Shown here: one piece after another, positions 1-64,000 of the stretch
How positions within the stretch are numbered: position 1 is the stretch's first letter
How the letters are laid out: every line of letters begins with the position of its first letter
From: a virus
Direction: 5' to 3' (one strand)
IMG/VR virus record: IMGVR_UViG_3300020056_002227
Coordinates: 105,743 to 169,742 of that record
DNA: 64,000 nucleotides
Translations under genes and position numbers: made by a program
Notes under the pieces: model-generated
What the model saw: only the letters and a program-made list of their open reading frames with translations
Database searches by the model: none
What the model was told of the DNA's origin: nothing

Positions 1-3000
1 AATTTTGGAACTGCAACTGTTGGTATTACTGGTCAAAACGGCAGATTACATTTACAAGCAAATAAGACATTCTTGCAAGAAGAAGCAATTGCGTACATTG
101 CACAAGAATTCCCCGGCTTTGTTTATGATCAAGCCAAGTGCAGAAGAGATATTGGTTATCTAGTAGATGCAATTTCTTTCGATATTTCTCATGGGTCTAA
201 TACCTCTGCAATCAATTTTGCTAGATTGTATTTCGATAAGGGTATTAGTACACTGCCTGAAAATCAAAAGGCTAAGACCGCAGAGGTTTATGAACACCTT
301 GCAAATGTTGCTTCTAATATTGTACAAGCAATTGGTGTTACACCCACCACAGGCAATGCACAAAGTCAAGATATTGCAAATGCCGATGCTGGAATTGAAA
401 TTGCTAAGAGAACATATGATCTGATGGATCTTACTGCTAAGGTGATCAGAGAGGATACTCTTGATTGGTTGCCAACAGCAATTGAACCCGGTTACAACAC
501 CGTGGCTCAGATGACAGCATCTAATACAATTGATGGAATTACAGAATCACTTCAGGGTGGTGTAATTAAGTACCTCAGAGAATTCCACAACGGTCTTCCT
601 TATAATAAAGAAAAGTGCTACAGAGATGTCGGTCTCATTACCGATGCAATTTCTAAGGATATCGAATACGGTGGAAATGCATCCACAATCGAAGCTGCAA
701 AATATTACTTCACTGTCGATGAAAGACTTGCATCTTCTTATGAAGAACTCAGAACCAAGAACGTTCTTTCTATTCCAGTAACAGGTCAGTTCTCTGTGCT
801 GGATGATCTGGCTGCAGTATCTGGTCTTAGAGAGGCTACAAATATTCTGCCTCAAGAACAGCGTATTCCTACCAAGAGAGCGTTCGAACATCTGGCTGCA
901 ACCGCGGCCTCTATCGTTCAAGAAGTTGCAGTAACACCTACCACAGGTAATGCTCAAGTACAGGACGTATCTGGTACAGCCGCAGATGCTGCTACAGGTA
1001 CAGCAGTGGCAAACCTGTTTAATATTATTTCTGGTGTTGTCGATGATAATGATCTCGACAATCTGACCACTACCGAAGTCAAGCCACTTGCTGATCCTAA
1101 TAGAACAGTTGCTCGTCAGCAGATCCAAATGAACAAAGAGTTCATTATTGATGAGGTTGTTGCTTATCTCAACGATGAGTTCTTCACCTTTGACGGTGAG
1201 AAATGTAAGAGAGATTTGGGCCTGATCATAGATGCAGTAAGACGAGACGTACTGACTGGTTCTGATTTCAATTCAAACTTTAACGGTCAGGCTTATAGGT
1301 CTGGAACTGTAGGTTCGAATTTGGTCATTGATGAACAGCTCACAGAAACCGTTTCTGCTATCAGATATGCAAAAGACCTTTGCGTGAATTCGATCGTCGA
1401 TCCTGCTACGGCAACAATTGCTGCAGCAAGATTCGACAAGATTATCGATATCATGGGTAATGGTACTGCATATTCTAACGTAATTGAATACGGTTTTGAT
1501 TCTGTCACGGCTGAAAGAATTAATGCAAGATCACAGTTACAGCTCAATAGAGCGTTCATCCAGGCAGAAATAACTGCATGGATTGCACTGAATTACGGAT
1601 CACTCACATATGATGTTGCTAAGTGTGAAAGAGACGTTGGCTATCTGGTAGATTCTGTGTCTTGGGATATTCAACACGGTGGTAATACAGCTTCGAGAAA
1701 TAATGCAACACTGTATTTTGAGAATGCTGTAAGCACTCTACCTGAAGATCAACGTGCTCCTACTGCAGCCGCATTTGTTCACCTTGCTGCAGTTGCTAGA
1801 TTAATTGCTAATGGTGATCCTGTCACACCTACAACTGGTAATGCCCAGACACAGAATACTGCTTCTGGTAACTCCGGTGGACCAATTGCAAGTGTTGTAG
1901 AGTCTCTATTCACAATTGTCGCAAATGCAATTCAGCAAAATGGAATCGACGGATTACCTGCTCTTGAAGAGCCTATTGTAACTGCTTATAATCCAGAATT
2001 GCAAGCCGCATATAATTCTATGGGCACAGCAAAGATAACTGCCCAAGACGGCGTATTGCAACACCTTTCTACTTACTTCAATACTCTTTACTACAATGAA
2101 GATAAGTGCAGAAGAGATACCGGCTACATTATCGATGCCGTATCACACGATATTCAATACGGTGGTAATGCTGCTACTGTAAATGCTGCTCACAACTACT
2201 TCCAAAATGCTGTAAGTACATTGCCTCTCAATCAGAGAGAACCTACCAGAAAGGCATTCTTACGCTTGGGTATGGTGATGAATCATATTACCCGCGAGAT
2301 GGAAGTAACACCGACTGTTGGAAACACACAGACTCAATTCTATAACCATGTTGCTGCAAATCCTGCAACAGGCATGTTGGTTGAAGATCTGGTTAAGATT
2401 GTTGCTAATTCGGTTGATGATGCAACTCCGGCAACTACAGCAATTCCTGCAATTGTTGAACCTTCTCAGACATGGGTTTCTGGCAATTACACCAGTGCTG
2501 TAGATGTGATAGAGAGTTCTTCTAAGACATGGGCAGACGGTGTGATCAGTCACATTAGTACCACTTACAACGGATTGAGCTTCCCACGAGGTAAGTGCAG
2601 AAGAGATGTTGGATATCTTGTTGATGCCGTTTCTCACGATGTTCAATACGGTGGAAACTATGCTAGTAGAATTGCGGCAGGAATTTATTTTGAGAATGGA
2701 ATTTCTGTACTCCCAGCAGACACTAGAGTACAAACCGCTGACATTTATAATTTCCTAGGTGTTCTATTGGCTGGTGTTGTGCAAGAGACTGATGTTTCTA
2801 ATACTACACTAACAGATACAGCACAAGATACAAGTGGTACTCCTGCTACTCTAACCGAAGGTACAAGAGTTGCAGAGTTGATATCGATAGTAGAAACCGT
2901 AATTAGAGATGACGATTTAGATGCTCTGCCAATTATGGAAGAGCCAGATACATCTTGGGTTGCGGCAGATCTCATTGCAACAGCAGAGATGATCGATGAC

Positions 3001-4356
3001 AATACCGAAGAGCTGTCAATTGATCTGGTCGAATTCTTAAGAAGAGAATTTGATGTTCTGGATTACAACCGAGATAAGTGTCGACGAGACACTGGATATC
3101 TACTTGATGCATTTAGCTATGATCTGAACTATGGAGGTAATACTGCATCTCGCTGGAATGCTGACTTCTACTTCTGGAATCAGATTTACAGAATCCCAGA
3201 AGATCAGAGAGTACCTACTGCTAGATCTTATCAGCAACTCGGTCGAATCTGTAAAGATGTTGTCCTTGGTAAATACCCAGGTCAGGTCGTCAAGAGTGGA
3301 ACTGGAACCGAGGTAGAATCTAAAAAGGTTCAGGACCTTGCAAACATCTTCTACCTGACTCAAATAAATAACGATACAACATATCTACCCGTAAAAGAAG
3401 AGCCAGATTATAGCTGGATTCCAGATATTGTATCTGATGTGTCATCGATTCTGGAGTTTAATAAGATTGATCTAGCTTTCGATACAGTAAGATATGTAAA
3501 TGCGACATATAAATACATTGATATTAATCTCACACGTAGAGATGGTTTGAATTTGTTGAAGGCCATTGAGCAAGACTTTAAGACGCTCAACCCACAGGGG
3601 CCACCTGCTTCAGATGATTACCTAGAGAACGGAGATAGACAAAGAACCAGAGCATATACAGCTGCATTGTTTGATTTCAATGGTAATCAGGCATTCCCTG
3701 TATTCAATGCTACAACACCTGGTTTGAGGTATCAAAGTTCTGTACAAAGAAGTGCTGGTGATGCAACTGATGTTGATGGTGCAATCCCTCTGGCAGACCG
3801 CAAACCATATTATGCATATATTGTGGCAACAGACTTGAATACAAGTTTCTACGCTGGAGATATATACTATTGGGATGGAACACAATGGATATTTGATGGG
3901 CCAAACAATACCGATCTACTAGATGCCTTTACTGGTGCTTGGGAGAGAATGAGAGATTATCTAGTTACTCTTTCACCAGATGCAGATCACACTGCAATGA
4001 TTAATGGCTTGATCGATGATTGTTTGATCGATAACGTACTAAGACCAGAAACATTGACATTCGGGTCTCTAGTTGAATCGATTGCTCACCAGTTTAACGG
4101 TGCCTCTGCTGGTGTAAACAGAAACGCACTTCCATTGAACTTCCGAAACCTTGGTCTGCCAATCTCGGCACTGGCCTCGGTTCTCTCAGAAGATGGAGGA
4201 CGTGTGAGATGGTCTGGTGCTGATGAATTGAATAACCAGTACTTTGCAAGGGGTTTGAGAATCAACGGTAGAACAGGAAGAATTGAAGGTAGACCATTTA
4301 CCTCATCGGTAAGAAAACTTGCAAGAAGAGCTTCTAACAGCAGAGCTTCAGTATAA
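1..4356 (+). CDS. Large repetitive virion structural protein (5'-truncated) with 7-8 tandem ~160-aa helical repeats bearing a KCxRDxGY...YGGN motif
   Basis: The frame is open from base 1 (NFGTATVG...), so the start lies upstream of the window. KCxRD motifs begin at nt 136, 613, 1201, 1621, 2104, 2593 and 3076, with a degenerate copy near 3529. The gene sits in the late structural region upstream of gp13. Confidence 0.75.
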   Translation, partial: NFGTATVGITGQNGRLHLQANKTFLQEEAIAYIAQEFPGFVYDQAKCRRDIGYLVDAISFDISHGSNTSAINFARLYFDKGISTLPENQKAKTAEVYEHLANVASNIVQAIGVTPTTGNAQSQDIANADAGIEIAKRTYDLMDLTAKVIREDTLDWLPTAIEPGYNTVAQMTASNTIDGITESLQGGVIKYLREFHNGLPYNKEKCYRDVGLITDAISKDIEYGGNASTIEAAKYYFTVDERLASSYEELRTKNVLSIPVTGQFSVLDDLAAVSGLREATNILPQEQRIPTKRAFEHLAATAASIVQEVAVTPTTGNAQVQDVSGTAADAATGTAVANLFNIISGVVDDNDLDNLTTTEVKPLADPNRTVARQQIQMNKEFIIDEVVAYLNDEFFTFDGEKCKRDLGLIIDAVRRDVLTGSDFNSNFNGQAYRSGTVGSNLVIDEQLTETVSAIRYAKDLCVNSIVDPATATIAAARFDKIIDIMGNGTAYSNVIEYGFDSVTAERINARSQLQLNRAFIQAEITAWIALNYGSLTYDVAKCERDVGYLVDSVSWDIQHGGNTASRNNATLYFENAVSTLPEDQRAPTAAAFVHLAAVARLIANGDPVTPTTGNAQTQNTASGNSGGPIASVVESLFTIVANAIQQNGIDGLPALEEPIVTAYNPELQAAYNSMGTAKITAQDGVLQHLSTYFNTLYYNEDKCRRDTGYIIDAVSHDIQYGGNAATVNAAHNYFQNAVSTLPLNQREPTRKAFLRLGMVMNHITREMEVTPTVGNTQTQFYNHVAANPATGMLVEDLVKIVANSVDDATPATTAIPAIVEPSQTWVSGNYTSAVDVIESSSKTWADGVISHISTTYNGLSFPRGKCRRDVGYLVDAVSHDVQYGGNYASRIAAGIYFENGISVLPADTRVQTADIYNFLGVLLAGVVQETDVSNTTLTDTAQDTSGTPATLTEGTRVAELISIVETVIRDDDLDALPIMEEPDTSWVAADLIATAEMIDDNTEELSIDLVEFLRREFDVLDYNRDKCRRDTGYLLDAFSYDLNYGGNTASRWNADFYFWNQIYRIPEDQRVPTARSYQQLGRICKDVVLGKYPGQVVKSGTGTEVESKKVQDLANIFYLTQINNDTTYLPVKEEPDYSWIPDIVSDVSSILEFNKIDLAFDTVRYVNATYKYIDINLTRRDGLNLLKAIEQDFKTLNPQGPPASDDYLENGDRQRTRAYTAALFDFNGNQAFPVFNATTPGLRYQSSVQRSAGDATDVDGAIPLADRKPYYAYIVATDLNTSFYAGDIYYWDGTQWIFDGPNNTDLLDAFTGAWERMRDYLVTLSPDADHTAMINGLIDDCLIDNVLRPETLTFGSLVESIAHQFNGASAGVNRNALPLNFRNLGLPISALASVLSEDGGRVRWSGADELNNQYFARGLRINGRTGRIEGRPFTSSVRKLARRASNSRASV

Positions 4357-4371
4357 AGGATAGAGAAATAA

Positions 4372-4842
4372 ATGTCATATACAACTAAAATAGATCCAGT
4401 AGACGGTACTACGATTATCGTTACTACCCAGGCTCCGGATGCACTACCAATTGGAAAGACCCTGGAGTTGAGTACAGAATGGCAGGTACTTATTGATGTT
4501 CCAAAATTTGAAGTTCCTGAGCTTGTATTCGGTGGTTCTACCACTATCGAACCTGGAATTGGTGAGGTAATTTCTCCTCTCATTGTTGCAAATAAAACAA
4601 GTAATACTGTTGCAATTGATGTGAGAACGCACCGATTCATAGAGCCGGTGCCAGGCCAAGGAAATGAATTTTATCTTATTAGAAACCTTAGGATACCTGC
4701 TTATGATACCATACCAATTCCGCTTAATGGACAGTTTTTTGCTACAGGTGACACATTAGAGGCCAAGGCCAGTGCAAACTTAGCAATTGACTCAACTATA
4801 TCATATACCTTAGGACAAGCGGAAGAGTACGATGTCGACTAG
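4372..4842 (+). CDS. Hypothetical virion-associated protein (156 aa, beta-rich)
   Basis: ORF tightly packed between two structural genes; it overlaps the start of the next gene. Confidence 0.7.
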   Translation: MSYTTKIDPVDGTTIIVTTQAPDALPIGKTLELSTEWQVLIDVPKFEVPELVFGGSTTIEPGIGEVISPLIVANKTSNTVAIDVRTHRFIEPVPGQGNEFYLIRNLRIPAYDTIPIPLNGQFFATGDTLEAKASANLAIDSTISYTLGQAEEYDVD

Positions 4843-7800
4843 ATTTAGATCCATTGGCTCCAAGACCATTACTCTTGGGCAGGGAATACCACAACAGTTT
4901 CCCATTCAATTAGATCCAGCCCCATTTGAGGGTGCCATTGTTTATGCAGATAATGGTACAATTAAACTCTCGAATGGTACGGCGTGGGTTGATGTTGGAG
5001 CAGGGCCTCAAGGTGTCCAAGGTTTTACAGGTACCCAAGGTGTCCAAGGTATCCAAGGTGAGTATGGGCCAGGATTTACAATCATCGGTTCGGTACCAGA
5101 TGTAGACGCAGGTGGTGATCCACAAGCAACTTTAAATGCAGCATTCCCCAGTCCAAATATAGGTGAAGGTGTCATCGATGATACCGACGACGAGCTTTGG
5201 ATTTGGGATGGTACCAATTGGATTAATATCGGTTCATTCCGTGGTGTTCAAGGTCTTCAAGGCACTCAGGGTGTTCAAGGTCTTCAAGGCACACTCGGAG
5301 AAAAAGGTATTCAAGGTACCCGTGGTTATAGAGGACCACAGGGAACCCAAGGTACTCAAGGTTTCCAAGGTGTTCAAGGCTTCCAAGGCAATCAGGGCAT
5401 ACAAGGTGTCCAAGGGCCTCAGGCCTCACAGGGTACCCAAGGTATTCAAGGTAATCAAGGACTTCAGGGTCTTCAAGGTGTTCAAGGACCGCAAGCTTCA
5501 CAAGGAACTCAAGGCTTCCAAGGCAATCAAGGGATGCAGGGTTTCAACGGTGATGATGCTGGATCGGTATATGAATATCGACTACTAAATTCTAATATTG
5601 AGGCTGACCCAGGTAGTGGTCAGATGATTTGGAATTTACCTAGCAACCCAACCGATACTTTCTCCACAACTACAAGAATTTGGATTGACGATGAAGCCTT
5701 CTATGGCGTAAACATGGAAGGAATTTATTCGGCAATCGCAGCAGCAGACTCTGTTAATAAAGCCTACATGAAGGTAACAAAGCGTGGGCAACCAGATGAT
5801 TATGTTGTATTTACTATTCAGGCAATTTCTGATAGTACCGGTTACTGGCAATTAGATGTAACATTTATAGCCGGTAATGCAATCAGAGAGAATTTCGTTG
5901 AAGAAACATCACCTGGTGTTTTTACTTCTTATCCTCTACTCGTAGATTTTTCTATCAGTGGTGATAAGGGAATTCAAGGTGATCAAGGCACCCAAGGTTT
6001 CCAAGGACTACAAGGACCTCAAGGTCCACAAGGAATGCAGGGAACACAAGGTGTTCAAGGTGTCCAAGGCCCACAAGGGCTTACCGGTAATCAAGGTACC
6101 GTTGGTGCTTACGGCGGTGTAACATTTAGATACGAGTATAATGCTCTCGATGTAACTAATACAGACCCCACACCCGGATTCTTAAAGGGTGATAATGCAA
6201 TATTAGGTAATGCTACTGAATTATACATTGACGTCACTGATGCTGATGGTGTTACCATTAGTGCAATGCTTGCAGATTTCTATGCGTCTTCAAATCCAAA
6301 TAGTAAGGGCTATTTGAAACTGGCAGATGCATCCAACGTCTATAATTATGCTCTCTTTGAGGTGACAGGTGGTAACCTTGTAGGTACTGCTGGAACTGGA
6401 TATCACGCAGTAGCAGTAAATAGTCTTGTTACAGGTCAAACCTATTCTAACGGTACAGATTTCCGAATCTCATTTATAAGAACTGGTGATCAAGGCATAC
6501 AGGGCAATCAAGGTACTCAGGGTATTCAAGGTTTCCAAGGTTCACAGGGTACTCAAGGCTTCCAAGGATCTCAAGGGACTCAGGGTATCCAAGGTGTTCA
6601 AGGACCACAAGGTCTTCAAGGTACTCAAGGTTTCCAAGGAACACAAGGCACACAGGGCATTCAAGGATTACAGGGTGTACAAGGTTCCGTTGGTGATTTC
6701 GGTGGCCTTACATTTGATTATACATTCGATTCTGCGACCACTGATGCAGATCCTGGTCAAGGTAATTTAAGGTTTGATAATGCTGCATTTGATTCAGCAA
6801 CTAAAATGTATATCGATGACCTCGATGATGCAGCTAATGATCTTTCTCCACTCTTCACGGAACTTGACATTAATGCAAGTGGTGTAAAAGGCCTGTTTAG
6901 AATTATTAATGCAGCCGATGTTACCGAGTTTGCTACATTCAATTATACAGAAATCACAGATTCTACCGGTTATCATACCTTTGATGTAGCCCACATTGCT
7001 GGTGTAACCTCGTTCACAAATGGCGCAGATATTAGAATTACATTTGTTCGAACTGGAGACCCAGGCCCTCAGGGTGCTCAAGGTTCTCAAGGACCTCAGG
7101 GTACCCAAGGTTTCCAAGGTGTTCAAGGGCTACAAGGTATCCAAGGTACACAGGGCATCCAAGGCACACAGGGCATCCAAGGTATGCAAGGTACCGTAGG
7201 AGATCACGGTGGACTTTCTTGGAATTATCTCTTTGATTCAAATACAAGTTCTGGATCGGCCCCAGTTGCAAATAGCTGGAAGATTGATAACTCCAATATA
7301 ACGCTTGCAACGAAGCTTGTCATCGATGATATTCCAGATGATGCATACAGCAACGAATTAGATGACTTCTTTACCTATCTTGGTGCAATACCCGGTTCTC
7401 CAAAGGGTCATATTCTTATTGAGAGCACAGCGGATAACGATGGACCTGCAGGTCATCACTTTGTTGTCTACGAGTTTACTGCATTTAACTGGGATAGTGC
7501 ATCTGAATTATACGGTATCTTTGATGTAAACTACATTGCATCAGGAGCTGTAACAAGTAATAACTGGAATAACGTAGAGTCCGATCACGGCCCAGATACA
7601 CTGGTTCACTTTATTCCGGCTGGACCACAAGGTACTCAGGGACCACAAGGTACTCAAGGATTTACTGGTATTCAAGGTGGTGCAGGTGCCTCCGGTGGTG
7701 TAACATTCGAATATGAGTTCGATACAGATACTGGCACTTCTCTCTTAGGTGCACCTGGATTATTGAAGTTCAACAATGCTTCTCTATCTTCAGCCACTGA

Positions 7801-10285
7801 AATGAGAATCAGTGATACTACTCAGAATGGTGCAAACCTTGATACACTTCTGAATAATTATATTCTGAACAACCCAGGGCCCATCAAAGGCTTTTATAAG
7901 ATCATTTCAATTAATGATCCTACGAAATATGTTGTTTATTCTATTACTGGTGGATCAAGCACTCTCACACAATTTGTAATAAACAGTACATATGTTACAG
8001 CCTCTACCGGTGCTGATGCTACATATTTTGGAAACAACCCAGCGCTATTCATTACCTTCAGTAGAAATGGAGATGACGGGCCACAAGGTGTTCAAGGTTA
8101 TCAAGGTACTCAGGGCATTCAAGGTATTCAAGGTATTCCCGGCCAAGGCACACAAGGTTTCCAAGGTACTCAGGGTATTCAAGGTGGCCAAGGTGATCAG
8201 GGTGAAGCTGGTGCCTTCGGCGGTGTAACATTTGACTATACATTCAGAACTGATACGAATCTAACTTCGGTCGCCCCCGGCGAAATAGAGCTCAACAATG
8301 CAGCTGCAAATATTGCCACACAGATGGCAATTCACCACAGGGACGATAACTTTATTGATATCAGTCAATATTTAGCTACGATTGATGATTCTACAAGCCC
8401 CATTAAAGGACACTTTAGAATCTCAGAAGTAGGCACACCATCTAATTTCGTTCTCTTCACAATAAGTTCGATGACCGTTGGTGGTAGCTTCAATACCATA
8501 ACCTGTTCATATGTTGACGGGTCTCTTGGTTCCGGCACATTTACAGACCAGGCAGATGTTGTAATTACATTTGCTCGAACAGGTGATCAAGGGCCTCCTG
8601 GTGCTCAAGGAGCTCAAGGACCTCAGGGTACCCAAGGTTTCCAAGGTAACCAAGGTATTGCTGGAGACGGTAATCAAGGTACTCAGGGACCTCAAGGTTT
8701 CCAAGGTACCCAAGGCTTTACTGGTGGCCCAGGTGACGAAGGGCCACAAGGACCACAAGGCCCTCAAGGATTCCAAGGTATTCAAGGTTTTGAAGGTAGC
8801 CAAGGGCCTTCGGGTGCTGGTTCTCAAGGCCCACAGGGAATGCAAGGAATGCAGGGTGTTCAAGGCTTTGTAGGATCTGGTGGTGATGGTAACCAAGGAC
8901 CTCAAGGTTTCCAAGGAATGCAGGGAACACAAGGGGTTCAAGGTTTCCAAGGTATTTCTGGTGGTGATGGACAACCAGGTGGCCCAGGTTCTCAAGGGCC
9001 TCAGGGCACCCAAGGTATCCAAGGTACTCAAGGTATCAGTGGTGATGGAGGCGATGGATCACAGGGTGCTCAGGGACCACAAGGTTTCCAAGGTATTCAA
9101 GGTATTCAAGGTATTACTGCGTCAGGTGGTGTAGGGCCGCAGGGACCACAAGGTACTCAAGGTGTTCAAGGTATACAAGGATTTGGCCAAGAAGGTGGTC
9201 AGGGTACTCAGGGTTTACAAGGACTACAAGGTATACAGGGGCCCCTTGGTACTGCAAGTACCGGCGCACAAGGTATGCAGGGTACTCAGGGCTGGGAGGG
9301 CCCTCAGGGTTCTATAGGGATCGGTGATCCCGGTACACAAGGCCCTCAGGGTATTCAAGGTATCCAAGGTTCACAAGGTACTACAGGCTCCGGTGCAGAT
9401 GGTTCTCAAGGCTTCCAAGGGACACAAGGTACCCAAGGCTTTACGGGTGCTCAAGGTAATCAAGGTTTTACCGGAGCAGGAGATGTTGGAGCTCAAGGTG
9501 CTCAAGGCCCTCAAGGTACTATTGGTCTCACTGGCTCACAGGGTGCTCAAGGATTTGAAGGCGCAGGTGATGAAGGCGCTCAGGGACCACAAGGTACTCA
9601 GGGCATACAAGGTGACTTTGGACCACAAGGTACTACTGGTGCGGGTGCTCAGGGTGCTATTGGTTTCCAAGGATTCACTGGTTTCCAAGGTACTCAGGGC
9701 TTTACAGGTAGTGCAGGTGCTTCAACATCTATTGATGTACAAGATGTTCATACCTCTGGTCTTCAAAGTACCGACCTACTCGTAACCTTTGTTCAAGGCG
9801 GAACCGGTAATAGACCTTTGTATGCTACACTGACACCCAACCCAGCACCAAGTGCCGGTGCTCAGAATTTCCTATACAGAGCTGACCAAGATAAACTATC
9901 AGTAGAGAATATCTTTGTTGGAGGCACAATTACTCAAGATACTGGTGCTTCATGGACTGCTTCAGATGGTACTTTAAATATAACCGGAAGTCTTGAAGCT
10001 TCAAATGATTTGATTACAGCTTCTGATGCAAGATATAAAGAAAATGTTATTGATATCGAAAATGCCCTAAGCAAGGTCTTGGCAATGAGAGGTGTCAATT
10101 ATAACATGATAGGTGATGATACACAGAAAATTGGTTTGATCGCACAAGAAGTGCAAGAGGTCATACCAGAAGTTGTATCTAATAATAATGATAGACTTGG
10201 GGTTTCATACGGTAATATAGTCGCACTATTGATCGAAGCCATTAAGGAGCAACAGGCACAGCTTGACGATTTGAGAGGTAAGTAA
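4832..10285 (+). CDS. Collagen-like tail fibre (Gly-X-Gln repeats interrupted by globular modules) with a C-terminal peptidase S74 intramolecular chaperone
   Basis: Long G-X-Q tracts. Repeated globular modules begin GG(V/L)TFxYxF..DPG.G. The C-terminal SDARYKENV..ALSKVLAMRGVNY..IGLIAQEVQEVIPEVV..VSYG followed by a coiled coil is the S74 signature. Confidence 0.9.
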   Translation: MSTRFRSIGSKTITLGQGIPQQFPIQLDPAPFEGAIVYADNGTIKLSNGTAWVDVGAGPQGVQGFTGTQGVQGIQGEYGPGFTIIGSVPDVDAGGDPQATLNAAFPSPNIGEGVIDDTDDELWIWDGTNWINIGSFRGVQGLQGTQGVQGLQGTLGEKGIQGTRGYRGPQGTQGTQGFQGVQGFQGNQGIQGVQGPQASQGTQGIQGNQGLQGLQGVQGPQASQGTQGFQGNQGMQGFNGDDAGSVYEYRLLNSNIEADPGSGQMIWNLPSNPTDTFSTTTRIWIDDEAFYGVNMEGIYSAIAAADSVNKAYMKVTKRGQPDDYVVFTIQAISDSTGYWQLDVTFIAGNAIRENFVEETSPGVFTSYPLLVDFSISGDKGIQGDQGTQGFQGLQGPQGPQGMQGTQGVQGVQGPQGLTGNQGTVGAYGGVTFRYEYNALDVTNTDPTPGFLKGDNAILGNATELYIDVTDADGVTISAMLADFYASSNPNSKGYLKLADASNVYNYALFEVTGGNLVGTAGTGYHAVAVNSLVTGQTYSNGTDFRISFIRTGDQGIQGNQGTQGIQGFQGSQGTQGFQGSQGTQGIQGVQGPQGLQGTQGFQGTQGTQGIQGLQGVQGSVGDFGGLTFDYTFDSATTDADPGQGNLRFDNAAFDSATKMYIDDLDDAANDLSPLFTELDINASGVKGLFRIINAADVTEFATFNYTEITDSTGYHTFDVAHIAGVTSFTNGADIRITFVRTGDPGPQGAQGSQGPQGTQGFQGVQGLQGIQGTQGIQGTQGIQGMQGTVGDHGGLSWNYLFDSNTSSGSAPVANSWKIDNSNITLATKLVIDDIPDDAYSNELDDFFTYLGAIPGSPKGHILIESTADNDGPAGHHFVVYEFTAFNWDSASELYGIFDVNYIASGAVTSNNWNNVESDHGPDTLVHFIPAGPQGTQGPQGTQGFTGIQGGAGASGGVTFEYEFDTDTGTSLLGAPGLLKFNNASLSSATEMRISDTTQNGANLDTLLNNYILNNPGPIKGFYKIISINDPTKYVVYSITGGSSTLTQFVINSTYVTASTGADATYFGNNPALFITFSRNGDDGPQGVQGYQGTQGIQGIQGIPGQGTQGFQGTQGIQGGQGDQGEAGAFGGVTFDYTFRTDTNLTSVAPGEIELNNAAANIATQMAIHHRDDNFIDISQYLATIDDSTSPIKGHFRISEVGTPSNFVLFTISSMTVGGSFNTITCSYVDGSLGSGTFTDQADVVITFARTGDQGPPGAQGAQGPQGTQGFQGNQGIAGDGNQGTQGPQGFQGTQGFTGGPGDEGPQGPQGPQGFQGIQGFEGSQGPSGAGSQGPQGMQGMQGVQGFVGSGGDGNQGPQGFQGMQGTQGVQGFQGISGGDGQPGGPGSQGPQGTQGIQGTQGISGDGGDGSQGAQGPQGFQGIQGIQGITASGGVGPQGPQGTQGVQGIQGFGQEGGQGTQGLQGLQGIQGPLGTASTGAQGMQGTQGWEGPQGSIGIGDPGTQGPQGIQGIQGSQGTTGSGADGSQGFQGTQGTQGFTGAQGNQGFTGAGDVGAQGAQGPQGTIGLTGSQGAQGFEGAGDEGAQGPQGTQGIQGDFGPQGTTGAGAQGAIGFQGFTGFQGTQGFTGSAGASTSIDVQDVHTSGLQSTDLLVTFVQGGTGNRPLYATLTPNPAPSAGAQNFLYRADQDKLSVENIFVGGTITQDTGASWTASDGTLNITGSLEASNDLITASDARYKENVIDIENALSKVLAMRGVNYNMIGDDTQKIGLIAQEVQEVIPEVVSNNNDRLGVSYGNIVALLIEAIKEQQAQLDDLRGK
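5003..9720 (+). repeat. Collagen-coding 9-bp-period repeats (caaggt-nnn) in several blocks
   Basis: Pervasive CAAGGT/CAGGGT triplet periodicity encoding Q-G-X. Confidence 0.95.
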
Positions 10286-10288
10286 ATA

Positions 10289-10978
10289 ATGGCTCTACAG
10301 ACTAGTGGCGCGATTAGTATCAATGATTTAAGAAATGAATTTGGTCTCGGCGGAACTCGAGGCCTTAATTCATTTTATGCTGATTCTTCAGACCCTTGGA
10401 TCGGTACAATTCCCACCAGCGGCACCATTGCCATGAATGATTTCTATGGTTCTAGTGTTAGAACTGCACGGCTGGGAAGGCCGGGGTTTGGTGACGCAGC
10501 AACTTCTACTGGTTATCTTAATCGCAGAATAGGATGGTCGCGACAAGATGGAAGCCAATTCTATCTTTATGAATATGGTAGTACGAATGCAGCATTCGGT
10601 AGTATTACGAGATCCACAAGCTTATCTACTACTGCACAGCTTGGTGGTATTTGGATAACTCAATATTGGTACGGTTCCGGCCCGTCCCGGCCGATCTTTA
10701 GTATCTCCCATAGAAGTAGCTCGGACAGTGGATGGACTACCGTACGGTTAAAAGGACCTTCATTTCCTAGCGGTGGCCAGGTGCAATTCTCACTTAACAG
10801 AACATCGAGATATACTTTTGCCCGACACTCATACGGTACTACTGAACAAAGAAATTATTATGCTTGGCGATATGTTTGGTGGCAGAGTAGCGGCATGAGC
10901 TCTTTACTCACTTCTATTGCTAATTTGTTTGTATATTGCAGAATATATAATAGATCCCTTTATGTAAAATTTGAATGA
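10289..10978 (+). CDS. Putative fibre-tip adhesin / receptor-binding protein
   Basis: Directly follows an S74-ended fibre. The N-terminus MALQTSGAISINDLRNEFG is of a type I recognise in small fibre-associated phage proteins. The body is rich in Ser, Gly, Arg, Trp and Tyr. Function is inferred from position. Confidence 0.5.
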   Translation: MALQTSGAISINDLRNEFGLGGTRGLNSFYADSSDPWIGTIPTSGTIAMNDFYGSSVRTARLGRPGFGDAATSTGYLNRRIGWSRQDGSQFYLYEYGSTNAAFGSITRSTSLSTTAQLGGIWITQYWYGSGPSRPIFSISHRSSSDSGWTTVRLKGPSFPSGGQVQFSLNRTSRYTFARHSYGTTEQRNYYAWRYVWWQSSGMSSLLTSIANLFVYCRIYNRSLYVKFE

Positions 10979-10986
10979 GGCTATAG

Positions 10987-11517
10987 ATGATTACTTACAA
11001 AATATTAAGAGTGAATACCGCAACTCAAACTGTTCAGATTCGTTATTCGAAAGATAACTATGATGATTTCTATGCGCAATACACTTACGATATTCCTTTC
11101 ACCGAAGAAAAATTGCACCAATTGGCAAAAACTCAAATAGAGGAAGCAGCACATCATTGGCAATTGGCTGATGATGCACAAGATTTTCAAATAGAACAGG
11201 ATACAGGTGTAGTCAAGGATAGAATTTATGAAGCCACACCTGATTATGATCACCTAACACATACAATAGAACCTGTTATTACGGAAACGGAAACCACCGA
11301 AACATACGGCTACAGGGTAGTAGAGTTAAGCTCTGATCAAAAGGCATTTAATATTAGAAATCAGAGAGATGGTTTTCTTTTTGAAACTGATATCTATGCA
11401 CTTTCTGATAGAACAATGTCAGATGAGATGATTGCTTATCGACAAGGATTAAGAGATATGACAGATCAAGAAGGGTTTCCCGATAACGTTATTTGGCCGG
11501 TTCGTCCGATAGATTAA
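10987..11517 (+). CDS. Tail fibre assembly chaperone
   Basis: C-terminal R.QRD..L.ETD...L.D......YRQ.LRD.TDQ.GFP..V.WP motif typical of phage tail-fibre assembly chaperones. Confidence 0.8.
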   Translation: MITYKILRVNTATQTVQIRYSKDNYDDFYAQYTYDIPFTEEKLHQLAKTQIEEAAHHWQLADDAQDFQIEQDTGVVKDRIYEATPDYDHLTHTIEPVITETETTETYGYRVVELSSDQKAFNIRNQRDGFLFETDIYALSDRTMSDEMIAYRQGLRDMTDQEGFPDNVIWPVRPID

Positions 11518-11518
11518 A

Positions 11519-12577
11519 ATGAGCTCCCTTAAGTTTTATGTCTTAACATGCAGGAATTTATTTGCCTTAAAAAGACATGAAAAAACTATTCCAAAAGAAG
11601 ATTTGTGTATTATCATTAATACACAAAATTCTACCTACGAAGCTGAAGCAGTTTCTTATTGCCAAACTGCTGGAATCGAATATCACGTAACTGCCAGTGA
11701 CGGTACTGCTGCTACTGGTAAAAACTTTTTCTGCGACATATTCGAAGCCTCTACCAATGATTATGCTGTTTTAATTGACGGTGATGATTTCATCACACCA
11801 CATGGTGTATGGACATATAAGCAGGTTGCGGCAATGCCCACACCACCGGATGTTGTAGCACTTGAATATCAATATGCATTCTATAGGGCTTGGGGTTATA
11901 CTCCAGTTATTCCAGCACAGGTAGAAGATTGGAGCATATATGACCCGGATCGTGTACCAGCATGGGGTACACGATGTTTCACTAAACCAAAAGTTTGGTG
12001 GGAAGAAGCACTGTCAGGAGATCTCATTAAAGTTGGAGAAAATGAACCAGACGATTTTGCTCAAACTCTTCATGACATTCATAAAGCATGGGCAATTCAC
12101 TGTCACAAATATATCAATGAATGGGAAACACATTGTAGGCTGGTATTTTTCTCTAAGAAGGCTGTCGATGGCTTCAGATTCGATAATCAATACAGGGTGG
12201 GCGAAGATACATTAATGTATTTTGAATTAAAACATGCACACATGCAGGGTAATCTTGTAATGAAACACCTATTCGATAGATATCCTACTTATGTGTATGA
12301 CACAAGAATAGGTGGTGTGGTAGAAGAAGCCAGAGATGAAGCCGGTACTGATCGTGGCTTTGTTCAATGGCTTACACTTCTAGTTCAAGGTTATGATGAA
12401 TTGGAATTGGCTGGTAAAATGCACGAAGAAAAATTGCCAGAATTAAAGGTACACACTTACACTGCACCAGAAGATACTTTTAATGCAGATGACTGGGATA
12501 TAATTTGGCCAGAAGGTTACAGACCAGATGTAATGGGTCTCGTTAACTATCCAGGTAAAAGATTCATCAAACTATAA
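11519..12577 (+). CDS. GT-A fold glycosyltransferase (family 2-like)
   Basis: LIDGDDF (DxD motif), GTAATGKN and a downstream RVGED motif. Confidence 0.7.
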   Translation: MSSLKFYVLTCRNLFALKRHEKTIPKEDLCIIINTQNSTYEAEAVSYCQTAGIEYHVTASDGTAATGKNFFCDIFEASTNDYAVLIDGDDFITPHGVWTYKQVAAMPTPPDVVALEYQYAFYRAWGYTPVIPAQVEDWSIYDPDRVPAWGTRCFTKPKVWWEEALSGDLIKVGENEPDDFAQTLHDIHKAWAIHCHKYINEWETHCRLVFFSKKAVDGFRFDNQYRVGEDTLMYFELKHAHMQGNLVMKHLFDRYPTYVYDTRIGGVVEEARDEAGTDRGFVQWLTLLVQGYDELELAGKMHEEKLPELKVHTYTAPEDTFNADDWDIIWPEGYRPDVMGLVNYPGKRFIKL

Positions 12578-12612
12578 TCCTCCTAGTCTTTCAGTTCCTT
12601 TATTCTAGTAAT

Positions 12613-12620
12613 TATAAATA
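12613..12620 (+). promoter_or_regulatory. T4-type late promoter TATAAATA
   Basis: Exact gp55 consensus in the intergenic gap, 18 nt before the ATG at 12639. Confidence 0.8.
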
Positions 12621-12638
12621 CACTAAAAAGGAATTGTC

Positions 12639-13034
12639 ATGTCCTCAAGAGCAAATATTTACATTGATCAAGCAGCAGACTTTCGTGTCAGCCTCGAGTT
12701 ATTCGATGCAGATGACGACGAGCTGGTGATCGATAGCTATAATTTCTTTGCAAGTATGAGAAAAACCTACGGTACTACTAAAATATGTGATTTCGATGTT
12801 GAAAAGAATGGTAATGATATAACCTTGGTGCTTGCAGATGAACTTACAAAAACTCTCAAGCCCGGTAAATATCAGTATGATGTATTGATGGAAAAGCCAA
12901 CCGGTGAGATCTCAAAGATTGCGGAAGGTCTTGCAATCGTGGTGGACACAATAACAGACACAACAACATACACACCCAGTTCAACCAATACACCTCCTAC
13001 TGGAGATGGTGTGGCTGATGGTGGATCATTCTAA
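12639..13034 (+). CDS. Small virion structural protein (Ig/BppU-like adaptor fold suspected)
   Basis: ANIYIDQ.ADF...GKYQYDVLM..G..KIAEG pattern common in T4-like structural regions; late promoter upstream. Confidence 0.65.
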   Translation: MSSRANIYIDQAADFRVSLELFDADDDELVIDSYNFFASMRKTYGTTKICDFDVEKNGNDITLVLADELTKTLKPGKYQYDVLMEKPTGEISKIAEGLAIVVDTITDTTTYTPSSTNTPPTGDGVADGGSF

Positions 13035-13051
13035 TATAGAGGAATACGTAG

Positions 13052-15436
13052 ATGGCTTTCATAACGATTCTACACAAAAGAAGCAATGTAGAAGATAGAC
13101 GCCCGACGACAGAGGATTTATTTGAGGGCGAACTTGCACTCAACACTTTTGACGGAAAATTATTTTTTAAGACTGTTAAAAATGGGGTAGAGAATGTCAT
13201 CGAAATTGGTGAGAATTTTGATGGTCAATATTCTAATCTTACAGGTGCACCTACATTATTGAGTTCATTCACCAATGACCCTGGTTATATTACAGATTAC
13301 ACAGTCACACTTGCGGATGTAACACAACACGAATCCGGCATCACGATCACAGAATCACAGATCAGTGATCTACAAAATTACCTCACGGCTGTTTCTTTTG
13401 GACAAGTTACTGACAAGCCTACTACATTGGCAGGATATGGAATTACAGATGCAGCCACAGCTGCACAGGGTGCTCTAGCAGATACTGCACTTCAACCAGG
13501 TAGAAATATTAGCACATTGCAAAACAATGTAGGATATCTCACCTCGGTTTCGAATACAGACGTTACTCAACACCAGACAGATATTATCATCACGGAATCT
13601 CAAATTAGTGATTTACGACCATATCTCTTATCTGTATCGAGCAGTGACGTTACTCAACATCAAGCTGATCTTCAGCTAACACAGTCTCAGATTACTGATT
13701 TCTATGTATCAAATAACGATGTAACACAACATCAGTCGGAGATTCGAATTACTGAATCTCAAATTACAGACTTAAAGACATATGCCACTGCTGATAATGC
13801 AATGAATTTTACCAATAAGACTGGTAATATTACACAGTGGACCAATGATGCCAATTATATCACAAATGCTCAAGAAATCAATGATCTAACTGCAAATGTT
13901 ACTTGGACCACGGTACCGGATCCTTACATATCTCAGTCTGCTGTCGTACAGCATGAACGTCAATTAATTATCTTTGAGAATCAGATTGGTGATTTACAGG
14001 ATTATCTGACAGCAGTTTCTAATACTGATGTAACTCAACATCAATCTGATATTCGATTAAATCAGTCTCAAATCGTTGATTTTGCTGTAACCAATACAGA
14101 CGTTACTCAACACCAAACGGACATTAGAATCACTGAGTCTCAGATTACAGATTTACAAGCATATCTGACTTCTGAAACGACAACATCACTGGTTGCAAAT
14201 ACTGTAAGTCAAGAATTACTCTTCACAGATGAAACCGGTGCAGTCAATTCAGTTGATCTAAGTTGGGCTGTAGATGATACAAATCTTGCAAGATTGGTTT
14301 CGGGTACATTAGATGCCAATACAGGTATTGCTACATTTACAAGAGATGATGCCAGCACATTCACGGTTAATTTCAATCCGTTATTCGATGATACCAATTT
14401 GACCAGAATTAATGCTGCTTCTTTCGATACAGCAAATGGTGTATTGACTCTTACAAGAACTGATGCCACAGAAGTTACCGTAGACCTCGATGGAAGATTT
14501 TTGACAGAGGTTACAAATACAGCAGTAACAGCTCATCAGTCTGATCTTCAAATTACCGAATCTCAGATTACAGACCTGCAAGCTTATATCACAGATTACA
14601 CGGTCACGGTTGGTGATGTAACTCAACACCAAGGTGCTCTTCAGATTCTAGAGTCACAGGTCGTTGGTCTTGGGCCATATGCTCCATTATCTAATGGTGT
14701 GGTACCAGATGCTAATATTTCAAACACATCGATCATTCAGCACCAATCGGAACTGACAATTACAGAAAGTCAGATTTCAGATTTGGGTTCTTATCTCACT
14801 GCTGAGGCAGATACGCTGGACGATGTAATTGGTAGGGGTGCAACCACAACCACTACGGCTGTGATCCCATTCCTTTATGCTAATCAAGCAGCATTCCCTG
14901 ACGCATCTACATATCACGGTGCAATTGCTCACAGTCATGCCGATGGTGCAATGTATTTTGCTCATAGCGGCTCTTGGAATTTGTTGGCGAATGACACATC
15001 TAATCGTAGGGTTGATATCGGCCGAGACAGAGACGATAGTTTTGCAAGGTCATTGAATGTAACCGGTCCTATTACATGGGCTGGAAGTCTTGATACCATG
15101 GTTGGTCGTGGTGTTACTGGTGCAACAACCTATACGGATAGATTCTCAATTAAGCATAGTATTACTGGTGCTACTGACGATATCCAAATTGAACTTGTCC
15201 CAGGCAATGGTGCTGGTGGTAGAGGCAGTGTGGGTGTTATTGGTGGTTTGAAGGTCACAGACGAGATCGAAACTGCTTCAACCTTAAATCTAACTCCATT
15301 ATCTGCTGCACCTTCAAGTCCGGTGGCAGGAATGTTTGCTGTTGCGGATTATACTAACTGGGATCCGGCATCATCATCTACACCAAGGCCATATCCAGTA
15401 TTTTATGATGGAGCGGTCTGGAATCCGCTGTATTAA
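13052..15436 (+). CDS. Fibre protein with an N-terminal attachment motif and ten VTQHQ..ITESQI.DL repeats
   Basis: The N-terminus HKRS...P...L.EGELALNT.DGKLF.K is shared with the 20154 protein; ten internal repeats counted. Confidence 0.75.
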   Translation: MAFITILHKRSNVEDRRPTTEDLFEGELALNTFDGKLFFKTVKNGVENVIEIGENFDGQYSNLTGAPTLLSSFTNDPGYITDYTVTLADVTQHESGITITESQISDLQNYLTAVSFGQVTDKPTTLAGYGITDAATAAQGALADTALQPGRNISTLQNNVGYLTSVSNTDVTQHQTDIIITESQISDLRPYLLSVSSSDVTQHQADLQLTQSQITDFYVSNNDVTQHQSEIRITESQITDLKTYATADNAMNFTNKTGNITQWTNDANYITNAQEINDLTANVTWTTVPDPYISQSAVVQHERQLIIFENQIGDLQDYLTAVSNTDVTQHQSDIRLNQSQIVDFAVTNTDVTQHQTDIRITESQITDLQAYLTSETTTSLVANTVSQELLFTDETGAVNSVDLSWAVDDTNLARLVSGTLDANTGIATFTRDDASTFTVNFNPLFDDTNLTRINAASFDTANGVLTLTRTDATEVTVDLDGRFLTEVTNTAVTAHQSDLQITESQITDLQAYITDYTVTVGDVTQHQGALQILESQVVGLGPYAPLSNGVVPDANISNTSIIQHQSELTITESQISDLGSYLTAEADTLDDVIGRGATTTTTAVIPFLYANQAAFPDASTYHGAIAHSHADGAMYFAHSGSWNLLANDTSNRRVDIGRDRDDSFARSLNVTGPITWAGSLDTMVGRGVTGATTYTDRFSIKHSITGATDDIQIELVPGNGAGGRGSVGVIGGLKVTDEIETASTLNLTPLSAAPSSPVAGMFAVADYTNWDPASSSTPRPYPVFYDGAVWNPLY

Positions 15437-15509
15437 GATCAGGCTAAAACCATAAATAGCTCAGGTACTTCTATGACTAAAGCTATATAAGAATAACAGG
15501 ACATAAGGG

Positions 15510-18500
15510 ATGAGCATCAAGATAAAGGTTGGCGGATCTAAATCGATTCGATCTGTACCTAAACAAGATTCGACTCGTACAGTTGTTGCCGCAGGTGAGA
15601 AAAAGCCTGTAATTACCCCAGATTCTATCGCCCTTGGTGTAGATACTGTTGGTGCTTATGTTCGTAGCATCCAAGAAGGTATTGGGCTTGATGTAACTCT
15701 TAATAATAGAGAAGATGCAGAAGTAACGATTTCACACGAAATCACAACTGCCGAAGTTAGTTCCAATAATTCGATTTTAGGGTTCACACGAAATGTAGAT
15801 ATTGATCAGTTTGGTCATGTCACTGCGTTCTACAATTCTTCACTCAATCCTGATAATTTTACCTCTGATGGTACCATCATTACTGCCAAAGATATCGTCT
15901 TTGGTAATACTGCCATCACAATCGGTGAATCTACTGATACAATAGAAGGTCTATCGTCATTTAATGTGGGTAATCTTACACTCACTGGTAGTACGATTTC
16001 ATCTCCAGCGACAATCAATTTCAATTCAAATACATCGCTGATTAATGTCGGTGGAGCAACCATCACTGGTCTCGGTACACCTACAGGGCCGTCTGATGCA
16101 GTAACAGTAGACTACTTAAGCAATTCTCTTACGACTGTACCAGATCCAGTAGACCCCACCGACGCTGCAAATAAGAGATACGTAGATCTTCAAAGAGATA
16201 ATATTCTTTCTAGGATGACTGCTCTTGCAGCAACCACTGCTGATCTGGGTTCGAACTACACGTTCTCGGGTAATACAATTACTAGAATACCCGGGCCGAG
16301 TTTTCAGATTGATGCTGTAACCGTATGGGAAGTTGGTGACGGTCTCTTAGTAAAAGATCAGAATGACCCTACACAAAATGGTCACTACCAGTTAACACAG
16401 AAAGGTGATGCTACAACACCTTGGATCTTAGAGAGATCGACACTCACAAATGAATCTGGTGAGATTGCTGGCAATGCAGTATTTGTAACCGATGGTTTTG
16501 CTAATAAGCATACAGGGTGGGTTGCAACTGTAGAGGATGATGAGAGGTTTATTCTAGGTACGGATGATATCACCTATGTTCAATTCCAAGGTGAGGGTCT
16601 TTATACAGCTGGTCGAGGGCTTACACTACTCAATAATACAGAATTTGAGGTCGACCATACCCAAACCTTCTCTACTATTAATGGTCTTGGTGATAATCTG
16701 ATTATATCATCTACTTTGGTAGATGTCAATAGTAATGGCGGATTAATTTTACCAGTTGGTACAACACTTCAGAGACCAACACCACAGCAAGGAATGATTC
16801 GGTATAATACTACCGATTCCAGATTTGAAGCATATAATGGTGTTACATGGTCTGGGTTAGGTGGTGTAGTTGATGCTGACCAAGACACATACATTCGAGC
16901 AGAAACTTCTGCTGGTGCTGATGGTGATGACCTTGAGTTCTTTACTGCAAATGTTCGTAGATTAACCATTGATGATCAAGGTGATTTAAAATACGGTGTT
17001 GCCAGTAACCGATTTACAGTAGATTTTAATACTGGTGATGCAATATTCAAAGGTGCTGTAGATTTTCAGGCCAGATCAGCAATAACAATTCCTCGTGGAT
17101 TCACGATAGAAAGACCAAGCACTCCTGTTGCTGGTATGATTCGCTTCAATGATACTACGGATTCTTTCGAGGGATACAATGGAAATAACTGGGGTACCCT
17201 AGGTGGTCTGGTAGATTCTGACCAAGACACCTATATTCGGGTAGAAGCTTCACCCGGCACAGATAATGATGATATCGAATTCTATACTCGAGGCACAAGA
17301 AGGTTAACAATTGACCAAGACGGCAATATCAATATTGGTGCCGCAAGCAACAAAATAACAATTGATTATCTGACGGGTGATACCGTATTTGCCGGCAGTG
17401 TTGACTTTAATTCTGTAGGTGCAATTACGGTTCCAAATGGTGCAACCGTTCAAAGACCATTAACACCCGACGAAGGGATGCTTCGTTTCAATAGCACAGA
17501 TGGCAGATTTGAAGGCTATGACGGCACAAACTGGGCTGGACTTGGTGGTGTTTCAGACCTAGATAATGATACCTATATCAAGGCAGAAACAAATCCTGGT
17601 GATGACAATGATCGACTTGATTTCTATACTGCTGGTGTTGAAAGAATCCGTCTTAACAGTCTCGGTAATTTCAGATTCGGTCAAAATTTTGACAAGTTCA
17701 CAGTTGACTATGCTACTGGCCACGGTTCATTTGCAGGTACTCTGGATGTAGGAAATCAATTAACTGCCGCAAGTGCTGCAGTACAAGATCTCACGATTGC
17801 TAGAGTTGTCCACGTTGGTAATAACGGTGAATTGATCGACGATGATGGATTTACATTCTTCAATGATGAACTGACAGTACCAGATCTTCATGCGACTGGT
17901 GATTTAACCGTTGATGGTGATACGTCATTTGGTCAATTATCAGTTGGTGATCTCACACCAAATCGTGTTATATTTGCAGGACCAGATGGTAGATTAACAA
18001 CCGACACAACACTTAGATTCAGCACCACCGGGCCTCGTATGGTGGTCAAGGGCTTCCTTGACGTAGAAAAAGATCTTACTATCGGTGGTAATTTAATTAT
18101 TGGTGATGCTGCTACTGATACAGTTACAGTCGTTTCAGATTTTGATAGTAACTTGGTGCCAGATGAATTTGGTAATTACACACTCGGTACAATCGGTAAG
18201 AACTGGCATAGAGTCTTCACTCCCACAATTTTAAGTGATACTGAAATAGTCACGATTGATGGTGCTGGTGCTCTTAAACTGCCTGTAGGTACACGTGCTG
18301 AAGGACCTGATGCCTCTACCCGTCAAGCAGGTATGATTCGATTTAATTCACAGGATAATCGATTCGAAGGTTATGATGGGACACGATGGTCTGGTCTTGC
18401 AGGTTCGGTTGTAGATATTGACCAAGATACAAAGATTCTTGCTGAATCTACCTCTGATGTAGATAGACTAGAATTCTTCACTCAGGGTGTTCGAAGATTC

Positions 18501-20111
18501 TTCATTGAAAATGATGGAAAGATTACCACCGATAGTGGTGTCGACCTTGTCTTTGATGTATCTGGTAATATCAATGTTGGTAATAGTATTATAACAGGTT
18601 TAGCCAAACCTGTCAACCCCACAGACGCAGTTAGTAAAGAATATTTGGAAGATGATTTTACGTCGACAATGACGTTCAATCAGGAGAACGGCCCTCTCAC
18701 CGGAATTACTAGAACGGTAGATGCAGTTGCTGATCCCACAATTAATCTTGTAAATGGATTAGAAATTAAGGCATTCGATACTGCCAATAACTCAATCGAT
18801 CTTGGTCTTACGTCTCCAATGGCTGGTAGTACGGGGATATACGGTAATGATGGCTTTACACCAAGAATCAGAATTACCGAAGATGGTCGAATTGATTTTG
18901 CTACCGAGATTCCAGTAGAACTCCAAGCCAACGCAATTCCAGACTTTACAGAAACTGCCCGTGACATTATTGCTCTGATGCTTGAAGAAGGTATTCAGAG
19001 AGGTATTGCTGTTACCAACGATGATGCCAATGATACAATGGATTTTATCGTCGATGATTTTGATATCATATTGACAGGTGATGTTACAGGTACAGGTCGG
19101 GTTACAGCAGCGTCGAATACTACAATCAGTACGAGCTTTGATACAGTAGTTCTTGATCAACGATATCTCAACACGACTGGAGATACTGCAACAGGAAACC
19201 TTGCTGCTCCTAGATTTGTAGATTCTGGTAATACAGTATTTTATGTTGAACCGGCAGATGTTTCAAGGATTAAAGATTTACACGTTGGATATCTAAACCA
19301 GTCTGCTAGAATTGATCTTTCAGATGGTATTGGTACTGTATCCACGATCTTTGCTCTTGGTGGAAAAATAGGTTTCTTAAATAGTGCTGCAAATTGGTCT
19401 TTAAATGTCGATAAGACTACGGGGCAATTATCGGCATTTGGGGATACTCATTCATATAAATTTGTAGATTTAGATGCCCCCACATATTTCTTGCATCCAG
19501 GTGATACCGATTCTGTATTCAAGCAATTGGCACTGGATAATCAACTTGATGTTGGTTCTAATTTAACGGTTGATTCATTAGGGCTTTCTACTGTAGCAGG
19601 TGATTTGATTCTTCGGCCTCAAAGTGGCACGATAGATGCAAACACATCAATTATTTCAAATCTGTCAGACCCGATTGCAAACCTTGATGCTGTCAATAAA
19701 CAATATCTTGACGGGCAATTATCAACAAGTATTAATAATCTGGTCGGCGGTGCTGGTCTTACATATAATGCCAACACCACGACATTTGATGCAAACGTCG
19801 ATAATATCACATTAGAAATTGTCGGCGATATTATAAGAGTAAAAGATAGCGGTATTGCAAATGCTAAGATCGCTAATCCCTTTATATCTTTTGCAGCCGA
19901 AACAGGGAATACAGATATTGTTTCTCTGGGTGAGGTAATTACCTTTGCAGCTGGAGAGGGTATTGATACACAGGTAAGTAATAACCAGATATTGATTGCT
20001 GGAGAATTGGCAACCACCACAAATGTAGGTGTTGCTTCTTTTGCCGCAGCCAATTTTAACGTAAATTCAGGAGAGGTTACCGTCGCCGAAATAGACGGTG
20101 GTACTTTTTAA
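15510..20111 (+). CDS. Large tail fibre / baseplate-associated fibre protein (1533 aa)
   Basis: Four GM(I/L)R(F/Y)N...FE(G/A)Y.G..W.GL.G..D.DQDT modules, several DA(V/A)NK.Y.D fibre motifs and C-terminal IDGGTF. A CATAAATA late-promoter variant lies at 15451. Confidence 0.8.
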   Translation: MSIKIKVGGSKSIRSVPKQDSTRTVVAAGEKKPVITPDSIALGVDTVGAYVRSIQEGIGLDVTLNNREDAEVTISHEITTAEVSSNNSILGFTRNVDIDQFGHVTAFYNSSLNPDNFTSDGTIITAKDIVFGNTAITIGESTDTIEGLSSFNVGNLTLTGSTISSPATINFNSNTSLINVGGATITGLGTPTGPSDAVTVDYLSNSLTTVPDPVDPTDAANKRYVDLQRDNILSRMTALAATTADLGSNYTFSGNTITRIPGPSFQIDAVTVWEVGDGLLVKDQNDPTQNGHYQLTQKGDATTPWILERSTLTNESGEIAGNAVFVTDGFANKHTGWVATVEDDERFILGTDDITYVQFQGEGLYTAGRGLTLLNNTEFEVDHTQTFSTINGLGDNLIISSTLVDVNSNGGLILPVGTTLQRPTPQQGMIRYNTTDSRFEAYNGVTWSGLGGVVDADQDTYIRAETSAGADGDDLEFFTANVRRLTIDDQGDLKYGVASNRFTVDFNTGDAIFKGAVDFQARSAITIPRGFTIERPSTPVAGMIRFNDTTDSFEGYNGNNWGTLGGLVDSDQDTYIRVEASPGTDNDDIEFYTRGTRRLTIDQDGNINIGAASNKITIDYLTGDTVFAGSVDFNSVGAITVPNGATVQRPLTPDEGMLRFNSTDGRFEGYDGTNWAGLGGVSDLDNDTYIKAETNPGDDNDRLDFYTAGVERIRLNSLGNFRFGQNFDKFTVDYATGHGSFAGTLDVGNQLTAASAAVQDLTIARVVHVGNNGELIDDDGFTFFNDELTVPDLHATGDLTVDGDTSFGQLSVGDLTPNRVIFAGPDGRLTTDTTLRFSTTGPRMVVKGFLDVEKDLTIGGNLIIGDAATDTVTVVSDFDSNLVPDEFGNYTLGTIGKNWHRVFTPTILSDTEIVTIDGAGALKLPVGTRAEGPDASTRQAGMIRFNSQDNRFEGYDGTRWSGLAGSVVDIDQDTKILAESTSDVDRLEFFTQGVRRFFIENDGKITTDSGVDLVFDVSGNINVGNSIITGLAKPVNPTDAVSKEYLEDDFTSTMTFNQENGPLTGITRTVDAVADPTINLVNGLEIKAFDTANNSIDLGLTSPMAGSTGIYGNDGFTPRIRITEDGRIDFATEIPVELQANAIPDFTETARDIIALMLEEGIQRGIAVTNDDANDTMDFIVDDFDIILTGDVTGTGRVTAASNTTISTSFDTVVLDQRYLNTTGDTATGNLAAPRFVDSGNTVFYVEPADVSRIKDLHVGYLNQSARIDLSDGIGTVSTIFALGGKIGFLNSAANWSLNVDKTTGQLSAFGDTHSYKFVDLDAPTYFLHPGDTDSVFKQLALDNQLDVGSNLTVDSLGLSTVAGDLILRPQSGTIDANTSIISNLSDPIANLDAVNKQYLDGQLSTSINNLVGGAGLTYNANTTTFDANVDNITLEIVGDIIRVKDSGIANAKIANPFISFAAETGNTDIVSLGEVITFAAGEGIDTQVSNNQILIAGELATTTNVGVASFAAANFNVNSGEVTVAEIDGGTF

Positions 20112-20153
20112 AAACTAGATCTATATAGATCGTGAAATGGAAAGGGCATTTAT

Positions 20154-23100
20154 ATGTCGACATTAATTAGGCTTCGCAGAAGTGCTGTCCCCGGCCGTGC
20201 ACCGACTACTGCACAACTTGAATTGGGTGAGATCGCACTTAATACTGCTGACGGCAAAATTTATATTAAGAAATACGATGCTGTTGCAAATACAGAAAGC
20301 ATCGTAGAGTTCAGCGCTGATCCTAATGATATCTTGGCGCTGATCAAAACTGTCGATGGTGCCAACTCTGGACTAGATGCAGATTTACTTGATGGTTTAG
20401 ATTCTACTCAATTCCTCCGTTCAGACCAAGACGATACCTTACAGGGTAGTCTAGTTATTACTGGTGATCTTACTGTATCAGGAAATACGACATATGTCAA
20501 TACAGAAACTATTAATCTTTCTGATAACATTATCACTCTTAATGCTAATCACACAGGCAGTCCGACTCAAAATGCTGGTCTCGAAGTTGAAAGAGGAACA
20601 TCAAATACAGTAACACTTCAATGGAATGAAACTGGTGATTACTGGGAAATTGCTTCTGGTGGTATCACTGGCAGAATTCTTACTACTGGAGATGAGGGTG
20701 CTGGAAACGGTTTAGATTCCGACACACTCGATGGCCAAGAAGGCACATACTACCTAGACTATAATAACTTCTTTAATGTACCCCCTGCAACACTTGACTT
20801 GACCTTAAACGGTAAAGTTACGGGTACTGCATTCTCTAATACCGGGGTGATGACCCTTACCACAGAATTAGCAAATACTGGTGTGGTACCCGGTACTTAT
20901 GGAACACCTTCACAGATCCCTGTCATTACAATAGATGAAGATGGTCGTATCACCTCCGCGGGTAATACCGCTGTAGCGGGGGTTGACAATTTTACATGGG
21001 ATTCTTCGAATAACCAGTTAGTGTTGACTACGGGTGATGGTTCGATCTACAACATCTACCTGAATCAATTCAAAGATATTACGGTAGAAGATCTTACAGC
21101 CAATTCGGTCAATATCACCAATCTAGGCTTCGATACACTCGATGTTGAAGGTGATATCAGCGCAAACAATATTCACGTTACTGGAACAATTGACGGTAGA
21201 GACATTGCAGCAGATGGTATTGTATTAGATGGTCTGGCTGCCGCAACCACTACACTCAATATCTCTGGTAAAGTCACAGGATCTGCGGTATCAAATAATA
21301 ATGTCATTGATATCGTTACCGAACTTGCAAATACTGGTGTTGTATCAGGAACCTATGGTACATCTTCACAAATACCTATCGTCACAGTTGATGAAGACGG
21401 CCGAATTACAGCAATGTCGAATACAGCCGTTGCTGGGGTTGATGCAGTTGAGTGGTATAGTGCAAACAGTACCCTATCGATTCAGACCGGTGACGGTTCG
21501 GTTTTCAAGAATGCGATTGATCAATTCGACGAAATTACCGTTACTGGTGATATCATCGTCAATGGTACGGTTGATGGCAGAGACGTTGCATTAGATGGTG
21601 CAAAGCTTGATCGATTAGAAGAAGATTTAACTGTCACGTTAACCGGAAAGGTGACAGGAAGCGTGACATCAAACACAGGTATTGTGGCAATTCCCACCGA
21701 ATTAGCAAATACTGGTGTTACTGCTGGAACATACGGTTCGGCAATAAGGGTACCAATTTTCACGGTTGATGAAGACGGTCGAATTACCAGTGCGACTGAT
21801 GTTTCTTCCCCTTCTGGAACCACAGTACAGAATGTCGATTGGTTGGTTGCGAATAATACCCTTCAAGTTTATTTGACAAACGGCACGCTGTTCAATACTC
21901 TGATAGATCAATTTACAGGTCTTGATGCAGATACTCTTGATGGTCTTCATGCAGCAGATATCACAGCAATTGCGGCAAACAATGTTGGAAATGGTACAAT
22001 TTCCATTGAGGCAAATACTGGTCTTACTGGTAGTGGCGTATTCACACTTAACCAATACACTGATCTTTCGATTGATATTGCTCATGCTGATACATCCTCA
22101 GTCACAGATACGAACAATGCTGATGGAAATGTTTTAAGAAACATCACCTTTGATACATTCGGTCACGTTCAGACGATCAGTTCATTCGACCTCGATACCA
22201 GATATTATACCATCAATCAGTTAGATGGTGGTCAATTAGATAATCGTTATTATACTGAAACTGAATTAAATTCTGGTACATTGGATTTCAGATATTACAC
22301 CGAAGTAGAATTAAATGCTGGTGCTCTTGATGGTCGATACTATACAGAAGCAGAATTAAATACCGGACAGCTAGATAGTCGTTATTACACCGAGACGGAA
22401 TTAAACAACGGCCAATTAGATACCCGATACTATACTGAAACCGAATCTGATCAACGGTTTGTATTCAAGGCCGGCGATACAATGACGGGCGATTTGACTG
22501 TCACCGCAAACGTCGACATTACTGGAACACTCACGGCAGGAATCATTGATAGAGATCCCAATATCACCGTCGCTTTGTCTGGTGATATCGCTGGTTCTGG
22601 CAACACGACACTTACAAATTTACAGAATGGTACAATTAATATTGTCACTACTGTACAGCCTGATTCAGTAGCACTCGGTACAGACACTACCGGTGATTAT
22701 GTCGAATCTGTTTCGAATACGGTAGGTATCATTATTACTGGAACGACTGGAGAGGGTGGTATACCGATTATTGGTCACGCTGATACCTCCAGTGTTATTA
22801 ATGTATCAACCTCTGGTAAAGATATTATTTCTAGTGTTGATTTTGATCAGTTTGGTCATGTCACTGCACACACCACAAGAACTCTTGATTTCTTAACTGA
22901 GGCTGAACTAGACGCACGATATGTAAATGTCACCGGCGACACGATGACTGGTGATTTGATTGTAAATGCAAGTATAGAGCAAGATCATGCTCGATTTACA
23001 ACGGAATCACTAACGACAACAAGTACCAGTCAAGTGGTTCTTTCTTCATTCAACGCCACGACTTATAATAGTGCTGAGGTTGTAATCACAGCAACACAAG

Positions 23101-23303
23101 GAATAAATAGACATATAACTAAATTGCTTATTGTTCACGATGGAAGTACTGCATCTGCCACGGAATTTGGTTCAATAGCTACTGGCTTCGATCTTGCATT
23201 ATATGATGTATCGATCGGTAGTGGCAATGTAAGAATCAATGTTACTCCTGCTAGTACATCTTCAACAACATTCAAGGTAGTGACCACGCTGATTAAAGAT
23301 TAA
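20154..23303 (+). CDS. Tail fibre protein (1049 aa) with triplicated internal modules
   Basis: N-terminal IRLRRSAVPG..P....LELGEIALNT.DGK motif, LDADxLDG motifs, three GKVTG...ELANTGV..GTYG...IP..T.DEDGRIT modules and 15-aa tandem repeats. Confidence 0.8.
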   Translation: MSTLIRLRRSAVPGRAPTTAQLELGEIALNTADGKIYIKKYDAVANTESIVEFSADPNDILALIKTVDGANSGLDADLLDGLDSTQFLRSDQDDTLQGSLVITGDLTVSGNTTYVNTETINLSDNIITLNANHTGSPTQNAGLEVERGTSNTVTLQWNETGDYWEIASGGITGRILTTGDEGAGNGLDSDTLDGQEGTYYLDYNNFFNVPPATLDLTLNGKVTGTAFSNTGVMTLTTELANTGVVPGTYGTPSQIPVITIDEDGRITSAGNTAVAGVDNFTWDSSNNQLVLTTGDGSIYNIYLNQFKDITVEDLTANSVNITNLGFDTLDVEGDISANNIHVTGTIDGRDIAADGIVLDGLAAATTTLNISGKVTGSAVSNNNVIDIVTELANTGVVSGTYGTSSQIPIVTVDEDGRITAMSNTAVAGVDAVEWYSANSTLSIQTGDGSVFKNAIDQFDEITVTGDIIVNGTVDGRDVALDGAKLDRLEEDLTVTLTGKVTGSVTSNTGIVAIPTELANTGVTAGTYGSAIRVPIFTVDEDGRITSATDVSSPSGTTVQNVDWLVANNTLQVYLTNGTLFNTLIDQFTGLDADTLDGLHAADITAIAANNVGNGTISIEANTGLTGSGVFTLNQYTDLSIDIAHADTSSVTDTNNADGNVLRNITFDTFGHVQTISSFDLDTRYYTINQLDGGQLDNRYYTETELNSGTLDFRYYTEVELNAGALDGRYYTEAELNTGQLDSRYYTETELNNGQLDTRYYTETESDQRFVFKAGDTMTGDLTVTANVDITGTLTAGIIDRDPNITVALSGDIAGSGNTTLTNLQNGTINIVTTVQPDSVALGTDTTGDYVESVSNTVGIIITGTTGEGGIPIIGHADTSSVINVSTSGKDIISSVDFDQFGHVTAHTTRTLDFLTEAELDARYVNVTGDTMTGDLIVNASIEQDHARFTTESLTTTSTSQVVLSSFNATTYNSAEVVITATQGINRHITKLLIVHDGSTASATEFGSIATGFDLALYDVSIGSGNVRINVTPASTSSTTFKVVTTLIKD
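22191..22455 (+). repeat. Six tandem 45-bp / 15-aa repeats (LDxRYYTExELxxGx)
   Basis: LDTRYYTINQLDGGQ-LDNRYYTETELNSGT-LDFRYYTEVELNAGA-LDGRYYTEAELNTGQ-LDSRYYTETELNNGQ-LDTRYYTETE. Confidence 0.9.
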
Positions 23304-23354
23304 AATAAATAGATTAGTAAAAAATTAAACGCCTATCTGGGGAGAGTGAACCGA

Positions 23355-26300
23355 ATGGCAAATGATAAAAAGTTTATAGCCAAAAATGGCCTATTGACTC
23401 CACAAAAAGCGATCATTGGATCGACTACCGATAACGGTGTAGATGAATTACAGGTTACCGGAACAAGTAATCTTGCCGGTGCTGTAACAATTGAAAACGC
23501 CACTGCATCTACGATATCACTTGAGGTCGAAAACACTGGTGCCGGTGGCTTTACCCCAACAGCAAATATTGCTAAATTTACTGGTGATATAGATTCACTC
23601 TCTATTCAAAATGTGATAGGTGGTTCTTATCGCATTACCAATCCGGGCAATAACAATAGAATAATTTTTTATAATAACACATCTGGCATTGATATTCAAT
23701 ATGCTGGATCAAGTCGTCTTGCAATAACTTCCACGGGAAATGATTTCTCTGGGTTGAATACCACTACTATCGATGGTAACAGAATTATCACGGTATTAGA
23801 TCAGGCAAGTCAAGGTGGTTCATTTGACGCTGCTACTCTTGATCAATTAGACTCCACACAATTTGTTCGGTCAGATGAATCTGACACAATGAATGGTAGT
23901 TACATCATTACAGGCGACCTCACAGTCAGTGGTAATACAACCTTCATTAACACGGAACAATTACTTGTTGCAGATAACATCTTCACTCTTAACTCGGACT
24001 TCACAACTGGAAACCCGACCGAAGATGCTGGAATGGAAATCCGTAGAGGTGGTCAAGCAAATTCTTCGTTTGTTTGGGATGAAACGAATGATTATTTCAA
24101 ACTAATTTCTGCTGGAACAGATCTTGGTCGTATCATCACCACTGCTGATGAGGGCCCGGGCAATGGATTTGATGCAGACACCGTCGATGGCTTGCATGGA
24201 TATCAATTCTTAAGATCAGACGTCGACGATACCGCAAATGGCAATATTACAATCCTAGGTGGATTGACGGTTGGAGATGGTAACGGCCCTGCTCGAATCG
24301 ATATGAACGGTTCTGGTCAGGCAAGAACAATCTACACAAATAACGGCGAGATTGGTTTCCTCAATTCTGGCTATAACTGGGCCGTTAAATCAGATGCCAA
24401 TGGTGATCTTGAAGTAGAACGCGATGTTGAAGCAGGCAGAGATGTACTAGCAGATGGTGATGTTACTGCTCAAAATAATATTACTGCAACCACTGGAAAT
24501 ATTACTGCTACTGCTGGTTCTATCTCTGCTGCAACCACTGTAACAGCCGGTACAGATGTTATAGGTCAACGATTTGTAGATGCTGACGATAATGCTTACT
24601 ATGCTGATCCGGCAAGTAATTCGATTTTTAGTGGCCTAGGGTTAGATGATAATCTTTTCCATAACGGTGATACAGATACCAGACTACGATTCGAAACCGA
24701 TCACATCAAATTAGAAACTGGTGGTAACGTTCGATTCGATGTTAATAATTCAAGAGTATTGGCTTCACTCGACACATATGTCCCTAATCTTGTAGTCAAT
24801 GATGCAATCATTCATAATAATGATACAGATACTCGAATTCTTTTTACCACTGACGTTGTTCAAATTGATACGGGTGGTAGCACAAGATTACAAGTAGATA
24901 ATGCTGGTGTAGATATATTCGGCAATCTCGACGTTACTAATACAGCAACTGCAAATACAGTAATAGGTCTCACCTCGATGAGATCGCCGATTTACTACGA
25001 TACAGATAATGATTCATATTTCGGTAACTTTGCTGGCACATCGGTGATGAATGATATCAGCATCGATGATTATATTTCTCATAATGGTGATGCTGATACA
25101 TATTTCGGTTTTGTTGGCCCAGATCAAATCAGATTTGCTACGGGTAATGCACAAAGACTTTATATTAGTAATAGTCAGATTGAATCTTCGGTTTATTTCT
25201 ATGCTCCAAGATTCGTTGATTTGGATAATAACAGTTATTATGTTGATCCAAACAGCACTTCTATTCTATCAACGGTTAATGTTGATGACTGGTTGCAACA
25301 TATTGGTAACGAAGATACTCGCATAGGCTTCCCTGCAACTGATACGATCAATATACAGACTGATGGTTTCACAAGATTTATTGCCAATAATAGTCAGGTA
25401 ACAGTAACCACCGATCTCAAAGTAGACGGTAACATTATCTCTGGTGGTGACGGCATCTTTGACGGTGACGTATACGCATCTAAATTCATCGATTCAGACG
25501 ATAATAATTATTACGCAGACCCAAATGCCACATCCGTGATGAAGACAGTTGGCATCGATGACTACATCGTACATAATGGTGATTCTGATACCAAGATTGG
25601 ATTCTTAATGAATGATACTCTGCAAATGGATGCAGGTGGAACGACAATTTTCATCGCGCAATCTACTGCAGCAGAATATTACGTCGACCTTTATGGTGAA
25701 GATGCCTATTTCAGAACATTCTACGATAATGACAATTCTGCTTACTTCTTGAATCCAGCCGAAACGGGCGTTTCTTTGAATGTTGCTGGTCTTGTAAGAA
25801 CAGGAAACGGATCCGCAGCAGGCCCGGCCTATTCATTCGGCAGTGATACCAATACCGGCATGTATCGAAAGGGAGCCGATCAGATTGGATTCTCGGCTGG
25901 AGGTAACGAAGAGTTAGTTGTTTACAATAACAGAGTAGAGGCACCGGGTGAAGTTAGATCCCCTATCTTTTACGATTTAGCCACTCCAGCATATTATGGT
26001 GACTTTGCCTCAACATCTCAAATGAATCGTATCGATATCGATGATTATATTCGCCATCGAGGTGATACCAATACCTACATGGGATTCGATGCAGCAGATA
26101 GTTGGGGTGTTTGGGCCGGTGGCACGAAGAGATTAGGTATTGATACTGACTCAGCAGACTTTACTGTTGATGTATACGCACCTAAATTTATTGATAGCGA
26201 TAATAACAGTTACTACCTCGATCCTGCTGATACAAGCACATCTGCCACATTGAATGGTAAGGTGTTAATCGGTAATGTCTCCGATGCTGCAAGATGGGAT

Positions 26301-29300
26301 GACAACACGGGTAACGGTGGCATCTCGTTAATGAATCATGGTTCATATGCTTCGGGACAAAATACAACTGTAGGAATCAGTGGTAATTACGCTGGTGGTT
26401 ATTCATTGATGTATCTCAATAGAATTGATCCTAACACAAATCCTTTCAATGCCGGCAATAGATACATTCATTTTTACCATGATGGAAATCAAGGTACAAA
26501 TTTAAGTGGTGACAGTAGTGGTAATCTCTATTGGTTGATGCTAGCCGGTACATCGCAATCATACTGGACACAAGCAGGATCTACTATATTTACTATCAAT
26601 GATAATGGTAATCTTGTTGTCGGGGGTAGTAGCCCAACGTATACAGACGGAGGTGACAATACACCTCTTACTGCAGCAATCAATCCTGCTAAACTGCACG
26701 TCAATGGATCTATCTACCTCAATGGTGCTAATGACGGTATTATCTTCGGTAGAGGAACTGCGTCATTCTTAAGAGATGAAGAACTAGGATTTGGGTGGGG
26801 CGGTGGTTGGTATATGACCGATGCTACCTACTTGCGTGTTCGAAATAATAAGGCTGTTTATTCTGGTGGAGATGCGTATTTCAATCGTTATTATGATACA
26901 AACGCAACAAGCCGCTGGATAGAGCCAGGTGGTGGTGGTATCCTCGCTGGTAATTTTGAGTTTGCAGCTACAGATACTGGTACATCTTATTCGACTGCTG
27001 CTATTGAACTTCGTGAATCTAACTATACTGGTAACGGTACTGCTACTCCACCTCGCATTTCTTGGCACTGGGGCGGTGTTGTTGCTTCACAAATGGCTAT
27101 CGAATCGTCTGGCCGCATTGTTGTCAGAAACAATCCCGGTAATGGTTATGAGGCGTTTGGTGCTGGAAATATCTATGGTACAAAATTCTGGGATATAGAC
27201 AACAATAACTTTTCATTTGAACCCAATGTATCTAATGCTTGGAGATTACAGACTCCAACCGGCTACCTCGATTTTGGTTCAATGAACGCTAGTTATCTTC
27301 ACTTCCAAACAGATAGGCCAGCATTCTACTTTAACCAACCAGTAAGTTTCGATGGTAATATTGCTGGTTATGGTGGTAATGAGACTGCATCGTTTGCTCG
27401 ATACTACGATAGTAATGATACCGATTATTGGGTAGACCCTCATACATTCTCGCGGATGAACGGTATCAATTTCGGTATACCAGGAAATGGAACAAATACC
27501 AAAGGCCGTTACCTTTCAATTGAAGGTAATACTGACGGAAGTGGGGAAGGTTCTTCAAGGATCTTCTTTGCAGAGCATAACAGCACGACAGGTTCAATGT
27601 CTGCTTACGGCATGTCTCTTGGTTATAGAGGTGGAGCTACAAGTATTGTTGGTGGTGATGGAAATACATGGACGGGCTTAAGTCAGATCAATAACGGTGA
27701 ATGGGGTCTATGGGGCCACAATGGTTCTGCCATTGGTTCATGGGCAATGAAAGGACCAAGAGACGGCACCTATGTTGTTGCCTCGGGTTCATTCCGTGCT
27801 CCTATTTTCTATGACTGGACAAGCTCTTCTTGGTACGTCAATCCAGACGGTGATTCAAGACTCAATACAATTACTCTTGATGGTAATGCTGTACAGCTTA
27901 GAGAACCCACTGGAAACTATGGTTCATTCATGGTTGATGGTGGTGCTAGAGGTGGTTACGAAGGATTCTCAATCGGTGGCCGTGTTGTCTTTATGCACAA
28001 CAATGCATCGGCTTCTGGTATTTACGACGATGTTAATAACCAATGGATGGCAAGATTTAATCTTGGTTCTAATGTCGATCTCCGCTATGCTGGTGTTGTA
28101 CAAGCAGAAACTGCAAACGGTTATTTCCTTGCTAATAATGAGATTCGATCACCAATCTTTAGAGACACGACATCGCCTACTACATGGTTCGTAGATCCTT
28201 CGGGTACTTCTCGAGTCAACACACTGAGAACAAATCGAATTTATCCCGCGTACGATAATGACACAAGCATTTATATCGACTATGTTGGTGGTGATTATGG
28301 ATCACTTCAGATTAATGGTGGTGGTAAAAACGGTTGGAGAGGTCTATCTCTTCTAGGTCAATTCGTATGGATGACACCTGGTGATGGCGCTCGAAACGGC
28401 ATCTATAACGACATTGATAATCAATGGCAACAGCAATGGTATCGTGGTGCCGGTTCAATATTATATTATGCAGGCGGTTCACAATTCTCAATTGAAAACG
28501 GTTATGCTCTCGCAACAAATCAAATGCGAGCTCCAATTTACTATCCACCATCTACTACCTCCTATTATCTGGATCTTGATAGAGGAAATACAAATCAGGC
28601 ATTGAGAGTCGGTGGTATCATAGAAAGAGTTGGATTCCAAACCTCTGGTGATGGTAACAATAACATTTTCAATCGTGCTCAAGATTATTCTCATTGGATT
28701 TGGCAGACAGCAACTGATTGGGGTATTTTCTGGGCTGGAAACAACAACCCATATCGTTCATATTTCAGTACCTCAAACCCGAATGAAATCGTCTTTATTG
28801 GTAATGGTAATCTCAGAGCTTCTATTGATCTGGATGATGGACGTGCTCACTTTACAGGTAATGTTAGTGCTCCAGACTTTTTACTAAATGGTGGCAATGA
28901 AGATATATCGTTGAACCCAGCATATGGTTCTGGTGGTGCGGATCTTGTACTCTTTGATATGACACCATATTTTGAGGCTCGTGTTACTCGAGTTTTGAGG
29001 GGAGCTGAAAACAATTTAACTGGTACGACATCTGAATATGTTAAAGGTGACGGACCATTTGCCGGTTCTTATGTTCTCCAAACATCTAATTACCGTACAT
29101 TCTATTCTGATTATATTCCAGTTGTGCCAGGTGAAGATCTGTACGGTGAAATTTCTCATAGAGTCGTTTCTGGATCTGGTGGTAGACTATACTACGGTAT
29201 CGAAAGATTCGATAAAGATAAGAGACCGATCGCAGGCAATACAGGTACTACATACTTCGTAGCTGGTGGTAGCATTTATACGAACACTACTTGGCAGACA

Positions 29301-32300
29301 CAAAGAGCTCATACAACTCTTCCAACCAGCCACACACCATACAATGGATCAGACGGTGGTGGTGTACACTGGGTAAGAATTCGAATTCTAATCAACTACA
29401 ATTCCGGTGGTGCTCTTAGACAGATCGGTGGCATTATGCTTAAACGGCGTAATGTTGAGTCTAATTTACTCGTCGATAACATCGTAGCAAATGACATTCT
29501 TGCAGATGATATTACTGCCGATAATGTTGATGCATATCGATTCAGAGATCGTGATGCGACTGGATATTATGTTGAACCTGCTAACATAACCCAATCTGCT
29601 CGTTTCAGAGGTCAAACCTACTACGGGCCGAATGCTACTTGGGGCGCTTACTTAACGGTTGGTGGCGACGGCCGAAACGGCTATATCAATAGTGGTACTG
29701 CTTCTGTTGCTACTACAAACGGTAATTTACACCTTGATTCTGGATCCGGTTACAATACCTACATTAATTACTATGACGGAAGTAATATTTACTTTGGTAC
29801 TGGAGGCAACGCAACACATTCAGTATGGGAAAGTAACGGTGATCTTAGAATTGGTGGTTCCGGTTCCACGGCCGCTTCAGGATTTAAGCTTCATGTAGAT
29901 GGAAACACTTATGTAAATGGTAATGTAAGAGCTAATAGATTCGAAGACACTTCGTCTCCTAGTAGTCGGTACGTTGACCCTGCTAGCACTTCACAAATCA
30001 ATCGACTTAATGTTAATGAAATTAAGTCTTTCCCGAGTCCACAATACGGACAACTTTTCTTTGATCACAGCGGCATCGCATACCCCAGTGGAAGAAGTCA
30101 GGTAGTTGGTACAGGTCTAGGAATTTACTCTTCTTATAGTGGAGGTTCCGGCAATCCATTTACTTACGACATTACAGCGTCTTTCAATAATAATGGAAAG
30201 GCATTTGAAATTGCAGCCGACTGGATTAATACGAACAGAACACCTCTATTAGTAAGATCTCTTAGAGATTGCTGTCAGAACTGGACACCTTGGACACAGA
30301 TTGCTACATCAGGTGTAGAATTCCTTACTGGTGCTGGAATCAAGGCTCCATGGTTTGCAGATAGCGATAATGATTTCTATAGAATGGATCCAGCCAGTAC
30401 CTCGCAAATTAATGCCATGAATATGCGTGGCACATTGAATATGGAGTTCGGCGCACAGATCAACTTACGTGCACCAGGTACGAACAACCTTCGTGGTTAT
30501 ATTCAGGTACGAGACTCGAACGACGGCCACTTAAGAATTGCTACCTCGGGTGGTGAAGATATTCGCTTCATGGATGGCGGCCTCGATGGTCAATGGAATA
30601 TGATTATCAGAGGCGATGGTAATACTCTGATTAATAACTACATTGACGCTACAAGATTCAGAGATCGTAATGATCCATCCAATTACTATGGTGACTTTGC
30701 TTCTACATCGATAATGAATCAGGTCGACGTAAATCGAATTAGAAGTAGAAATTCAACCGGTTACTTCTGGGATGGAAATGAAGACCTTGCGATGTATGTC
30801 TATGGTGAGATTTCTAACTCTAACTATGCAACCGGTAATTTACAGCCAGGTGCTCTGAATATTGGTCGAACAGATCGTAACTATAGATTTACTGGAGACG
30901 GTGGAAGTTGGGCAGGTGATATTCGTGCTGGAATCTTGGCCAACTGTTCTGAATACTGGGAATTTGCACTTCATGACTCAGGTCGATCTGTTGAATCCCT
31001 TTTGTATTATGATACGGCAAACATTCACATTGGTCGAAATATTGGCTGGGGTACTTCTCGTGTAATTCATCCGGGTGGTACGGCATCTACTATCTATACG
31101 GATTGGACTAACACTGGTTATTACTTGAACCCTGAAGGTCTCAATGATTCGAATATTAATGGTGTGAATAACCGTACATCGGCTATGATGGGCATGCCTG
31201 GGCATACAAGAAATTCAGGTTATTATTACAGAGCAAGACCGAGACAAACTAGTAATACCGACTATTGGACAGGTGCCTTTGGTTGGGGTCGTATCGACAT
31301 GAACCAGGTTGCAACATGGGGTTCTGGCTTTATTGATTCTTGGAGTAATCCACCTAACCAACCTTCGGGTACATCTCACTGGGTTGGTGCTCAGGCCTTC
31401 CACTATAGAAATAGTAATACATCTGGTTATGGCTGGCAGATGGTTGGTGGTCCCATTGAAGGATTGAGATTCCGTTCCTCTTGGCCAAGCTGGAGATCGT
31501 GGAGAAATATTGTAGTAGGTGGTGTCAACGATGGCTCTGCTGCCGGCACGATTTACGCACCTAGATTTACTAATACAACTAATACCGGCTATTATGGTGA
31601 CTTCGACACAACGTCAAGAATGAATGTTATTGACATTAACGAAGGGTATAACTACGGCTGGTGGAGAAATAGAACCTCAGGTCGCGGCTTATATAGCCAG
31701 GCAAATGGCAGACACTTCTATAGCCCGGGCAACGTGTATTGGCATATCGATGGTAGAAGTGATGTTGGTGGCCTTATTTTCTACGATCGTTATAATAGTT
31801 CACAGGGCAGTGGTACAGGTCGTCGTGGTTACGTATACTACGATGGTTCCGGCTTCGGTCTTTTACACAGCGGTGGAGGCTGGGCAGTTCGAACAGTTTC
31901 TGGTACTACAGAACTTTATGGTAATGCCTATGCTGGAACATTCCGAGCAAATATCATCTATGATCGTGACAACGGTGATGGTTGGTATTGGAATGGTGGC
32001 GGTACTTCTAGGTCTAATGTAACAATTACCAATACGAGCTATTTTAGTTCAAATACGAATAGAGGTTATGCGGAAGGTTACGGTACCAGAGGTTCCGCAC
32101 TGCGCAGAATATCCTATATTTCGATGAACAACGGAAGCAGTGCTTGGAATAGCTATAACTATCACGGTATTGCATCTACTAACTCATCTAATAACTTTGC
32201 TGATAGTATATCGATTAACTCTTACAATGATATTACTATGCGGCTTGATTCGAATAGCAATAATACAAACAGCTATCTACGAATCATGGATAATACTGTC

Positions 32301-33398
32301 GGCAGTGCTACCAATGTAGCATATATGGGTAGAGAAAATGGTAATGCGATCGCTTACTTCTATAACAGAGTATATGGTCGGATTTACTACGATATTGATG
32401 GTGGCTCGAGTTACTATGGTGATTTTGCAGGTACGACTCGAGTAAATCAGCTTACTCCAAACAGAATTAACTCACCATACGCTGGTGGAAACTCTGGTAT
32501 TACAAGAGCTAGTTCACCATACTCATTCGGCTTCCAAGAATCGGGTGGTTGGGGTAGCCCATTTCCTGACTTAGTACTCCAGTATCACACTGGTATATCT
32601 ATGGCAGCTAACCCAAGCTACCAAGGTATTAGATTCTTTAATGACTATAACAGTAGTGCTCTAAGATTCCAGATTAATGGTGGCTCTAGTTATACTTACA
32701 AATATACATGGATGTACACAAACCGAGATAGTGGTATGTACACCAGCGACTCTGACGGTAATGGTGCTCACATCTATCCTAACCGACAGACATCTTATGG
32801 TTCTTGGAACTTCTTAGGAAGCAGAAGTGGTTGGAGAGGTCTTGCATTCTCTGATTCAACATATAGACCTCACATAATGTTTGATGGTAGTTCGAGTGGT
32901 GGTTACTATATTCAGGATCTAGGACGTTGGGTATACTATCATAACCGCGCTAGGAACTGTACAGGCTTTGCTTCATCTTCAACAGTTTCCGGGTATCGTG
33001 TACGTATTAATGGTTCACTCTATTGTAACGGTAACGTTGTTGCTTACTCAGACAGACGTAAGAAAAAGAATATTGTTACTATTGATAATGCTCTTGATAA
33101 AGTATTACAATTACGTGGTGTATACTACGAAAGAATTGAAGATTTAGTTGATGACCGCGATGACCTCTATAAGGGCCGTCAGTTAGGTATGATTGCTCAA
33201 GAAGTAGAAGAAATTGTACCTGAGGTTGTATCATACGCAGAAGAAATTGATGAGTATGCACTTGACTATCCTAAGATGGTCGGTCTACTTGTCGAAGCTC
33301 ATAAGGATCAACAAGAGATTATAAATAGCCAACAAGAAAAGATTGACAAACTCGAAGAAATGGTATATAATATGATGCAAAAAATGGAGAACCTATAA
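23355..33398 (+). CDS. Giant long tail fibre (~3347 aa) with a C-terminal S74 intramolecular chaperone
   Basis: ATG at 23355 follows GGAG (the track's GTG at 23346 overlaps the RBS region). Many F.D.D...YY.DP..TS repeats. C-terminal AYSDRRKKKNI..ALDKVLQLRGVYY..GMIAQEVEEIVPEVV..LDY.KMVGLL is the S74 signature. Confidence 0.9.
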   Translation: MANDKKFIAKNGLLTPQKAIIGSTTDNGVDELQVTGTSNLAGAVTIENATASTISLEVENTGAGGFTPTANIAKFTGDIDSLSIQNVIGGSYRITNPGNNNRIIFYNNTSGIDIQYAGSSRLAITSTGNDFSGLNTTTIDGNRIITVLDQASQGGSFDAATLDQLDSTQFVRSDESDTMNGSYIITGDLTVSGNTTFINTEQLLVADNIFTLNSDFTTGNPTEDAGMEIRRGGQANSSFVWDETNDYFKLISAGTDLGRIITTADEGPGNGFDADTVDGLHGYQFLRSDVDDTANGNITILGGLTVGDGNGPARIDMNGSGQARTIYTNNGEIGFLNSGYNWAVKSDANGDLEVERDVEAGRDVLADGDVTAQNNITATTGNITATAGSISAATTVTAGTDVIGQRFVDADDNAYYADPASNSIFSGLGLDDNLFHNGDTDTRLRFETDHIKLETGGNVRFDVNNSRVLASLDTYVPNLVVNDAIIHNNDTDTRILFTTDVVQIDTGGSTRLQVDNAGVDIFGNLDVTNTATANTVIGLTSMRSPIYYDTDNDSYFGNFAGTSVMNDISIDDYISHNGDADTYFGFVGPDQIRFATGNAQRLYISNSQIESSVYFYAPRFVDLDNNSYYVDPNSTSILSTVNVDDWLQHIGNEDTRIGFPATDTINIQTDGFTRFIANNSQVTVTTDLKVDGNIISGGDGIFDGDVYASKFIDSDDNNYYADPNATSVMKTVGIDDYIVHNGDSDTKIGFLMNDTLQMDAGGTTIFIAQSTAAEYYVDLYGEDAYFRTFYDNDNSAYFLNPAETGVSLNVAGLVRTGNGSAAGPAYSFGSDTNTGMYRKGADQIGFSAGGNEELVVYNNRVEAPGEVRSPIFYDLATPAYYGDFASTSQMNRIDIDDYIRHRGDTNTYMGFDAADSWGVWAGGTKRLGIDTDSADFTVDVYAPKFIDSDNNSYYLDPADTSTSATLNGKVLIGNVSDAARWDDNTGNGGISLMNHGSYASGQNTTVGISGNYAGGYSLMYLNRIDPNTNPFNAGNRYIHFYHDGNQGTNLSGDSSGNLYWLMLAGTSQSYWTQAGSTIFTINDNGNLVVGGSSPTYTDGGDNTPLTAAINPAKLHVNGSIYLNGANDGIIFGRGTASFLRDEELGFGWGGGWYMTDATYLRVRNNKAVYSGGDAYFNRYYDTNATSRWIEPGGGGILAGNFEFAATDTGTSYSTAAIELRESNYTGNGTATPPRISWHWGGVVASQMAIESSGRIVVRNNPGNGYEAFGAGNIYGTKFWDIDNNNFSFEPNVSNAWRLQTPTGYLDFGSMNASYLHFQTDRPAFYFNQPVSFDGNIAGYGGNETASFARYYDSNDTDYWVDPHTFSRMNGINFGIPGNGTNTKGRYLSIEGNTDGSGEGSSRIFFAEHNSTTGSMSAYGMSLGYRGGATSIVGGDGNTWTGLSQINNGEWGLWGHNGSAIGSWAMKGPRDGTYVVASGSFRAPIFYDWTSSSWYVNPDGDSRLNTITLDGNAVQLREPTGNYGSFMVDGGARGGYEGFSIGGRVVFMHNNASASGIYDDVNNQWMARFNLGSNVDLRYAGVVQAETANGYFLANNEIRSPIFRDTTSPTTWFVDPSGTSRVNTLRTNRIYPAYDNDTSIYIDYVGGDYGSLQINGGGKNGWRGLSLLGQFVWMTPGDGARNGIYNDIDNQWQQQWYRGAGSILYYAGGSQFSIENGYALATNQMRAPIYYPPSTTSYYLDLDRGNTNQALRVGGIIERVGFQTSGDGNNNIFNRAQDYSHWIWQTATDWGIFWAGNNNPYRSYFSTSNPNEIVFIGNGNLRASIDLDDGRAHFTGNVSAPDFLLNGGNEDISLNPAYGSGGADLVLFDMTPYFEARVTRVLRGAENNLTGTTSEYVKGDGPFAGSYVLQTSNYRTFYSDYIPVVPGEDLYGEISHRVVSGSGGRLYYGIERFDKDKRPIAGNTGTTYFVAGGSIYTNTTWQTQRAHTTLPTSHTPYNGSDGGGVHWVRIRILINYNSGGALRQIGGIMLKRRNVESNLLVDNIVANDILADDITADNVDAYRFRDRDATGYYVEPANITQSARFRGQTYYGPNATWGAYLTVGGDGRNGYINSGTASVATTNGNLHLDSGSGYNTYINYYDGSNIYFGTGGNATHSVWESNGDLRIGGSGSTAASGFKLHVDGNTYVNGNVRANRFEDTSSPSSRYVDPASTSQINRLNVNEIKSFPSPQYGQLFFDHSGIAYPSGRSQVVGTGLGIYSSYSGGSGNPFTYDITASFNNNGKAFEIAADWINTNRTPLLVRSLRDCCQNWTPWTQIATSGVEFLTGAGIKAPWFADSDNDFYRMDPASTSQINAMNMRGTLNMEFGAQINLRAPGTNNLRGYIQVRDSNDGHLRIATSGGEDIRFMDGGLDGQWNMIIRGDGNTLINNYIDATRFRDRNDPSNYYGDFASTSIMNQVDVNRIRSRNSTGYFWDGNEDLAMYVYGEISNSNYATGNLQPGALNIGRTDRNYRFTGDGGSWAGDIRAGILANCSEYWEFALHDSGRSVESLLYYDTANIHIGRNIGWGTSRVIHPGGTASTIYTDWTNTGYYLNPEGLNDSNINGVNNRTSAMMGMPGHTRNSGYYYRARPRQTSNTDYWTGAFGWGRIDMNQVATWGSGFIDSWSNPPNQPSGTSHWVGAQAFHYRNSNTSGYGWQMVGGPIEGLRFRSSWPSWRSWRNIVVGGVNDGSAAGTIYAPRFTNTTNTGYYGDFDTTSRMNVIDINEGYNYGWWRNRTSGRGLYSQANGRHFYSPGNVYWHIDGRSDVGGLIFYDRYNSSQGSGTGRRGYVYYDGSGFGLLHSGGGWAVRTVSGTTELYGNAYAGTFRANIIYDRDNGDGWYWNGGGTSRSNVTITNTSYFSSNTNRGYAEGYGTRGSALRRISYISMNNGSSAWNSYNYHGIASTNSSNNFADSISINSYNDITMRLDSNSNNTNSYLRIMDNTVGSATNVAYMGRENGNAIAYFYNRVYGRIYYDIDGGSSYYGDFAGTTRVNQLTPNRINSPYAGGNSGITRASSPYSFGFQESGGWGSPFPDLVLQYHTGISMAANPSYQGIRFFNDYNSSALRFQINGGSSYTYKYTWMYTNRDSGMYTSDSDGNGAHIYPNRQTSYGSWNFLGSRSGWRGLAFSDSTYRPHIMFDGSSSGGYYIQDLGRWVYYHNRARNCTGFASSSTVSGYRVRINGSLYCNGNVVAYSDRRKKKNIVTIDNALDKVLQLRGVYYERIEDLVDDRDDLYKGRQLGMIAQEVEEIVPEVVSYAEEIDEYALDYPKMVGLLVEAHKDQQEIINSQQEKIDKLEEMVYNMMQKMENL

Positions 33399-33829
33399 TG
33401 GCTTTAATTCAATCATATGAAATTCCCGGCACAGGTCTTAGTGCACCCAATGCGTATTTTGTGGTAACCGATGTTAAGGTTCAAAAGAGAATGCAAGACA
33501 TATTACCACCACCGGATGAGTCTGACCCCACCGGCCTTACCAATGGGGGTATACAAGAAGGCCCGGAGGTTTATTGGAAGTCAGGATATGTGGCAACTAT
33601 ATCAGTTACAATCTGGACTGATAAGACTGCTAGAGAGGAAGGAAAGAAACCTGTCGGTTTTGCAGGAGTAAACCCTACTGATATGGAAGCAGATCTGCAC
33701 ATCGGAACGGAAGGATTAGACCACAGATGTGTCTTTATGCTAGATATGGATTCACCCGATAGCCATGTTGTTCAGGCATATTCTCATTTGAAGTCTCTTG
33801 ACTATTTTGCCGGGGCAACCGAAGACTAA
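33398..33829 (+). CDS. Hypothetical protein, probable fibre accessory
   Basis: Start overlaps the fibre stop (TAATG); TATAAATA at 33320 upstream. Confidence 0.7.
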   Translation: MALIQSYEIPGTGLSAPNAYFVVTDVKVQKRMQDILPPPDESDPTGLTNGGIQEGPEVYWKSGYVATISVTIWTDKTAREEGKKPVGFAGVNPTDMEADLHIGTEGLDHRCVFMLDMDSPDSHVVQAYSHLKSLDYFAGATED

Positions 33830-33869
33830 TAAATAGATTTCATAAATTAATTTTTACGGAGAACAAATA

Positions 33870-34295
33870 ATGGCATTAACCTATACATATAAGGTAACTG
33901 GTCTTAAGACGCGCGATCAGGTAAACAGTGATGGAATAACTCTTGCTGATGCAGTTGTCCAAACCTATTGGGAAATGGAAGGCACAGATGAAAATGGCGA
34001 CACGGCCATCCATTCTGGTGCAACTCCTTTCACTGCTGAGAATGTGGTTGCAGGATCTTTCGTATCTTTCTCTGAATTGACGGAAGAAACTGTGCTTCAA
34101 TGGATTAAAGATTACATTGCTAGTGAACCAACTTATTCAGCACATATCGAAGAGCAGATGCGCAAAGAAATCGATCGCAGAGCAATCAAGGACGCTACTT
34201 TACCCTGGGCACCTGAAGCGAATACAACACCAACACCAGGTGCAGAAGCAGATCCGGTGGAAGATGACAGCCCTTCAGAGCCCGCACCTGAGTAA
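33870..34295 (+). CDS. Small acidic tail-fibre-associated protein (paralog of 34310)
   Basis: TY..K/E...L.DAV....W....T.E.G...FV....LT......W...PW pattern shared with the next gene; GGAG RBS. Confidence 0.7.
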   Translation: MALTYTYKVTGLKTRDQVNSDGITLADAVVQTYWEMEGTDENGDTAIHSGATPFTAENVVAGSFVSFSELTEETVLQWIKDYIASEPTYSAHIEEQMRKEIDRRAIKDATLPWAPEANTTPTPGAEADPVEDDSPSEPAPE

Positions 34296-34309
34296 TACGG
34301 AGTAAACTC

Positions 34310-34639
34310 ATGACCTATTCGTGGGAGATCCTCGAGCTCTATACTGAAGACGTAACCAACTCGGAAGATGTTGTATTGCAAGACGCCGTCTGTCAGATTG
34401 TTTGGAGAAAAACTCTAACAACCGAAGACGGCGATAAGTCCTCATATCTGAGTACAACAAGTGTAAGTGCGGCAGAAACTTTGCAGGCAGATTTTGTTGA
34501 ATATGCTTCACTGACACCCGGGATGCTAATAGAGTGGGCTCAGTCTTGGCATACAGAGTCGGATACTGACATGATAAATAAAATCTTGATTAAGAGATTG
34601 AATAACACAAGGGAAGAAAAAGCCATACCTTGGTTATAA
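34310..34639 (+). CDS. Small acidic tail-fibre-associated protein (paralog of 33870)
   Basis: Aligns by eye to the 33870 product; GGAG RBS. Confidence 0.7.
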   Translation: MTYSWEILELYTEDVTNSEDVVLQDAVCQIVWRKTLTTEDGDKSSYLSTTSVSAAETLQADFVEYASLTPGMLIEWAQSWHTESDTDMINKILIKRLNNTREEKAIPWL

Positions 34640-34642
34640 CGG

Positions 34643-34671
34643 TTGACTTTCACGGTTGGCCGTGATATAAT
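34643..34671 (+). promoter_or_regulatory. Sigma70-type (early/host) promoter TTGACT-N17-TATAAT with extended -10 and an inverted repeat in the spacer
   Basis: TTGACT at 34643-48, a 17-nt spacer ending in TGn, and TATAAT at 34666-71. The spacer contains TCACGG-ttgg-CCGTGA. Confidence 0.8.
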
Positions 34672-34697
34672 ATAATATATTTTATTATGGAGTTGCT

Positions 34698-35729
34698 ATG
34701 TATGACTTGCGAAAGCATGGATTAGTTTATTACGCCCTTCAAAGGGGTGCATCAATTCATCCAATTATCCTACCTAAAGAACTAACTGGTGAATCGGGAA
34801 TTATGAATCCGTCTATTTTCAATAGAAACGGAAAAATTCTCATGAACATTCGCCATGTAAATTATACACTTCACCACAGTGAAGGCCACAAATTTCCTCA
34901 CGTTTGGGGCCCACTGCAATATATCCATCCAGAAAATGATATCAGTCTAGGTACAAATAATATCATTTGTGAACTAGACGAAGACCTCAATCTAATGGAG
35001 GTCTGTAAATTAAAAATGAATTACGATACCAAACCTACTTGGAATTTTATAGGCTTGGAAGATGCTCGTCTTTTTGAATGGGAAGATAGATTGTTCCTAT
35101 GCGGTGTTCGTCGAGACTGCTATGACGATAAGGGCACTGGAAGAATGGAATTGTGTGAGATTGATTTTGTCGATGGTATATGGCAAGAGTTGGGCCGATA
35201 TCCAATTCCTGCTCCACCACCCGATCTTTCATATTGTGAAAAGAATTGGATGCCAGTACTAGACAAACCTTGGCATTTCGTCAAGTGGACCAACCCCACA
35301 GAGGTTGTTGAATATGATATTAATAACCGTGAGACCAAGCAGGTTGTACATGATCCAAACAAAAGATATCCTATTTGGCGTGATGTGAGGGGTGGAACAC
35401 AGGTGGTTCAAATTGCCCCAGATAAGAGAATGGCAATCACACACGAGGTAGATTTGACCAAAGATGTTCATGGTAGAAAAGACGGTCATTACATGCATAG
35501 GTGTATCGTATGGGATGATGATTGGAATGTGATTCACCACACCGATAGTTTTACATTTCATGGTACTCAAAAAGATCATTCGAGAGGCTTGGAATACTGT
35601 ATTGAATTTGCCACAGGGTTGTGTTTCCATGGTGATCATGCTCTGATTTCCTATGGCTTTCAAGATAATGGGGTTTACATTTTAAAAATGAATGTCCAAG
35701 ACTTTTTTGATTTTTTGGTGAAGGGATAA
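34698..35729 (+). CDS. Five-bladed beta-propeller glycoside hydrolase/phosphorylase-like protein (GH130/GH43-like)
   Basis: MNPSIF, GLEDARLF, EKNWMP, RGGT, IEFATGL and ISYG..D motifs. Confidence 0.7.
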   Translation: MYDLRKHGLVYYALQRGASIHPIILPKELTGESGIMNPSIFNRNGKILMNIRHVNYTLHHSEGHKFPHVWGPLQYIHPENDISLGTNNIICELDEDLNLMEVCKLKMNYDTKPTWNFIGLEDARLFEWEDRLFLCGVRRDCYDDKGTGRMELCEIDFVDGIWQELGRYPIPAPPPDLSYCEKNWMPVLDKPWHFVKWTNPTEVVEYDINNRETKQVVHDPNKRYPIWRDVRGGTQVVQIAPDKRMAITHEVDLTKDVHGRKDGHYMHRCIVWDDDWNVIHHTDSFTFHGTQKDHSRGLEYCIEFATGLCFHGDHALISYGFQDNGVYILKMNVQDFFDFLVKG

Positions 35730-35733
35730 TAAT

Positions 35734-37038
35734 ATGAGTGAACAACGTCTTCGTGATTTGGTAACAGAATTAGGATTCGATCCCAAAAACACCACAAAAA
35801 TGTATCATCTTGCCAGGGAATATGATCGGCTAGAACAAGGAGCAATGGCAATTTCTCTTTATCTAAGAGCAGCAGATATTGAAGAAAATAATGTAGATTT
35901 ACAGTATCGTTGTATGGTCTATATGTCCGAATGTTATCATAGACAAGGAGATCGAAAAAACAGTGTTTTGGCATCACTGCAACACGCAGTCATGTTAGAT
36001 CCATCCCGGCCAGAAGCATATTGGTTGATGTGTAAGATATATGAAGAATTTGGTGATTGGAGAAATATGGGTATCTTTGCTGAGATAGGCCTCAAGGTTT
36101 CAACACCATCGGATGATCCTATCACGGATATAGGCTATCCTGGTAGATGGGTGTTCTATTACTATAAGGCCTACTCTGATTGGAAATGGAAGGGTGGTCA
36201 ACCTGCCAAGGAAATGCTATTTAATTTTAGATATCGCATGAAAAAAGGACCCTTCTACGCTCATAAGGCACTTGAATTACAAATGCGCGAAATAGGTGTT
36301 CCCGAATTCTTGTATTATAAGAAACAAGATTTTAAAAGAGCTCGATTTAAATTTCCTGGCTTAGAAAATGTAGAAAGAAACTATTCTTCCTCTTTACAAG
36401 ATCTATTCGTATTAACAGTATTAAATGGTAAGAAAAATGGATCTTATGTAGAGCTGGGTAGTGGTCACCCTCATGTAGGTAATAATACTGCTTTGCTAGA
36501 AGAAAAATTTGGGTGGCGAGGTATCTCCCTTGACAATAATCAGACTTTTGCTAGGGAATTCAGTGAAGAGAGAAAAAACTCTGTTTTATGTGCTGACAGT
36601 ACCGGAATAGATTATTCAGTTTTATTCAAACAGTTTTGTTTAGATGACCAAATTGATTATCTTCAGATTGATGTTGATGACGCAACATACGACACCCTTC
36701 TTAAAATACCATTTGATCAATACAAATTTGGTGTGATTACCATTGAGCATGACCATTATAGGTGGATAAAATTAGACCCAGAGGTAAGAAAAACAAGGCC
36801 AGATATAAGAGAGTTCAGTCGTAAATACCTGTCTGAAAAAGGCTATGTTCTACTTGTACCTGATGCTGGACTTGGACCTAGAAGCCCCTATGAAGACTGG
36901 TGGATACACCCGAGTCTAGTTGAATCTTGTGAACATCTCAAACCTCAAGACCCTGGTAAGAGTGTTAATTTTGTTTGGGAGTACTTGATGCATCACGATG
37001 AAGAATATCTTGACGACATTGAGGAGTTTCTGAATTGA
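35734..37038 (+). CDS. TPR-repeat protein fused to a FkbM-like SAM methyltransferase
   Basis: N-terminal TPR helices (A...YLRAAD; P.RPEAY). C-terminal QDLFV...KKNGSYVELGS.HP..GNNT.LLE..FGWRGISLD...IDYLQIDVD...EDWW. Confidence 0.75.
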   Translation: MSEQRLRDLVTELGFDPKNTTKMYHLAREYDRLEQGAMAISLYLRAADIEENNVDLQYRCMVYMSECYHRQGDRKNSVLASLQHAVMLDPSRPEAYWLMCKIYEEFGDWRNMGIFAEIGLKVSTPSDDPITDIGYPGRWVFYYYKAYSDWKWKGGQPAKEMLFNFRYRMKKGPFYAHKALELQMREIGVPEFLYYKKQDFKRARFKFPGLENVERNYSSSLQDLFVLTVLNGKKNGSYVELGSGHPHVGNNTALLEEKFGWRGISLDNNQTFAREFSEERKNSVLCADSTGIDYSVLFKQFCLDDQIDYLQIDVDDATYDTLLKIPFDQYKFGVITIEHDHYRWIKLDPEVRKTRPDIREFSRKYLSEKGYVLLVPDAGLGPRSPYEDWWIHPSLVESCEHLKPQDPGKSVNFVWEYLMHHDEEYLDDIEEFLN

Positions 37039-37817
37039 AAAGAATTCAGAAAGTGGTAATAGCAACTGGTGGTTTCGATCCAATTCACAGTGGTCATATA
37101 CGATATTTAAATAATGCAAGACTTTTGGGTGATGTGCTAATAGTAGGTTTGAATTCGGATTCTTGGTTACAAAGAAAGAAGGGAAAGGAATTCATGCCGA
37201 TCGAAGAGAGATCAGCAATAGTCAGTAATTTAAAATGTGTAGACGATGTAATCACTTTTGATGATTCTGATAATAGCGCAAAAGATGCAATTACTCAAGT
37301 AAGAAACCGATACCCTAAAGCTCACCTAATCTTTGCTAACGGGGGAGACCGTACCTCAACTAATATACCAGAGAAGTCATTAAATATTTCTGGTTCAATC
37401 GAATTTTATTTTGGTGTCGGTGGTAATGATAAGGCAAATAGTTCAAGCTGGATTTTATCGAGTTGGGGTGATTGGAAAGACGAGAAGTGGCCACGAGCAT
37501 GGGGACATTACAGAGTTCTCTATGAGGTGGACAGTAAAACAAAGGTCAAGGAACTAACTGTCTACCCTGGCCGAAAATTAAGCCTTCAGAAACATTTTCA
37601 TCGTCATGAATATTGGATGTGTATAGAAGGTTCAGCAACCGTATATACAGGCTATGAACCATCGAATTTAAAAATGAAACAACTTGACGCTCACGAAGAA
37701 ATCACTATACCCCTTGGTTATTGGCATAGACTTGAAAACAACACAGACGAAAACGTAAAGATAATAGAGATACAATACGGCACAGAATGTGTTGAGAGTG
37801 ATATTACTCGATTATAA
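37035..37817 (+). CDS. Cytidylyltransferase-family (HxGH) domain fused to a mannose-6-phosphate-isomerase-type cupin
   Basis: GGFDPIHSGH...GLNSD...FANGGDR...NSSSW in the N-terminal half; R.WG.Y...LSLQKHFHRHEYW...HRLEN...IEIQYG..EsDI.R in the C-terminal half. TTG start after GAGGAG. Confidence 0.85.
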   Translation: MKRIQKVVIATGGFDPIHSGHIRYLNNARLLGDVLIVGLNSDSWLQRKKGKEFMPIEERSAIVSNLKCVDDVITFDDSDNSAKDAITQVRNRYPKAHLIFANGGDRTSTNIPEKSLNISGSIEFYFGVGGNDKANSSSWILSSWGDWKDEKWPRAWGHYRVLYEVDSKTKVKELTVYPGRKLSLQKHFHRHEYWMCIEGSATVYTGYEPSNLKMKQLDAHEEITIPLGYWHRLENNTDENVKIIEIQYGTECVESDITRL

Positions 37818-37820
37818 ATA
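37813..37820 (+). promoter_or_regulatory. Late promoter TATAAATA (cassette 1)
   Basis: Exact consensus upstream of the gene at 37852. Confidence 0.8.
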
Positions 37821-37828
37821 AAAGAAAA

Positions 37829-37856
37829 GCTAATAGTCCAAGGAGACGAAGATGGC
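37829..37856 (+). repeat. 28-bp leader repeat, copy 1 (GCTAATAGTCCAAGGAGACGAAGATGGC)
   Basis: Identical to 40480-40507; spans the RBS and start codon. Confidence 0.95.
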
Positions 37857-38763
37857 TATCGAAATCGGTGAAATAGAAGTAATCAGTAACGGTCGTGCCC
37901 TTGTAGATATTCAAGGCGCTAATGGAAAGTACGATAATTTTCAGCCTAATGTAACTGATCTGACCGGTACTCAAATCAACTTCAATAATCCATTCAATAA
38001 TGTTACCCTCTCAGCAAACAGAACTTTTACTTTCTTTGCACTTGGGGCTGGGAAAACAACAATCGTAAATATAGACACTAGTGCTGATTTATACACGCCG
38101 ATATTTAATTTTGAATCTACTACCTTTCAGTGGCAATCTGATGCTGAACCAGATTGGGCTACTCGTAGATATTGGACTGTTGCACTAGTATGCTGGAGTG
38201 GAACAGTTGTTCGAGCCTCGGCAACCGGTTATGACGTCCAAGAAGGTGGTTCTACTAGTCCTGGTGCTCCAGAAATAATTGATCTTGGCAACGGGCTGCG
38301 AACGGCACCAACTGGTATTAATCCAGAATCCGCGGGTTTAGCCAGAGCAGGATTTTCATTCCTATCTAACGGCGAACTTAAGATGAATAATGTAGAAGGA
38401 GAATTGTCTTCTGGTAATATATTTACTCAAACAGCAGGAGCTCCAAGCCGTTGGTGTAGTGTAACTCCCACACAAACTTATTATATCAGAGCAACAATCC
38501 TTCAAAATTCCACTCATCCCGATGGCACTCTTGGTTTTGCCCAGGGCACTAGCTTAGATAATACATCTACCCTAGGCCAACTTGGCCCATGGTATTCATT
38601 AGCCGAAAATCGCACCTGGTGTATCGAAGAGACTGATGCTGGATCCCTTCTGGAGGACACTGAGCTTCGAATGAGAATAGAGATAGCATCGGATGACAAT
38701 GAAGATAGTATTCTTGCATCTAATGAATTTTTAATGATATGTAATTTGCAGGCGAATGATTAA
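37852..38763 (+). CDS. Modular virion protein A: shared ~125-aa N-domain plus a unique C-domain
   Basis: N-domain with W..D.EP.W...RYW motif shared with the 38778, 40503 and 40892 products. Confidence 0.7.
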   Translation: MAIEIGEIEVISNGRALVDIQGANGKYDNFQPNVTDLTGTQINFNNPFNNVTLSANRTFTFFALGAGKTTIVNIDTSADLYTPIFNFESTTFQWQSDAEPDWATRRYWTVALVCWSGTVVRASATGYDVQEGGSTSPGAPEIIDLGNGLRTAPTGINPESAGLARAGFSFLSNGELKMNNVEGELSSGNIFTQTAGAPSRWCSVTPTQTYYIRATILQNSTHPDGTLGFAQGTSLDNTSTLGQLGPWYSLAENRTWCIEETDAGSLLEDTELRMRIEIASDDNEDSILASNEFLMICNLQAND

Positions 38764-38777
38764 AAGGTTTAGTATCT

Positions 38778-39863
38778 ATGGCACATGAAATAGGAACAGA
38801 TGTTGTAATAGATAATAATCGTCGGCTGCAAAATATCACTGGAGCTGATGGGGTTTATTCTGATCTTTCGCCTACTGTAACCCAAATTACAAATACAATC
38901 AATTTTGATTTTCCGGTAATGTCTTGTGACATGACAGAAAATCTTACCTTCACCGCTACAAATATACCAACATCAGCAGACGATACCAGAATTTCGATGT
39001 TATTATTGAATAGGTCGGCTGATCTTCACACATTAAGTTTTGCAAACGTTAGTGGTGGAATTATTTGGACTACTGATAATGGACAAGAACCAACTTGGAG
39101 TGATTACCAATATTGGCAAGTGGTATTTACTGCATCTTCCGATAGAATTACTGCGGCCGCAGGAGGTTTCGGTGATGTGAGTGGTGGTGGTGGCGGTACG
39201 GCAGAAATGTCTACCAATATTAGTGTACCGAATGAATGGCTTAATAGATTAACACAAATCGAAGATACTGGATTTGGAACCACCCCCACAGCTTTCGTTG
39301 CAATTAGGTTTTTGCACGAACCGAATGATAATCGAATTGCAATTAGATGGACAGGGGGCCGAAGTACCGACACCATCCCCCAAAGTACGAATATAACAAC
39401 ATATGTAAATTATTCTGGTATCACTAACATTACAGCTCTTGATATTCAATATAATGTAGAAATTCAGGGCATTACCACCGGTGACAGCCTAACATTTAAC
39501 TGCACCCCAGCAGACCCATCTACTTTACAAACGGGTGACTTGCGAACGACTGGAATTCACGATTCTGGTGTAGATTATAATCTACTTGGTAGCACCGCGG
39601 GGGTTTATCTCTTGTGGCAAGGACAAGGTAGATCGCGCGATATCAATAACAATATACCAGGTACTCTGGGTTATTCTTACGCGGGTTTTCCGAGCCCACT
39701 TGATCCAAATTTCGCACCACATTTAAAAATTACTATGGTATGTGATCAGGGGACTTTTGTTGCAACTGGTTCAATGCCTATTACCGGCTCAGGTGTTAGC
39801 ATACCTGACGCTTTAAGTATATACCAGGCTGGAGATGGTACGGGCACGGGGGGATTTAATTAA
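38778..39863 (+). CDS. Modular virion protein B: N-domain plus tip domain Y
   Basis: N-domain motif EPTWSDYQYW. HEPNDNRIAI...ITTYVNYSGITNITALDIQYNV matches the C-terminus of the 42428 product. Confidence 0.7.
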   Translation: MAHEIGTDVVIDNNRRLQNITGADGVYSDLSPTVTQITNTINFDFPVMSCDMTENLTFTATNIPTSADDTRISMLLLNRSADLHTLSFANVSGGIIWTTDNGQEPTWSDYQYWQVVFTASSDRITAAAGGFGDVSGGGGGTAEMSTNISVPNEWLNRLTQIEDTGFGTTPTAFVAIRFLHEPNDNRIAIRWTGGRSTDTIPQSTNITTYVNYSGITNITALDIQYNVEIQGITTGDSLTFNCTPADPSTLQTGDLRTTGIHDSGVDYNLLGSTAGVYLLWQGQGRSRDINNNIPGTLGYSYAGFPSPLDPNFAPHLKITMVCDQGTFVATGSMPITGSGVSIPDALSIYQAGDGTGTGGFN

Positions 39864-40462
39864 TGAGCTTAAATCATACACATTTAATTTTAGCAGGAGT
39901 GATGAGCCCCGGTCCAGTAGCCGCACCTCTTGATCCTATACCTACTAGTGGTTCGGGTGTAAGTATTCTTGCAAGGCAGGCTGCAGCCGGATTGACTGCA
40001 AAGGTAAGAGAGGATGCTGAAGACAGCGGTGTTGTTTCTTCATCTTCTAGTATTGCTTTACAAGTTTTTCATGTGTTTGGTGATATATTTCAAGTAAGAG
40101 TTCAAGGTCTTAGTGGTAGACAAAATACCGGTTTCTCTGCATGGTATAATCCGGCTGGTGATCCACAGACTTTACCTTTTACTCCTTCTACCGGACAAAC
40201 AATATACACAAATAATGTAAGACCGAATGCAGTTCAATTTGTACAGGATGGTGATGCAGGATCATGGTTAGATTTATCAACGGTCGGTTCTAGCCAAGAG
40301 GTGACCGTGGGTGCAAGTGTTTCTATAACAGGTGGTGCTGATATCCAGGAAGATGTCGATACGAGAGATATACAAATTTGGCTAAGATCTGACGGATATG
40401 CAGATACTCATCTAGTAACATTTAAAATACAGGCATATGCCTGGGCTCGAGCCTATAGTTAA
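39863..40462 (+). CDS. Modular virion protein C: short MxLxHxxL leader plus tip domain Z
   Basis: C-terminus IQIWLRSDGYADTHLVTFKIQAYAWA aligns ungapped to the pre-Hint segment of the 40892 product. Confidence 0.65.
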   Translation: MSLNHTHLILAGVMSPGPVAAPLDPIPTSGSGVSILARQAAAGLTAKVREDAEDSGVVSSSSSIALQVFHVFGDIFQVRVQGLSGRQNTGFSAWYNPAGDPQTLPFTPSTGQTIYTNNVRPNAVQFVQDGDAGSWLDLSTVGSSQEVTVGASVSITGGADIQEDVDTRDIQIWLRSDGYADTHLVTFKIQAYAWARAYS

Positions 40463-40479
40463 AAATAAATAAAATTAAT

Positions 40480-40507
40480 GCTAATAGTCCAAGGAGACGA
40501 AGATGGC
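40480..40507 (+). repeat. 28-bp leader repeat, copy 2, preceded by an AATAAATA late-promoter variant (40464-71)
   Basis: Identical to 37829-37856. Confidence 0.95.
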
Positions 40508-40880
40508 AATTAAAGTAGCTTCAACCACAGTCATAGATAACTCGCGGGTATTGACAAACCTTGTCGGAGCATCTGGTAATTACACATCATTTTACCCTAC
40601 AGTCACGGCAGTCAGTAGCGTATTAAATTTCACAAAGCCGGTGATGACACTTACCATGACTTCTAACGTAACTTTTTCTGAAAGTAATAAAGGTCAAGGT
40701 AGGAATTCTATTCTACTGCTTGATAGAAATACAAGTGGTTACACCCCTTCCTTTTCTGCTAACGTAAACTGGGCTGAAGATACTGAACCAACTTGGTCTG
40801 ATCACAGATATTGGCACATTTCTATGTGGTGCTGGAGTAATACTGTCGTGAGAGCGGCAGCAGTTGGCTACGATAATTAA
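40503..40880 (+). CDS. Modular virion protein D: stand-alone N-domain (125 aa)
   Basis: The whole protein aligns with the N-termini of A, B and E (WAEDTEPTWSDHRYW..CWSNTVVRAAAVGYD). Confidence 0.75.
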   Translation: MAIKVASTTVIDNSRVLTNLVGASGNYTSFYPTVTAVSSVLNFTKPVMTLTMTSNVTFSESNKGQGRNSILLLDRNTSGYTPSFSANVNWAEDTEPTWSDHRYWHISMWCWSNTVVRAAAVGYDN

Positions 40881-40891
40881 GGTATAGTGCA

Positions 40892-42418
40892 GTGAGCGAG
40901 ATTAAAGTAGCAAACACCAGAGTCGTAGGTAGATATTTTACCTCACCATATCTGGAAAGTATTACCGATACCACCAATAGTACATACGGCGTATCAACTA
41001 ATGAGGCCTGGCCGAATTCTCTGACTATTACAGGAGGCGGTGGTACTAATGGTGTCATAGCCTTAAGTTTTTCCTATGGGGGAGTAGCAACGGGGCGCAA
41101 GCCAGAACATCTAACTTGGCTTGCCGAAGACACAACATTTTATTTTATTAATGGTACACAGGGTGCTATTGCTCACATTTTAATCGATAGAATGTCTCAA
41201 GACGCAAGCCCTTCCTTAAAAAATCTTACATTTTCTTCTTCCGAAACCAATGCAATGAATATTTATTGGGATCGTAGCACAGAACCCGATTGGAGTAATT
41301 GGAGATATTGGCACGTATCTGGTATTTGTCTTGACTCTACAAAGATTAGATGTTCTGCTGTTCCATTTGATTCCCAAGCATTAACATATCCTGCTGGAAC
41401 ATTTTATGGTCGCTCTAGTGTCTCCGGAGCCACAACCAGTACCGGAGATGTAGCTTACATTAGAGCAGATGAAACAGTTGGTAACGGAGGCTTCGCATCC
41501 GCGGTGGCAAGTGGTAAGTTTGTAATTAATACGCCGTCGGGGCAATCACATCCAGTTTATATAAGAGTATATAGAGAAACGGGCACAAATGTCACAACCG
41601 CTACTTTCTATAATACATCAGGGACCGGGAGCACACTTAACACATCAACGAATCCTAATGTAGCATGGGGAGGCCCTACTGGTATTACACCTACTGCATA
41701 TAGAGTAAAACAGGTTGGTGGTGGTACAGATACGGGATATATCACAGCAAATGCTGGTGGATTGAATGTTGCTTTTTCTGCCAGTGCGGATGTTGGTGGT
41801 GTGGGTACTGATAGCGATACTCAGAATCCAACATTTGAATTTTATATAAGGGCATCTGGCTATCATGATGCTCTTGCTGCAACATTCTCTGCTACAGCAT
41901 ATGCTACTGCTGAATCTACTTGTTTCATAGGAACCTCTTTACTTACAATGGTTGATGAATCCGGTAATTTCCTAGAGAAGATAGCTCTAGAGGATGGTTA
42001 TACAACGTATCATGCAGATACAACCATTCCCCGATACGTCAAGGGCCAGGATGGTGTTGTAAATAGGATCTTAGATTTTAGACAGCACGAAGGTCATGGA
42101 ACTCTTCATGGATTTAATGGCTCTGATAATTTTGTAACTGGAGCACATCCATTTTTGACCACCGATGGTTGGAAGGCATTTGATGGAGAAATAGCTCGAT
42201 CTATGCATCCAAATTTAAGTATTACGAACTTAGAGGTTGGAGATATTCTTATAAAGTACAATTCTGATACCGGAGAATATTATGAGGAAGAACTAACGTC
42301 TGTAACGTCAGAGAGAAGGCTTTGTATTGTTTACTCTTTGGATGTTACAGGCCCAGATTCAGACACCGATGGTAATGACACATATATCGTCGATGATTAT
42401 GTTGTACACAATAAGTAA
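40892..42418 (+). CDS. Modular virion protein E: N-domain + domain Z + C-terminal Hint (intein-like) domain
   Basis: GTG start; STEPDWSNWRYW N-domain motif. The Hint domain starts CFIGTSLLTM at 41921, has block B VTGAHPF and ends VYSLDV..DTYIVDDYVVHNK-stop. Confidence 0.8.
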   Translation: MSEIKVANTRVVGRYFTSPYLESITDTTNSTYGVSTNEAWPNSLTITGGGGTNGVIALSFSYGGVATGRKPEHLTWLAEDTTFYFINGTQGAIAHILIDRMSQDASPSLKNLTFSSSETNAMNIYWDRSTEPDWSNWRYWHVSGICLDSTKIRCSAVPFDSQALTYPAGTFYGRSSVSGATTSTGDVAYIRADETVGNGGFASAVASGKFVINTPSGQSHPVYIRVYRETGTNVTTATFYNTSGTGSTLNTSTNPNVAWGGPTGITPTAYRVKQVGGGTDTGYITANAGGLNVAFSASADVGGVGTDSDTQNPTFEFYIRASGYHDALAATFSATAYATAESTCFIGTSLLTMVDESGNFLEKIALEDGYTTYHADTTIPRYVKGQDGVVNRILDFRQHEGHGTLHGFNGSDNFVTGAHPFLTTDGWKAFDGEIARSMHPNLSITNLEVGDILIKYNSDTGEYYEEELTSVTSERRLCIVYSLDVTGPDSDTDGNDTYIVDDYVVHNK

Positions 42419-42427
42419 GGAATTATA

Positions 42428-45121
42428 ATGCCATTACCCCATTCTGGTTTACATTTAACTTACGGTAATAATTATAACTATACCGGTGGTAGTGGCCCCG
42501 TGTCACCACCCGCACCGGATACAGGTGCTATTTCTTCAATAACGCCTTCTACCACAACGGTCAATGAAGGCAACTCTGTTACATTTACCGTAGCAACATC
42601 TAATATTTCTGATGGTACCTCTATCAGTTGGGAGGTTGTGGTTGGAGGTAATGCATACCCTGCTGCAACAATTACTCCAAATAATGATTTTAGTACTGCT
42701 ACTTCTGGTACTACAACTGTTACAAGTAACTCTGCACAATTTACAGTAGGTGCCGCGGCTGATTTAACGACAGAAGGGTTTGAACAATTTCGTGTTCGTG
42801 TCACATATTCAGGTACCGGATCTACTGTTACATCATCATATATCACGATCAATGACACCTCACAGACGCCGGCAACACCAACTATTATTAGTGTTACGCC
42901 CCAGGGAGGTGCAACGTCAACTGTAGAAGGAAACACGAGAACTTTTGATGTTGTAACCTCTGCTATTCCTGATAGCACTTCACTTAACTGGGCAGTTAAT
43001 CATATAGGCACAACATCGGCAGATTTTACGACAAGCTTCGGTACAGTTACGATTACTTCAAATAGTGGCTCGTTTAATGTTCCAATTGCTTCAGACGCAA
43101 CAAATGAAGGAACAGAAGAATATACAATTACTGTTTCGGGTACAGTCAGTGCAACAGCTGTTTCTAAAACGACTGGATCTCAATACATTGTTGATGCTTC
43201 TTCACCGAGAATCGATGGATTGAGTGTTTCTTCATCATCAGTCGAAGAGGGGACTAATCTTAATGTTATCGTAGATACACTCGACTATCCAGACGGTAAT
43301 AAAGTATTCAACTGGGCCGTTTCGCACGTAAGTACAATTGCACAAGATTTTGATACTACAAGCAGCACAGTGACAGTTAACACCTCGTCTGGTTCGGGCA
43401 CAGGAAACTTTAATGTTCCTATTAGAGCAGATACTGTTGCGAATGAAGGTAGTGAAACGTTTAGAGTTACTGTAACAGATCCGGTTACTCCTAGCATTAA
43501 CGCACAGACTATTTTAGTTACGATCGTTGATAAAACACCAAGAATTGTAAGTGTTACAGGCCCCACCACTATTACAGAGGCAGGAACGGGTAACTACTTT
43601 ACATATAACGTTACAACGGAGAATATTCCTAACGGCACCACTCTCGATTGGGATGTGAATCATGGCACTACGGTCGTGGGTGATTTTGGTGGTAATGGGC
43701 AGTTTGGAACATTTACAGTTAATAATAATGCTGGATCTTTTCAAATTGATATAGACCAGGATGAAACCACAGAAGGCGATGAAACGTTTACTCTCACAGC
43801 ATCTGGTACTGTAGCACATCCGAATGATGGATCGGTAAATGTTTCTGTAAGTGCTACTACGGGCACAATTACTATCACAGATACCTCCACAGAGCCATCT
43901 ATTAGTATTTCGAGTACACCGACTCAAGCTAATGAAACAAATTTGAATTCGAGGACTTGGACGATTACCACCGCTGGATTCGATGAGGGAGACACCCTTA
44001 ATTGGATAATCAATCATGGTAGTACATCTGCGGCCGACTTTTCAGCAAGTTCAGGGACCACTTCAGCAATAAGTGGTGGTTCTTGTACAATGACAATTGT
44101 TGTTGATGAAGATTTTACCACAGAAGGTGATGAGACATTTACATTTACGGTATCCGGCACATCGTCTGGTGGCGCATCGGTAAGTGAAACTTCTCATACT
44201 GTTACGATATTCGATACGTCTCAAACACCTTCTATCAGCTCTGTTTCTGGTCCTAGTAGTATTGACGAAGGATCATCTGGTGATTTTGATATTACTTGTG
44301 TTAATGTTCCCAATGGCACTTCTTTGACTTGGCAGATCCAAACCACGAGTGGCACCGCACCACCACTTACTGGATCTGGGCTGGCTGCCGATGATTTTAA
44401 TAGTGCAACTGTATCTGGTACTGTTACGGTAAACAACAATACCGCGACAGTTACTGTTTACCCGTATGCCGATGCAACAACTGAAGGAGCTGAAGTCTTC
44501 AAATTGTTTGTGTATGGTACTGCAGGACCAAATAGTACATCAATAAATGGGACCTCTGGTAATTGCACGATTAACGATACATCACAGCCTACCGCAAGTA
44601 TGGACTCTTCTTTTTCTATTACTGGCGGCTTTCAGAGCGAATCCGGATCTGCCGGTTTTGTTGAAGCTTATATAACCTTTCAAATTGATCATGAGCCTAG
44701 TAATAACAGAATAAAAATTGAATCACATAGAGGTGGATCACAAACACAGGCTATTATTATTACTGATTACGTTGATTACACCGGTTTAAGTAATATTACG
44801 TCTCTTGATGTTAAATATAATGTTTCCTCACATTCTTGTATTGGAACGTGTTACTCGGGAGGGGCATTTGGACCTTTGCCTACTAACGATGGATTTTCAA
44901 CAAATACTTACTATAGTGTTCCGACTACCCCCGGCGCGCGGGAATTTGGATGGATGGCCAAGGCCAATCCTAATTTAGGTAATAATAGTACAGCCGTCGA
45001 TGCAAGTGATGTTGAATTAACAATAAGACTTATAGATTCAGTGGGCGGTACATTTACGGCAACGTCCAATTCGGTGGATATAGATCTTAACGCAAGTGTT
45101 GGCTCCTCCCCACAGGTTTAG
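42428..45121 (+). CDS. Modular virion protein F: MxLxHxxL leader + six Calx-beta/Ig-like repeats + tip domain Y
   Basis: Six ~115-aa repeats (I.S.T....EG....F.V.T..I.DGT.L.W....DF....G...D.TTEG.E.F). C-terminal HEPSNNRIKI..ITDYVDYTGLSNITSLDVKYNV. Confidence 0.75.
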   Translation: MPLPHSGLHLTYGNNYNYTGGSGPVSPPAPDTGAISSITPSTTTVNEGNSVTFTVATSNISDGTSISWEVVVGGNAYPAATITPNNDFSTATSGTTTVTSNSAQFTVGAAADLTTEGFEQFRVRVTYSGTGSTVTSSYITINDTSQTPATPTIISVTPQGGATSTVEGNTRTFDVVTSAIPDSTSLNWAVNHIGTTSADFTTSFGTVTITSNSGSFNVPIASDATNEGTEEYTITVSGTVSATAVSKTTGSQYIVDASSPRIDGLSVSSSSVEEGTNLNVIVDTLDYPDGNKVFNWAVSHVSTIAQDFDTTSSTVTVNTSSGSGTGNFNVPIRADTVANEGSETFRVTVTDPVTPSINAQTILVTIVDKTPRIVSVTGPTTITEAGTGNYFTYNVTTENIPNGTTLDWDVNHGTTVVGDFGGNGQFGTFTVNNNAGSFQIDIDQDETTEGDETFTLTASGTVAHPNDGSVNVSVSATTGTITITDTSTEPSISISSTPTQANETNLNSRTWTITTAGFDEGDTLNWIINHGSTSAADFSASSGTTSAISGGSCTMTIVVDEDFTTEGDETFTFTVSGTSSGGASVSETSHTVTIFDTSQTPSISSVSGPSSIDEGSSGDFDITCVNVPNGTSLTWQIQTTSGTAPPLTGSGLAADDFNSATVSGTVTVNNNTATVTVYPYADATTEGAEVFKLFVYGTAGPNSTSINGTSGNCTINDTSQPTASMDSSFSITGGFQSESGSAGFVEAYITFQIDHEPSNNRIKIESHRGGSQTQAIIITDYVDYTGLSNITSLDVKYNVSSHSCIGTCYSGGAFGPLPTNDGFSTNTYYSVPTTPGAREFGWMAKANPNLGNNSTAVDASDVELTIRLIDSVGGTFTATSNSVDIDLNASVGSSPQV

Positions 45122-45131
45122 GTTAATAGAT

Positions 45132-45416
45132 ATGGCAAATAAAATAGGTACTAGATCCCTTAAAATTCATGTTAAAGCATATGAAGGGGATGTTAACGGA
45201 AAAAACTTTTATCAACTGATTACACTTTGGGACACTCAAGATCATAATGATTTTGAAGAAAATTTTGTCCGCGACCAATTTCAGGATACTTTTTTGAATA
45301 TGATTGTAAGTGTGGAAGAGCATACACCAGATCGGTATGAGGTGACCTCAGATCCAACGGTTTTACGAAAAGTGTATCCAGTACCAGAAGAAATTGCAGA
45401 CACCTACGACATATAA
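45132..45416 (+). CDS. Hypothetical protein (94 aa)
   Basis: First ATG after the stop of the preceding gene; fills the gap before gp13. Confidence 0.6.
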   Translation: MANKIGTRSLKIHVKAYEGDVNGKNFYQLITLWDTQDHNDFEENFVRDQFQDTFLNMIVSVEEHTPDRYEVTSDPTVLRKVYPVPEEIADTYDI

Positions 45417-45419
45417 ATA
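45412..45419 (+). promoter_or_regulatory. Late promoter TATAAATA (gp13)
   Basis: Exact consensus upstream of gp13. Confidence 0.8.
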
Positions 45420-45454
45420 TAGAGATAAACATTTTCGATTAGAGAAAAGAAAAC

Positions 45455-46198
45455 ATGCCACAGCCTACCTCAAGACAAGAATTCATAGATTATACGATGA
45501 GAAAGCTCGGTGCTCCTGTCATCGAAATTAACGTGTCTGAAGAACAGGTAGAAGATCGAGTTGATGAAGCAATTTCCTATTGGCGAGATTACCATTATAA
45601 TGGAAGCCAATTAGTTTACCTGAAACATCAAATCACACAAGCAGATAAAGATAATGGATACATTACCTTGCCCCAGGGTTTGCTTGGTATTTCAAAGGTG
45701 TTCGACCTATCATCGTCAATATCTACCGGTGCTGGAATGTTCAATGTACAATATCAATTTGTACTGAATAATTTGGAAGACATTACCGGCTATAATGTTC
45801 AGCATTATTATATGACAATGCAACACCTTGAATTTCTGCAAGAGATTCTGGTGGGTAGACCATTAATTCGTTATAATAAGCACGTAAATAGACTGTTCAT
45901 CGATGTAGAGCAAGATCATTTGGTAGTAGGTGATTATGTAGTTATTGAAGCTTATGATATCATTGATCCCAATTCATTCCCAGATGTTTGGGGTGATCGA
46001 TGGCTCCAAAATTATGCAGCAACCCTTGTGAGAGAACAGTGGGGGCTTAATCTTACTAAATTCACAGGCATGCAGCTTGTGGGTGGAGTATCCTTTAACG
46101 GAGAACAAATTCTAGCAGAGGCGAGAGAAGATAGACAAAGAATGGAAGAAGAAGCAACCACAAGTCTACAGCCCCTGACCTATAACTTTATTGGGTAA
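45455..46198 (+). CDS. gp13: Neck protein gp13
   Basis: LGAPVIEINV..EQ.EDR.DEA...HY.G; QWG.NL.KF.GMQL.GGV.FNG; T4 synteny. Confidence 0.95.
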   Translation: MPQPTSRQEFIDYTMRKLGAPVIEINVSEEQVEDRVDEAISYWRDYHYNGSQLVYLKHQITQADKDNGYITLPQGLLGISKVFDLSSSISTGAGMFNVQYQFVLNNLEDITGYNVQHYYMTMQHLEFLQEILVGRPLIRYNKHVNRLFIDVEQDHLVVGDYVVIEAYDIIDPNSFPDVWGDRWLQNYAATLVREQWGLNLTKFTGMQLVGGVSFNGEQILAEAREDRQRMEEEATTSLQPLTYNFIG

Positions 46199-46201
46199 AT
46201 C

Positions 46202-46900
46202 ATGGCCACCAATGTATTCTTCAGAAACTATGATAACTTCAATGAACAGAATTTAATTGATGATCTAGTAATCGAATCAATTAAAATGTATGGAGTCGAT
46301 GTTCTGTATATCAGCAGAACTATAGGCTCTCGGGATTCTGTATTCAACGAAGACGACACACCCATTTATGATCAGGTTTTCGAATTTGAATCCTACGTCA
46401 AGAATGTGGAAGGTTTCGAAGGTGAGGGTGATTTCTTATCTAAGTTTGGTATTCAAATTCGTGATCAAATGACCCTGAGTGTGGCCAATCGGACATTTGA
46501 AAAATATGTTACCCGTGAAGAGAATACCATTGTAAGACCTCGAGAAGGCGATCTCATATTCTTCCCATTGAATAGTAAAATGTTCGAAATCAAAAACGTC
46601 GAACATGAAAGTGTATTCTATCAGACCGGTGCCTTACAGGTATTCGATATCGTGTGTGAATTGATCGAATACAGCAATCAGATCTTCAGAACCGGCCGAG
46701 ACAATATTGACGCTTATTTTGATGACATTATTACTGATACATATACTACTGTCGGGGCAAACAACGCATCGACTCTCGTTGGATTGGCCAACACCGATCC
46801 GATTGCAAGAAACCTTTTCTATGAAAGAGAGGGTGATTCAATCATTGACTTTACTGAAATCGATCCCTTCAGTGAGGTCATTGAGATACAGGATTCTTAA
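46202..46900 (+). CDS. gp14: Neck protein gp14
   Basis: EQ.L..DL..ESIKMYG.D..Y; GFEG.G.F.SKFG; P.EGDLI.FP; FYQ.G. Confidence 0.95.
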   Translation: MATNVFFRNYDNFNEQNLIDDLVIESIKMYGVDVLYISRTIGSRDSVFNEDDTPIYDQVFEFESYVKNVEGFEGEGDFLSKFGIQIRDQMTLSVANRTFEKYVTREENTIVRPREGDLIFFPLNSKMFEIKNVEHESVFYQTGALQVFDIVCELIEYSNQIFRTGRDNIDAYFDDIITDTYTTVGANNASTLVGLANTDPIARNLFYEREGDSIIDFTEIDPFSEVIEIQDS

Positions 46901-47716
46901 ATGGCAATCGCAAATTATTTTTACAATTCAACGACCAGAAAATATGTAGCTCTCTTTGGTACATATTTTAATCAGTTGACCATTGAAAGGCAGAATCTTC
47001 AAGGCACTCCAATTCAGCGTATGGTGGTGCCTATCTCATACGCACCATTTCAAAAGATTTTGGCCAGACTTGAACAAGACCCAGAATTCGCAAATAAATC
47101 AGGCATCACTTTACCTAGAATGTCATTTGAACTCACATCTATGGCGTATGATCCTGATAGAAAGATTTCACCCACGAGAAAGATAAGAAAGATCACCAAA
47201 GACGAGTCTACGGGGGCTCGTAATTTCATCTATGCTGGCACTCCGTATAATTTAGATTTCTCACTCTATATAATGGCCAAATATAACGAAGATGCAGTAA
47301 AATTACTAGAGCAGATTCTTCCGTTCTTTAATCCAGAATTTACGAGTACGGTAAGATTGATCGATGGAATTGAGCCAATCGATGTGCCTCTGATACTAAA
47401 TAGTGTAGATACTGAAGAGTTATACGAAGCAGATTTTACAGAAAGACGCAGTATCCTTTACACACTTAATTTTACAATGAAGGCATGGTTCTTTGGCCCA
47501 GAGAGAGAAAAGAAGATTATCAAATTTGTGGATATTCGCGAATGGACCTCTATGGATCCACCCGAATCAAAAGGACCCGATGGTCAAATCACAATTCAGC
47601 CGGGCATGACCTCTGATGGTCAACCCACAACGATACTAAGCAATACAGTAGATTATAGTCTGATCGACTTTGATGATAACTGGGATTACATAGTCACACT
47701 TGATGATGGTTCTTAA
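46901..47716 (+). CDS. gp15: Tail terminator / sheath stabiliser gp15
   Basis: YFYN...RKYV..FG..FN; VPISYAP.QK; LPRMSFE; EQILPFF.P. Confidence 0.95.
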   Translation: MAIANYFYNSTTRKYVALFGTYFNQLTIERQNLQGTPIQRMVVPISYAPFQKILARLEQDPEFANKSGITLPRMSFELTSMAYDPDRKISPTRKIRKITKDESTGARNFIYAGTPYNLDFSLYIMAKYNEDAVKLLEQILPFFNPEFTSTVRLIDGIEPIDVPLILNSVDTEELYEADFTERRSILYTLNFTMKAWFFGPEREKKIIKFVDIREWTSMDPPESKGPDGQITIQPGMTSDGQPTTILSNTVDYSLIDFDDNWDYIVTLDDGS

Positions 47717-47732
47717 ATGATGGAGTTATATT

Positions 47733-48167
47733 ATGAAAATAGGTTTTACTTGTTCTACATTTGATCTACTGCATGCAGGTCACATACAAATGTTACGGGA
47801 TGCTAAATCTCAATGTGATTATCTGATATGTGGCCTCCAGGTTGATCCTTCACTAGATAGACTGGAAAAGAACGCACCAATTCAGACATTGGTTGAAAGG
47901 TATACACAGCTGAAATCCGTGCAATATGTGGACGAAATTATTCCTTATGAAACTGAATTGGATCTGAAAGACATACTTGAAATGTACCACATTGATGTTC
48001 GTATTCTTGGTGATGAATATCGTAATTTAGAATTCACTGGCAAAGAAATATGTCAAAGCAGAAATATCGAATTATTCTTTAATAAAAGAGATCATCGGTT
48101 TTCTACTAGCGATCTAAGAAAAAGAGTCTGCCAGAAGGAGATAAGAGAAAATGCCAAAGAAAGATAA
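47733..48167 (+). CDS. tagD: Glycerol-3-phosphate cytidylyltransferase-like protein
   Basis: GFTCSTFDLLHAGHI (HxGH motif); ER...L....YVDEI; R.H.FSTS.LR. Confidence 0.8.
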   Translation: MKIGFTCSTFDLLHAGHIQMLRDAKSQCDYLICGLQVDPSLDRLEKNAPIQTLVERYTQLKSVQYVDEIIPYETELDLKDILEMYHIDVRILGDEYRNLEFTGKEICQSRNIELFFNKRDHRFSTSDLRKRVCQKEIRENAKER

Positions 48168-48615
48168 AATTGCTGAGACACTTGGTATTAGGGATCTTGA
48201 CGAAATCAAATCTGAATTAGAAGTGGTAAATCAACCTGCTCCAGTACAAGAAACACTACCCGCAAATTCCTTTGATGGCGAAGACCGTCTGCCGGCCGTA
48301 ACACAAGAGGCCGAGGAAAATCTAGCAGATATTGAACTTGCAAAAAGGAATATCGAAAATATTATCAATCTCGGTGATGATTCGGTAAAAGAAATGGTAG
48401 AGATTGCGAAACAATCCGAATCACCCAGAGCATTCGAAGTCGTATCAACTCTTATGAAGACGTTACTCGATGCAAATAAAGATTATGTCGAAATGTCTAC
48501 CAAGAAAAGATATGCAAGGGAAGAAGCTAACCCAAGTAAAAATCAGGTGACAAATAACAATCTAATCGTTTCAACGGCAGATCTTCTTAAGATGTTGAAG
48601 GATGGAAGCGAATGA
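48151..48615 (+). CDS. gp16: Terminase small subunit gp16
   Basis: A..SESPRAFEV...L; NNL.VST.DL.K.L; immediately precedes gp17. Confidence 0.92.
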   Translation: MPKKDKIAETLGIRDLDEIKSELEVVNQPAPVQETLPANSFDGEDRLPAVTQEAEENLADIELAKRNIENIINLGDDSVKEMVEIAKQSESPRAFEVVSTLMKTLLDANKDYVEMSTKKRYAREEANPSKNQVTNNNLIVSTADLLKMLKDGSE

Positions 48616-50216
48616 TAACTGGTTATCTGGGCAATACCAATCTCAAAAAGATTGGTGAGCAGATAGAATTTACACCCGAGAATCTAAAAGAATATATGAG
48701 GTGTATGAACGACCCTGTATATTTTTGTAAATATATCAAAATTGTTCATGTTGATAAGGGGCTAGTCCCCTTTGACCTATATGATTATCAGGAAGAAATC
48801 GTCAATAAAATTACTGACCATAGAAGATTGGCAGTCCTCACTGCGCGTCAGTCAGGTAAGACAACTACAGCAGTCGCAGTGATTCTTCATTATATCCTTT
48901 TTAATGAATATAAAACAGTAGCCATTCTCGCAAATAAAGGTGATTCTGCCAGAGAAGTATTGAGCCGTGTGCAATTGGCATATGAAGCATTGCCCAAATG
49001 GATGCAACAAGGCGTTGAAGAATGGAATAAAGGTAGTATCTCATTAGAAAATGGCTGTAAGATATACGCAGGAACGACTTCATCAAGTGCCATTAGAGGT
49101 AAATCTATTTCATTCCTTTACCTTGATGAGGTCGCGTTTATCGAAGGCTACGATGATTTCTTCGCATCGGTCTATCCTACAATTTCATCTGGTGAGTCAA
49201 CAAAGCTGATGATGACCTCTACTCCCAATGGTCTGAACCATTTTTGGAAAACCTGTAAGGGTGCTGAAGAGGGTACAAACGGTTATGAATTTACCAAGGT
49301 AATGTGGGATGATGTTCCAGGTCGTGATGAAAAATGGAGACAAGAAACCCTCGAAGCCTTAGATTTTGACGAACAAAAATTTAGACAAGAGTATTGCTGT
49401 GAATTTCTTGGTAGTTCTGGTACCCTGATTGATGGTTCAAAACTAAAAAATCTGGCATACTCTAGACCTATTGCAGAAAATGAAGGCCTTTACCAGTATA
49501 TTAAAGCCGAAGAAGGCCACACTTATGTAATGACTGTGGATGTATCAAGAGGTAAAGGTCTTGATTATTCTACATTTAATATTATTGATATCACTGAAAT
49601 GCCCTACCAACAGGTTTGTACTTACAGGGATAATCTGATCGGGCCTGTTGATTTTGCCTCAGTTATATATAGGGTAGGCTTACTCTATAATGAAGCTGCA
49701 TTACTTATAGAAATCAACGACATTGGTGAGCAAGTTTCTGATGTTCTTACTATGGATTATGGGTATGAGAATTTCTTGTATACAGAGAACGCAGGAAGAA
49801 CAGGAAAGAGAATATCAAGTGGTTTTGGGAAGAAAGTTGATAATGGTGTGAGAACAACAAAAAGTGTGAAATCAATTGGCTGTACGATCTTAAAGATGTT
49901 GATCGAACAAGACCAATTGCTTTTACGAGATTTTAACACAATACAGGAATTGTCCCGATTTTCGAAAAAAGGATCCTCATATGAAGCCGAATCCGGCGCT
50001 CATGATGATTTGGTTATGAATTTGGTTTTATTCGCATGGCTATCAGATCAGAACTACTTCAAAGAGATGACTGATATAAACACCCTTATGAAATTAAGGG
50101 AAAGAACGGAAGAGCAAATTGAACAAGATCTTTTACCCTTTGGTTTTATTGACGATGGAAGTGATGATGAGATGTCCGTGTGGCAAGATGCCCGGGAAGG
50201 TTGGCAAATCCTGTAA
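48612..50216 (+). CDS. gp17: Terminase large subunit gp17
   Basis: Walker A ARQSGKTT, Walker B YLDEVAF, STPNG, nuclease DVSRGKGLDYS and HDDLVM. Confidence 0.98.
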   Translation: MITGYLGNTNLKKIGEQIEFTPENLKEYMRCMNDPVYFCKYIKIVHVDKGLVPFDLYDYQEEIVNKITDHRRLAVLTARQSGKTTTAVAVILHYILFNEYKTVAILANKGDSAREVLSRVQLAYEALPKWMQQGVEEWNKGSISLENGCKIYAGTTSSSAIRGKSISFLYLDEVAFIEGYDDFFASVYPTISSGESTKLMMTSTPNGLNHFWKTCKGAEEGTNGYEFTKVMWDDVPGRDEKWRQETLEALDFDEQKFRQEYCCEFLGSSGTLIDGSKLKNLAYSRPIAENEGLYQYIKAEEGHTYVMTVDVSRGKGLDYSTFNIIDITEMPYQQVCTYRDNLIGPVDFASVIYRVGLLYNEAALLIEINDIGEQVSDVLTMDYGYENFLYTENAGRTGKRISSGFGKKVDNGVRTTKSVKSIGCTILKMLIEQDQLLLRDFNTIQELSRFSKKGSSYEAESGAHDDLVMNLVLFAWLSDQNYFKEMTDINTLMKLRERTEEQIEQDLLPFGFIDDGSDDEMSVWQDAREGWQIL

Positions 50217-50227
50217 GTCCGGTATTT

Positions 50228-50235
50228 TATAAATA
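50228..50235 (+). promoter_or_regulatory. Late promoter TATAAATA (gp18)
   Basis: Exact consensus in the intergenic gap. Confidence 0.85.
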
Positions 50236-50294
50236 TAGTTAGTGAAGATATCTGAAAATTTTTTAAAATACGATAATAATTAAAGGAGAAAAAT

Positions 50295-52325
50295 ATGGCT
50301 TTTTCCGTAAGTCCTTCCGTAATCGTTCGAGAAGTGGACGCATCGGCCGCGGTACCAGCCATCGCAACACCACCTGCCGCTGTTGCCGGTGTATTTAGAT
50401 GGGGTCCTATTAACGAACCAATTCTATGTTCATCGGAAAATGATCTTGTAAATCGCTTCGGTAAGCCTACCGATGACAATTATGAGACATTCTTTGTTGC
50501 AGCAGATTATCTGTCATATGCAAATGCCCTATGGGTTGCACGTGTAGATAATGGAGCTGAAACAGCAGATGCATCCGACGTTGTACTGCATACTTCTGCA
50601 ACTGCTTACGCTAACACTGCTGCCCCCGGTTACATTGCCGGTCAGACACCAGGTTCCGTAGGTAGTGTTGATATTGCTAATACAACATATGGTGCATTTG
50701 AAGGTCTATATGCAGGTGCTCTTGCGAATGGTATTGAAATTTCGTATGTAAAAGATAGCAGCTATGAGGCAGCACTCTTTGGTGTTGGTGATATTCCTGC
50801 TTCTAACCCTTTTGCAACGGATACCCGCGCGGTTTCTGGTTCAATCGTTGCACCCACAGATCAAACTTTTGCATTTAATACCAACTCTTTCCAGTTTACC
50901 ACATCTAGTAATACTGATTTCTATGATGTTACTGGCATGCCAGGTGATACTCTTGTAATCGGTAATGATTCAGTAGGCTATCAAGAACTGTCCATTTCTA
51001 CTGTAACTCGAGAAGCAAACGAGATTGATTTAGACCCAACTGCAAACACGAATATTGTTGATGGATATTACACATATACATTCACAACGAGTGGTAATTA
51101 CACACTTGCAGAAACCGAACCTAACAGCCTGTCTCTTTCAGTTAAGTGGAAGCATTCGAATCTGTTTGGTAAGGCTCCAGATACTGGTAATTACCACGTT
51201 GCAGTAATCGATTCTACTGGTAGTGTTACTGGTAATCTTGGATCGGCAGTAGAAATTTATGAGAACGTATCTACATCACCGACTGCAACACTTCCTGATG
51301 GTAGAACAAACTACTATAAAGATGTGATTGATAACTTCTCTTCTTGGGTGAAGGTTGCAAATACTGTTCACTTTGAAGCTCAAACGGCATCTGTATATGA
51401 ACTTCTTGAAGGTGGTACTGATGGAACCACAGAGGCAGCAACATCTCTTGCCGCTCTTGCTGGTGGTTACGACCTATTCAAGAACTCTAATGAGATCGAT
51501 ATTTCCTTTGTTCTTCAAGGTAAAGGCGATAACAGTGCTAATCTGGCAAATTACATCATTAGTAATATTGCTGATTACAGAAAAGACTGTGTGGCATTCC
51601 TTTCTCCATCGAAAGAAGCAGTTGTTGATGAATTAAGAACCAATGCTAAGATGACAAATACTATTGCATATCGCAATAAGCTACAGAGTTCTTCTTACTG
51701 GTTCATGGATTCTGGTTACAAGTACAGATACGACAAGTACAATGACAAGTACCGATATGTACCTCTCAACGGCGACATGGCTGGACTTTCATCTAGGGTA
51801 GAACCTTATGAGTCTCCGGCTGGATTTAGAAAGGGCGTTGTGAAAAATGTTATCAAGCTTGCTTTCAATCCAAATAAGGCTCAGAGAGATCAACTTTACA
51901 GCGCAGATATTAACCCTGTAATGTCACAGGTTGGTCAAGGGATTGTCCTCTTTGGTGATAAGACTGGTCTTGGTTCGACTAGTGCTTTCGATAGACTCAA
52001 TGTTCGAAGATTGTTCATTGCTGTTGAGAAGGCTATTGCTAATGCAGCTCAATCTTTCTTGTTTGAATTGAATGATGAATTCACTCAGACACAGTTCAGA
52101 AACATTGTTGAGCCGTTCCTGAGAGATATCCAAGGTAGAAGAGGAATCATCGATTTCAGAGTGGTTTCTGATGCTACCGTAAATACTCCTACAGTAATTG
52201 ATCAGAACAAATTCAGAGCAAATATCTTTATCAAGCCTGCACGATCCATCAACGTCATCGAACTCACGTTTGTGGCTACTAGGAGCGGTGTAGAATTTGA
52301 AGAGATAGTCGGCGCGCTTACATAA
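50295..52325 (+). CDS. gp18: Tail sheath protein gp18
   Basis: SP.V.VREVD; F.WGP; SPAG..G; FGDKT; SAFDRLNVRRLF; FE.ND.FT; IKPARSIN.I.L.FVAT. Confidence 0.98.
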   Translation: MAFSVSPSVIVREVDASAAVPAIATPPAAVAGVFRWGPINEPILCSSENDLVNRFGKPTDDNYETFFVAADYLSYANALWVARVDNGAETADASDVVLHTSATAYANTAAPGYIAGQTPGSVGSVDIANTTYGAFEGLYAGALANGIEISYVKDSSYEAALFGVGDIPASNPFATDTRAVSGSIVAPTDQTFAFNTNSFQFTTSSNTDFYDVTGMPGDTLVIGNDSVGYQELSISTVTREANEIDLDPTANTNIVDGYYTYTFTTSGNYTLAETEPNSLSLSVKWKHSNLFGKAPDTGNYHVAVIDSTGSVTGNLGSAVEIYENVSTSPTATLPDGRTNYYKDVIDNFSSWVKVANTVHFEAQTASVYELLEGGTDGTTEAATSLAALAGGYDLFKNSNEIDISFVLQGKGDNSANLANYIISNIADYRKDCVAFLSPSKEAVVDELRTNAKMTNTIAYRNKLQSSSYWFMDSGYKYRYDKYNDKYRYVPLNGDMAGLSSRVEPYESPAGFRKGVVKNVIKLAFNPNKAQRDQLYSADINPVMSQVGQGIVLFGDKTGLGSTSAFDRLNVRRLFIAVEKAIANAAQSFLFELNDEFTQTQFRNIVEPFLRDIQGRRGIIDFRVVSDATVNTPTVIDQNKFRANIFIKPARSINVIELTFVATRSGVEFEEIVGALT

Positions 52326-52356
52326 TAAATAAGATTATTAAAAGGAGAACACGAAT

Positions 52357-52890
52357 ATGAGTTTTAATATCAACGAGTTTAAATCACAGCTTGTCGGCGG
52401 TGGTGCTCGTCCAACTCTTTTCCAAGTTCAGATTCTAAATCCTGTAGATCCGGCCGCTGACTTTAAAGTTCCATTTATGGTACGAGCGGCTGGTATTCCA
52501 GGCTCAACTGTAGGACAATATGAGGTGCCCTACTTTGGTCGGAATATCAAGTACGCAGGAGATCGAACATTTGAAGATTGGACAATCACAGTAATCAACG
52601 ATGAAGATTTTGCGGTTAGAAATGCTATGGAAGCATGGTCTAATGCTATCAATACCCATGATAGCAACGTAAGAGCTTTGCCACAAGATTACAAGTCAAA
52701 TGCTATCATTACGCAATTTAGTAAAGATGGAGATCCACTTAGATCGTATGTATTTGAAGGCATGTTCCCTGTTTCAATCGACCAGATTGAAATGGATTGG
52801 GGTACAGTCGATGCTATTGAGGAATTCGGTGTAACATTCAGTTATGATTTTTGGAGAGTTGAAGGCGTAACCGGCATTCCTACAAGCTAA
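52357..52890 (+). CDS. gp19: Tail tube protein gp19
   Basis: GGARPTLF.V; GR.IK.AGDRTF.DWT.TV.NDEDF; IEEF.VTF.YD.W. Confidence 0.97.
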   Translation: MSFNINEFKSQLVGGGARPTLFQVQILNPVDPAADFKVPFMVRAAGIPGSTVGQYEVPYFGRNIKYAGDRTFEDWTITVINDEDFAVRNAMEAWSNAINTHDSNVRALPQDYKSNAIITQFSKDGDPLRSYVFEGMFPVSIDQIEMDWGTVDAIEEFGVTFSYDFWRVEGVTGIPTS

Positions 52891-52913
52891 TTGATTATTG
52901 AGGAATTTAAATA

Positions 52914-54419
52914 ATGAAGATTTTTGGCTTTGAGATTAAACGAGAAGCAGAAGAGGCCAATGAGGTACCGGTCTCTTTTGCTGAACCTCTCAACGATGAC
53001 GGTGCGATTACTGTTGGTAGTGCCCTTGGTGGGTTCTATAATACATTAATCGATTTAGAGGGCTCGGCTAAAACCGAGTCCGAACTCGTCACGAAATATA
53101 GGGGTATGGCCATGCAGCCTGAGATTGCTCAGGCTATTGATGAGGTTGTCAACGAAGCAATCAATGTTGACACGCACGAAAAAGTTGTCGATATTGTACT
53201 AGAAGATACTGAACTACCAGACAAAGTAAAGAAAATGGTAGCTGAGGAATTTGATAATGTCCTCGGCTTGTTAGATTTTACTAATAATGCATATGATATG
53301 TTCAGCAAATTTTATGTTGATGGCAGAATGAACTATCATATCATCATTGACGATGATAATTTAAAGAAAGGGATCACAGAACTTAGATACGTAGATCCTC
53401 GTAAAATTAAATTGATTCGTGAGGTGGATAAAAAGGGCAAGGACGAATGGTCTGGAATGCCCACAAAAAAGGTGAAGAACGAATACTATTTGTATTCAGA
53501 TAATGGGTTTGGCAATGGCCCAGGTGATTCTTCTACCGGATATAAGATTTCGAAAGATTCTATTGCCAGGATTACATCGGGCTTGATGAATGAAAACAAT
53601 TCATTGGTCCTTTCATATTTGCATCCTTCTATCAAGCCTCTTAATCAATTGAGAATGTTAGAAGATGCAACGGTCATTTACACACTGACACGAGCACCAG
53701 AAAGACGTATTTTCTATATTGATGTAGGTAACTTGCCAAAGAATAAAGCAGAACAGTATCTCCGTGATATGATGGTTCGGCACAAGAACAAGTTACAATA
53801 CAATGCATCTACTGGTGAAATTGCAGATTCTCGTAAGATGATGACAATGACTGAAGATTTTTGGTTCCCTCGCCGAGGTGGTGAGAGATCCACAGAAGTA
53901 GATACACTTGCCGGTGGTAGTGCACAGGGCTTGAGTACAGATGAAAATTTACAGTATTTCCAACGTAAATTGTATAAGGCGTTGAGAGTACCTTTAACCA
54001 GATTGGAACCAGAGACAATGGTTTCATTTGGTCGTGTATCTGAGATTACACGAGATGAATTGAAATTCAGTAAATTCATTCGAAGGCTCAGAGCAAGATT
54101 TTCTTGGTTCTTCAATCTGGTATTGGAAAAACAGCTTGTCTTAAAAGGTGTAATGTCACCGGAAGAATTTGACCAGATCAGAAATAAAATTCGTTATGAT
54201 TTTATTAGAGACAACTATTTTGAAGAACTAAAAGAGGCCGAGATTCTTAGAGAAAGAATGACTACTCTTAGAGAAATGGAAGAATCGGTCGGTGTTTATT
54301 ATTCTCGTCAATGGGTTGTCCGTAATGTTCTTCAGATGAGTGAAGAAGAATTTGAAGAAATTAGGGATCAGATCGAAGCAGAAAAAGAGATGTTCCCCGA
54401 CGAAGATGAAGACATTTAA
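52914..54419 (+). CDS. gp20: Portal protein gp20
   Basis: NQLRMLEDA.VIY...RAPERRIFYIDVGNLPK.KAEQY; EDFW.PRR.G; EITRDELKF.KF. Confidence 0.98.
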   Translation: MKIFGFEIKREAEEANEVPVSFAEPLNDDGAITVGSALGGFYNTLIDLEGSAKTESELVTKYRGMAMQPEIAQAIDEVVNEAINVDTHEKVVDIVLEDTELPDKVKKMVAEEFDNVLGLLDFTNNAYDMFSKFYVDGRMNYHIIIDDDNLKKGITELRYVDPRKIKLIREVDKKGKDEWSGMPTKKVKNEYYLYSDNGFGNGPGDSSTGYKISKDSIARITSGLMNENNSLVLSYLHPSIKPLNQLRMLEDATVIYTLTRAPERRIFYIDVGNLPKNKAEQYLRDMMVRHKNKLQYNASTGEIADSRKMMTMTEDFWFPRRGGERSTEVDTLAGGSAQGLSTDENLQYFQRKLYKALRVPLTRLEPETMVSFGRVSEITRDELKFSKFIRRLRARFSWFFNLVLEKQLVLKGVMSPEEFDQIRNKIRYDFIRDNYFEELKEAEILRERMTTLREMEESVGVYYSRQWVVRNVLQMSEEEFEEIRDQIEAEKEMFPDEDEDI

Positions 54420-54456
54420 TAAATATTCATATTAGATAAAAAAAGGACTCACAGAA

Positions 54457-55062
54457 ATGAAACGGTTCAAGCAACTTCGCGAATACGCACAACCAAAATC
54501 TCCCGAAGAAAAGAGATTTAAGGATCAGCACTCTGTAGAGGTACTTGATCCCGAAGGTCATGGGGATGATATTAAGCCAAAGACCCAGAAGAAAAAGAGA
54601 TTGGCAGATTATATGGACGGCCAAGATAAGGCCGCATATGATAAAGCTTATACTGTTAAGCAAGAATCTATCGAAGAAGATTGGGATGCGATCGAGGCAG
54701 AAATATTGGAAAATCACGATATTTCTGAACTTTCCGAAGAGCAGCTCGATGAATTGATCGGTAAGATTGCAAAGGGTATTGGCAAGGGAGTCAAAAAGGC
54801 TGCCAAAAGAATGTCCACCTCTGGTCGAGCAGATGCGGCTGAAAAGAGAGCAGCTAAAGCAGAAAAGAAAAACAAAGATCGTGAGAGATTGAAGAAAGCT
54901 AAGGAGCGCATTGCAGCTGCCAAGGCAAAGAAAAATGAATCCTCTTTAGAAGAAGATATTGCTGATATTCTCGTAGAAGCATATGGAGAATCTTTGCTTG
55001 AGATGACTGACGAAGAGATGGATTTAATCATCGATAGGCTTCACGAAGATCTGCAGGGCTAA
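54457..55062 (+). CDS. Putative prohead core / internal head protein with a Lys/Ala-rich segment
   Basis: Lies at the T4 gene 67/68 position. The N-terminus MKRFKQLRE resembles the T4 capsid-targeting sequence, and there are many (L/I)xE gp21-type cleavage motifs. Confidence 0.6.
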   Translation: MKRFKQLREYAQPKSPEEKRFKDQHSVEVLDPEGHGDDIKPKTQKKKRLADYMDGQDKAAYDKAYTVKQESIEEDWDAIEAEILENHDISELSEEQLDELIGKIAKGIGKGVKKAAKRMSTSGRADAAEKRAAKAEKKNKDRERLKKAKERIAAAKAKKNESSLEEDIADILVEAYGESLLEMTDEEMDLIIDRLHEDLQG

Positions 55063-55066
55063 TAAT

Positions 55067-55810
55067 ATGAAGAGCTTCAAAGATATCTACGAAGACGCAC
55101 AAGACGAAAAAAGAATGATGCGCCAACAACTCATGTTTATCTCATATGCTGCAAAAGAAATTGCCGCATACGTAGATCGAGTTAATGATCCAGAAGAATG
55201 GTATCAGAATAAAATGGCCACTACCCATTCAATGATGAAGACTCTTTATTCTTATGCACAAGGCCAGATGCAATCAATGAATGCAGATGATGATCTGATG
55301 GCTGGATACTACGGTGAAGAGATTACAAAGCTCGATGCTCGCAGAAGAGAATTCAAAGAAAAGCTTCGTAAATTGGCATATGAAAAATATGGCAAGAAAA
55401 AGGTAGATGCTGTTGATAAGGCAGAACTAGACGAAGAGACTTGGAAAGAAATCGAAGTATATGCTAAAAAGCACGGTGGTATCGACAAGAAAGATATGCT
55501 AAAAGTTGCGATGATGCTAAAGAAGGGTGATCGTAAAGGTGCTGAAAAATATGCTCGTGGATTGGATACAGATCCTCGTGATTGGCTATTAGATAAGATG
55601 GATGATCTTGATGAAGCAAACTTCAAGCCTGGTAGCCTCAAATTGAAAGATGGTTCTAAGGTTAAGATTTCGATGGATAACGCAAAGGCGATCACTGCAG
55701 TAATGAAGACACTCAGCCCAAAGAATCGTAAAGAGATGGAAACACGAATGATGGCTGATAAAAAAGGCTTTGATGAAATCATGGCCTTCGTTGATGCTGC
55801 AGGTATGTGA
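55067..55810 (+). CDS. Putative prohead core / internal head protein
   Basis: N-terminus MKSFKDIYE; LDE motifs separate sub-domains; located between gp20 and gp21. Confidence 0.6.
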   Translation: MKSFKDIYEDAQDEKRMMRQQLMFISYAAKEIAAYVDRVNDPEEWYQNKMATTHSMMKTLYSYAQGQMQSMNADDDLMAGYYGEEITKLDARRREFKEKLRKLAYEKYGKKKVDAVDKAELDEETWKEIEVYAKKHGGIDKKDMLKVAMMLKKGDRKGAEKYARGLDTDPRDWLLDKMDDLDEANFKPGSLKLKDGSKVKISMDNAKAITAVMKTLSPKNRKEMETRMMADKKGFDEIMAFVDAAGM

Positions 55811-56037
55811 TGGCTTGGGTTGCCGTAACAAATTCAAATGGTCTTTGGGAATACGATAATGCTGCTACTGCGGCGGACCCAGACACCTATGATGATATGA
55901 ATGGTACGGTAACGGCCGGTATTAGATCGTTTACACCAACTGGCGGGAATACGCAGTATACTTACATTAAATGTAGACGAACTGGGACAACACAGATTCG
56001 AGGTGAACTGTCCAAAAATTATTACGATGCGCAGTAA
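55810..56037 (+). CDS. Hypothetical protein (75 aa)
   Basis: ATG overlaps the upstream stop (TGATG), consistent with translational coupling. Confidence 0.65.
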   Translation: MAWVAVTNSNGLWEYDNAATAADPDTYDDMNGTVTAGIRSFTPTGGNTQYTYIKCRRTGTTQIRGELSKNYYDAQ

Positions 56038-56046
56038 TCGAAAAAT

Positions 56047-56054
56047 TATAAATA
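56047..56054 (+). promoter_or_regulatory. Late promoter TATAAATA (gp21)
   Basis: Exact consensus in the intergenic gap. Confidence 0.85.
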
Positions 56055-56085
56055 CAATTTAAGAATAAAAAGGTAAGGTAAATTT

Positions 56086-56781
56086 ATGAAGCTTATTACA
56101 GAAATTACCGAAAATTGTGAGATCCTTTCTGAAATCAACGAAGAAACTGGCAAGAAGTCTTTCTTCATTGAGGGAATTTTCATGCAGGGAAATCTCAAGA
56201 ATCGTAATGGCCGTATCTATCCCAGTGAAGTCCTTGAAAATGAAATGAAGCGTTATCAAAAGGAATTCATCGATACGAAGAGAGCTTTAGGTGAACTTGG
56301 TCATCCAGATGGACCACAAATCAATGGTGAGAGAGTATCTCATTTGATTACTGAGATGAAGAGAGATGGTGATAATTTTTATGGTAAAGCCAAAATTCTT
56401 GGTACACCTATGGGTGAAATCGTAAAGACATTTCTTGATGAAGGTGTGAAGATTGGTGTTTCTACCAGGGGTCTGGGTTCGGTGAAGGCAAAGAATGGAG
56501 TAATGGAAGTACAAAAAGACTTCCATCTGGCTACCGTTGACATCGTTACCGATCCTTCTGCTCCTAATGCTTTTGTAAATGGCATTATGGAAAATGTAGA
56601 ATACTATTACGATCTTGCATCTAATGCATGGCTTCCTGCTCAACAGCAAGAGGAAGTGGCTGAAGTGGTTGAGCAAATCACAAAGCAAGTGCATAAGAAG
56701 TATAATAGAATTGTGAACAGAGTTGATGAGGAAACTGCATCGAAATTGTTCCAAAAATTCATTAGAACGCTTCAAAAGTAA
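56086..56781 (+). CDS. gp21: Prohead protease gp21
   Basis: IEGIFMQ...KNRNGRIYP; ALGELGHP; GVSTRGLGS; DIVTDPSAP.AFV. Confidence 0.97.
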   Translation: MKLITEITENCEILSEINEETGKKSFFIEGIFMQGNLKNRNGRIYPSEVLENEMKRYQKEFIDTKRALGELGHPDGPQINGERVSHLITEMKRDGDNFYGKAKILGTPMGEIVKTFLDEGVKIGVSTRGLGSVKAKNGVMEVQKDFHLATVDIVTDPSAPNAFVNGIMENVEYYYDLASNAWLPAQQQEEVAEVVEQITKQVHKKYNRIVNRVDEETASKLFQKFIRTLQK

Positions 56782-56787
56782 AAGATT

Positions 56788-56795
56788 TATAAATA
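56788..56795 (+). promoter_or_regulatory. Late promoter TATAAATA (gp22)
   Basis: Exact consensus in the intergenic gap. Confidence 0.85.
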
Positions 56796-56838
56796 GAGTT
56801 TGCAACAAGTTAAATTGTTACATAAAAGGAGACTAAAT

Positions 56839-57744
56839 ATGGCAGATGATCAAAGCAAGGTTGTTGCTGAAGAGGAAACTCTATCAGCCGCACCAGAAAC
56901 TGTTGAAGAGCAGGTTGAGTCTGTTGAGGAAGTCGCACAGGAAGAGGAAGTAACTACGGAAGTAGTTGAAGAGGTTGTGGAAGAGACAGAGGTTGTTACC
57001 GAAGTCGATCCTACAATTGCTTCTATCTTTGAAGGCGTCGACCTTTCAGATGAATTCAAAAACAAGGTATCAGTTGTTTTTGACGCCGCAGTCAATGAGC
57101 AGGTTACAGAGAAAGTTAAGGCAATCGAAACTGATCTGAACGAGAAACTCGAAGCAGAGCTTCAAGAATCTCTGACAGCAAAAGTAGACGAGATTGTTGA
57201 AAATCTTGACAAGTATCTTGACTATGTTGTTGAAGAGTGGATGTCGGAAAACGAAATTGCTATCGAGGCCGGTATTAAGGTTGAAATGGCAGAATCTCTA
57301 ATGACTGGTCTTAAGGATCTATTCGAAGAGCACAACATCGATGTAAATGATGAGACTGTTGATGTGGTAACAGGCTTGGAAGAGCAGGTTGCAGAAGCAG
57401 AAGCTAAGAGAAATGAACTCGTGAATGAGAACATTGCTTTGGCACAAGAAATTACCAATATGAAGGCTGAAAGAGTCTTTGAGGAAATTACTGAAGGTCT
57501 GACTGCTACTCAACGCGAAAGACTAGTTGTTCTTTCTGAGAAACTAGATCGAAGTGATCTGGAAGATTACTCTGCTAATCTCCAGACCATTAAAGAATCT
57601 TTCTTTACAGAAACAGCTGTGAAAAAGGATGAGGTGATTGAGGAAGAAATCATTACGGAAGAGGAAGTAATTAAGCGTCCTGTTTCTGATTATTCTTCGG
57701 TCAATGCTCTTGTAGAGGCACTCAACGCAAGAAAAAGCAACTAA
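56839..57744 (+). CDS. gp22: Prohead core scaffolding protein gp22
   Basis: ATG at 56839 after AAGGAG. LS.EFK.K...F.AAV; D.YL.YVVEEW..EN..AIE.G.K.E..ES...GLK.LF.EH. Confidence 0.95.
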   Translation: MADDQSKVVAEEETLSAAPETVEEQVESVEEVAQEEEVTTEVVEEVVEETEVVTEVDPTIASIFEGVDLSDEFKNKVSVVFDAAVNEQVTEKVKAIETDLNEKLEAELQESLTAKVDEIVENLDKYLDYVVEEWMSENEIAIEAGIKVEMAESLMTGLKDLFEEHNIDVNDETVDVVTGLEEQVAEAEAKRNELVNENIALAQEITNMKAERVFEEITEGLTATQRERLVVLSEKLDRSDLEDYSANLQTIKESFFTETAVKKDEVIEEEIITEEEVIKRPVSDYSSVNALVEALNARKSN

Positions 57745-57756
57745 GAAATTAGTTTT

Positions 57757-57764
57757 TATAAATA
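57757..57764 (+). promoter_or_regulatory. Late promoter TATAAATA (gp23)
   Basis: Exact consensus upstream of the major capsid gene. Confidence 0.9.
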
Positions 57765-57806
57765 AACAGTAACACACTAATTTAAGTAACAAGGAGATAG
57801 AATAAT

Positions 57807-59141
57807 ATGTCACAGACAAACTATCAGAAGCTTGTGGAAAAGTGGGGGCCAATCCTAGAGCACGAATCTTTTTCACCTATTGCTGATCAACACAGAAAGT
57901 CGGTAACCGCGACTATCTTGGAGAACACAGAACGTGCGCTGCAAGAATCCGGTGATCTTTCTGCAAACATGAGCTCTCTTCTTTCTGAAGCAGCTCCTGT
58001 CAACGCTGCTGGCGCTGACGGTTTCACATCTGGTGCGACTGACGCTGGTCCGGTTGCTGGATACGATCCAGTCCTGATCTCTCTCGTGCGTCGTGCGATG
58101 CCCAACCTGATTGCATATGATATTTGTGGTGTCCAGCCTATGACTGGTCCTACAGGTCTCATCTTCGCAATGCGGTCTCGTAAGGGTACTCAATCTGGTG
58201 CAGAAACTGGTTACGGTGAAGCAGATACCACTCATTCTGGTGTAGGCACTCAAACTGGCACGATCCCTGTAGCAGATGCTGCTAATACTACTCTCTTTGA
58301 GACTGGTACTGGTATGGCAACAAACGTTGCTGAAGCTCTCGGTGATGGTGTTGGTGCAGACTTCGCAGAAATGGCCTTCTCTATTGAGAAAGTAACTGTT
58401 GCTGCTAAGACACGTGCACTGAAGGCTGAGTACACCACTGAACTGGCTCAAGACCTGAAAGCTGTTCACGGTCTGGATGCTGAAACAGAACTGGCTAACA
58501 TTCTCCAGTCTGAGATCTTGACTGAAATCAACCGTGAAGTTGTACGTACTATCTACACCACTGCTGAAGTTGGTGCTGGAAATACTGCTGCCTCTGGTGT
58601 TTTCGATCTCGACGTTGATGCTAACGGCCGTTGGTCTGTTGAGAAGTTCAAGGGTCTGATGTTCCAGGTTGAGCAAGAAGCTAACGCTATTGCTAAGGGA
58701 ACTCGTCGCGGTAAGGGTAACATTGTTATCTGTTCTTCTGATGTGGCTTCTGCTCTTCAGATGGCCGGTGTACTTGATCACACTCCTGCACTCAATGCCA
58801 ATGCTTTGGATGTTGATGATACTGGTAACACCTTCGCTGGTGTTCTGAACGGTCGCTTCCGTGTATACATCGATCCATATGCTGGTGGTAACTACATGGT
58901 TGTTGGTTACAAAGGTTCTTCTGCCTTTGATGCTGGTCTCTTCTACTGCCCATACGTACCTCTTCAGATGGTTCGTGCAGTTGGCGAGAACACTTTCCAG
59001 CCCAAGATCGGATTCAAGACTCGCTACGGCATGGTTGCAAACCCATTTGCTCAAGGCGATGCCTCTTCTCAAGGTCTTGGTGCTCTTACAGCCAACGTCA
59101 ACAAGTACTACAGAAAAGTACGAGTTACAAACTTGTTCTAA
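57807..59141 (+). CDS. gp23: Major capsid protein gp23
   Basis: DPVLISLVRRAMPNLIAYDICGVQPMTGPTGLIFAMR; ELAQDLKAVHGLDAE.EL; FQPKIGFKTRYG. Confidence 0.99.
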   Translation: MSQTNYQKLVEKWGPILEHESFSPIADQHRKSVTATILENTERALQESGDLSANMSSLLSEAAPVNAAGADGFTSGATDAGPVAGYDPVLISLVRRAMPNLIAYDICGVQPMTGPTGLIFAMRSRKGTQSGAETGYGEADTTHSGVGTQTGTIPVADAANTTLFETGTGMATNVAEALGDGVGADFAEMAFSIEKVTVAAKTRALKAEYTTELAQDLKAVHGLDAETELANILQSEILTEINREVVRTIYTTAEVGAGNTAASGVFDLDVDANGRWSVEKFKGLMFQVEQEANAIAKGTRRGKGNIVICSSDVASALQMAGVLDHTPALNANALDVDDTGNTFAGVLNGRFRVYIDPYAGGNYMVVGYKGSSAFDAGLFYCPYVPLQMVRAVGENTFQPKIGFKTRYGMVANPFAQGDASSQGLGALTANVNKYYRKVRVTNLF

Positions 59142-59171
59142 TAACAAGAAGCCCTTTAAAGGGACTACTTC

Positions 59172-59200
59172 AAGGGAGATCTTCGGATCTCCCTTTTTTT
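59172..59200 (+). terminator. Rho-independent terminator with a cUUCGg tetraloop after gp23
   Basis: AAGGGAGATC-TTCG-GATCTCCCTT followed by a T-run; typical of T4-like phages. Confidence 0.95.
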
Positions 59201-59220
59201 ATGAGCTGTATTTGAGTAAA

Positions 59221-59264
59221 GTGTCATATCATTGAAACTCAATCTTAACACAAACTTCATAAAA
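59221..59264 (+). promoter_or_regulatory. Possible Pho-box-like array (11-bp-period direct repeats)
   Basis: gtgtcat (59221), ttgaaac (59232), tcttaac (59243) and acttcat (59254) compared with the PhoB half-site CTGTCAT; the match is degenerate. Confidence 0.4.
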
Positions 59265-59362
59265 CTTTTGTTCCTCAATGATTAAATAAAGATATGAAAA
59301 CAAAGAACCCCCGGCCGCTAACGCGACGGGGATTTTTTTTGGACAAAAAGAGGAAACAAAGT

Positions 59363-62152
59363 ATGAAATTGAAACAACTTTTTGCAATGACCTTGGTACT
59401 AATACCATTACTAGGTCTAGCAGAAGAAATCCACTATGATAGAAATCAACTCCCACAGCTAAACATTGCCATACTAGAACAAAGTGAATTTGCAGATCGT
59501 ATTGAGGTTACAACTGTACCTGTTGCAGAATTGAAGCCAGTACAGACTCAACGTGTAAAGGATCTGGTAAAACACGAAAAAAGATTAATCAAGGTTCAAC
59601 AAGATACCTATAGACCGCTAGTAATCGATCATGATTACTACATTATTGATGGCCACCATCGGTATGATGCACTTACCGAGATGGGTGTAGAAAAGGCCAG
59701 AGTTGTTATAGTACACGCAAATATTGCTGATGTGGTAGAAGCGTTTCCTCAATACCGAGATGATACACCTACATACGAACCCATGGAAGAAGTTCGAGTA
59801 GTAGGCTCTCGAGCAAATCTAATCAATGCCGTCGATAAGCAAATGATGGCAGATAACATTATCTCAGTTGTCGATTCAGATGCACTAGGTAATTTCCCCG
59901 ATGCAACTGCAGCAGATGCTGTTCGGCGACTCTCTGGTATCAATGTAGAGAATGATCAAGGTGAAGGTCGGTATATTACCATTCGTGGTTTATCCTCTGA
60001 CCTGAATGCAGTTTCTGTAAATGGTGCTTCTATGGTTGCACCAGAGAATGGCCGATCTGTTATCATGGATGGAATTCCAACTGAATTGCTTGACAGCATC
60101 ACAGTGGCAAAATCTTTGGTACCCGAAATGGATTCTGATAGTATTGGTGGCCGTGTAGAATTCAATACAAAGAGAGCAACCGAACTTGAAGATCGTTTAT
60201 TCAATGTAAAGCTTGCTACCAAATGGAGCGAGAAGGATGATAAGAAGATGCCTAATGCATCTGTCATCTATGGTGATTATATTACCGATAATCTTGCACA
60301 CATTGTAGGTCTCACTTATTCTTCTCGCAGAATCATCTCGCATAATAATGAGACTGGTTTTGGTTGGGAAGATGGTTTAATGAATGACGATTATGAAATG
60401 CGTTGGTATGATGTTGAGCGCGAGCGATATGGATTTAGTTATGATATTGCTTACGATGCAGGAACAACTTTATACTATGCAAACATTCTTCATAACCAAT
60501 ACGATGAGACAGAAACACGTTTTAAAAATGAATATGGTAAGATTAAGAACACCGGAGTAGTCTTTGATAATGCTGTAGAATCTTCTCGTGTTCGGCATGA
60601 CGTGGAGACAAAACAACGGTATGAAACTAGAACAATCAGTGCAGCCTCTCTTGGATTCGAGCATTTGGGTGCCGTTACGATTGATGGTCAACTGTCTTTC
60701 TCCAGAGCAGAAGAGGATGATTCTGATAACGCCGATGTTACCTTCCGTAATTACGACAAAGATTTCGGTGCTCTTTTCGATTGGAGCAATCCACGACTCC
60801 CCACAGTCACTCCATATGATCTCACTCTAAGAGATCCAGCTAATCTTGAATTTGATGCGTTCGAAACATGGTCGAATGTGAGTCAAGATGAAGAGGTTGC
60901 CGCACAGTTGAATTTCGAATTCGATACAGGCATTGGCATGATCAAGACTGGTGTGAAATATCGAGGTCGAGAAAAGGTCGTCGATGACTACATCATCGGC
61001 TACACTTGGGATCGTACCCTTGCAGATTTCGAATCAGAATCCCCTGATTGGATTTGGGATCAAACATTTGGTTCTCACCTTTCTGGATCTGATACATATG
61101 CACTACTTGATTCCGTCGGGCAAATGGAAGTCGATTTTGAAGATGATTTGAGCAGAGATTTTTCTACCAAAGAAAATATCATGGCTGCATATATTCAAGA
61201 CACGATTGACTTAGAAAATGCTGTTATCATTTTCGGTGTTCGGTACGAAGCCACTGATTTCAAATCTATTGCATATGATCAGAATGGTGATCTCGTATAT
61301 GCAGAAAATGATTACGATTTTGTTGCTCCAAACCTGACGGTTAAGTATTTTTTAAATGATAATATTCAGGTTCGTGGCGCATTGTGGCGTGGACTCTCTA
61401 GACCTGGTTTCAAAGAGACTGCTCCAAAAACATCTGTTGATGTAGACACCTCTGGTGATACTACTGGATCAGTTGGTAACCCAGATCTCTTACCATATGA
61501 AGCAGATAACTTTGATCTGTCTATCGAATATTATGGTGAAGGGATGACCTTTGCATCGATTGGTTTCTTCTATAAGAATATTGCTAATGCCATCTACCCA
61601 ACATATCAACTGAATGGTACATTTAATGGCATTATATTCAACGATGGAGTAGAGACATGGATTAATGCTGATGATTCTACTGTAAGAGGTCTCGAGGTCA
61701 ACCTACAGTACGGCTGGGAGAATGGACTCTACGTTGCTCTAAATGGTACGCTCACTGACAGTGAATCCGTGTTCTCGTTCGATAATGATCAGACATTCTC
61801 TACCCCTTTCCGTAAATTAGCTGACAAGGCTGCAAACTTGAGTTTGGGCTATGAGACAGATAAGATCGATATTCGACTTGCTGGGACATATAGAGATGAA
61901 TATCTTGATTGGCTTGCAGATGAAGATGGAGATATCACGAGTGTGAGTGATAATAACTCCAGATTTGTTGCACCTCATATGCAGATCGACTTGACTGCAA
62001 AATATATCGTGAATGAATCAATGACGCTTCGATTTGAAGCAATTAACATCAATGATCGCGATGAGTATTACTACTGGGGTAATGAGAATCAACTCTCTCA
62101 GTTCGATAACTACGGTGTATCATATGTCGTGGGGATTGACTTCAGACTCTAA
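59363..62152 (+). CDS. TonB-dependent receptor with a signal peptide and an N-terminal ParB/Srx-like domain
   Basis: ATG at 59363 after GAGG. Signal peptide MKLKQLFAMTLVLIPLLGLA; PLVID..YYIIDGHHRY.A (ParB/Srx); EEVRVVG TonB box; plug motif AADAVRRLSGI...DQGEGRYITIRGL...GGRVEF; barrel motifs GNPDL.P and NINDR..Y. Confidence 0.9.
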   Translation: MKLKQLFAMTLVLIPLLGLAEEIHYDRNQLPQLNIAILEQSEFADRIEVTTVPVAELKPVQTQRVKDLVKHEKRLIKVQQDTYRPLVIDHDYYIIDGHHRYDALTEMGVEKARVVIVHANIADVVEAFPQYRDDTPTYEPMEEVRVVGSRANLINAVDKQMMADNIISVVDSDALGNFPDATAADAVRRLSGINVENDQGEGRYITIRGLSSDLNAVSVNGASMVAPENGRSVIMDGIPTELLDSITVAKSLVPEMDSDSIGGRVEFNTKRATELEDRLFNVKLATKWSEKDDKKMPNASVIYGDYITDNLAHIVGLTYSSRRIISHNNETGFGWEDGLMNDDYEMRWYDVERERYGFSYDIAYDAGTTLYYANILHNQYDETETRFKNEYGKIKNTGVVFDNAVESSRVRHDVETKQRYETRTISAASLGFEHLGAVTIDGQLSFSRAEEDDSDNADVTFRNYDKDFGALFDWSNPRLPTVTPYDLTLRDPANLEFDAFETWSNVSQDEEVAAQLNFEFDTGIGMIKTGVKYRGREKVVDDYIIGYTWDRTLADFESESPDWIWDQTFGSHLSGSDTYALLDSVGQMEVDFEDDLSRDFSTKENIMAAYIQDTIDLENAVIIFGVRYEATDFKSIAYDQNGDLVYAENDYDFVAPNLTVKYFLNDNIQVRGALWRGLSRPGFKETAPKTSVDVDTSGDTTGSVGNPDLLPYEADNFDLSIEYYGEGMTFASIGFFYKNIANAIYPTYQLNGTFNGIIFNDGVETWINADDSTVRGLEVNLQYGWENGLYVALNGTLTDSESVFSFDNDQTFSTPFRKLADKAANLSLGYETDKIDIRLAGTYRDEYLDWLADEDGDITSVSDNNSRFVAPHMQIDLTAKYIVNESMTLRFEAININDRDEYYYWGNENQLSQFDNYGVSYVVGIDFRL

Positions 62153-63798
62153 AAAAGACAAATGTCGGCTGGGGCATTTGTCCAGATGCTCCAGACCGGC
62201 TCATCTTCCACATCAATATTACGAGAGAATTGAATTTGATGTTCTTTCTCACTTAATTGACTCATCAGCCATCTTGCTCTTAGGAGAGAATCTACTGAAT
62301 CCGTGGGTGGTGGCTGATTTTCTATTTCGTCTAAGCAGAAGCAACCACCATTAGTTCCAATGGAAACACTCTGTCCTGTTTCTGGTATTTCACAGGTAAC
62401 ACTTCTATCTGAAAATCTGCCTGTTGCTAAGTCAGCATATGACATAATCGTACCGTAACCACCGTATATACCTTCATATTCTGGATTATCGGCCTGAGCA
62501 TTATAACCTGGTATATTGTATCCATAAGAATATTCAAACAAGCCTGGTTCATTTGCATCTTCCCATTCGTGCTGTAAGCCTAATAAATGACCCGCCTCAT
62601 GTATGAATGTCTCATGAGCCCTTTCATAATATCTAGTATTTGCTGCCTCTTGAAACGTGCTATTGTGGAAGCATTGAGTGATACCTCTACTCTTATCTAT
62701 CCCTCTCGTAGCGTCCAAGTGAGCGACCCCACAAGCGACAGGGTCATTGTGTTTCTTCTTGAATAAAAACGCTAGGTCAGCATTAGCTTCACGTTGCCAT
62801 CTATCAATGTTCTGAAATTCATATTTACCATTGAAAAATGCCCGATATTGCCTATACAGGTCACCTTCAGCAACATCAACCATTACTATATCTGCTACTC
62901 GTAAAAGAACATATGTACCGCTTACCATAAACATATGATTTGCCTCGTAGAATTGCTTATCTACAAATTCTTCTACAGTCATACCATCACGTTCTTCTTC
63001 AGTCATATTCGTATCAAACACTACCAACATATCAATAATCGCGCGACCCGCGTGCTCTTCTACTGGCTGATATGGATACGATACATCGGTTTTTTGTTTA
63101 ATACCATCACAGGTCATATAATCATAGCGACCGTCACCAGTATCAGTTCGAACTGTCGGGCAGTCTGTTGGTTTTTCCATTTGAACAAAACAAGATGGAT
63201 CGAGGTGTACAGTACGTTCTGTATATGTGCCACCTTCTCCGTCTGCATAGTCTTGCAGTCTATCTTCTGGTAATAGATGATTGATGTTTTGCCAGTGGGG
63301 ATCGTATTCTTCTGGTGTCAATGATCCAGCACAATATGAGTCACCTAGTAGTGTACCTTCTTCGGGCGGTGGTTCCCAGCCACAATCTGCTGAATCAGTC
63401 TCTACCACCTCTGTATAAGAACCACCTTCGCCGTCAGCAAAATCCTGTACCTTATCAAAATCACCAAGATTTTGTATCGTATTGAGTAGGTCTAAAAATT
63501 GTTGTTCTGTACTGTTTGCACAGTAGGGATCGGAGAGGGGTGTACCAAACAGTGGTGGTTTTTCATACCCACAAGCTTCAGAATTTGGAGTTTCTTCAGT
63601 TGTTGATCCACCATTACCATCAGCAATGACTTGAATAAGAGTAGTACCGTCACACGATTCTTCTAAAACGGTTCCAGCATCGGGGTATGAGGGCGCGGGT
63701 GTTACAACAATTGGTTCGGTGGGTTCAGGTTCATTTGTACTGCCTCCACCACAAGCAGTAAGAAGGAAAATCAGTAGACTCAGGGTAATTTGTTTCAT
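62149..63798 (-). CDS. Lipoprotein zinc metalloprotease (metzincin, reprolysin/M12-like)
   Basis: ATG at 63798 after GAGGT. Lipobox LLTA-C-GGG; three ADGxGG..T...C repeats; zinc motif HEAGHLLGLQH and Met-turn GTIMSY. Confidence 0.85.
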   Translation of the reverse strand: MKQITLSLLIFLLTACGGGSTNEPEPTEPIVVTPAPSYPDAGTVLEESCDGTTLIQVIADGNGGSTTEETPNSEACGYEKPPLFGTPLSDPYCANSTEQQFLDLLNTIQNLGDFDKVQDFADGEGGSYTEVVETDSADCGWEPPPEEGTLLGDSYCAGSLTPEEYDPHWQNINHLLPEDRLQDYADGEGGTYTERTVHLDPSCFVQMEKPTDCPTVRTDTGDGRYDYMTCDGIKQKTDVSYPYQPVEEHAGRAIIDMLVVFDTNMTEEERDGMTVEEFVDKQFYEANHMFMVSGTYVLLRVADIVMVDVAEGDLYRQYRAFFNGKYEFQNIDRWQREANADLAFLFKKKHNDPVACGVAHLDATRGIDKSRGITQCFHNSTFQEAANTRYYERAHETFIHEAGHLLGLQHEWEDANEPGLFEYSYGYNIPGYNAQADNPEYEGIYGGYGTIMSYADLATGRFSDRSVTCEIPETGQSVSIGTNGGCFCLDEIENQPPPTDSVDSLLRARWLMSQLSEKEHQIQFSRNIDVEDEPVWSIWTNAPADICLF

Positions 63799-63858
63799 AT
63801 GTACCTCATGTTTAAACATATCAGTACATGATACCACCATGAATCTACTGAATTTCTT

Positions 63859-63999
63859 TTATTTATTCTTACCCTGCCAAGGTTGTGTGCAATCCATTTT
63901 ATGGTTTCCTTTCATGCCACACTGAGGACAAGGCTTTGCAAAAATACGATCCCAATTACTCTCGTATACTTTACGATCTACCTTTATTGGTCTAGGTTT
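63859..63999 (-). CDS. Partial small protein (start outside the window) with a NWDRIF motif and CxxC-H-C putative zinc ligands
   Basis: Translated by hand: KPRPIKVDRKVYESNWDRIFAKPCPQCGMKGNHKMDCTQPWQGKNK-stop. Confidence 0.55.
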   Translation of the reverse strand, partial: KPRPIKVDRKVYESNWDRIFAKPCPQCGMKGNHKMDCTQPWQGKNK

Positions 64000-64000
64000 A

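Follow-up and report, generated by a model that had tools for sequence, protein, structure and literature searches.

The window, a 64,000-nucleotide stretch of DNA from an uncultured virus, opens inside a giant gene (G000:C1:100610-110098) that encodes a protein of 3162 aa and whose 3′ part occupies window positions 1-4356 on the plus strand. Upstream of the window, the ORF encodes pentapeptide repeats and a region resembling a beta-helix, together with repeats R1-R4 and four beta-rich inserts, and the N-terminus of the protein gives a PF13599 match (Pfam). Globin-type domains make up the middle and C-terminal two thirds of the protein, with 11 copies and one vestigial half-copy. The part of the gene inside the window is organized as follows:

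1..4356, + strand: giant fiber-type ORF, 3′ part; 1451 codons plus stop, frame +1 open from the window edge
52..522, + strand: repeat R5, type B; Cys codon at nt 139-141
529..1110, + strand: repeat R6, type B, lengthened by ~35 aa inserted behind helix F; Cys codon at nt 616-618
1117..1530, + strand: repeat R7, type A, 138 aa, folded; Cys codon at nt 1204-1206
1537..2013, + strand: repeat R8, type B; Cys codon at nt 1624-1626
2020..2502, + strand: repeat R9, type B, 161 aa, folded; Cys codon at nt 2107-2109
2509..2985, + strand: repeat R10, type B, carrying KCRRDVGYLVDAVSHDVQYGGN; Cys codon at nt 2596-2598
2992..3480, + strand: repeat R11, type B, the most diverged; Cys codon at nt 3079-3081
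3454..3585, + strand: vestigial half-repeat, limited to the first two helices; 3.1 bits over profile positions 2-47
3586..4353, + strand: C-terminal non-repeat region, ~256 aa; no family match

The KCxRD motif that marks the repeats occurs 11 times in the whole protein and seven times in the window, at window residues 46, 205, 401, 541, 702, 865, and 1026. The resulting spacings (159, 196, 140, 161, 163, and 161 aa) agree with the first-pass annotation, which had described seven repeats 140-196 aa apart, mostly ~160, and whose quoted string KCRRDVGYLVDAVSHDVQYGGN sits at window residue 865 in R10. That annotation had ended the feature at position 3600; the ORF in fact reaches nt 4356, and its 5′ part is cut by the window edge. 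Two types of repeat can be distinguished: type A of ~139 aa (R1-4 and R7) and type B of ~160 aa with a VTPTTGNAQTQ loop (R5, R6, and R8-11). A degenerate eighth copy, also proposed earlier, does exist, but as a half-repeat that lacks the Cys while keeping R-R-D and also the Asp 14 residues later. The C-terminal region yielded no Pfam match at E ≤ 1 and no PDB sequence match, and is presumed to be a distal or assembly part of the fiber.

The giant gene follows homologues of gp53, gp25, and gp6 and an S74-chaperone fiber gene, and precedes collagen-like and other fiber genes and those for neck, sheath, tube, portal, and capsid. The protein is matched by the PHROG families "tail fiber" and "short tail fiber" (E 1.9e-60 and 2.8e-56). 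It is a baseplate- or tail-fiber-type protein of an uncultured marine T4-like myovirus, and from gene context only it is predicted to be in the virion; the supplement to PMC3037559 carries no proteomics flag for its S-PM2 homologues T4-GC 830 and 734. The phage is not a typical cyanophage: psbA was not found in the 77% of its genome examined, and the capsid proteins of Methylophilales, Sinorhizobium, and cyanobacterial phages resemble its own to about the same degree.

Across 2729 repeats from 261 proteins, the Cys, Arg, and Asp of the motif are conserved in 98%, 97%, and 99%, respectively, and an Asp at +14 and a Tyr at +30 in 99% each. Cys-x-Arg-Asp is present in 7/7 repeats of the window and 11/11 of the whole protein. 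Poor conservation of the Cys among homologues, which by the first-pass annotation would have refuted its proposal, is not seen. According to PMC10151467, CXRD is the chromophore motif of phycobiliproteins, and its three residues Cys, Arg, and Asp contact the bilin. No column of the profile of the 2729 repeats has His as the major residue (maximum 23%, at one position), which argues against heme.

The repeats are genuine, if remote, homologues of the phycobiliproteins of light harvesting. Profile-profile alignment (hhalign) of 117 phage repeats with 29 real phycobiliproteins from 5 cyanobacterial genomes gave a probability of 83.9% and an E-value of 7.8e-6, and type-A repeats alone gave 80.3% and 1.4e-5 over 108 columns, through the C-terminal F-D motif. 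The real alignments scored 39.5 and 40.0, compared with 11-12.5 for reversed controls and at most 24.6 for 20 column shuffles. Identity to phycobiliproteins is 15-19% by hhalign and, in those VIA alignments that involve phycobiliproteins, 8-20%; the alignment runs without break in order from helix B through to the C-terminus, and the motif stays in register. Repeat Cys30, Arg32, and Asp33 align with phycobiliprotein Cys84, Arg86, and Asp87, exactly as the first reading of the sequence had placed them (its phycocyanin-alpha string was close to a real sequence), and Tyr60 aligns with the near-invariant Tyr119.

The proposed link to PF00502 was borne out by the hhalign result (E ~1e-5) and by homologues, but not by the giant protein itself. 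The Pfam model exceeded its cut-off of 22.2 bits in 12/12 homologues scanned (24.9-50.1 bits), which had been chosen from the 15 of 120 listed homologues with precomputed PF00502 annotation; the whole giant protein reached 20.2 bits (E 6.4e-4), below that cut-off, and its window part gave no Pfam match at E ≤ 1. When PDB sequences were searched with a profile of the protein's own 11 repeats, no phycobiliprotein came up at E ≤ 10, and an ESM Atlas look-up returned weak, unrelated rows only. In a tree, the phage repeats group apart in their own clade, whose branch is very long and which falls outside every phycobiliprotein subfamily.

Confident AF2 models were obtained for one repeat of each type, R7 (pLDDT 85.2, pTM 0.81) and R9 (pLDDT 87.5, pTM 0.83). 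In structure searches of 48,161 chains, the top 7 matches for R7 and the top 6 for R9 were phycobiliproteins or ApcE (Z 9.6-13.3, rmsd 1.8-3.0 Å), although values of Z below ~13 can reflect an arrangement common among helical proteins. The best matches were allophycocyanin (Z 13.3, rmsd 2.1 Å, 109 residues) and the ApcE bilin domain (Z 13.2) for R7, and phycoerythrin (Z 12.2, rmsd 2.5 Å, 129 residues) for R9. Heme sensor globins, RsbR, and biliverdin-binding photocobilins came next (Z 8.5-11.4), and phycobiliproteins ranked above all heme globins in both searches. Foldseek likewise placed phycobiliproteins in its top rows for both repeats (the top 9 for R9) with probabilities up to 1.00, at E-values of 0.13 or worse, none reaching E ≤ 0.001. 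These models support an all-helical, globin-type fold, as the first-pass annotation had expected, with phycobiliproteins as the nearest solved structures.

In sequence and structure alignments, each repeat unit starts at helix B and keeps helices B, E, F, G, and H, with Cys-x-Arg-Asp on helix E. Helices X, Y, and A are absent, the alignments starting at phycobiliprotein residue 40-44 (58-60 in ApcE numbering). Phycobiliproteins pair into the alpha-beta monomer through the X-Y hairpin and helix A, and neither this pairing nor disc assembly is therefore expected of the phage domains. The loop preceding the Cys is ~13 residues shorter in the repeats than in phycobiliproteins, where it wraps the bilin. 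Given the missing helices and the separate lineage, the repeats are better described as relatives than as canonical members of the phycobiliprotein family.

The search for bilin genes proposed in the first-pass annotation succeeded for the enzymes and failed for a lyase. The phage encodes adjacent genes for a heme oxygenase and a PcyA/PcyX-like reductase, the latter nearest to PcyA, and a 5-aminolevulinate synthase (566 bits, cut-off 338.55). The 77% of the genome examined contained no match to a lyase of the CpeT, CpeS, or HEAT type. An SHMT gene is also present. The heme oxygenase and reductase genes are not adjacent to the giant gene but lie 62 kb upstream of it, with the same spacing in a second genome (G014); these two genomes, the only records reaching 61 kb upstream, both have the pair.

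The repeat family was matched in 89 phage records, every one of them from a phage of Synechococcus or Prochlorococcus. Among 16 cyanomyoviruses, the repeats co-occur with cpeT (one-sided Fisher p = 0.018 by sequence search, p = 0.0018 with a published table added). At 20/21 loci, a giant ORF with repeats follows cpeT on the same strand, cpeT being 0.8-2.4 kb upstream of it; the 21st locus ends 189 nt after cpeT, so that the informative loci are 20/20. These 20 loci come from related phages, and the three phages without repeats and without cpeT also share an LPS gene cluster (PMC3037559), so the association may rest on one evolutionary event. Reductases show no such association (5/13 cyanomyoviruses with repeats vs 2/3 without, p = 0.55): eight of the 13 repeat-bearing cyanomyoviruses have no reductase of their own, and P-SSM2, with PebS and heme oxygenase, has one marginal repeat match only. 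Co-occurrence, which the first-pass annotation had proposed to test, is found for cpeT and not for reductases, and the annotation's suggestion that a virion acceptor might explain phage PebS and PcyA in general is not upheld.

Published adsorption data offer a further lead. In PMC6628666, S-PM2, P-HM1, and P-HM2 are reported to lack dark adsorption, which was seen in P-SSM2 and P-SSP7; clear repeat matches number 9 in S-PM2, 4 in P-HM1, and 5 in P-HM2, whereas P-SSM2 has its single marginal match and P-SSP7 has 0. With five phages, two of them near-identical, this agreement is a lead, not a test.

We regard bilin binding as a putative function of the repeats, with the chances evenly balanced. 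Each domain would bind one linear tetrapyrrole (bilin), with Arg and Asp holding the pigment and Cys forming a thioether, as in phycobiliproteins and the globins BBAG-1 and -3. The present phage would make the pigment itself, with its 5-aminolevulinate synthase, its heme oxygenase, and its PcyA/PcyX-like reductase, and attachment would be autocatalytic or proceed through some lyase; in cyanomyoviruses, the host would supply the pigment and the orphan CpeT-like lyase of the phage would attach it. The virus particle may then carry a bile pigment. A photoprotective or light-sensing role, raised in the first-pass annotation, is speculation. Our leading guess is a light-responsive fiber that gates adsorption; the full version, in which the bilin-loaded fiber serves the virus particle as a photoreceptor and light absorbed along the chain of domains changes it so as to gate adsorption, strikes us as unlikely.

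The most serious competitor to bilin binding, if a somewhat doubtful one, is that the domains are pigment-free structural beads, an ancient phycobiliprotein-like globin recruited as the spacer module of a long fiber. Cys-x-Arg-Asp would then owe its conservation to folding, to a salt bridge between Arg and Asp, or to inter-chain disulfides by which the fiber stiffens in oxic seawater, and the single conserved Cys per domain, with no intradomain partner, fits inter-chain bonding. Such beads would also suit the shortened bilin-wrapping loop, the loss of helices X, Y, and A, the lack of a lyase match in the examined 77% of this genome, and the presence of repeats in the 8/13 cyanomyoviruses without their own reductase. 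They are harder to reconcile with the fact that conservation at 97-99% falls on precisely the three bilin contacts of phycobiliproteins (as described in PMC10151467), that a bilin-lyase homologue adjoins and co-occurs with the repeat genes, and that this phage has three tetrapyrrole/bilin enzymes with no other known acceptor.

Quite improbable, in our assessment, is a different ligand (biliverdin held non-covalently, some other tetrapyrrole, or a molecule of the host surface), the array serving as an adhesin or a scavenger, for instance of iron or heme. Globin folds can cradle many kinds of ligand, the next-best structural matches are heme sensor globins, RsbR, and photocobilins, and iron supply is discussed as a role of phage heme oxygenase in PMC11480375. 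Against this stand the absence of a conserved His column as a possible heme ligand, the lower rank of heme globins in both structure searches, and a near-invariant Cys that is hard to account for without covalent chemistry. Convergence or chance, with an unrelated five-helix bundle that happens to have C-x-R-D, is already disfavored and appears very improbable. Low identity, Foldseek matches short of E ≤ 0.001, the failure of the repeat profile to find a PDB phycobiliprotein, and the weak ESM Atlas rows would fit it; the Pfam phycobilisome model nevertheless passes its curated cut-off in 12/12 scanned homologues, profile-profile scores far exceed those of reversed and shuffled controls, helix B and everything after it up to the C-terminus align collinearly and keep the motif in register, and independent structure searches place phycobiliproteins first for both repeat types.

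If the photoreceptor reading were true, it would resolve three puzzles of long standing. It would explain light-dependent cyanophage adsorption that is independent of host photosynthesis, and the orphan phage cpeT would be the dedicated lyase of the fiber. It would also account, as chromophore supply, for aminolevulinate synthase, heme oxygenase, and PcyX in phages that possibly do not infect cyanobacteria. Our literature search found no paper on an array of phycobiliprotein-like domains in a phage fiber.

Compared with phycobiliproteins and the ApcE bilin domain, the repeats share the globin-type core of helices B, E, F, G, and H (rmsd 1.8-2.5 Å over 107-129 residues), Cys-x-Arg-Asp at the same place on helix E, the aligned Tyr, and the C-terminal F-D motif. 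They differ in lacking the X, Y, and A helices, in the pre-Cys loop shorter by ~13 residues, and in their arrangement, with 11 to 34 domains per polypeptide in a phage structural gene block. Unlike heme globins and globin-coupled sensors, they have no conserved proximal histidine on helix F. The giant proteins of cyanomyoviruses annotated as "tail fiber", "short tail fiber", or "virion structural" (S-PM2 T4-GC 830 and 734; PHROGs 4527 and 5342) carry the same repeat family at 23-28% identity and resemble ours in giant size and in their place among baseplate and fiber genes; they are named by position only, and no record or paper that we consulted links them to phycobiliproteins. A further comparison, by description only, is with the BBAGs (bilin biosynthesis-associated globins), which are phycobiliprotein paralogues that heterotrophic bacteria have outside the antenna (PMC10151467; Rockwell, Martin, and Lagarias, 2023), which come from bacterial bilin-biosynthesis gene clusters and of which BBAG-1 and BBAG-3 have CXRD and bind bilins without lyases. 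The phage domains share with them the CXRD motif and a genome with heme oxygenase and a PcyA-family reductase, but are tandem repeats in a giant fiber gene, 62 kb from the bilin genes.

A giant fibre-type open reading frame of the virus carries 11 copies of the motif KC.RD per protein, each within a phycobiliprotein-like repeat (R1-R11). Seven of these copies lie in the window (residues 46, 205, 401, 541, 702, 865 and 1026), which corresponds to G000:C1:105743-169742 of the source virus record (G000; 169,742 bp, estimated completeness 77%), and the KCxRD-type repeat array noticed in the first-pass annotation is thereby confirmed.

Window 1-4356, plus strand: 3' part of the giant ORF, with the reading frame already open at the window edge; the whole ORF is G000:C1:100610-110098 and its product has 3162 aa
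Window ~3454-3585: twelfth, vestigial half-copy of the repeat without the Cys, after the array

The repeats fall into two subtypes, type A of ~139 aa and type B of ~160 aa, the latter subtype with a conserved loop between its last two helices, and a profile search of the record identified the giant ORF as the sole carrier of these domains. The C-terminal ~256 aa beyond the array matched no family in Pfam or among PDB sequences.

Upstream of the window, the giant protein (P0002) also contains pentapeptide repeats (PF13599) and a beta-rich insert of ~110 aa that occurs four times, interleaved with R2-R4 (G000:C1 ~103600-105400, residues ~1000-1590). Judged by eye in translation, each insert starts with Y-T-P-T..A-T-Y-D-P, ends with H-T-F-V-S-A and holds a conserved F-T-C or F-E-C. 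Between R3 and R4, G000:C1:104681-104866, likewise upstream of the window, gives a weak match (E 0.004) to the last helix region only of the repeat profile and may be the remnant of one more repeat.

Phycobiliproteins are the antenna proteins of cyanobacteria and algae. Pfam assigned no family to the window protein at E ≤ 1, and PF00502 reached 20.2 bits on the whole protein, below its cut-off of 22.2. Searches of PDB sequences with the window protein returned none at E ≤ 10, megablast found no phage record matching the window region, and NCBIfam matched none of four repeats. From the PDB sequences, the 11-repeat profile retrieved just a coronavirus S2 construct and YvfG, neither of them a phycobiliprotein, and an ESM Atlas look-up returned WXG100-type rows only (0.79-0.83, below the tool's meaningful level).

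Of 7999 candidates scored, 1234 are related to the giant protein at E ≤ 0.001, and 15 of the 120 relatives listed bear a precomputed PF00502 label; all 12 scanned relatives, which were taken from these 15, scored above the PF00502 cut-off (24.9-50.1 bits), and the longest matches covered profile positions 27-153 of 155. When 117 phage repeats (11 own and 106 non-redundant from 80 related viral loci) were compared by hhalign with 29 authentic phycobiliproteins encoded by five cyanobacterial genomes, the probability was 83.9% (E 7.8e-6), and 53 type-A repeats gave 80.3% (E 1.4e-5), with 108 columns aligned between helix B and the C-terminus. The real alignments scored 39.5 and 40.0, against 11-12.5 for the reversed phycobiliprotein alignment and at most 24.6 for 20 column shuffles. 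In both real alignments the repeat Cys, Arg and Asp fall on Cys84, Arg86 and Asp87 and an invariant Tyr matches the near-invariant Tyr119; the F-D at the type-A C-terminus aligned to the invariant Asp155 region.

AF2 models were confident for one repeat of each subtype, R9 at window 2020-2502 (type B; pLDDT 87.5, pTM 0.83) and R7 at window 1117-1530 (type A; pLDDT 85.2, pTM 0.81), and phycobiliproteins ranked top for both in a structure search of 48,161 representative chains. The R9 model matched phycoerythrin (Z 12.2, rmsd 2.5 Å, 129 residues), allophycocyanin (Z 11.4) and an ApcE domain (Z 10.3); the R7 model matched allophycocyanin (Z 13.3, 2.1 Å, 109 residues, 19% identity) and an ApcE domain (Z 13.2), with five further phycobilisome chains ahead of the first non-phycobiliprotein. 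Heme sensor globins, RsbR and photocobilins came next (Z 8-11.4), and Foldseek gave the same ranking (probability up to 1.00, TM 0.5-0.69, E-values all 0.13 or worse). According to the search tool, helical proteins can reach such Z scores through a common arrangement; we accept homology because the ranking, the sequence statistics and the motif register agree. Taken together, these three lines argue that the repeats are very probably homologous to phycobiliproteins. Homology and a retained chromophore site are well supported.

An HMM built from the 11 own repeats and run on 261 homologous giant proteins yielded 2921 domain hits, 2729 of which cover the motif region. Conservation in these 2729 repeats reaches 98% for the motif Cys, 97% for Arg and 99% for Asp, with some ascertainment bias, as the motif was included in the HMM, though it makes up only 3 of 148 positions. 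Asp at +14 (99%), Asn at +20 (87%), Tyr at +30 (99%) and Thr at +46 (92%) are also kept. His is favoured at no position in this set, and heme binding is rejected because a conserved His is absent. Bilin binding by the repeats is plausible, and we would put its chances at about even. Standard mass-spectrometric searches would overlook Cys peptides bearing a bilin, as they take Cys to be alkylated with iodoacetamide, the treatment used in PMC3037559 (section 35).

Bilin biosynthesis-associated globins (BBAGs) are bacterial phycobiliprotein paralogues first described in 2023. The available portion of PMC10151467 gives CXRD as the phycobiliprotein chromophore motif and reports lyase-independent bilin binding by BBAG-1 and BBAG-3; phages appear in that portion solely for PcyX.

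The giant gene sits in a late structural block, after gp53, gp25 and gp6 homologues and an S74-chaperone fibre gene. Downstream of it lie a collagen-like fibre gene, fibre-assembly genes and three more giant fibre-type genes, followed in the same block by neck, terminase, sheath, tube, portal and capsid genes. Further features of the record are:

Window 4832-10285, plus strand: collagen-like fibre, 1817 aa, long G-x-y tracts alternating with ~100-aa globular units
Window 23355-33395, plus strand: second giant fibre-type gene, 3347 aa, of which the last ~130 residues alone match known fibre families
G000:C1:4068-9285 (region L086:4068-5108 and 8089-9285), minus strand, outside the window: 5-aminolevulinate synthase, DUF454 and serine hydroxymethyltransferase (SHMT) genes
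G000:C1:61221-64215 (region L089:4221-5444 and 6301-7215): two TET-associated glycosyltransferase genes (PF20691) around an NAD-dependent epimerase gene

The 1817-aa fibre protein matched many PHROG tail-fibre families, and its C-terminal end presumably resembles an S74-type intramolecular chaperone; the profile search of the record found no phycobiliprotein-like repeats in the 3347-aa protein. A UDP-glucose dehydrogenase-like gene lies directly downstream of the glycosyltransferase and epimerase cluster, and together they suggest sugar hypermodification of phage DNA. T4-like replication genes are also present. Capsid protein identity is 66-67% to Methylophilales and Sinorhizobium phages and ~64% to cyanomyoviruses, and psbA was not found in the 77%-complete record.

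Heme oxygenase adjoins a ferredoxin-dependent bilin reductase (FDBR) nearest to PcyA, and the record also encodes 5-aminolevulinate synthase (TIGR01821, 566 bits vs a cut-off of 338.55) and SHMT. The DUF454 gene adjoins the synthase gene, and the SHMT gene, whose product could supply glycine to the Shemin step, is ~3 kb off. 5-Aminolevulinate synthase and SHMT with heme oxygenase and reductase form an unusually complete phage tetrapyrrole-to-bilin gene set; no CpeT, CpeS or HEAT-type lyase was detected in the 77%-complete record. This gene set matches the phage group of PMC11480375, section 14 of which describes the purpose of the hemO and FDBR genes as enigmatic and raises BBAGs only as a possibility.

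Among 28 related records that contain the giant gene, reductase and heme oxygenase each occur in one, the same record (G014), and psbA in none. Conversely, none of 15 records of at least 20 kb with a reductase yielded repeats, whereas the phage's own genome was detected as positive control; a related-locus search of genome contigs with heme oxygenase returned nothing. By coordinate arithmetic, only G000 and G014 span the 61-62 kb to the syntenic position, and absences in the other fragments of either set carry no meaning because these fall short of it. In both informative records the heme oxygenase and reductase pair lies at this position, with its relative orientation conserved.

At 23-28% identity, the repeat family occurs in 89 phage records, all of Synechococcus or Prochlorococcus phages, in proteins annotated as tail fibre, short tail fibre or structural protein. 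The repeat profile and Pfam models were run on the 16 cyanomyovirus genomes of Sullivan et al. 2010, and three or more matches with a best E ≤ 1e-6 were counted as clear repeats. Thirteen of the 16 have clear repeats; a single marginal match was obtained in P-SSM2 and another in S-SSM7, and S-SM2 gave none. Reductases, present in 7 of 16, show no association with the repeats (p = 0.55). CpeT was found in 11 genomes, every one repeat-positive, Table 3 of PMC3037559 lists CpeT-like genes for 12 cyanomyoviruses, and the union of the two sets (13) is identical to the 13 repeat carriers (one-sided Fisher p 0.018 for our search, 0.007 for the table, 0.0018 for the union). P-SSM2 (NC_006883.2), S-SM2 (NC_015279.1) and S-SSM7 (NC_015287.1), the only three without clear repeats, are also without cpeT. 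The association may be a single event, because these three share an LPS gene cluster according to the available text of PMC3037559.

The giant gene T4-GC 734, which carries repeats, follows cpeT at a distance of 1.4 kb in S-PM2 and 0.7 kb in Syn1; both genes are read from one strand, and a 2OG-Fe(II) oxygenase gene separates them. Of 21 viral-contig loci with this type of cpeT (56-100% identity), 20 have same-strand repeats beginning 0.8-2.4 kb further downstream, and at the remaining locus the contig stops 189 nt past cpeT. As these are related phages, the 20 loci represent conserved synteny, not 20 independent events. In the S-PM2 RefSeq entry (L340; NC_006820.1 162500-177000), 16 tRNA features under the same locus tag stand inside the 11.3-kb 'short tail fiber' CDS of T4-GC 734, which looks like an annotation coordinate conflict.

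The available parts of PMC6628666 report that P-HM1 and P-HM2 fail to adsorb in darkness, that light-dependent adsorption of S-PM2 is independent of host photosynthesis, that P-SSM2 and P-SSP7 adsorb in the dark, and that the sensor for light-dependent adsorption is unknown. Clear repeat-profile matches number 4 in P-HM1, 5 in P-HM2 and 9 in S-PM2; P-SSM2 has 1 marginal match and P-SSP7 none. That the repeats track light-dependent adsorption in these five phages is only a pointer.

In the available text of PMC3037559, what cyanophage bilin genes do 'remains a mystery' and the function of phage cpeT is called 'unresolved', and on hemO with pcyA/X in phages proposed to infect alphaproteobacteria the authors of PMC11480375 (section 14) 'can only speculate'. 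The repeat array offers a concrete, testable candidate for three open questions, these among them. Full-text literature, with subscription journals largely outside coverage, yielded no account of phage structural proteins that contain phycobiliprotein-like domains.

We built a maximum-likelihood tree, with no outgroup, from the 29 phycobiliproteins minus their first 38 residues and 45 of the 117 repeats (11 own and 34 random, cut to 140 residues; 72 were left out by sampling). The branch dividing the two groups is ~4.4 changes per column long (support 100/100), and type B forms a clade (100/99) within a type-A grade. Repeats of the giant protein pair with positional counterparts from diverged relatives, and the array is therefore old. 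Recent capture of a host phycobiliprotein gene is rejected, as the phage domains make up a separate long-branch clade and pair by position.

Alignments of the repeats all start at phycobiliprotein residue 40-44, so the repeats are without helices X, Y and A, and their pre-Cys loop is ~13 residues shorter than in phycobiliproteins. Because of the missing helices, the shorter loop and the separate long-branch clade, we class the repeats not as phycobiliproteins but as a new branch of the bilin-binding-globin group. If the domains are pigment-free, they would still be a striking reuse of the antenna fold as a virus building block. A repeat search matched 821 clusters (50% identity) among 1.84 billion representative proteins, and phage fibres in which the fold is strung 11 to 34 times, with a strongly selected pigment site, would add a new and very abundant branch to the phycobiliprotein family.

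What the first reader, a model, noticed from the sequence alone, without database searches (positions are those of the whole stretch)
59363..62152. Phage-encoded TonB-dependent receptor carrying a periplasmic ParB/Srx-like domain
Seen: signal peptide, then a ParB/sulfiredoxin-like domain (IIDGHHRY, about 59500-59740), then TonB box, plug and barrel, all in one intact frame directly after the gp23 terminator. Established: TBDR N-terminal extensions are normally STN or carboxypeptidase-regulatory-like domains, and ParB/Srx folds bind NTPs or phosphate groups (CTPase, kinase, nuclease) and are normally cytoplasmic. From recall, DQGEGR-type plug receptors often neighbour phytase or phosphatase genes. 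Inference: an auxiliary transporter-enzyme fusion that imports and processes an organophosphate or nucleotide to feed phage DNA synthesis. Alternatively it acts as a decoy or replacement receptor. A full TBDR in a lytic phage is rare and this fusion is unfamiliar to me.
Basis: partly seen in the sequence, partly recalled or inferred. Interest (0 to 1): 0.8.

Follow-up and report, generated by a model that had tools for sequence, protein, structure and literature searches.

The report
Phage TonB receptor with periplasmic ParB/Srx domain
An uncultured marine T4-like phage carries an intact outer-membrane nutrient importer copied from the phytate/phosphorus-scavenging receptors of marine Gammaproteobacteria, with a phage-type ParB/sulfiredoxin-fold domain added on its periplasmic end. 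The same gene recurs in many ocean phages, so it looks like a real and previously undescribed way for phages to re-equip the host envelope.

Summary
ORF 59363-62152 (929 aa) directly follows gp23 in a 169.7-kb T4-superfamily viral contig. It encodes, in order, a signal peptide, a 116-aa ParB/Srx-fold domain, a TonB box, a plug and a complete barrel (TIGR01782).

It is not an assembly chimera. The gp21-gp22-gp23-receptor order recurs in seven independent viral contigs. The same fusion sits at two other positions in other phages, flanked by phage genes on both sides. All three parts are under purifying selection.

Cellular homologues (SAR92/Porticoccaceae, SAR86 and others, 43-57% identity) lack the N-domain. 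In 71 of 80 genomes they are directly followed by a beta-propeller phytase, and many carry Pho-box-like sites. The phage clade has no phytase and no Pho box.

The fusion is mostly viral. One bacterial chromosome carries it, and the same MAG also has it split into a secreted 140-aa domain gene plus a receptor gene.

Relatives of the domain in other phage proteins are fused to nucleotidase, HD, nucleotidyltransferase and Cu/Zn-SOD domains.

Best reading: an auxiliary organophosphate/nucleotide uptake device. Function is untested. First readers of this scan noted the same architecture in two other genomes.

The parts
57807..59141 (+). gp23 major capsid protein, the upstream neighbour
   Evidence: Pfam Gp23 E 9.4e-145; phrog_138
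59172..59205 (+). intrinsic terminator after gp23 (10-bp stem plus T-run)
   Evidence: conserved in related loci
59282..59288 (+). TTAAATA, one mismatch from the ATAAATA late-promoter-like motif that precedes most genes of the window
   Evidence: L003/L005 have exact ATAAATA at the aligned place
59301..59341 (+). stable hairpin plus U8 in the receptor's 5' leader, terminator-like, 9 nt before the GAGG ribosome-binding site (22 nt before the ATG)
   Evidence: -18.1 kcal/mol, z -2.7; hairpin plus T-run kept with different stem sequences in L003/L005, L004/L008 and L007
59363..62152 (+). TonB-dependent receptor CDS, 929 aa plus stop (P0002)
59363..59425 (+). Sec-type signal peptide (residues 1-21, read by eye)
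   Evidence: homologues have equivalent N-termini
59429..59776 (+). ParB/Srx-fold N-terminal domain (residues 23-138), predicted periplasmic
59648..59662 (+). invariant DGHHR motif (position of ParB box II; identical to the DGHHR of free serine kinase SerK)
59783..59806 (+). TonB-box region MEEVRVVG in a flexible linker
   Evidence: aligned with EEVVVxG of bacterial homologues; pLDDT below 50 at 134-147 in the full model
59846..60151 (+). plug domain (residues 162-263) with the ENDQGEGRY motif
   Evidence: Pfam PF07715, 51.7 bits; invariant columns
60173..62149 (+). beta-barrel (about residues 271-929)
   Evidence: PF00593 118 bits; AF2 barrel pLDDT about 85-93 and Foldseek matches to solved TonB-dependent transporters, E 1e-28
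62149..63798 (-). convergent lipoprotein metzincin (lipobox LLTAC; HEAGHLLGLQH zinc site); its stop codon overlaps the receptor's stop
   Evidence: Reprolysin_3/4/5 hits; translation; sequence at the stops; conserved next to the receptor in L002 (98%) and L003 (67%)
63860..63866 (-). ATAAATA late-promoter-like motif upstream of the metzincin

Best explanation
This is a genuine auxiliary gene of an uncultured marine T4-superfamily phage. SHOWN: it is an intact TonB-dependent outer-membrane transporter of subfamily TIGR01782. On the tree its plug and barrel form a clade sister to the receptors that marine Gammaproteobacteria (SAR92/Porticoccaceae, with K189A, Luminiphilus and SAR86 further out) encode immediately upstream of a beta-propeller phytase, often behind a Pho-box-like site. 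SHOWN: the phage clade lost the phytase partner. It carries a 116-aa ParB/Srx-fold domain between the signal peptide and the TonB box. That domain belongs to a mainly viral subfamily. INFERRED: after Sec export and BAM insertion into the infected cell's outer membrane, the conserved TonB box lets the host's TonB energise the protein, and the ParB/Srx domain hangs in the periplasm on a flexible linker. INFERRED: the transporter brings in a phosphorylated organic compound (phytate-like organophosphate or nucleotide). The N-domain keeps the phosphate-binding DGHHR and PVQxxRV motifs. It would capture or process the phosphoryl compound in the periplasm in place of the missing phytase, feeding phosphorus to phage DNA synthesis. 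Expression appears to come from the phage's own late-type promoter, not from host PhoB.
For: Phage origin and integrity:
- The window is the last 64 kb of a 169,742-bp viral contig with gp18, gp20, gp21, gp22 and gp23.
- The gp21-gp22-gp23-receptor order recurs in seven IMG/VR contigs, with gp23 at 79-99.6% identity and the receptor at 67-99%.
- The same fusion (66% identity) lies between gp2/gp3/baseplate genes and gp48/gp53/gp5 in 116-167-kb TARA contigs.
- In a third position it lies among ClpP, PhoH, clamp-loader and T4-spanin genes.
- pN is far below pS in the N-domain, plug and barrel.

Host-gene origin:
- 71 of 80 genome loci have a phytase directly downstream.
- Pho-box score reaches 11/14 or more in 20 of 72 bacterial upstream regions, against 6 of 360 control windows.
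- The phage clade is sister to SAR92/Porticoccaceae in the tree.

N-domain:
- It is a clean insertion.
- Invariant motifs are LPQL, PVQxxRV, YRPL and DGHHR.
- Profile hit to ParB-N 5k5a, E 2.8e-5. ParB/Srx fold by Foldseek.
- Secreted stand-alone forms exist, as does a split gene pair of secreted domain plus receptor.
- Viral relatives of the domain are fused to NT5C, HD_4, CTP_transf_like and Sod_Cu.

No phytase, TonB or second copy of the domain was found in the phage contig.
Against:
- The substrate of even the bacterial receptor-phytase pairs is inferred from gene adjacency only (PMC3400609).
- The phage gene has no Pho box above background. It appears to be a late gene behind a terminator-like leader hairpin, which is not the obvious timing for a nutrient importer.
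- Its neighbours differ between phages: a metzincin here, a sulfatase in L012. The substrate may therefore have changed.
- Some members of the clade, including one phage (P0055), do without the N-domain.
- The periplasm has no known NTP pool, so a kinase or NTPase role is problematic.
- The contig is only 77% complete, so absence of phytase or PstS is not proof.
Confidence: 0.45

Rival explanations
1. Same transporter, different cargo. After leaving the phytase cassette the receptor changed substrate, for example to metal chelates/iron, peptides released by the neighbouring lipoprotein metzincin, or sulfated compounds where a sulfatase is adjacent. The N-domain would serve that new function.
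For: No member of the N-domain clade examined keeps a phytase. The neighbours are a secreted metzincin here and in L002/L003, and a sulfatase in L012/L013. TIGR01782-type receptors carry many kinds of dissolved organic matter (PMC3400609).
Against: The neighbours are not conserved across the phage clade; L004 lacks the metzincin. About 150 columns are invariant across an alignment of phage-clade and bacterial receptors, including the plug motif ENDQGEGRY. The N-domain's viral relatives are fused mainly to nucleotide/phosphate enzymes.
Confidence: 0.2
2. Receptor replacement or decoy. The phage, or its competitors, adsorbs to the host's receptor of this family. The phage-encoded copy replaces or dilutes it to exclude superinfection or stop progeny being lost on debris, while the N-domain modulates it.
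For: TonB-dependent receptors are common phage receptors (general knowledge). The gene appears to be late-expressed and is paired with a late-promoter lipoprotein protease that could clip surface proteins. The N-domain and barrel have different histories in L003 and L004, which suggests ongoing recombination.
Against: Strong purifying selection on the plug and TonB box (dN/dS 0.02-0.06) argues that transport itself is kept. A decoy would not need a periplasmic domain. No evidence identifies this phage's receptor.
Confidence: 0.15
3. Signalling or gating module. Like the STN domain of FecA-type transducers, the N-domain sits N-terminal to the TonB box. It would report receptor occupancy to a periplasmic or inner-membrane partner, or gate access to the TonB box in response to a nucleotide-like ligand.
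For: Its position relative to the TonB box is the same as that of STN extensions. ParB/Srx domains act as ligand-driven switches in ParB, Noc and PadC (the structures matched).
Against: No sigma/anti-sigma pair or other conserved partner gene lies next to the fused receptors. Stand-alone secreted copies exist away from any receptor.
Confidence: 0.1
4. Artefact: bacterial DNA joined to the end of a phage contig by mis-assembly, or a dead passenger gene.
For: The gene lies within 4.7 kb of the contig end, and both it and its neighbour look 'bacterial'.
Against: The junction with gp23 recurs in seven other viral contigs that have diverged down to 79% gp23 identity. Other phages carry the gene flanked by phage genes on both sides. 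The frame is intact and pN is far below pS. GC content of 0.41-0.45 is in line with the window.
Confidence: 0.02

Closest known systems
Receptor plus beta-propeller phytase gene pairs of aquatic Gammaproteobacteria and Alphaproteobacteria (TIGR01782 'TonB-Xanth-Caul' receptors; adjacency noted in Tang et al. 2012, PMC3400609)
   Same: Plug and barrel are homologous over their whole length (43-57% identity). The TonB box and the ENDQGEGRY plug motif are the same. The phage clade is sister to SAR92/Porticoccaceae members.
   Different: No phytase partner, no Pho-box-like site, an extra ParB/Srx domain, and encoded by lytic-type phages.
Phosphate-acquisition auxiliary genes of marine phages (pstS, phoA, phoH of cyanomyoviruses; from my own knowledge)
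   Same: A host-derived envelope or periplasmic nutrient-scavenging gene carried by a T4-type marine phage.
   Different: Those are periplasmic binding proteins or enzymes, and some are PhoB-regulated. This is a whole outer-membrane transporter with no Pho box, and no pstS was found in this contig.
Previously reported phage-borne TonB-dependent receptors: SusC-like gene of marine megaphage Mar_Mega_1 (PMC9723777); receptors in phages of ammonia oxidisers (bioRxiv 10.64898/2026.05.02.722434)
   Same: A complete TonB-dependent receptor annotated in a phage genome and read as an auxiliary uptake gene.
   Different: Different receptor families (SusC, siderophore/haem types) and different phage types. 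The passages I read mention no ParB/Srx extension and no link to the phytase cassette.
TonB-dependent transducers (FecA, FpvA) with an N-terminal STN signalling domain
   Same: A folded periplasmic domain placed between the signal peptide and the TonB box.
   Different: The fold is ParB/Srx, not STN. No sigma/anti-sigma partner genes.
ParB/Srx-fold enzymes and switches: free serine kinase SerK (5x0b), SbnI, sulfiredoxin, ParB/Noc CTPases, pNOB8 ParB-N
   Same: Same fold (Foldseek prob 1.0, TM about 0.5). The DGHHR motif is identical to SerK's. A box-I-like PVQxxRV motif is present.
   Different: Only the about 115-aa core is present. There is no HTH or dimerisation domain and no catalytic Cys of Srx. 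The domain is exported to the periplasm, whereas, to my knowledge, all characterised members are cytoplasmic.

Membership tests
TonB-dependent receptor, subfamily TIGR01782 (TonB-Xanth-Caul) | Whole-length match above the curated cut-off | tested here: met
   443 bits against a cut-off of 310; residues 141-928 on model positions 1-867 of 868
TonB-dependent receptor, subfamily TIGR01782 (TonB-Xanth-Caul) | Plug domain and beta-barrel | tested here: met
   PF07715 51.7 bits and PF00593 118 bits; AF2 model pLDDT 82 with Foldseek matches to solved transporters, E 1e-28
TonB-dependent receptor, subfamily TIGR01782 (TonB-Xanth-Caul) | Signal peptide and TonB box | tested here: met
   Read by eye: MKLK plus hydrophobic core plus GLA|EE. 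MEEVRVVG aligns with EEVVVxG of bacterial homologues; E143, V146 and G148 are invariant. No signal-peptide predictor was available.
TonB-dependent receptor, subfamily TIGR01782 (TonB-Xanth-Caul) | TonB-dependent transport of a substrate | not testable with these tools
   Needs uptake assays
ParB/Srx fold superfamily | Sequence match to a family model | tested here: inconclusive
   Pfam ParBc_2 scores 21.7 bits, below the 23.6 cut-off. A profile of 30 homologues hits ParB-N 5k5a at E 2.8e-5. PHROG ParB-like families match at 2e-6 to 5e-4.
ParB/Srx fold superfamily | Three-dimensional fold | tested here: met
   AF2 pLDDT 85, pTM 0.77. All listed PDB matches with E <= 0.001 are ParB, Noc, SerK, Srx or ParB-like proteins (1vk1, 2hwj). 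ESM Atlas TM 0.73-0.78 to ParBc_2 and viral clusters.
ParB/Srx fold superfamily | Phosphate-binding loop (box II position) conserved | tested here: met
   DGHHR is invariant in 30 homologues and identical to SerK's motif
ParB partition proteins proper | HTH DNA-binding domain and C-terminal dimerisation domain | tested here: not met
   The domain is only about 116 aa and is followed directly by the TonB box and plug
Sulfiredoxin | Catalytic cysteine in the GCHR motif | tested here: not met
   The motif is DGHHR, and residues 22-140 contain no Cys
Pho-regulated receptor-phytase cassette | Beta-propeller phytase gene adjacent | tested here: not met
   No PF02333 in the phage contig or in phage loci. 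Present in 71 of 80 cellular homologue loci.
Pho-regulated receptor-phytase cassette | Pho box upstream | tested here: not met
   Best score is 9-10 of 14 in the nine phage-locus upstream regions, which is background. It is 11 or more in 20 of 72 bacterial loci, against 6 of 360 controls. Only an E. coli-type consensus was tried.
TonB-dependent transducer (STN-type) | STN signalling domain N-terminal to the TonB box | tested here: not met
   No STN hit in Pfam; the fold is ParB/Srx
Phage auxiliary metabolic gene | Host-derived gene flanked by phage genes, conserved among phages, under purifying selection | tested here: met

The most novel reading that the evidence does not exclude
A viral ParB/Srx-fold domain works outside the cytoplasm, as the ligand-capturing or phosphoryl-processing partner tethered to a TonB-dependent transporter, and functionally replaces the phytase of the ancestral host cassette. 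That would be the first periplasmic member of the ParB/Srx superfamily with a transport-coupled role. It would also show that widespread ocean phages rebuild the host outer membrane to scavenge organic phosphorus or nucleotides.
Probability: 0.25. Interest if true: 0.85.

Novelty: new variant of a known kind. Interest (0 to 1): 0.72.

Why it matters
Phage auxiliary genes for phosphorus are known mainly as periplasmic binding proteins and phosphatases of cyanophages. Here a whole energy-coupled outer-membrane transporter is carried by several lineages of abundant ocean T4-type phages of heterotrophic bacteria, at three genome positions.

This points to viral control over the uptake of dissolved organic phosphorus, or another scarce compound, in SAR92-like bacteria.

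The N-terminal extension is a domain class (ParB/Srx) whose characterised members are, to my knowledge, all cytoplasmic. Its export, its stand-alone secreted forms and a split/fused gene pair give a directly testable handle on a new biochemical setting for that fold. They also bear on the unresolved question of what the receptor-phytase systems actually transport.

Tried and rejected
Independent contigs were used instead.
- Rfam on the leader and intergenic region: only sub-threshold chance hits.
- ESM Atlas search by features for the N-domain: no usable hit. The fold-based Atlas search did work.
- Sequence search of the barrel against the PDB: no match at E <= 1e-5, so there is no close solved structure.
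- Pho box (E. coli-type consensus) upstream of the phage genes: background scores. An 11-bp periodic CTTAAC-like repeat seen by eye in the intergenic alignment was not tested statistically and is not claimed.
- Own contig searched for phytase, TonB_C, a second N-domain copy, PstS and psbA: none found. The contig is 77% complete.
- 'The fusion is exclusive to phages' is rejected. G001:C7 is a bacterial chromosome carrying it.
- Literature searches for this architecture or for this receptor family in phages found only unrelated phage receptors.
Full report
**What is there**

The window is the last 64 kb of a 169,742-bp linear IMG/VR viral contig (CheckV completeness 77%). It is a T4-superfamily structural region:
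- tail sheath, 50295-52322
- portal gp20, 52914-54416
- prohead protease gp21, 56086-56778
- scaffold gp22, 56800-57741
- major capsid gp23, 57807-59141

The portal is at most 55% identical to any isolate. The best matches are Sinorhizobium phages phiM12/phiM7, then Stenotrophomonas DLP_6 and cyanomyoviruses. No psbA is present. This is therefore an uncultured, probably non-cyanobacterial, T4-type phage.

After the gp23 terminator (59172-59205) comes a single open frame. Its credible start is ATG 59363, 9 nt after GAGG.

The 929-aa product (P0002) has these parts:
- a Sec-type signal peptide by eye (residues 1-21)
- a 116-aa N-domain (23-138)
- a TonB-box region MEEVRVVG (141-148)
- a plug (Pfam 162-263)
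- a barrel

NCBIfam places residues 141-928 in TIGR01782 at 443 bits against a cut-off of 310. The AF2 model of the whole protein has pLDDT 82. It shows a confident N-domain, a disordered linker containing the TonB box, and a barrel that matches solved TonB-dependent transporters.

**Not an artefact**

- Seven other IMG/VR contigs carry the same gp21-gp22-gp23-receptor order. gp23 identity runs from 99.6% down to 79%, and receptor identity from 99% down to 67%.
- A 66%-identical copy of the fusion lies between gp2/gp3/baseplate genes and gp48/gp53/gp5 in 116-167-kb TARA and other contigs. It was seen on 23 contigs.
- 61-65%-identical copies lie in a third setting, among ClpP, PhoH, clamp loader, T4 spanin, a UDP-glucose-dehydrogenase-like gene and, in one case, a sulfatase.
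- About 50 clusters at 90% identity carry the N-domain.
- Among phage orthologues pN is far below pS in all three parts. dN/dS is about 0.02-0.06 for plug and barrel, and about 0.16-0.28 for the N-domain where dS is not saturated.

**Where the transporter came from**

- Homologues without the N-domain (about 820 aa) occur in marine Gammaproteobacteria. These are SAR92/Porticoccaceae including HTCC2207 (55-57% identity), the K189A clade, Luminiphilus, Pseudohongiella and SAR86 (43-49%).
- In three bacterial contigs examined gene by gene, the next gene is a beta-propeller phytase.
- A tblastn of three phytases against the 80 best genome loci finds one directly downstream in 71. Of the nine exceptions, three belong to the N-domain clade, two end at the contig edge and four are the most distant.
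- An E. coli-type Pho-box pattern scores 11/14 or more in 20 of 72 bacterial upstream regions, against 6 of 360 control windows.
- The receptor-phytase pairing and the idea that phytate is the substrate are in the literature (PMC3400609).
- In a FastTree of 54 sequences, all N-domain receptors form one clade (local support 100) that is sister to the SAR92/Porticoccaceae receptors. The clade also includes a few receptors without the domain. This is a quick tree, so deep branches are provisional.
- One domain-less member (P0055) is encoded in a different phage, with DnaB, primase, PolA and RNR. It nests among fused forms, which suggests secondary loss.

**The fusion is not strictly viral**

- One locus (L026; 62% identity, 933 aa) lies on a clearly bacterial contig. 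That contig carries transketolase, MetK, AhcY, PGK, rib genes and glyA, with an ABC-F gene and a lambda-P-like gene beyond the receptor.
- Another contig of the same MAG has the two parts as separate genes. A 140-aa secreted N-domain protein is followed by a receptor with its own signal peptide.
- A stand-alone secreted 155-aa form also exists next to a gene whose product I read by eye as an ETF:quinone oxidoreductase, away from any receptor.
- The MAG has no detectable phytase.
- L027 (receptor 64% identical, no N-domain) is bacterial by its neighbours and also lacks a phytase; L028 carries a near-identical receptor and likewise shows no phytase, but its neighbours were not examined.

**The N-domain**

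- It is a clean insertion between the signal peptide and the TonB box.
- Its invariant motifs are LPQL, PVQxxRV, YRPL and DGHHR.
- Single-sequence matches are marginal. Pfam ParBc_2 is just under its cut-off. PDB hits to SerK, pNOB8 ParB-N, 1vk1, SbnI and Srx have E 0.01-0.8.
- A 30-sequence profile reaches pNOB8 ParB-N at E 2.8e-5.
- The AF2 model (pLDDT 85) finds only ParB/Srx structures at the top of the PDB search.
- The DGHHR motif is the same as in free serine kinase SerK and occupies the place of ParB box II. From established knowledge of the fold, that is the phosphate-binding loop.
- An exhaustive HMMER search finds 199 representative proteins with this subfamily.
- Sampled members are marine phage proteins without signal peptides. 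Some are fused to Cu/Zn superoxide dismutase and sit behind giant 1450-2400-aa ORFs.
- The fold-based Atlas search adds viral clusters fused to NT5C nucleotidase, HD_4 and cytidylyltransferase-like domains, plus small bacterial ParBc_2 proteins.
- BFVD matches are ParB/Srx proteins of large myoviruses.
- The receptor therefore acquired a domain typical of phages, most of whose fusion partners handle nucleotides or phosphate esters.

**Regulation**

- ATAAATA is not over-represented in the window overall (20 found, 19 expected).
- By my reading, 15 of its 20 occurrences lie 11-124 nt upstream of a same-strand ORF start. These include gp18 to gp23 and the metzincin. It is probably the late promoter.
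- The receptor has TTAAATA at 59282-59288. L003/L005 have the exact motif at the aligned place.
- Between that motif and the ribosome-binding site lies a stable hairpin followed by U8 (59301-59341; -18.1 kcal/mol). L003/L005, L004/L008 and L007 also have a hairpin plus T-run there, with other stem sequences.
- No Pho box above background precedes any phage copy.

**Interpretation**

Shown:
- The gene is phage-borne, intact and under selection.
- It is homologous to the phytase-linked receptors of marine Gammaproteobacteria.
- It carries an exported ParB/Srx-fold domain.
- It has lost the phytase partner.

Inferred:
- It is inserted into the host outer membrane and driven by host TonB.
- It imports an organophosphate or nucleotide-like compound.
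- The N-domain binds or processes that compound in the periplasm.

I put this reading at about 0.45. The rivals are a changed substrate (0.2), receptor replacement or decoy (0.15), a signalling or gating module (0.1) and artefact (0.02).

**Comparison and novelty**

- Phage-borne TonB-dependent receptors have been reported: SusC-like in megaphage Mar_Mega_1 (PMC9723777), and siderophore/haem types in phages of ammonia oxidisers (bioRxiv 10.64898/2026.05.02.722434).
- I found no report of this receptor family in phages, of its spread among T4-type marine phages, or of a ParB/Srx extension on any TonB-dependent receptor.
- First readers of this scan noted the same architecture on two other genomes. 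Those notes are unchecked.
- I rate it a new variant of known kinds (phage auxiliary uptake genes; receptors with N-terminal extensions), with a real chance of new biochemistry.

Noticed in passing
window 62149-63866 (minus strand): Lipoprotein metzincin (lipobox LLTAC, HEAGHLLGLQH) convergent on the receptor. The two stop codons overlap and there is no terminator between the genes. An ATAAATA late-type motif lies upstream of the metzincin. It is conserved beside the receptor in L002 (98%) and L003 (67%) but absent from L004. The weak NCBIfam hit is to Mep72-type metzincins.
   Followed up: partly
window 59301-59341; hairpin plus T-run also in L004 (about 9954-9978) and L007 (about 5470-5498): A terminator-like hairpin plus U-run sits inside the receptor's 5' leader, between the late-promoter-like motif and the ribosome-binding site. 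It is kept with different stem sequences in diverged phages. It could be an attenuator that throttles expression of an outer-membrane protein, or the end of a tiny RNA. Rfam gives nothing.
   Followed up: partly
L003 versus L004 receptor genes: Mosaic history. The barrels of L003 and L004 are nearly identical (pN 0.014) but their N-domains differ strongly (pN 0.244). L003's N-domain is closer to the window's. This suggests recombination between the domain and the transporter among co-occurring phages.
   Followed up: no
L107 (G001:C179) 747-1169 and 1444-2427; upstream minus-strand ORF 1-438: Split version of the fusion: a secreted 140-aa ParB/Srx protein followed by a separate receptor gene. 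A PAP2-type phosphatase-like ORF (PSGH motif) lies divergently upstream.
   Followed up: partly
L024/L025 8001-10202; L022 4964-6631: Marine phage proteins without signal peptides carry the same ParB/Srx subfamily, some fused behind a Cu/Zn superoxide dismutase domain. They are encoded right after giant 1450-2411-aa ORFs and near a weak Mtd_N-hit ORF I take for a tail fibre. They may be virion or ejected proteins.
   Followed up: partly
L012/L013 12855-14129: In another phage lineage the fused receptor is directly followed by a sulfatase (PF00884) instead of a metzincin.
   Followed up: no
window 23346-33398 and 4832-10285: Two very large fibre-like proteins (3350 aa and 1817 aa) end in a Peptidase_S74 intramolecular chaperone domain. 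The second has nine collagen-repeat stretches. Three further ORFs of 1049-1533 aa have no Pfam match.
   Followed up: partly
window, whole: By my reading, 15 of the 20 ATAAATA motifs lie 11-124 nt upstream of same-strand ORF starts, although the total count is at chance level. This is probably the phage's late promoter.
   Followed up: partly
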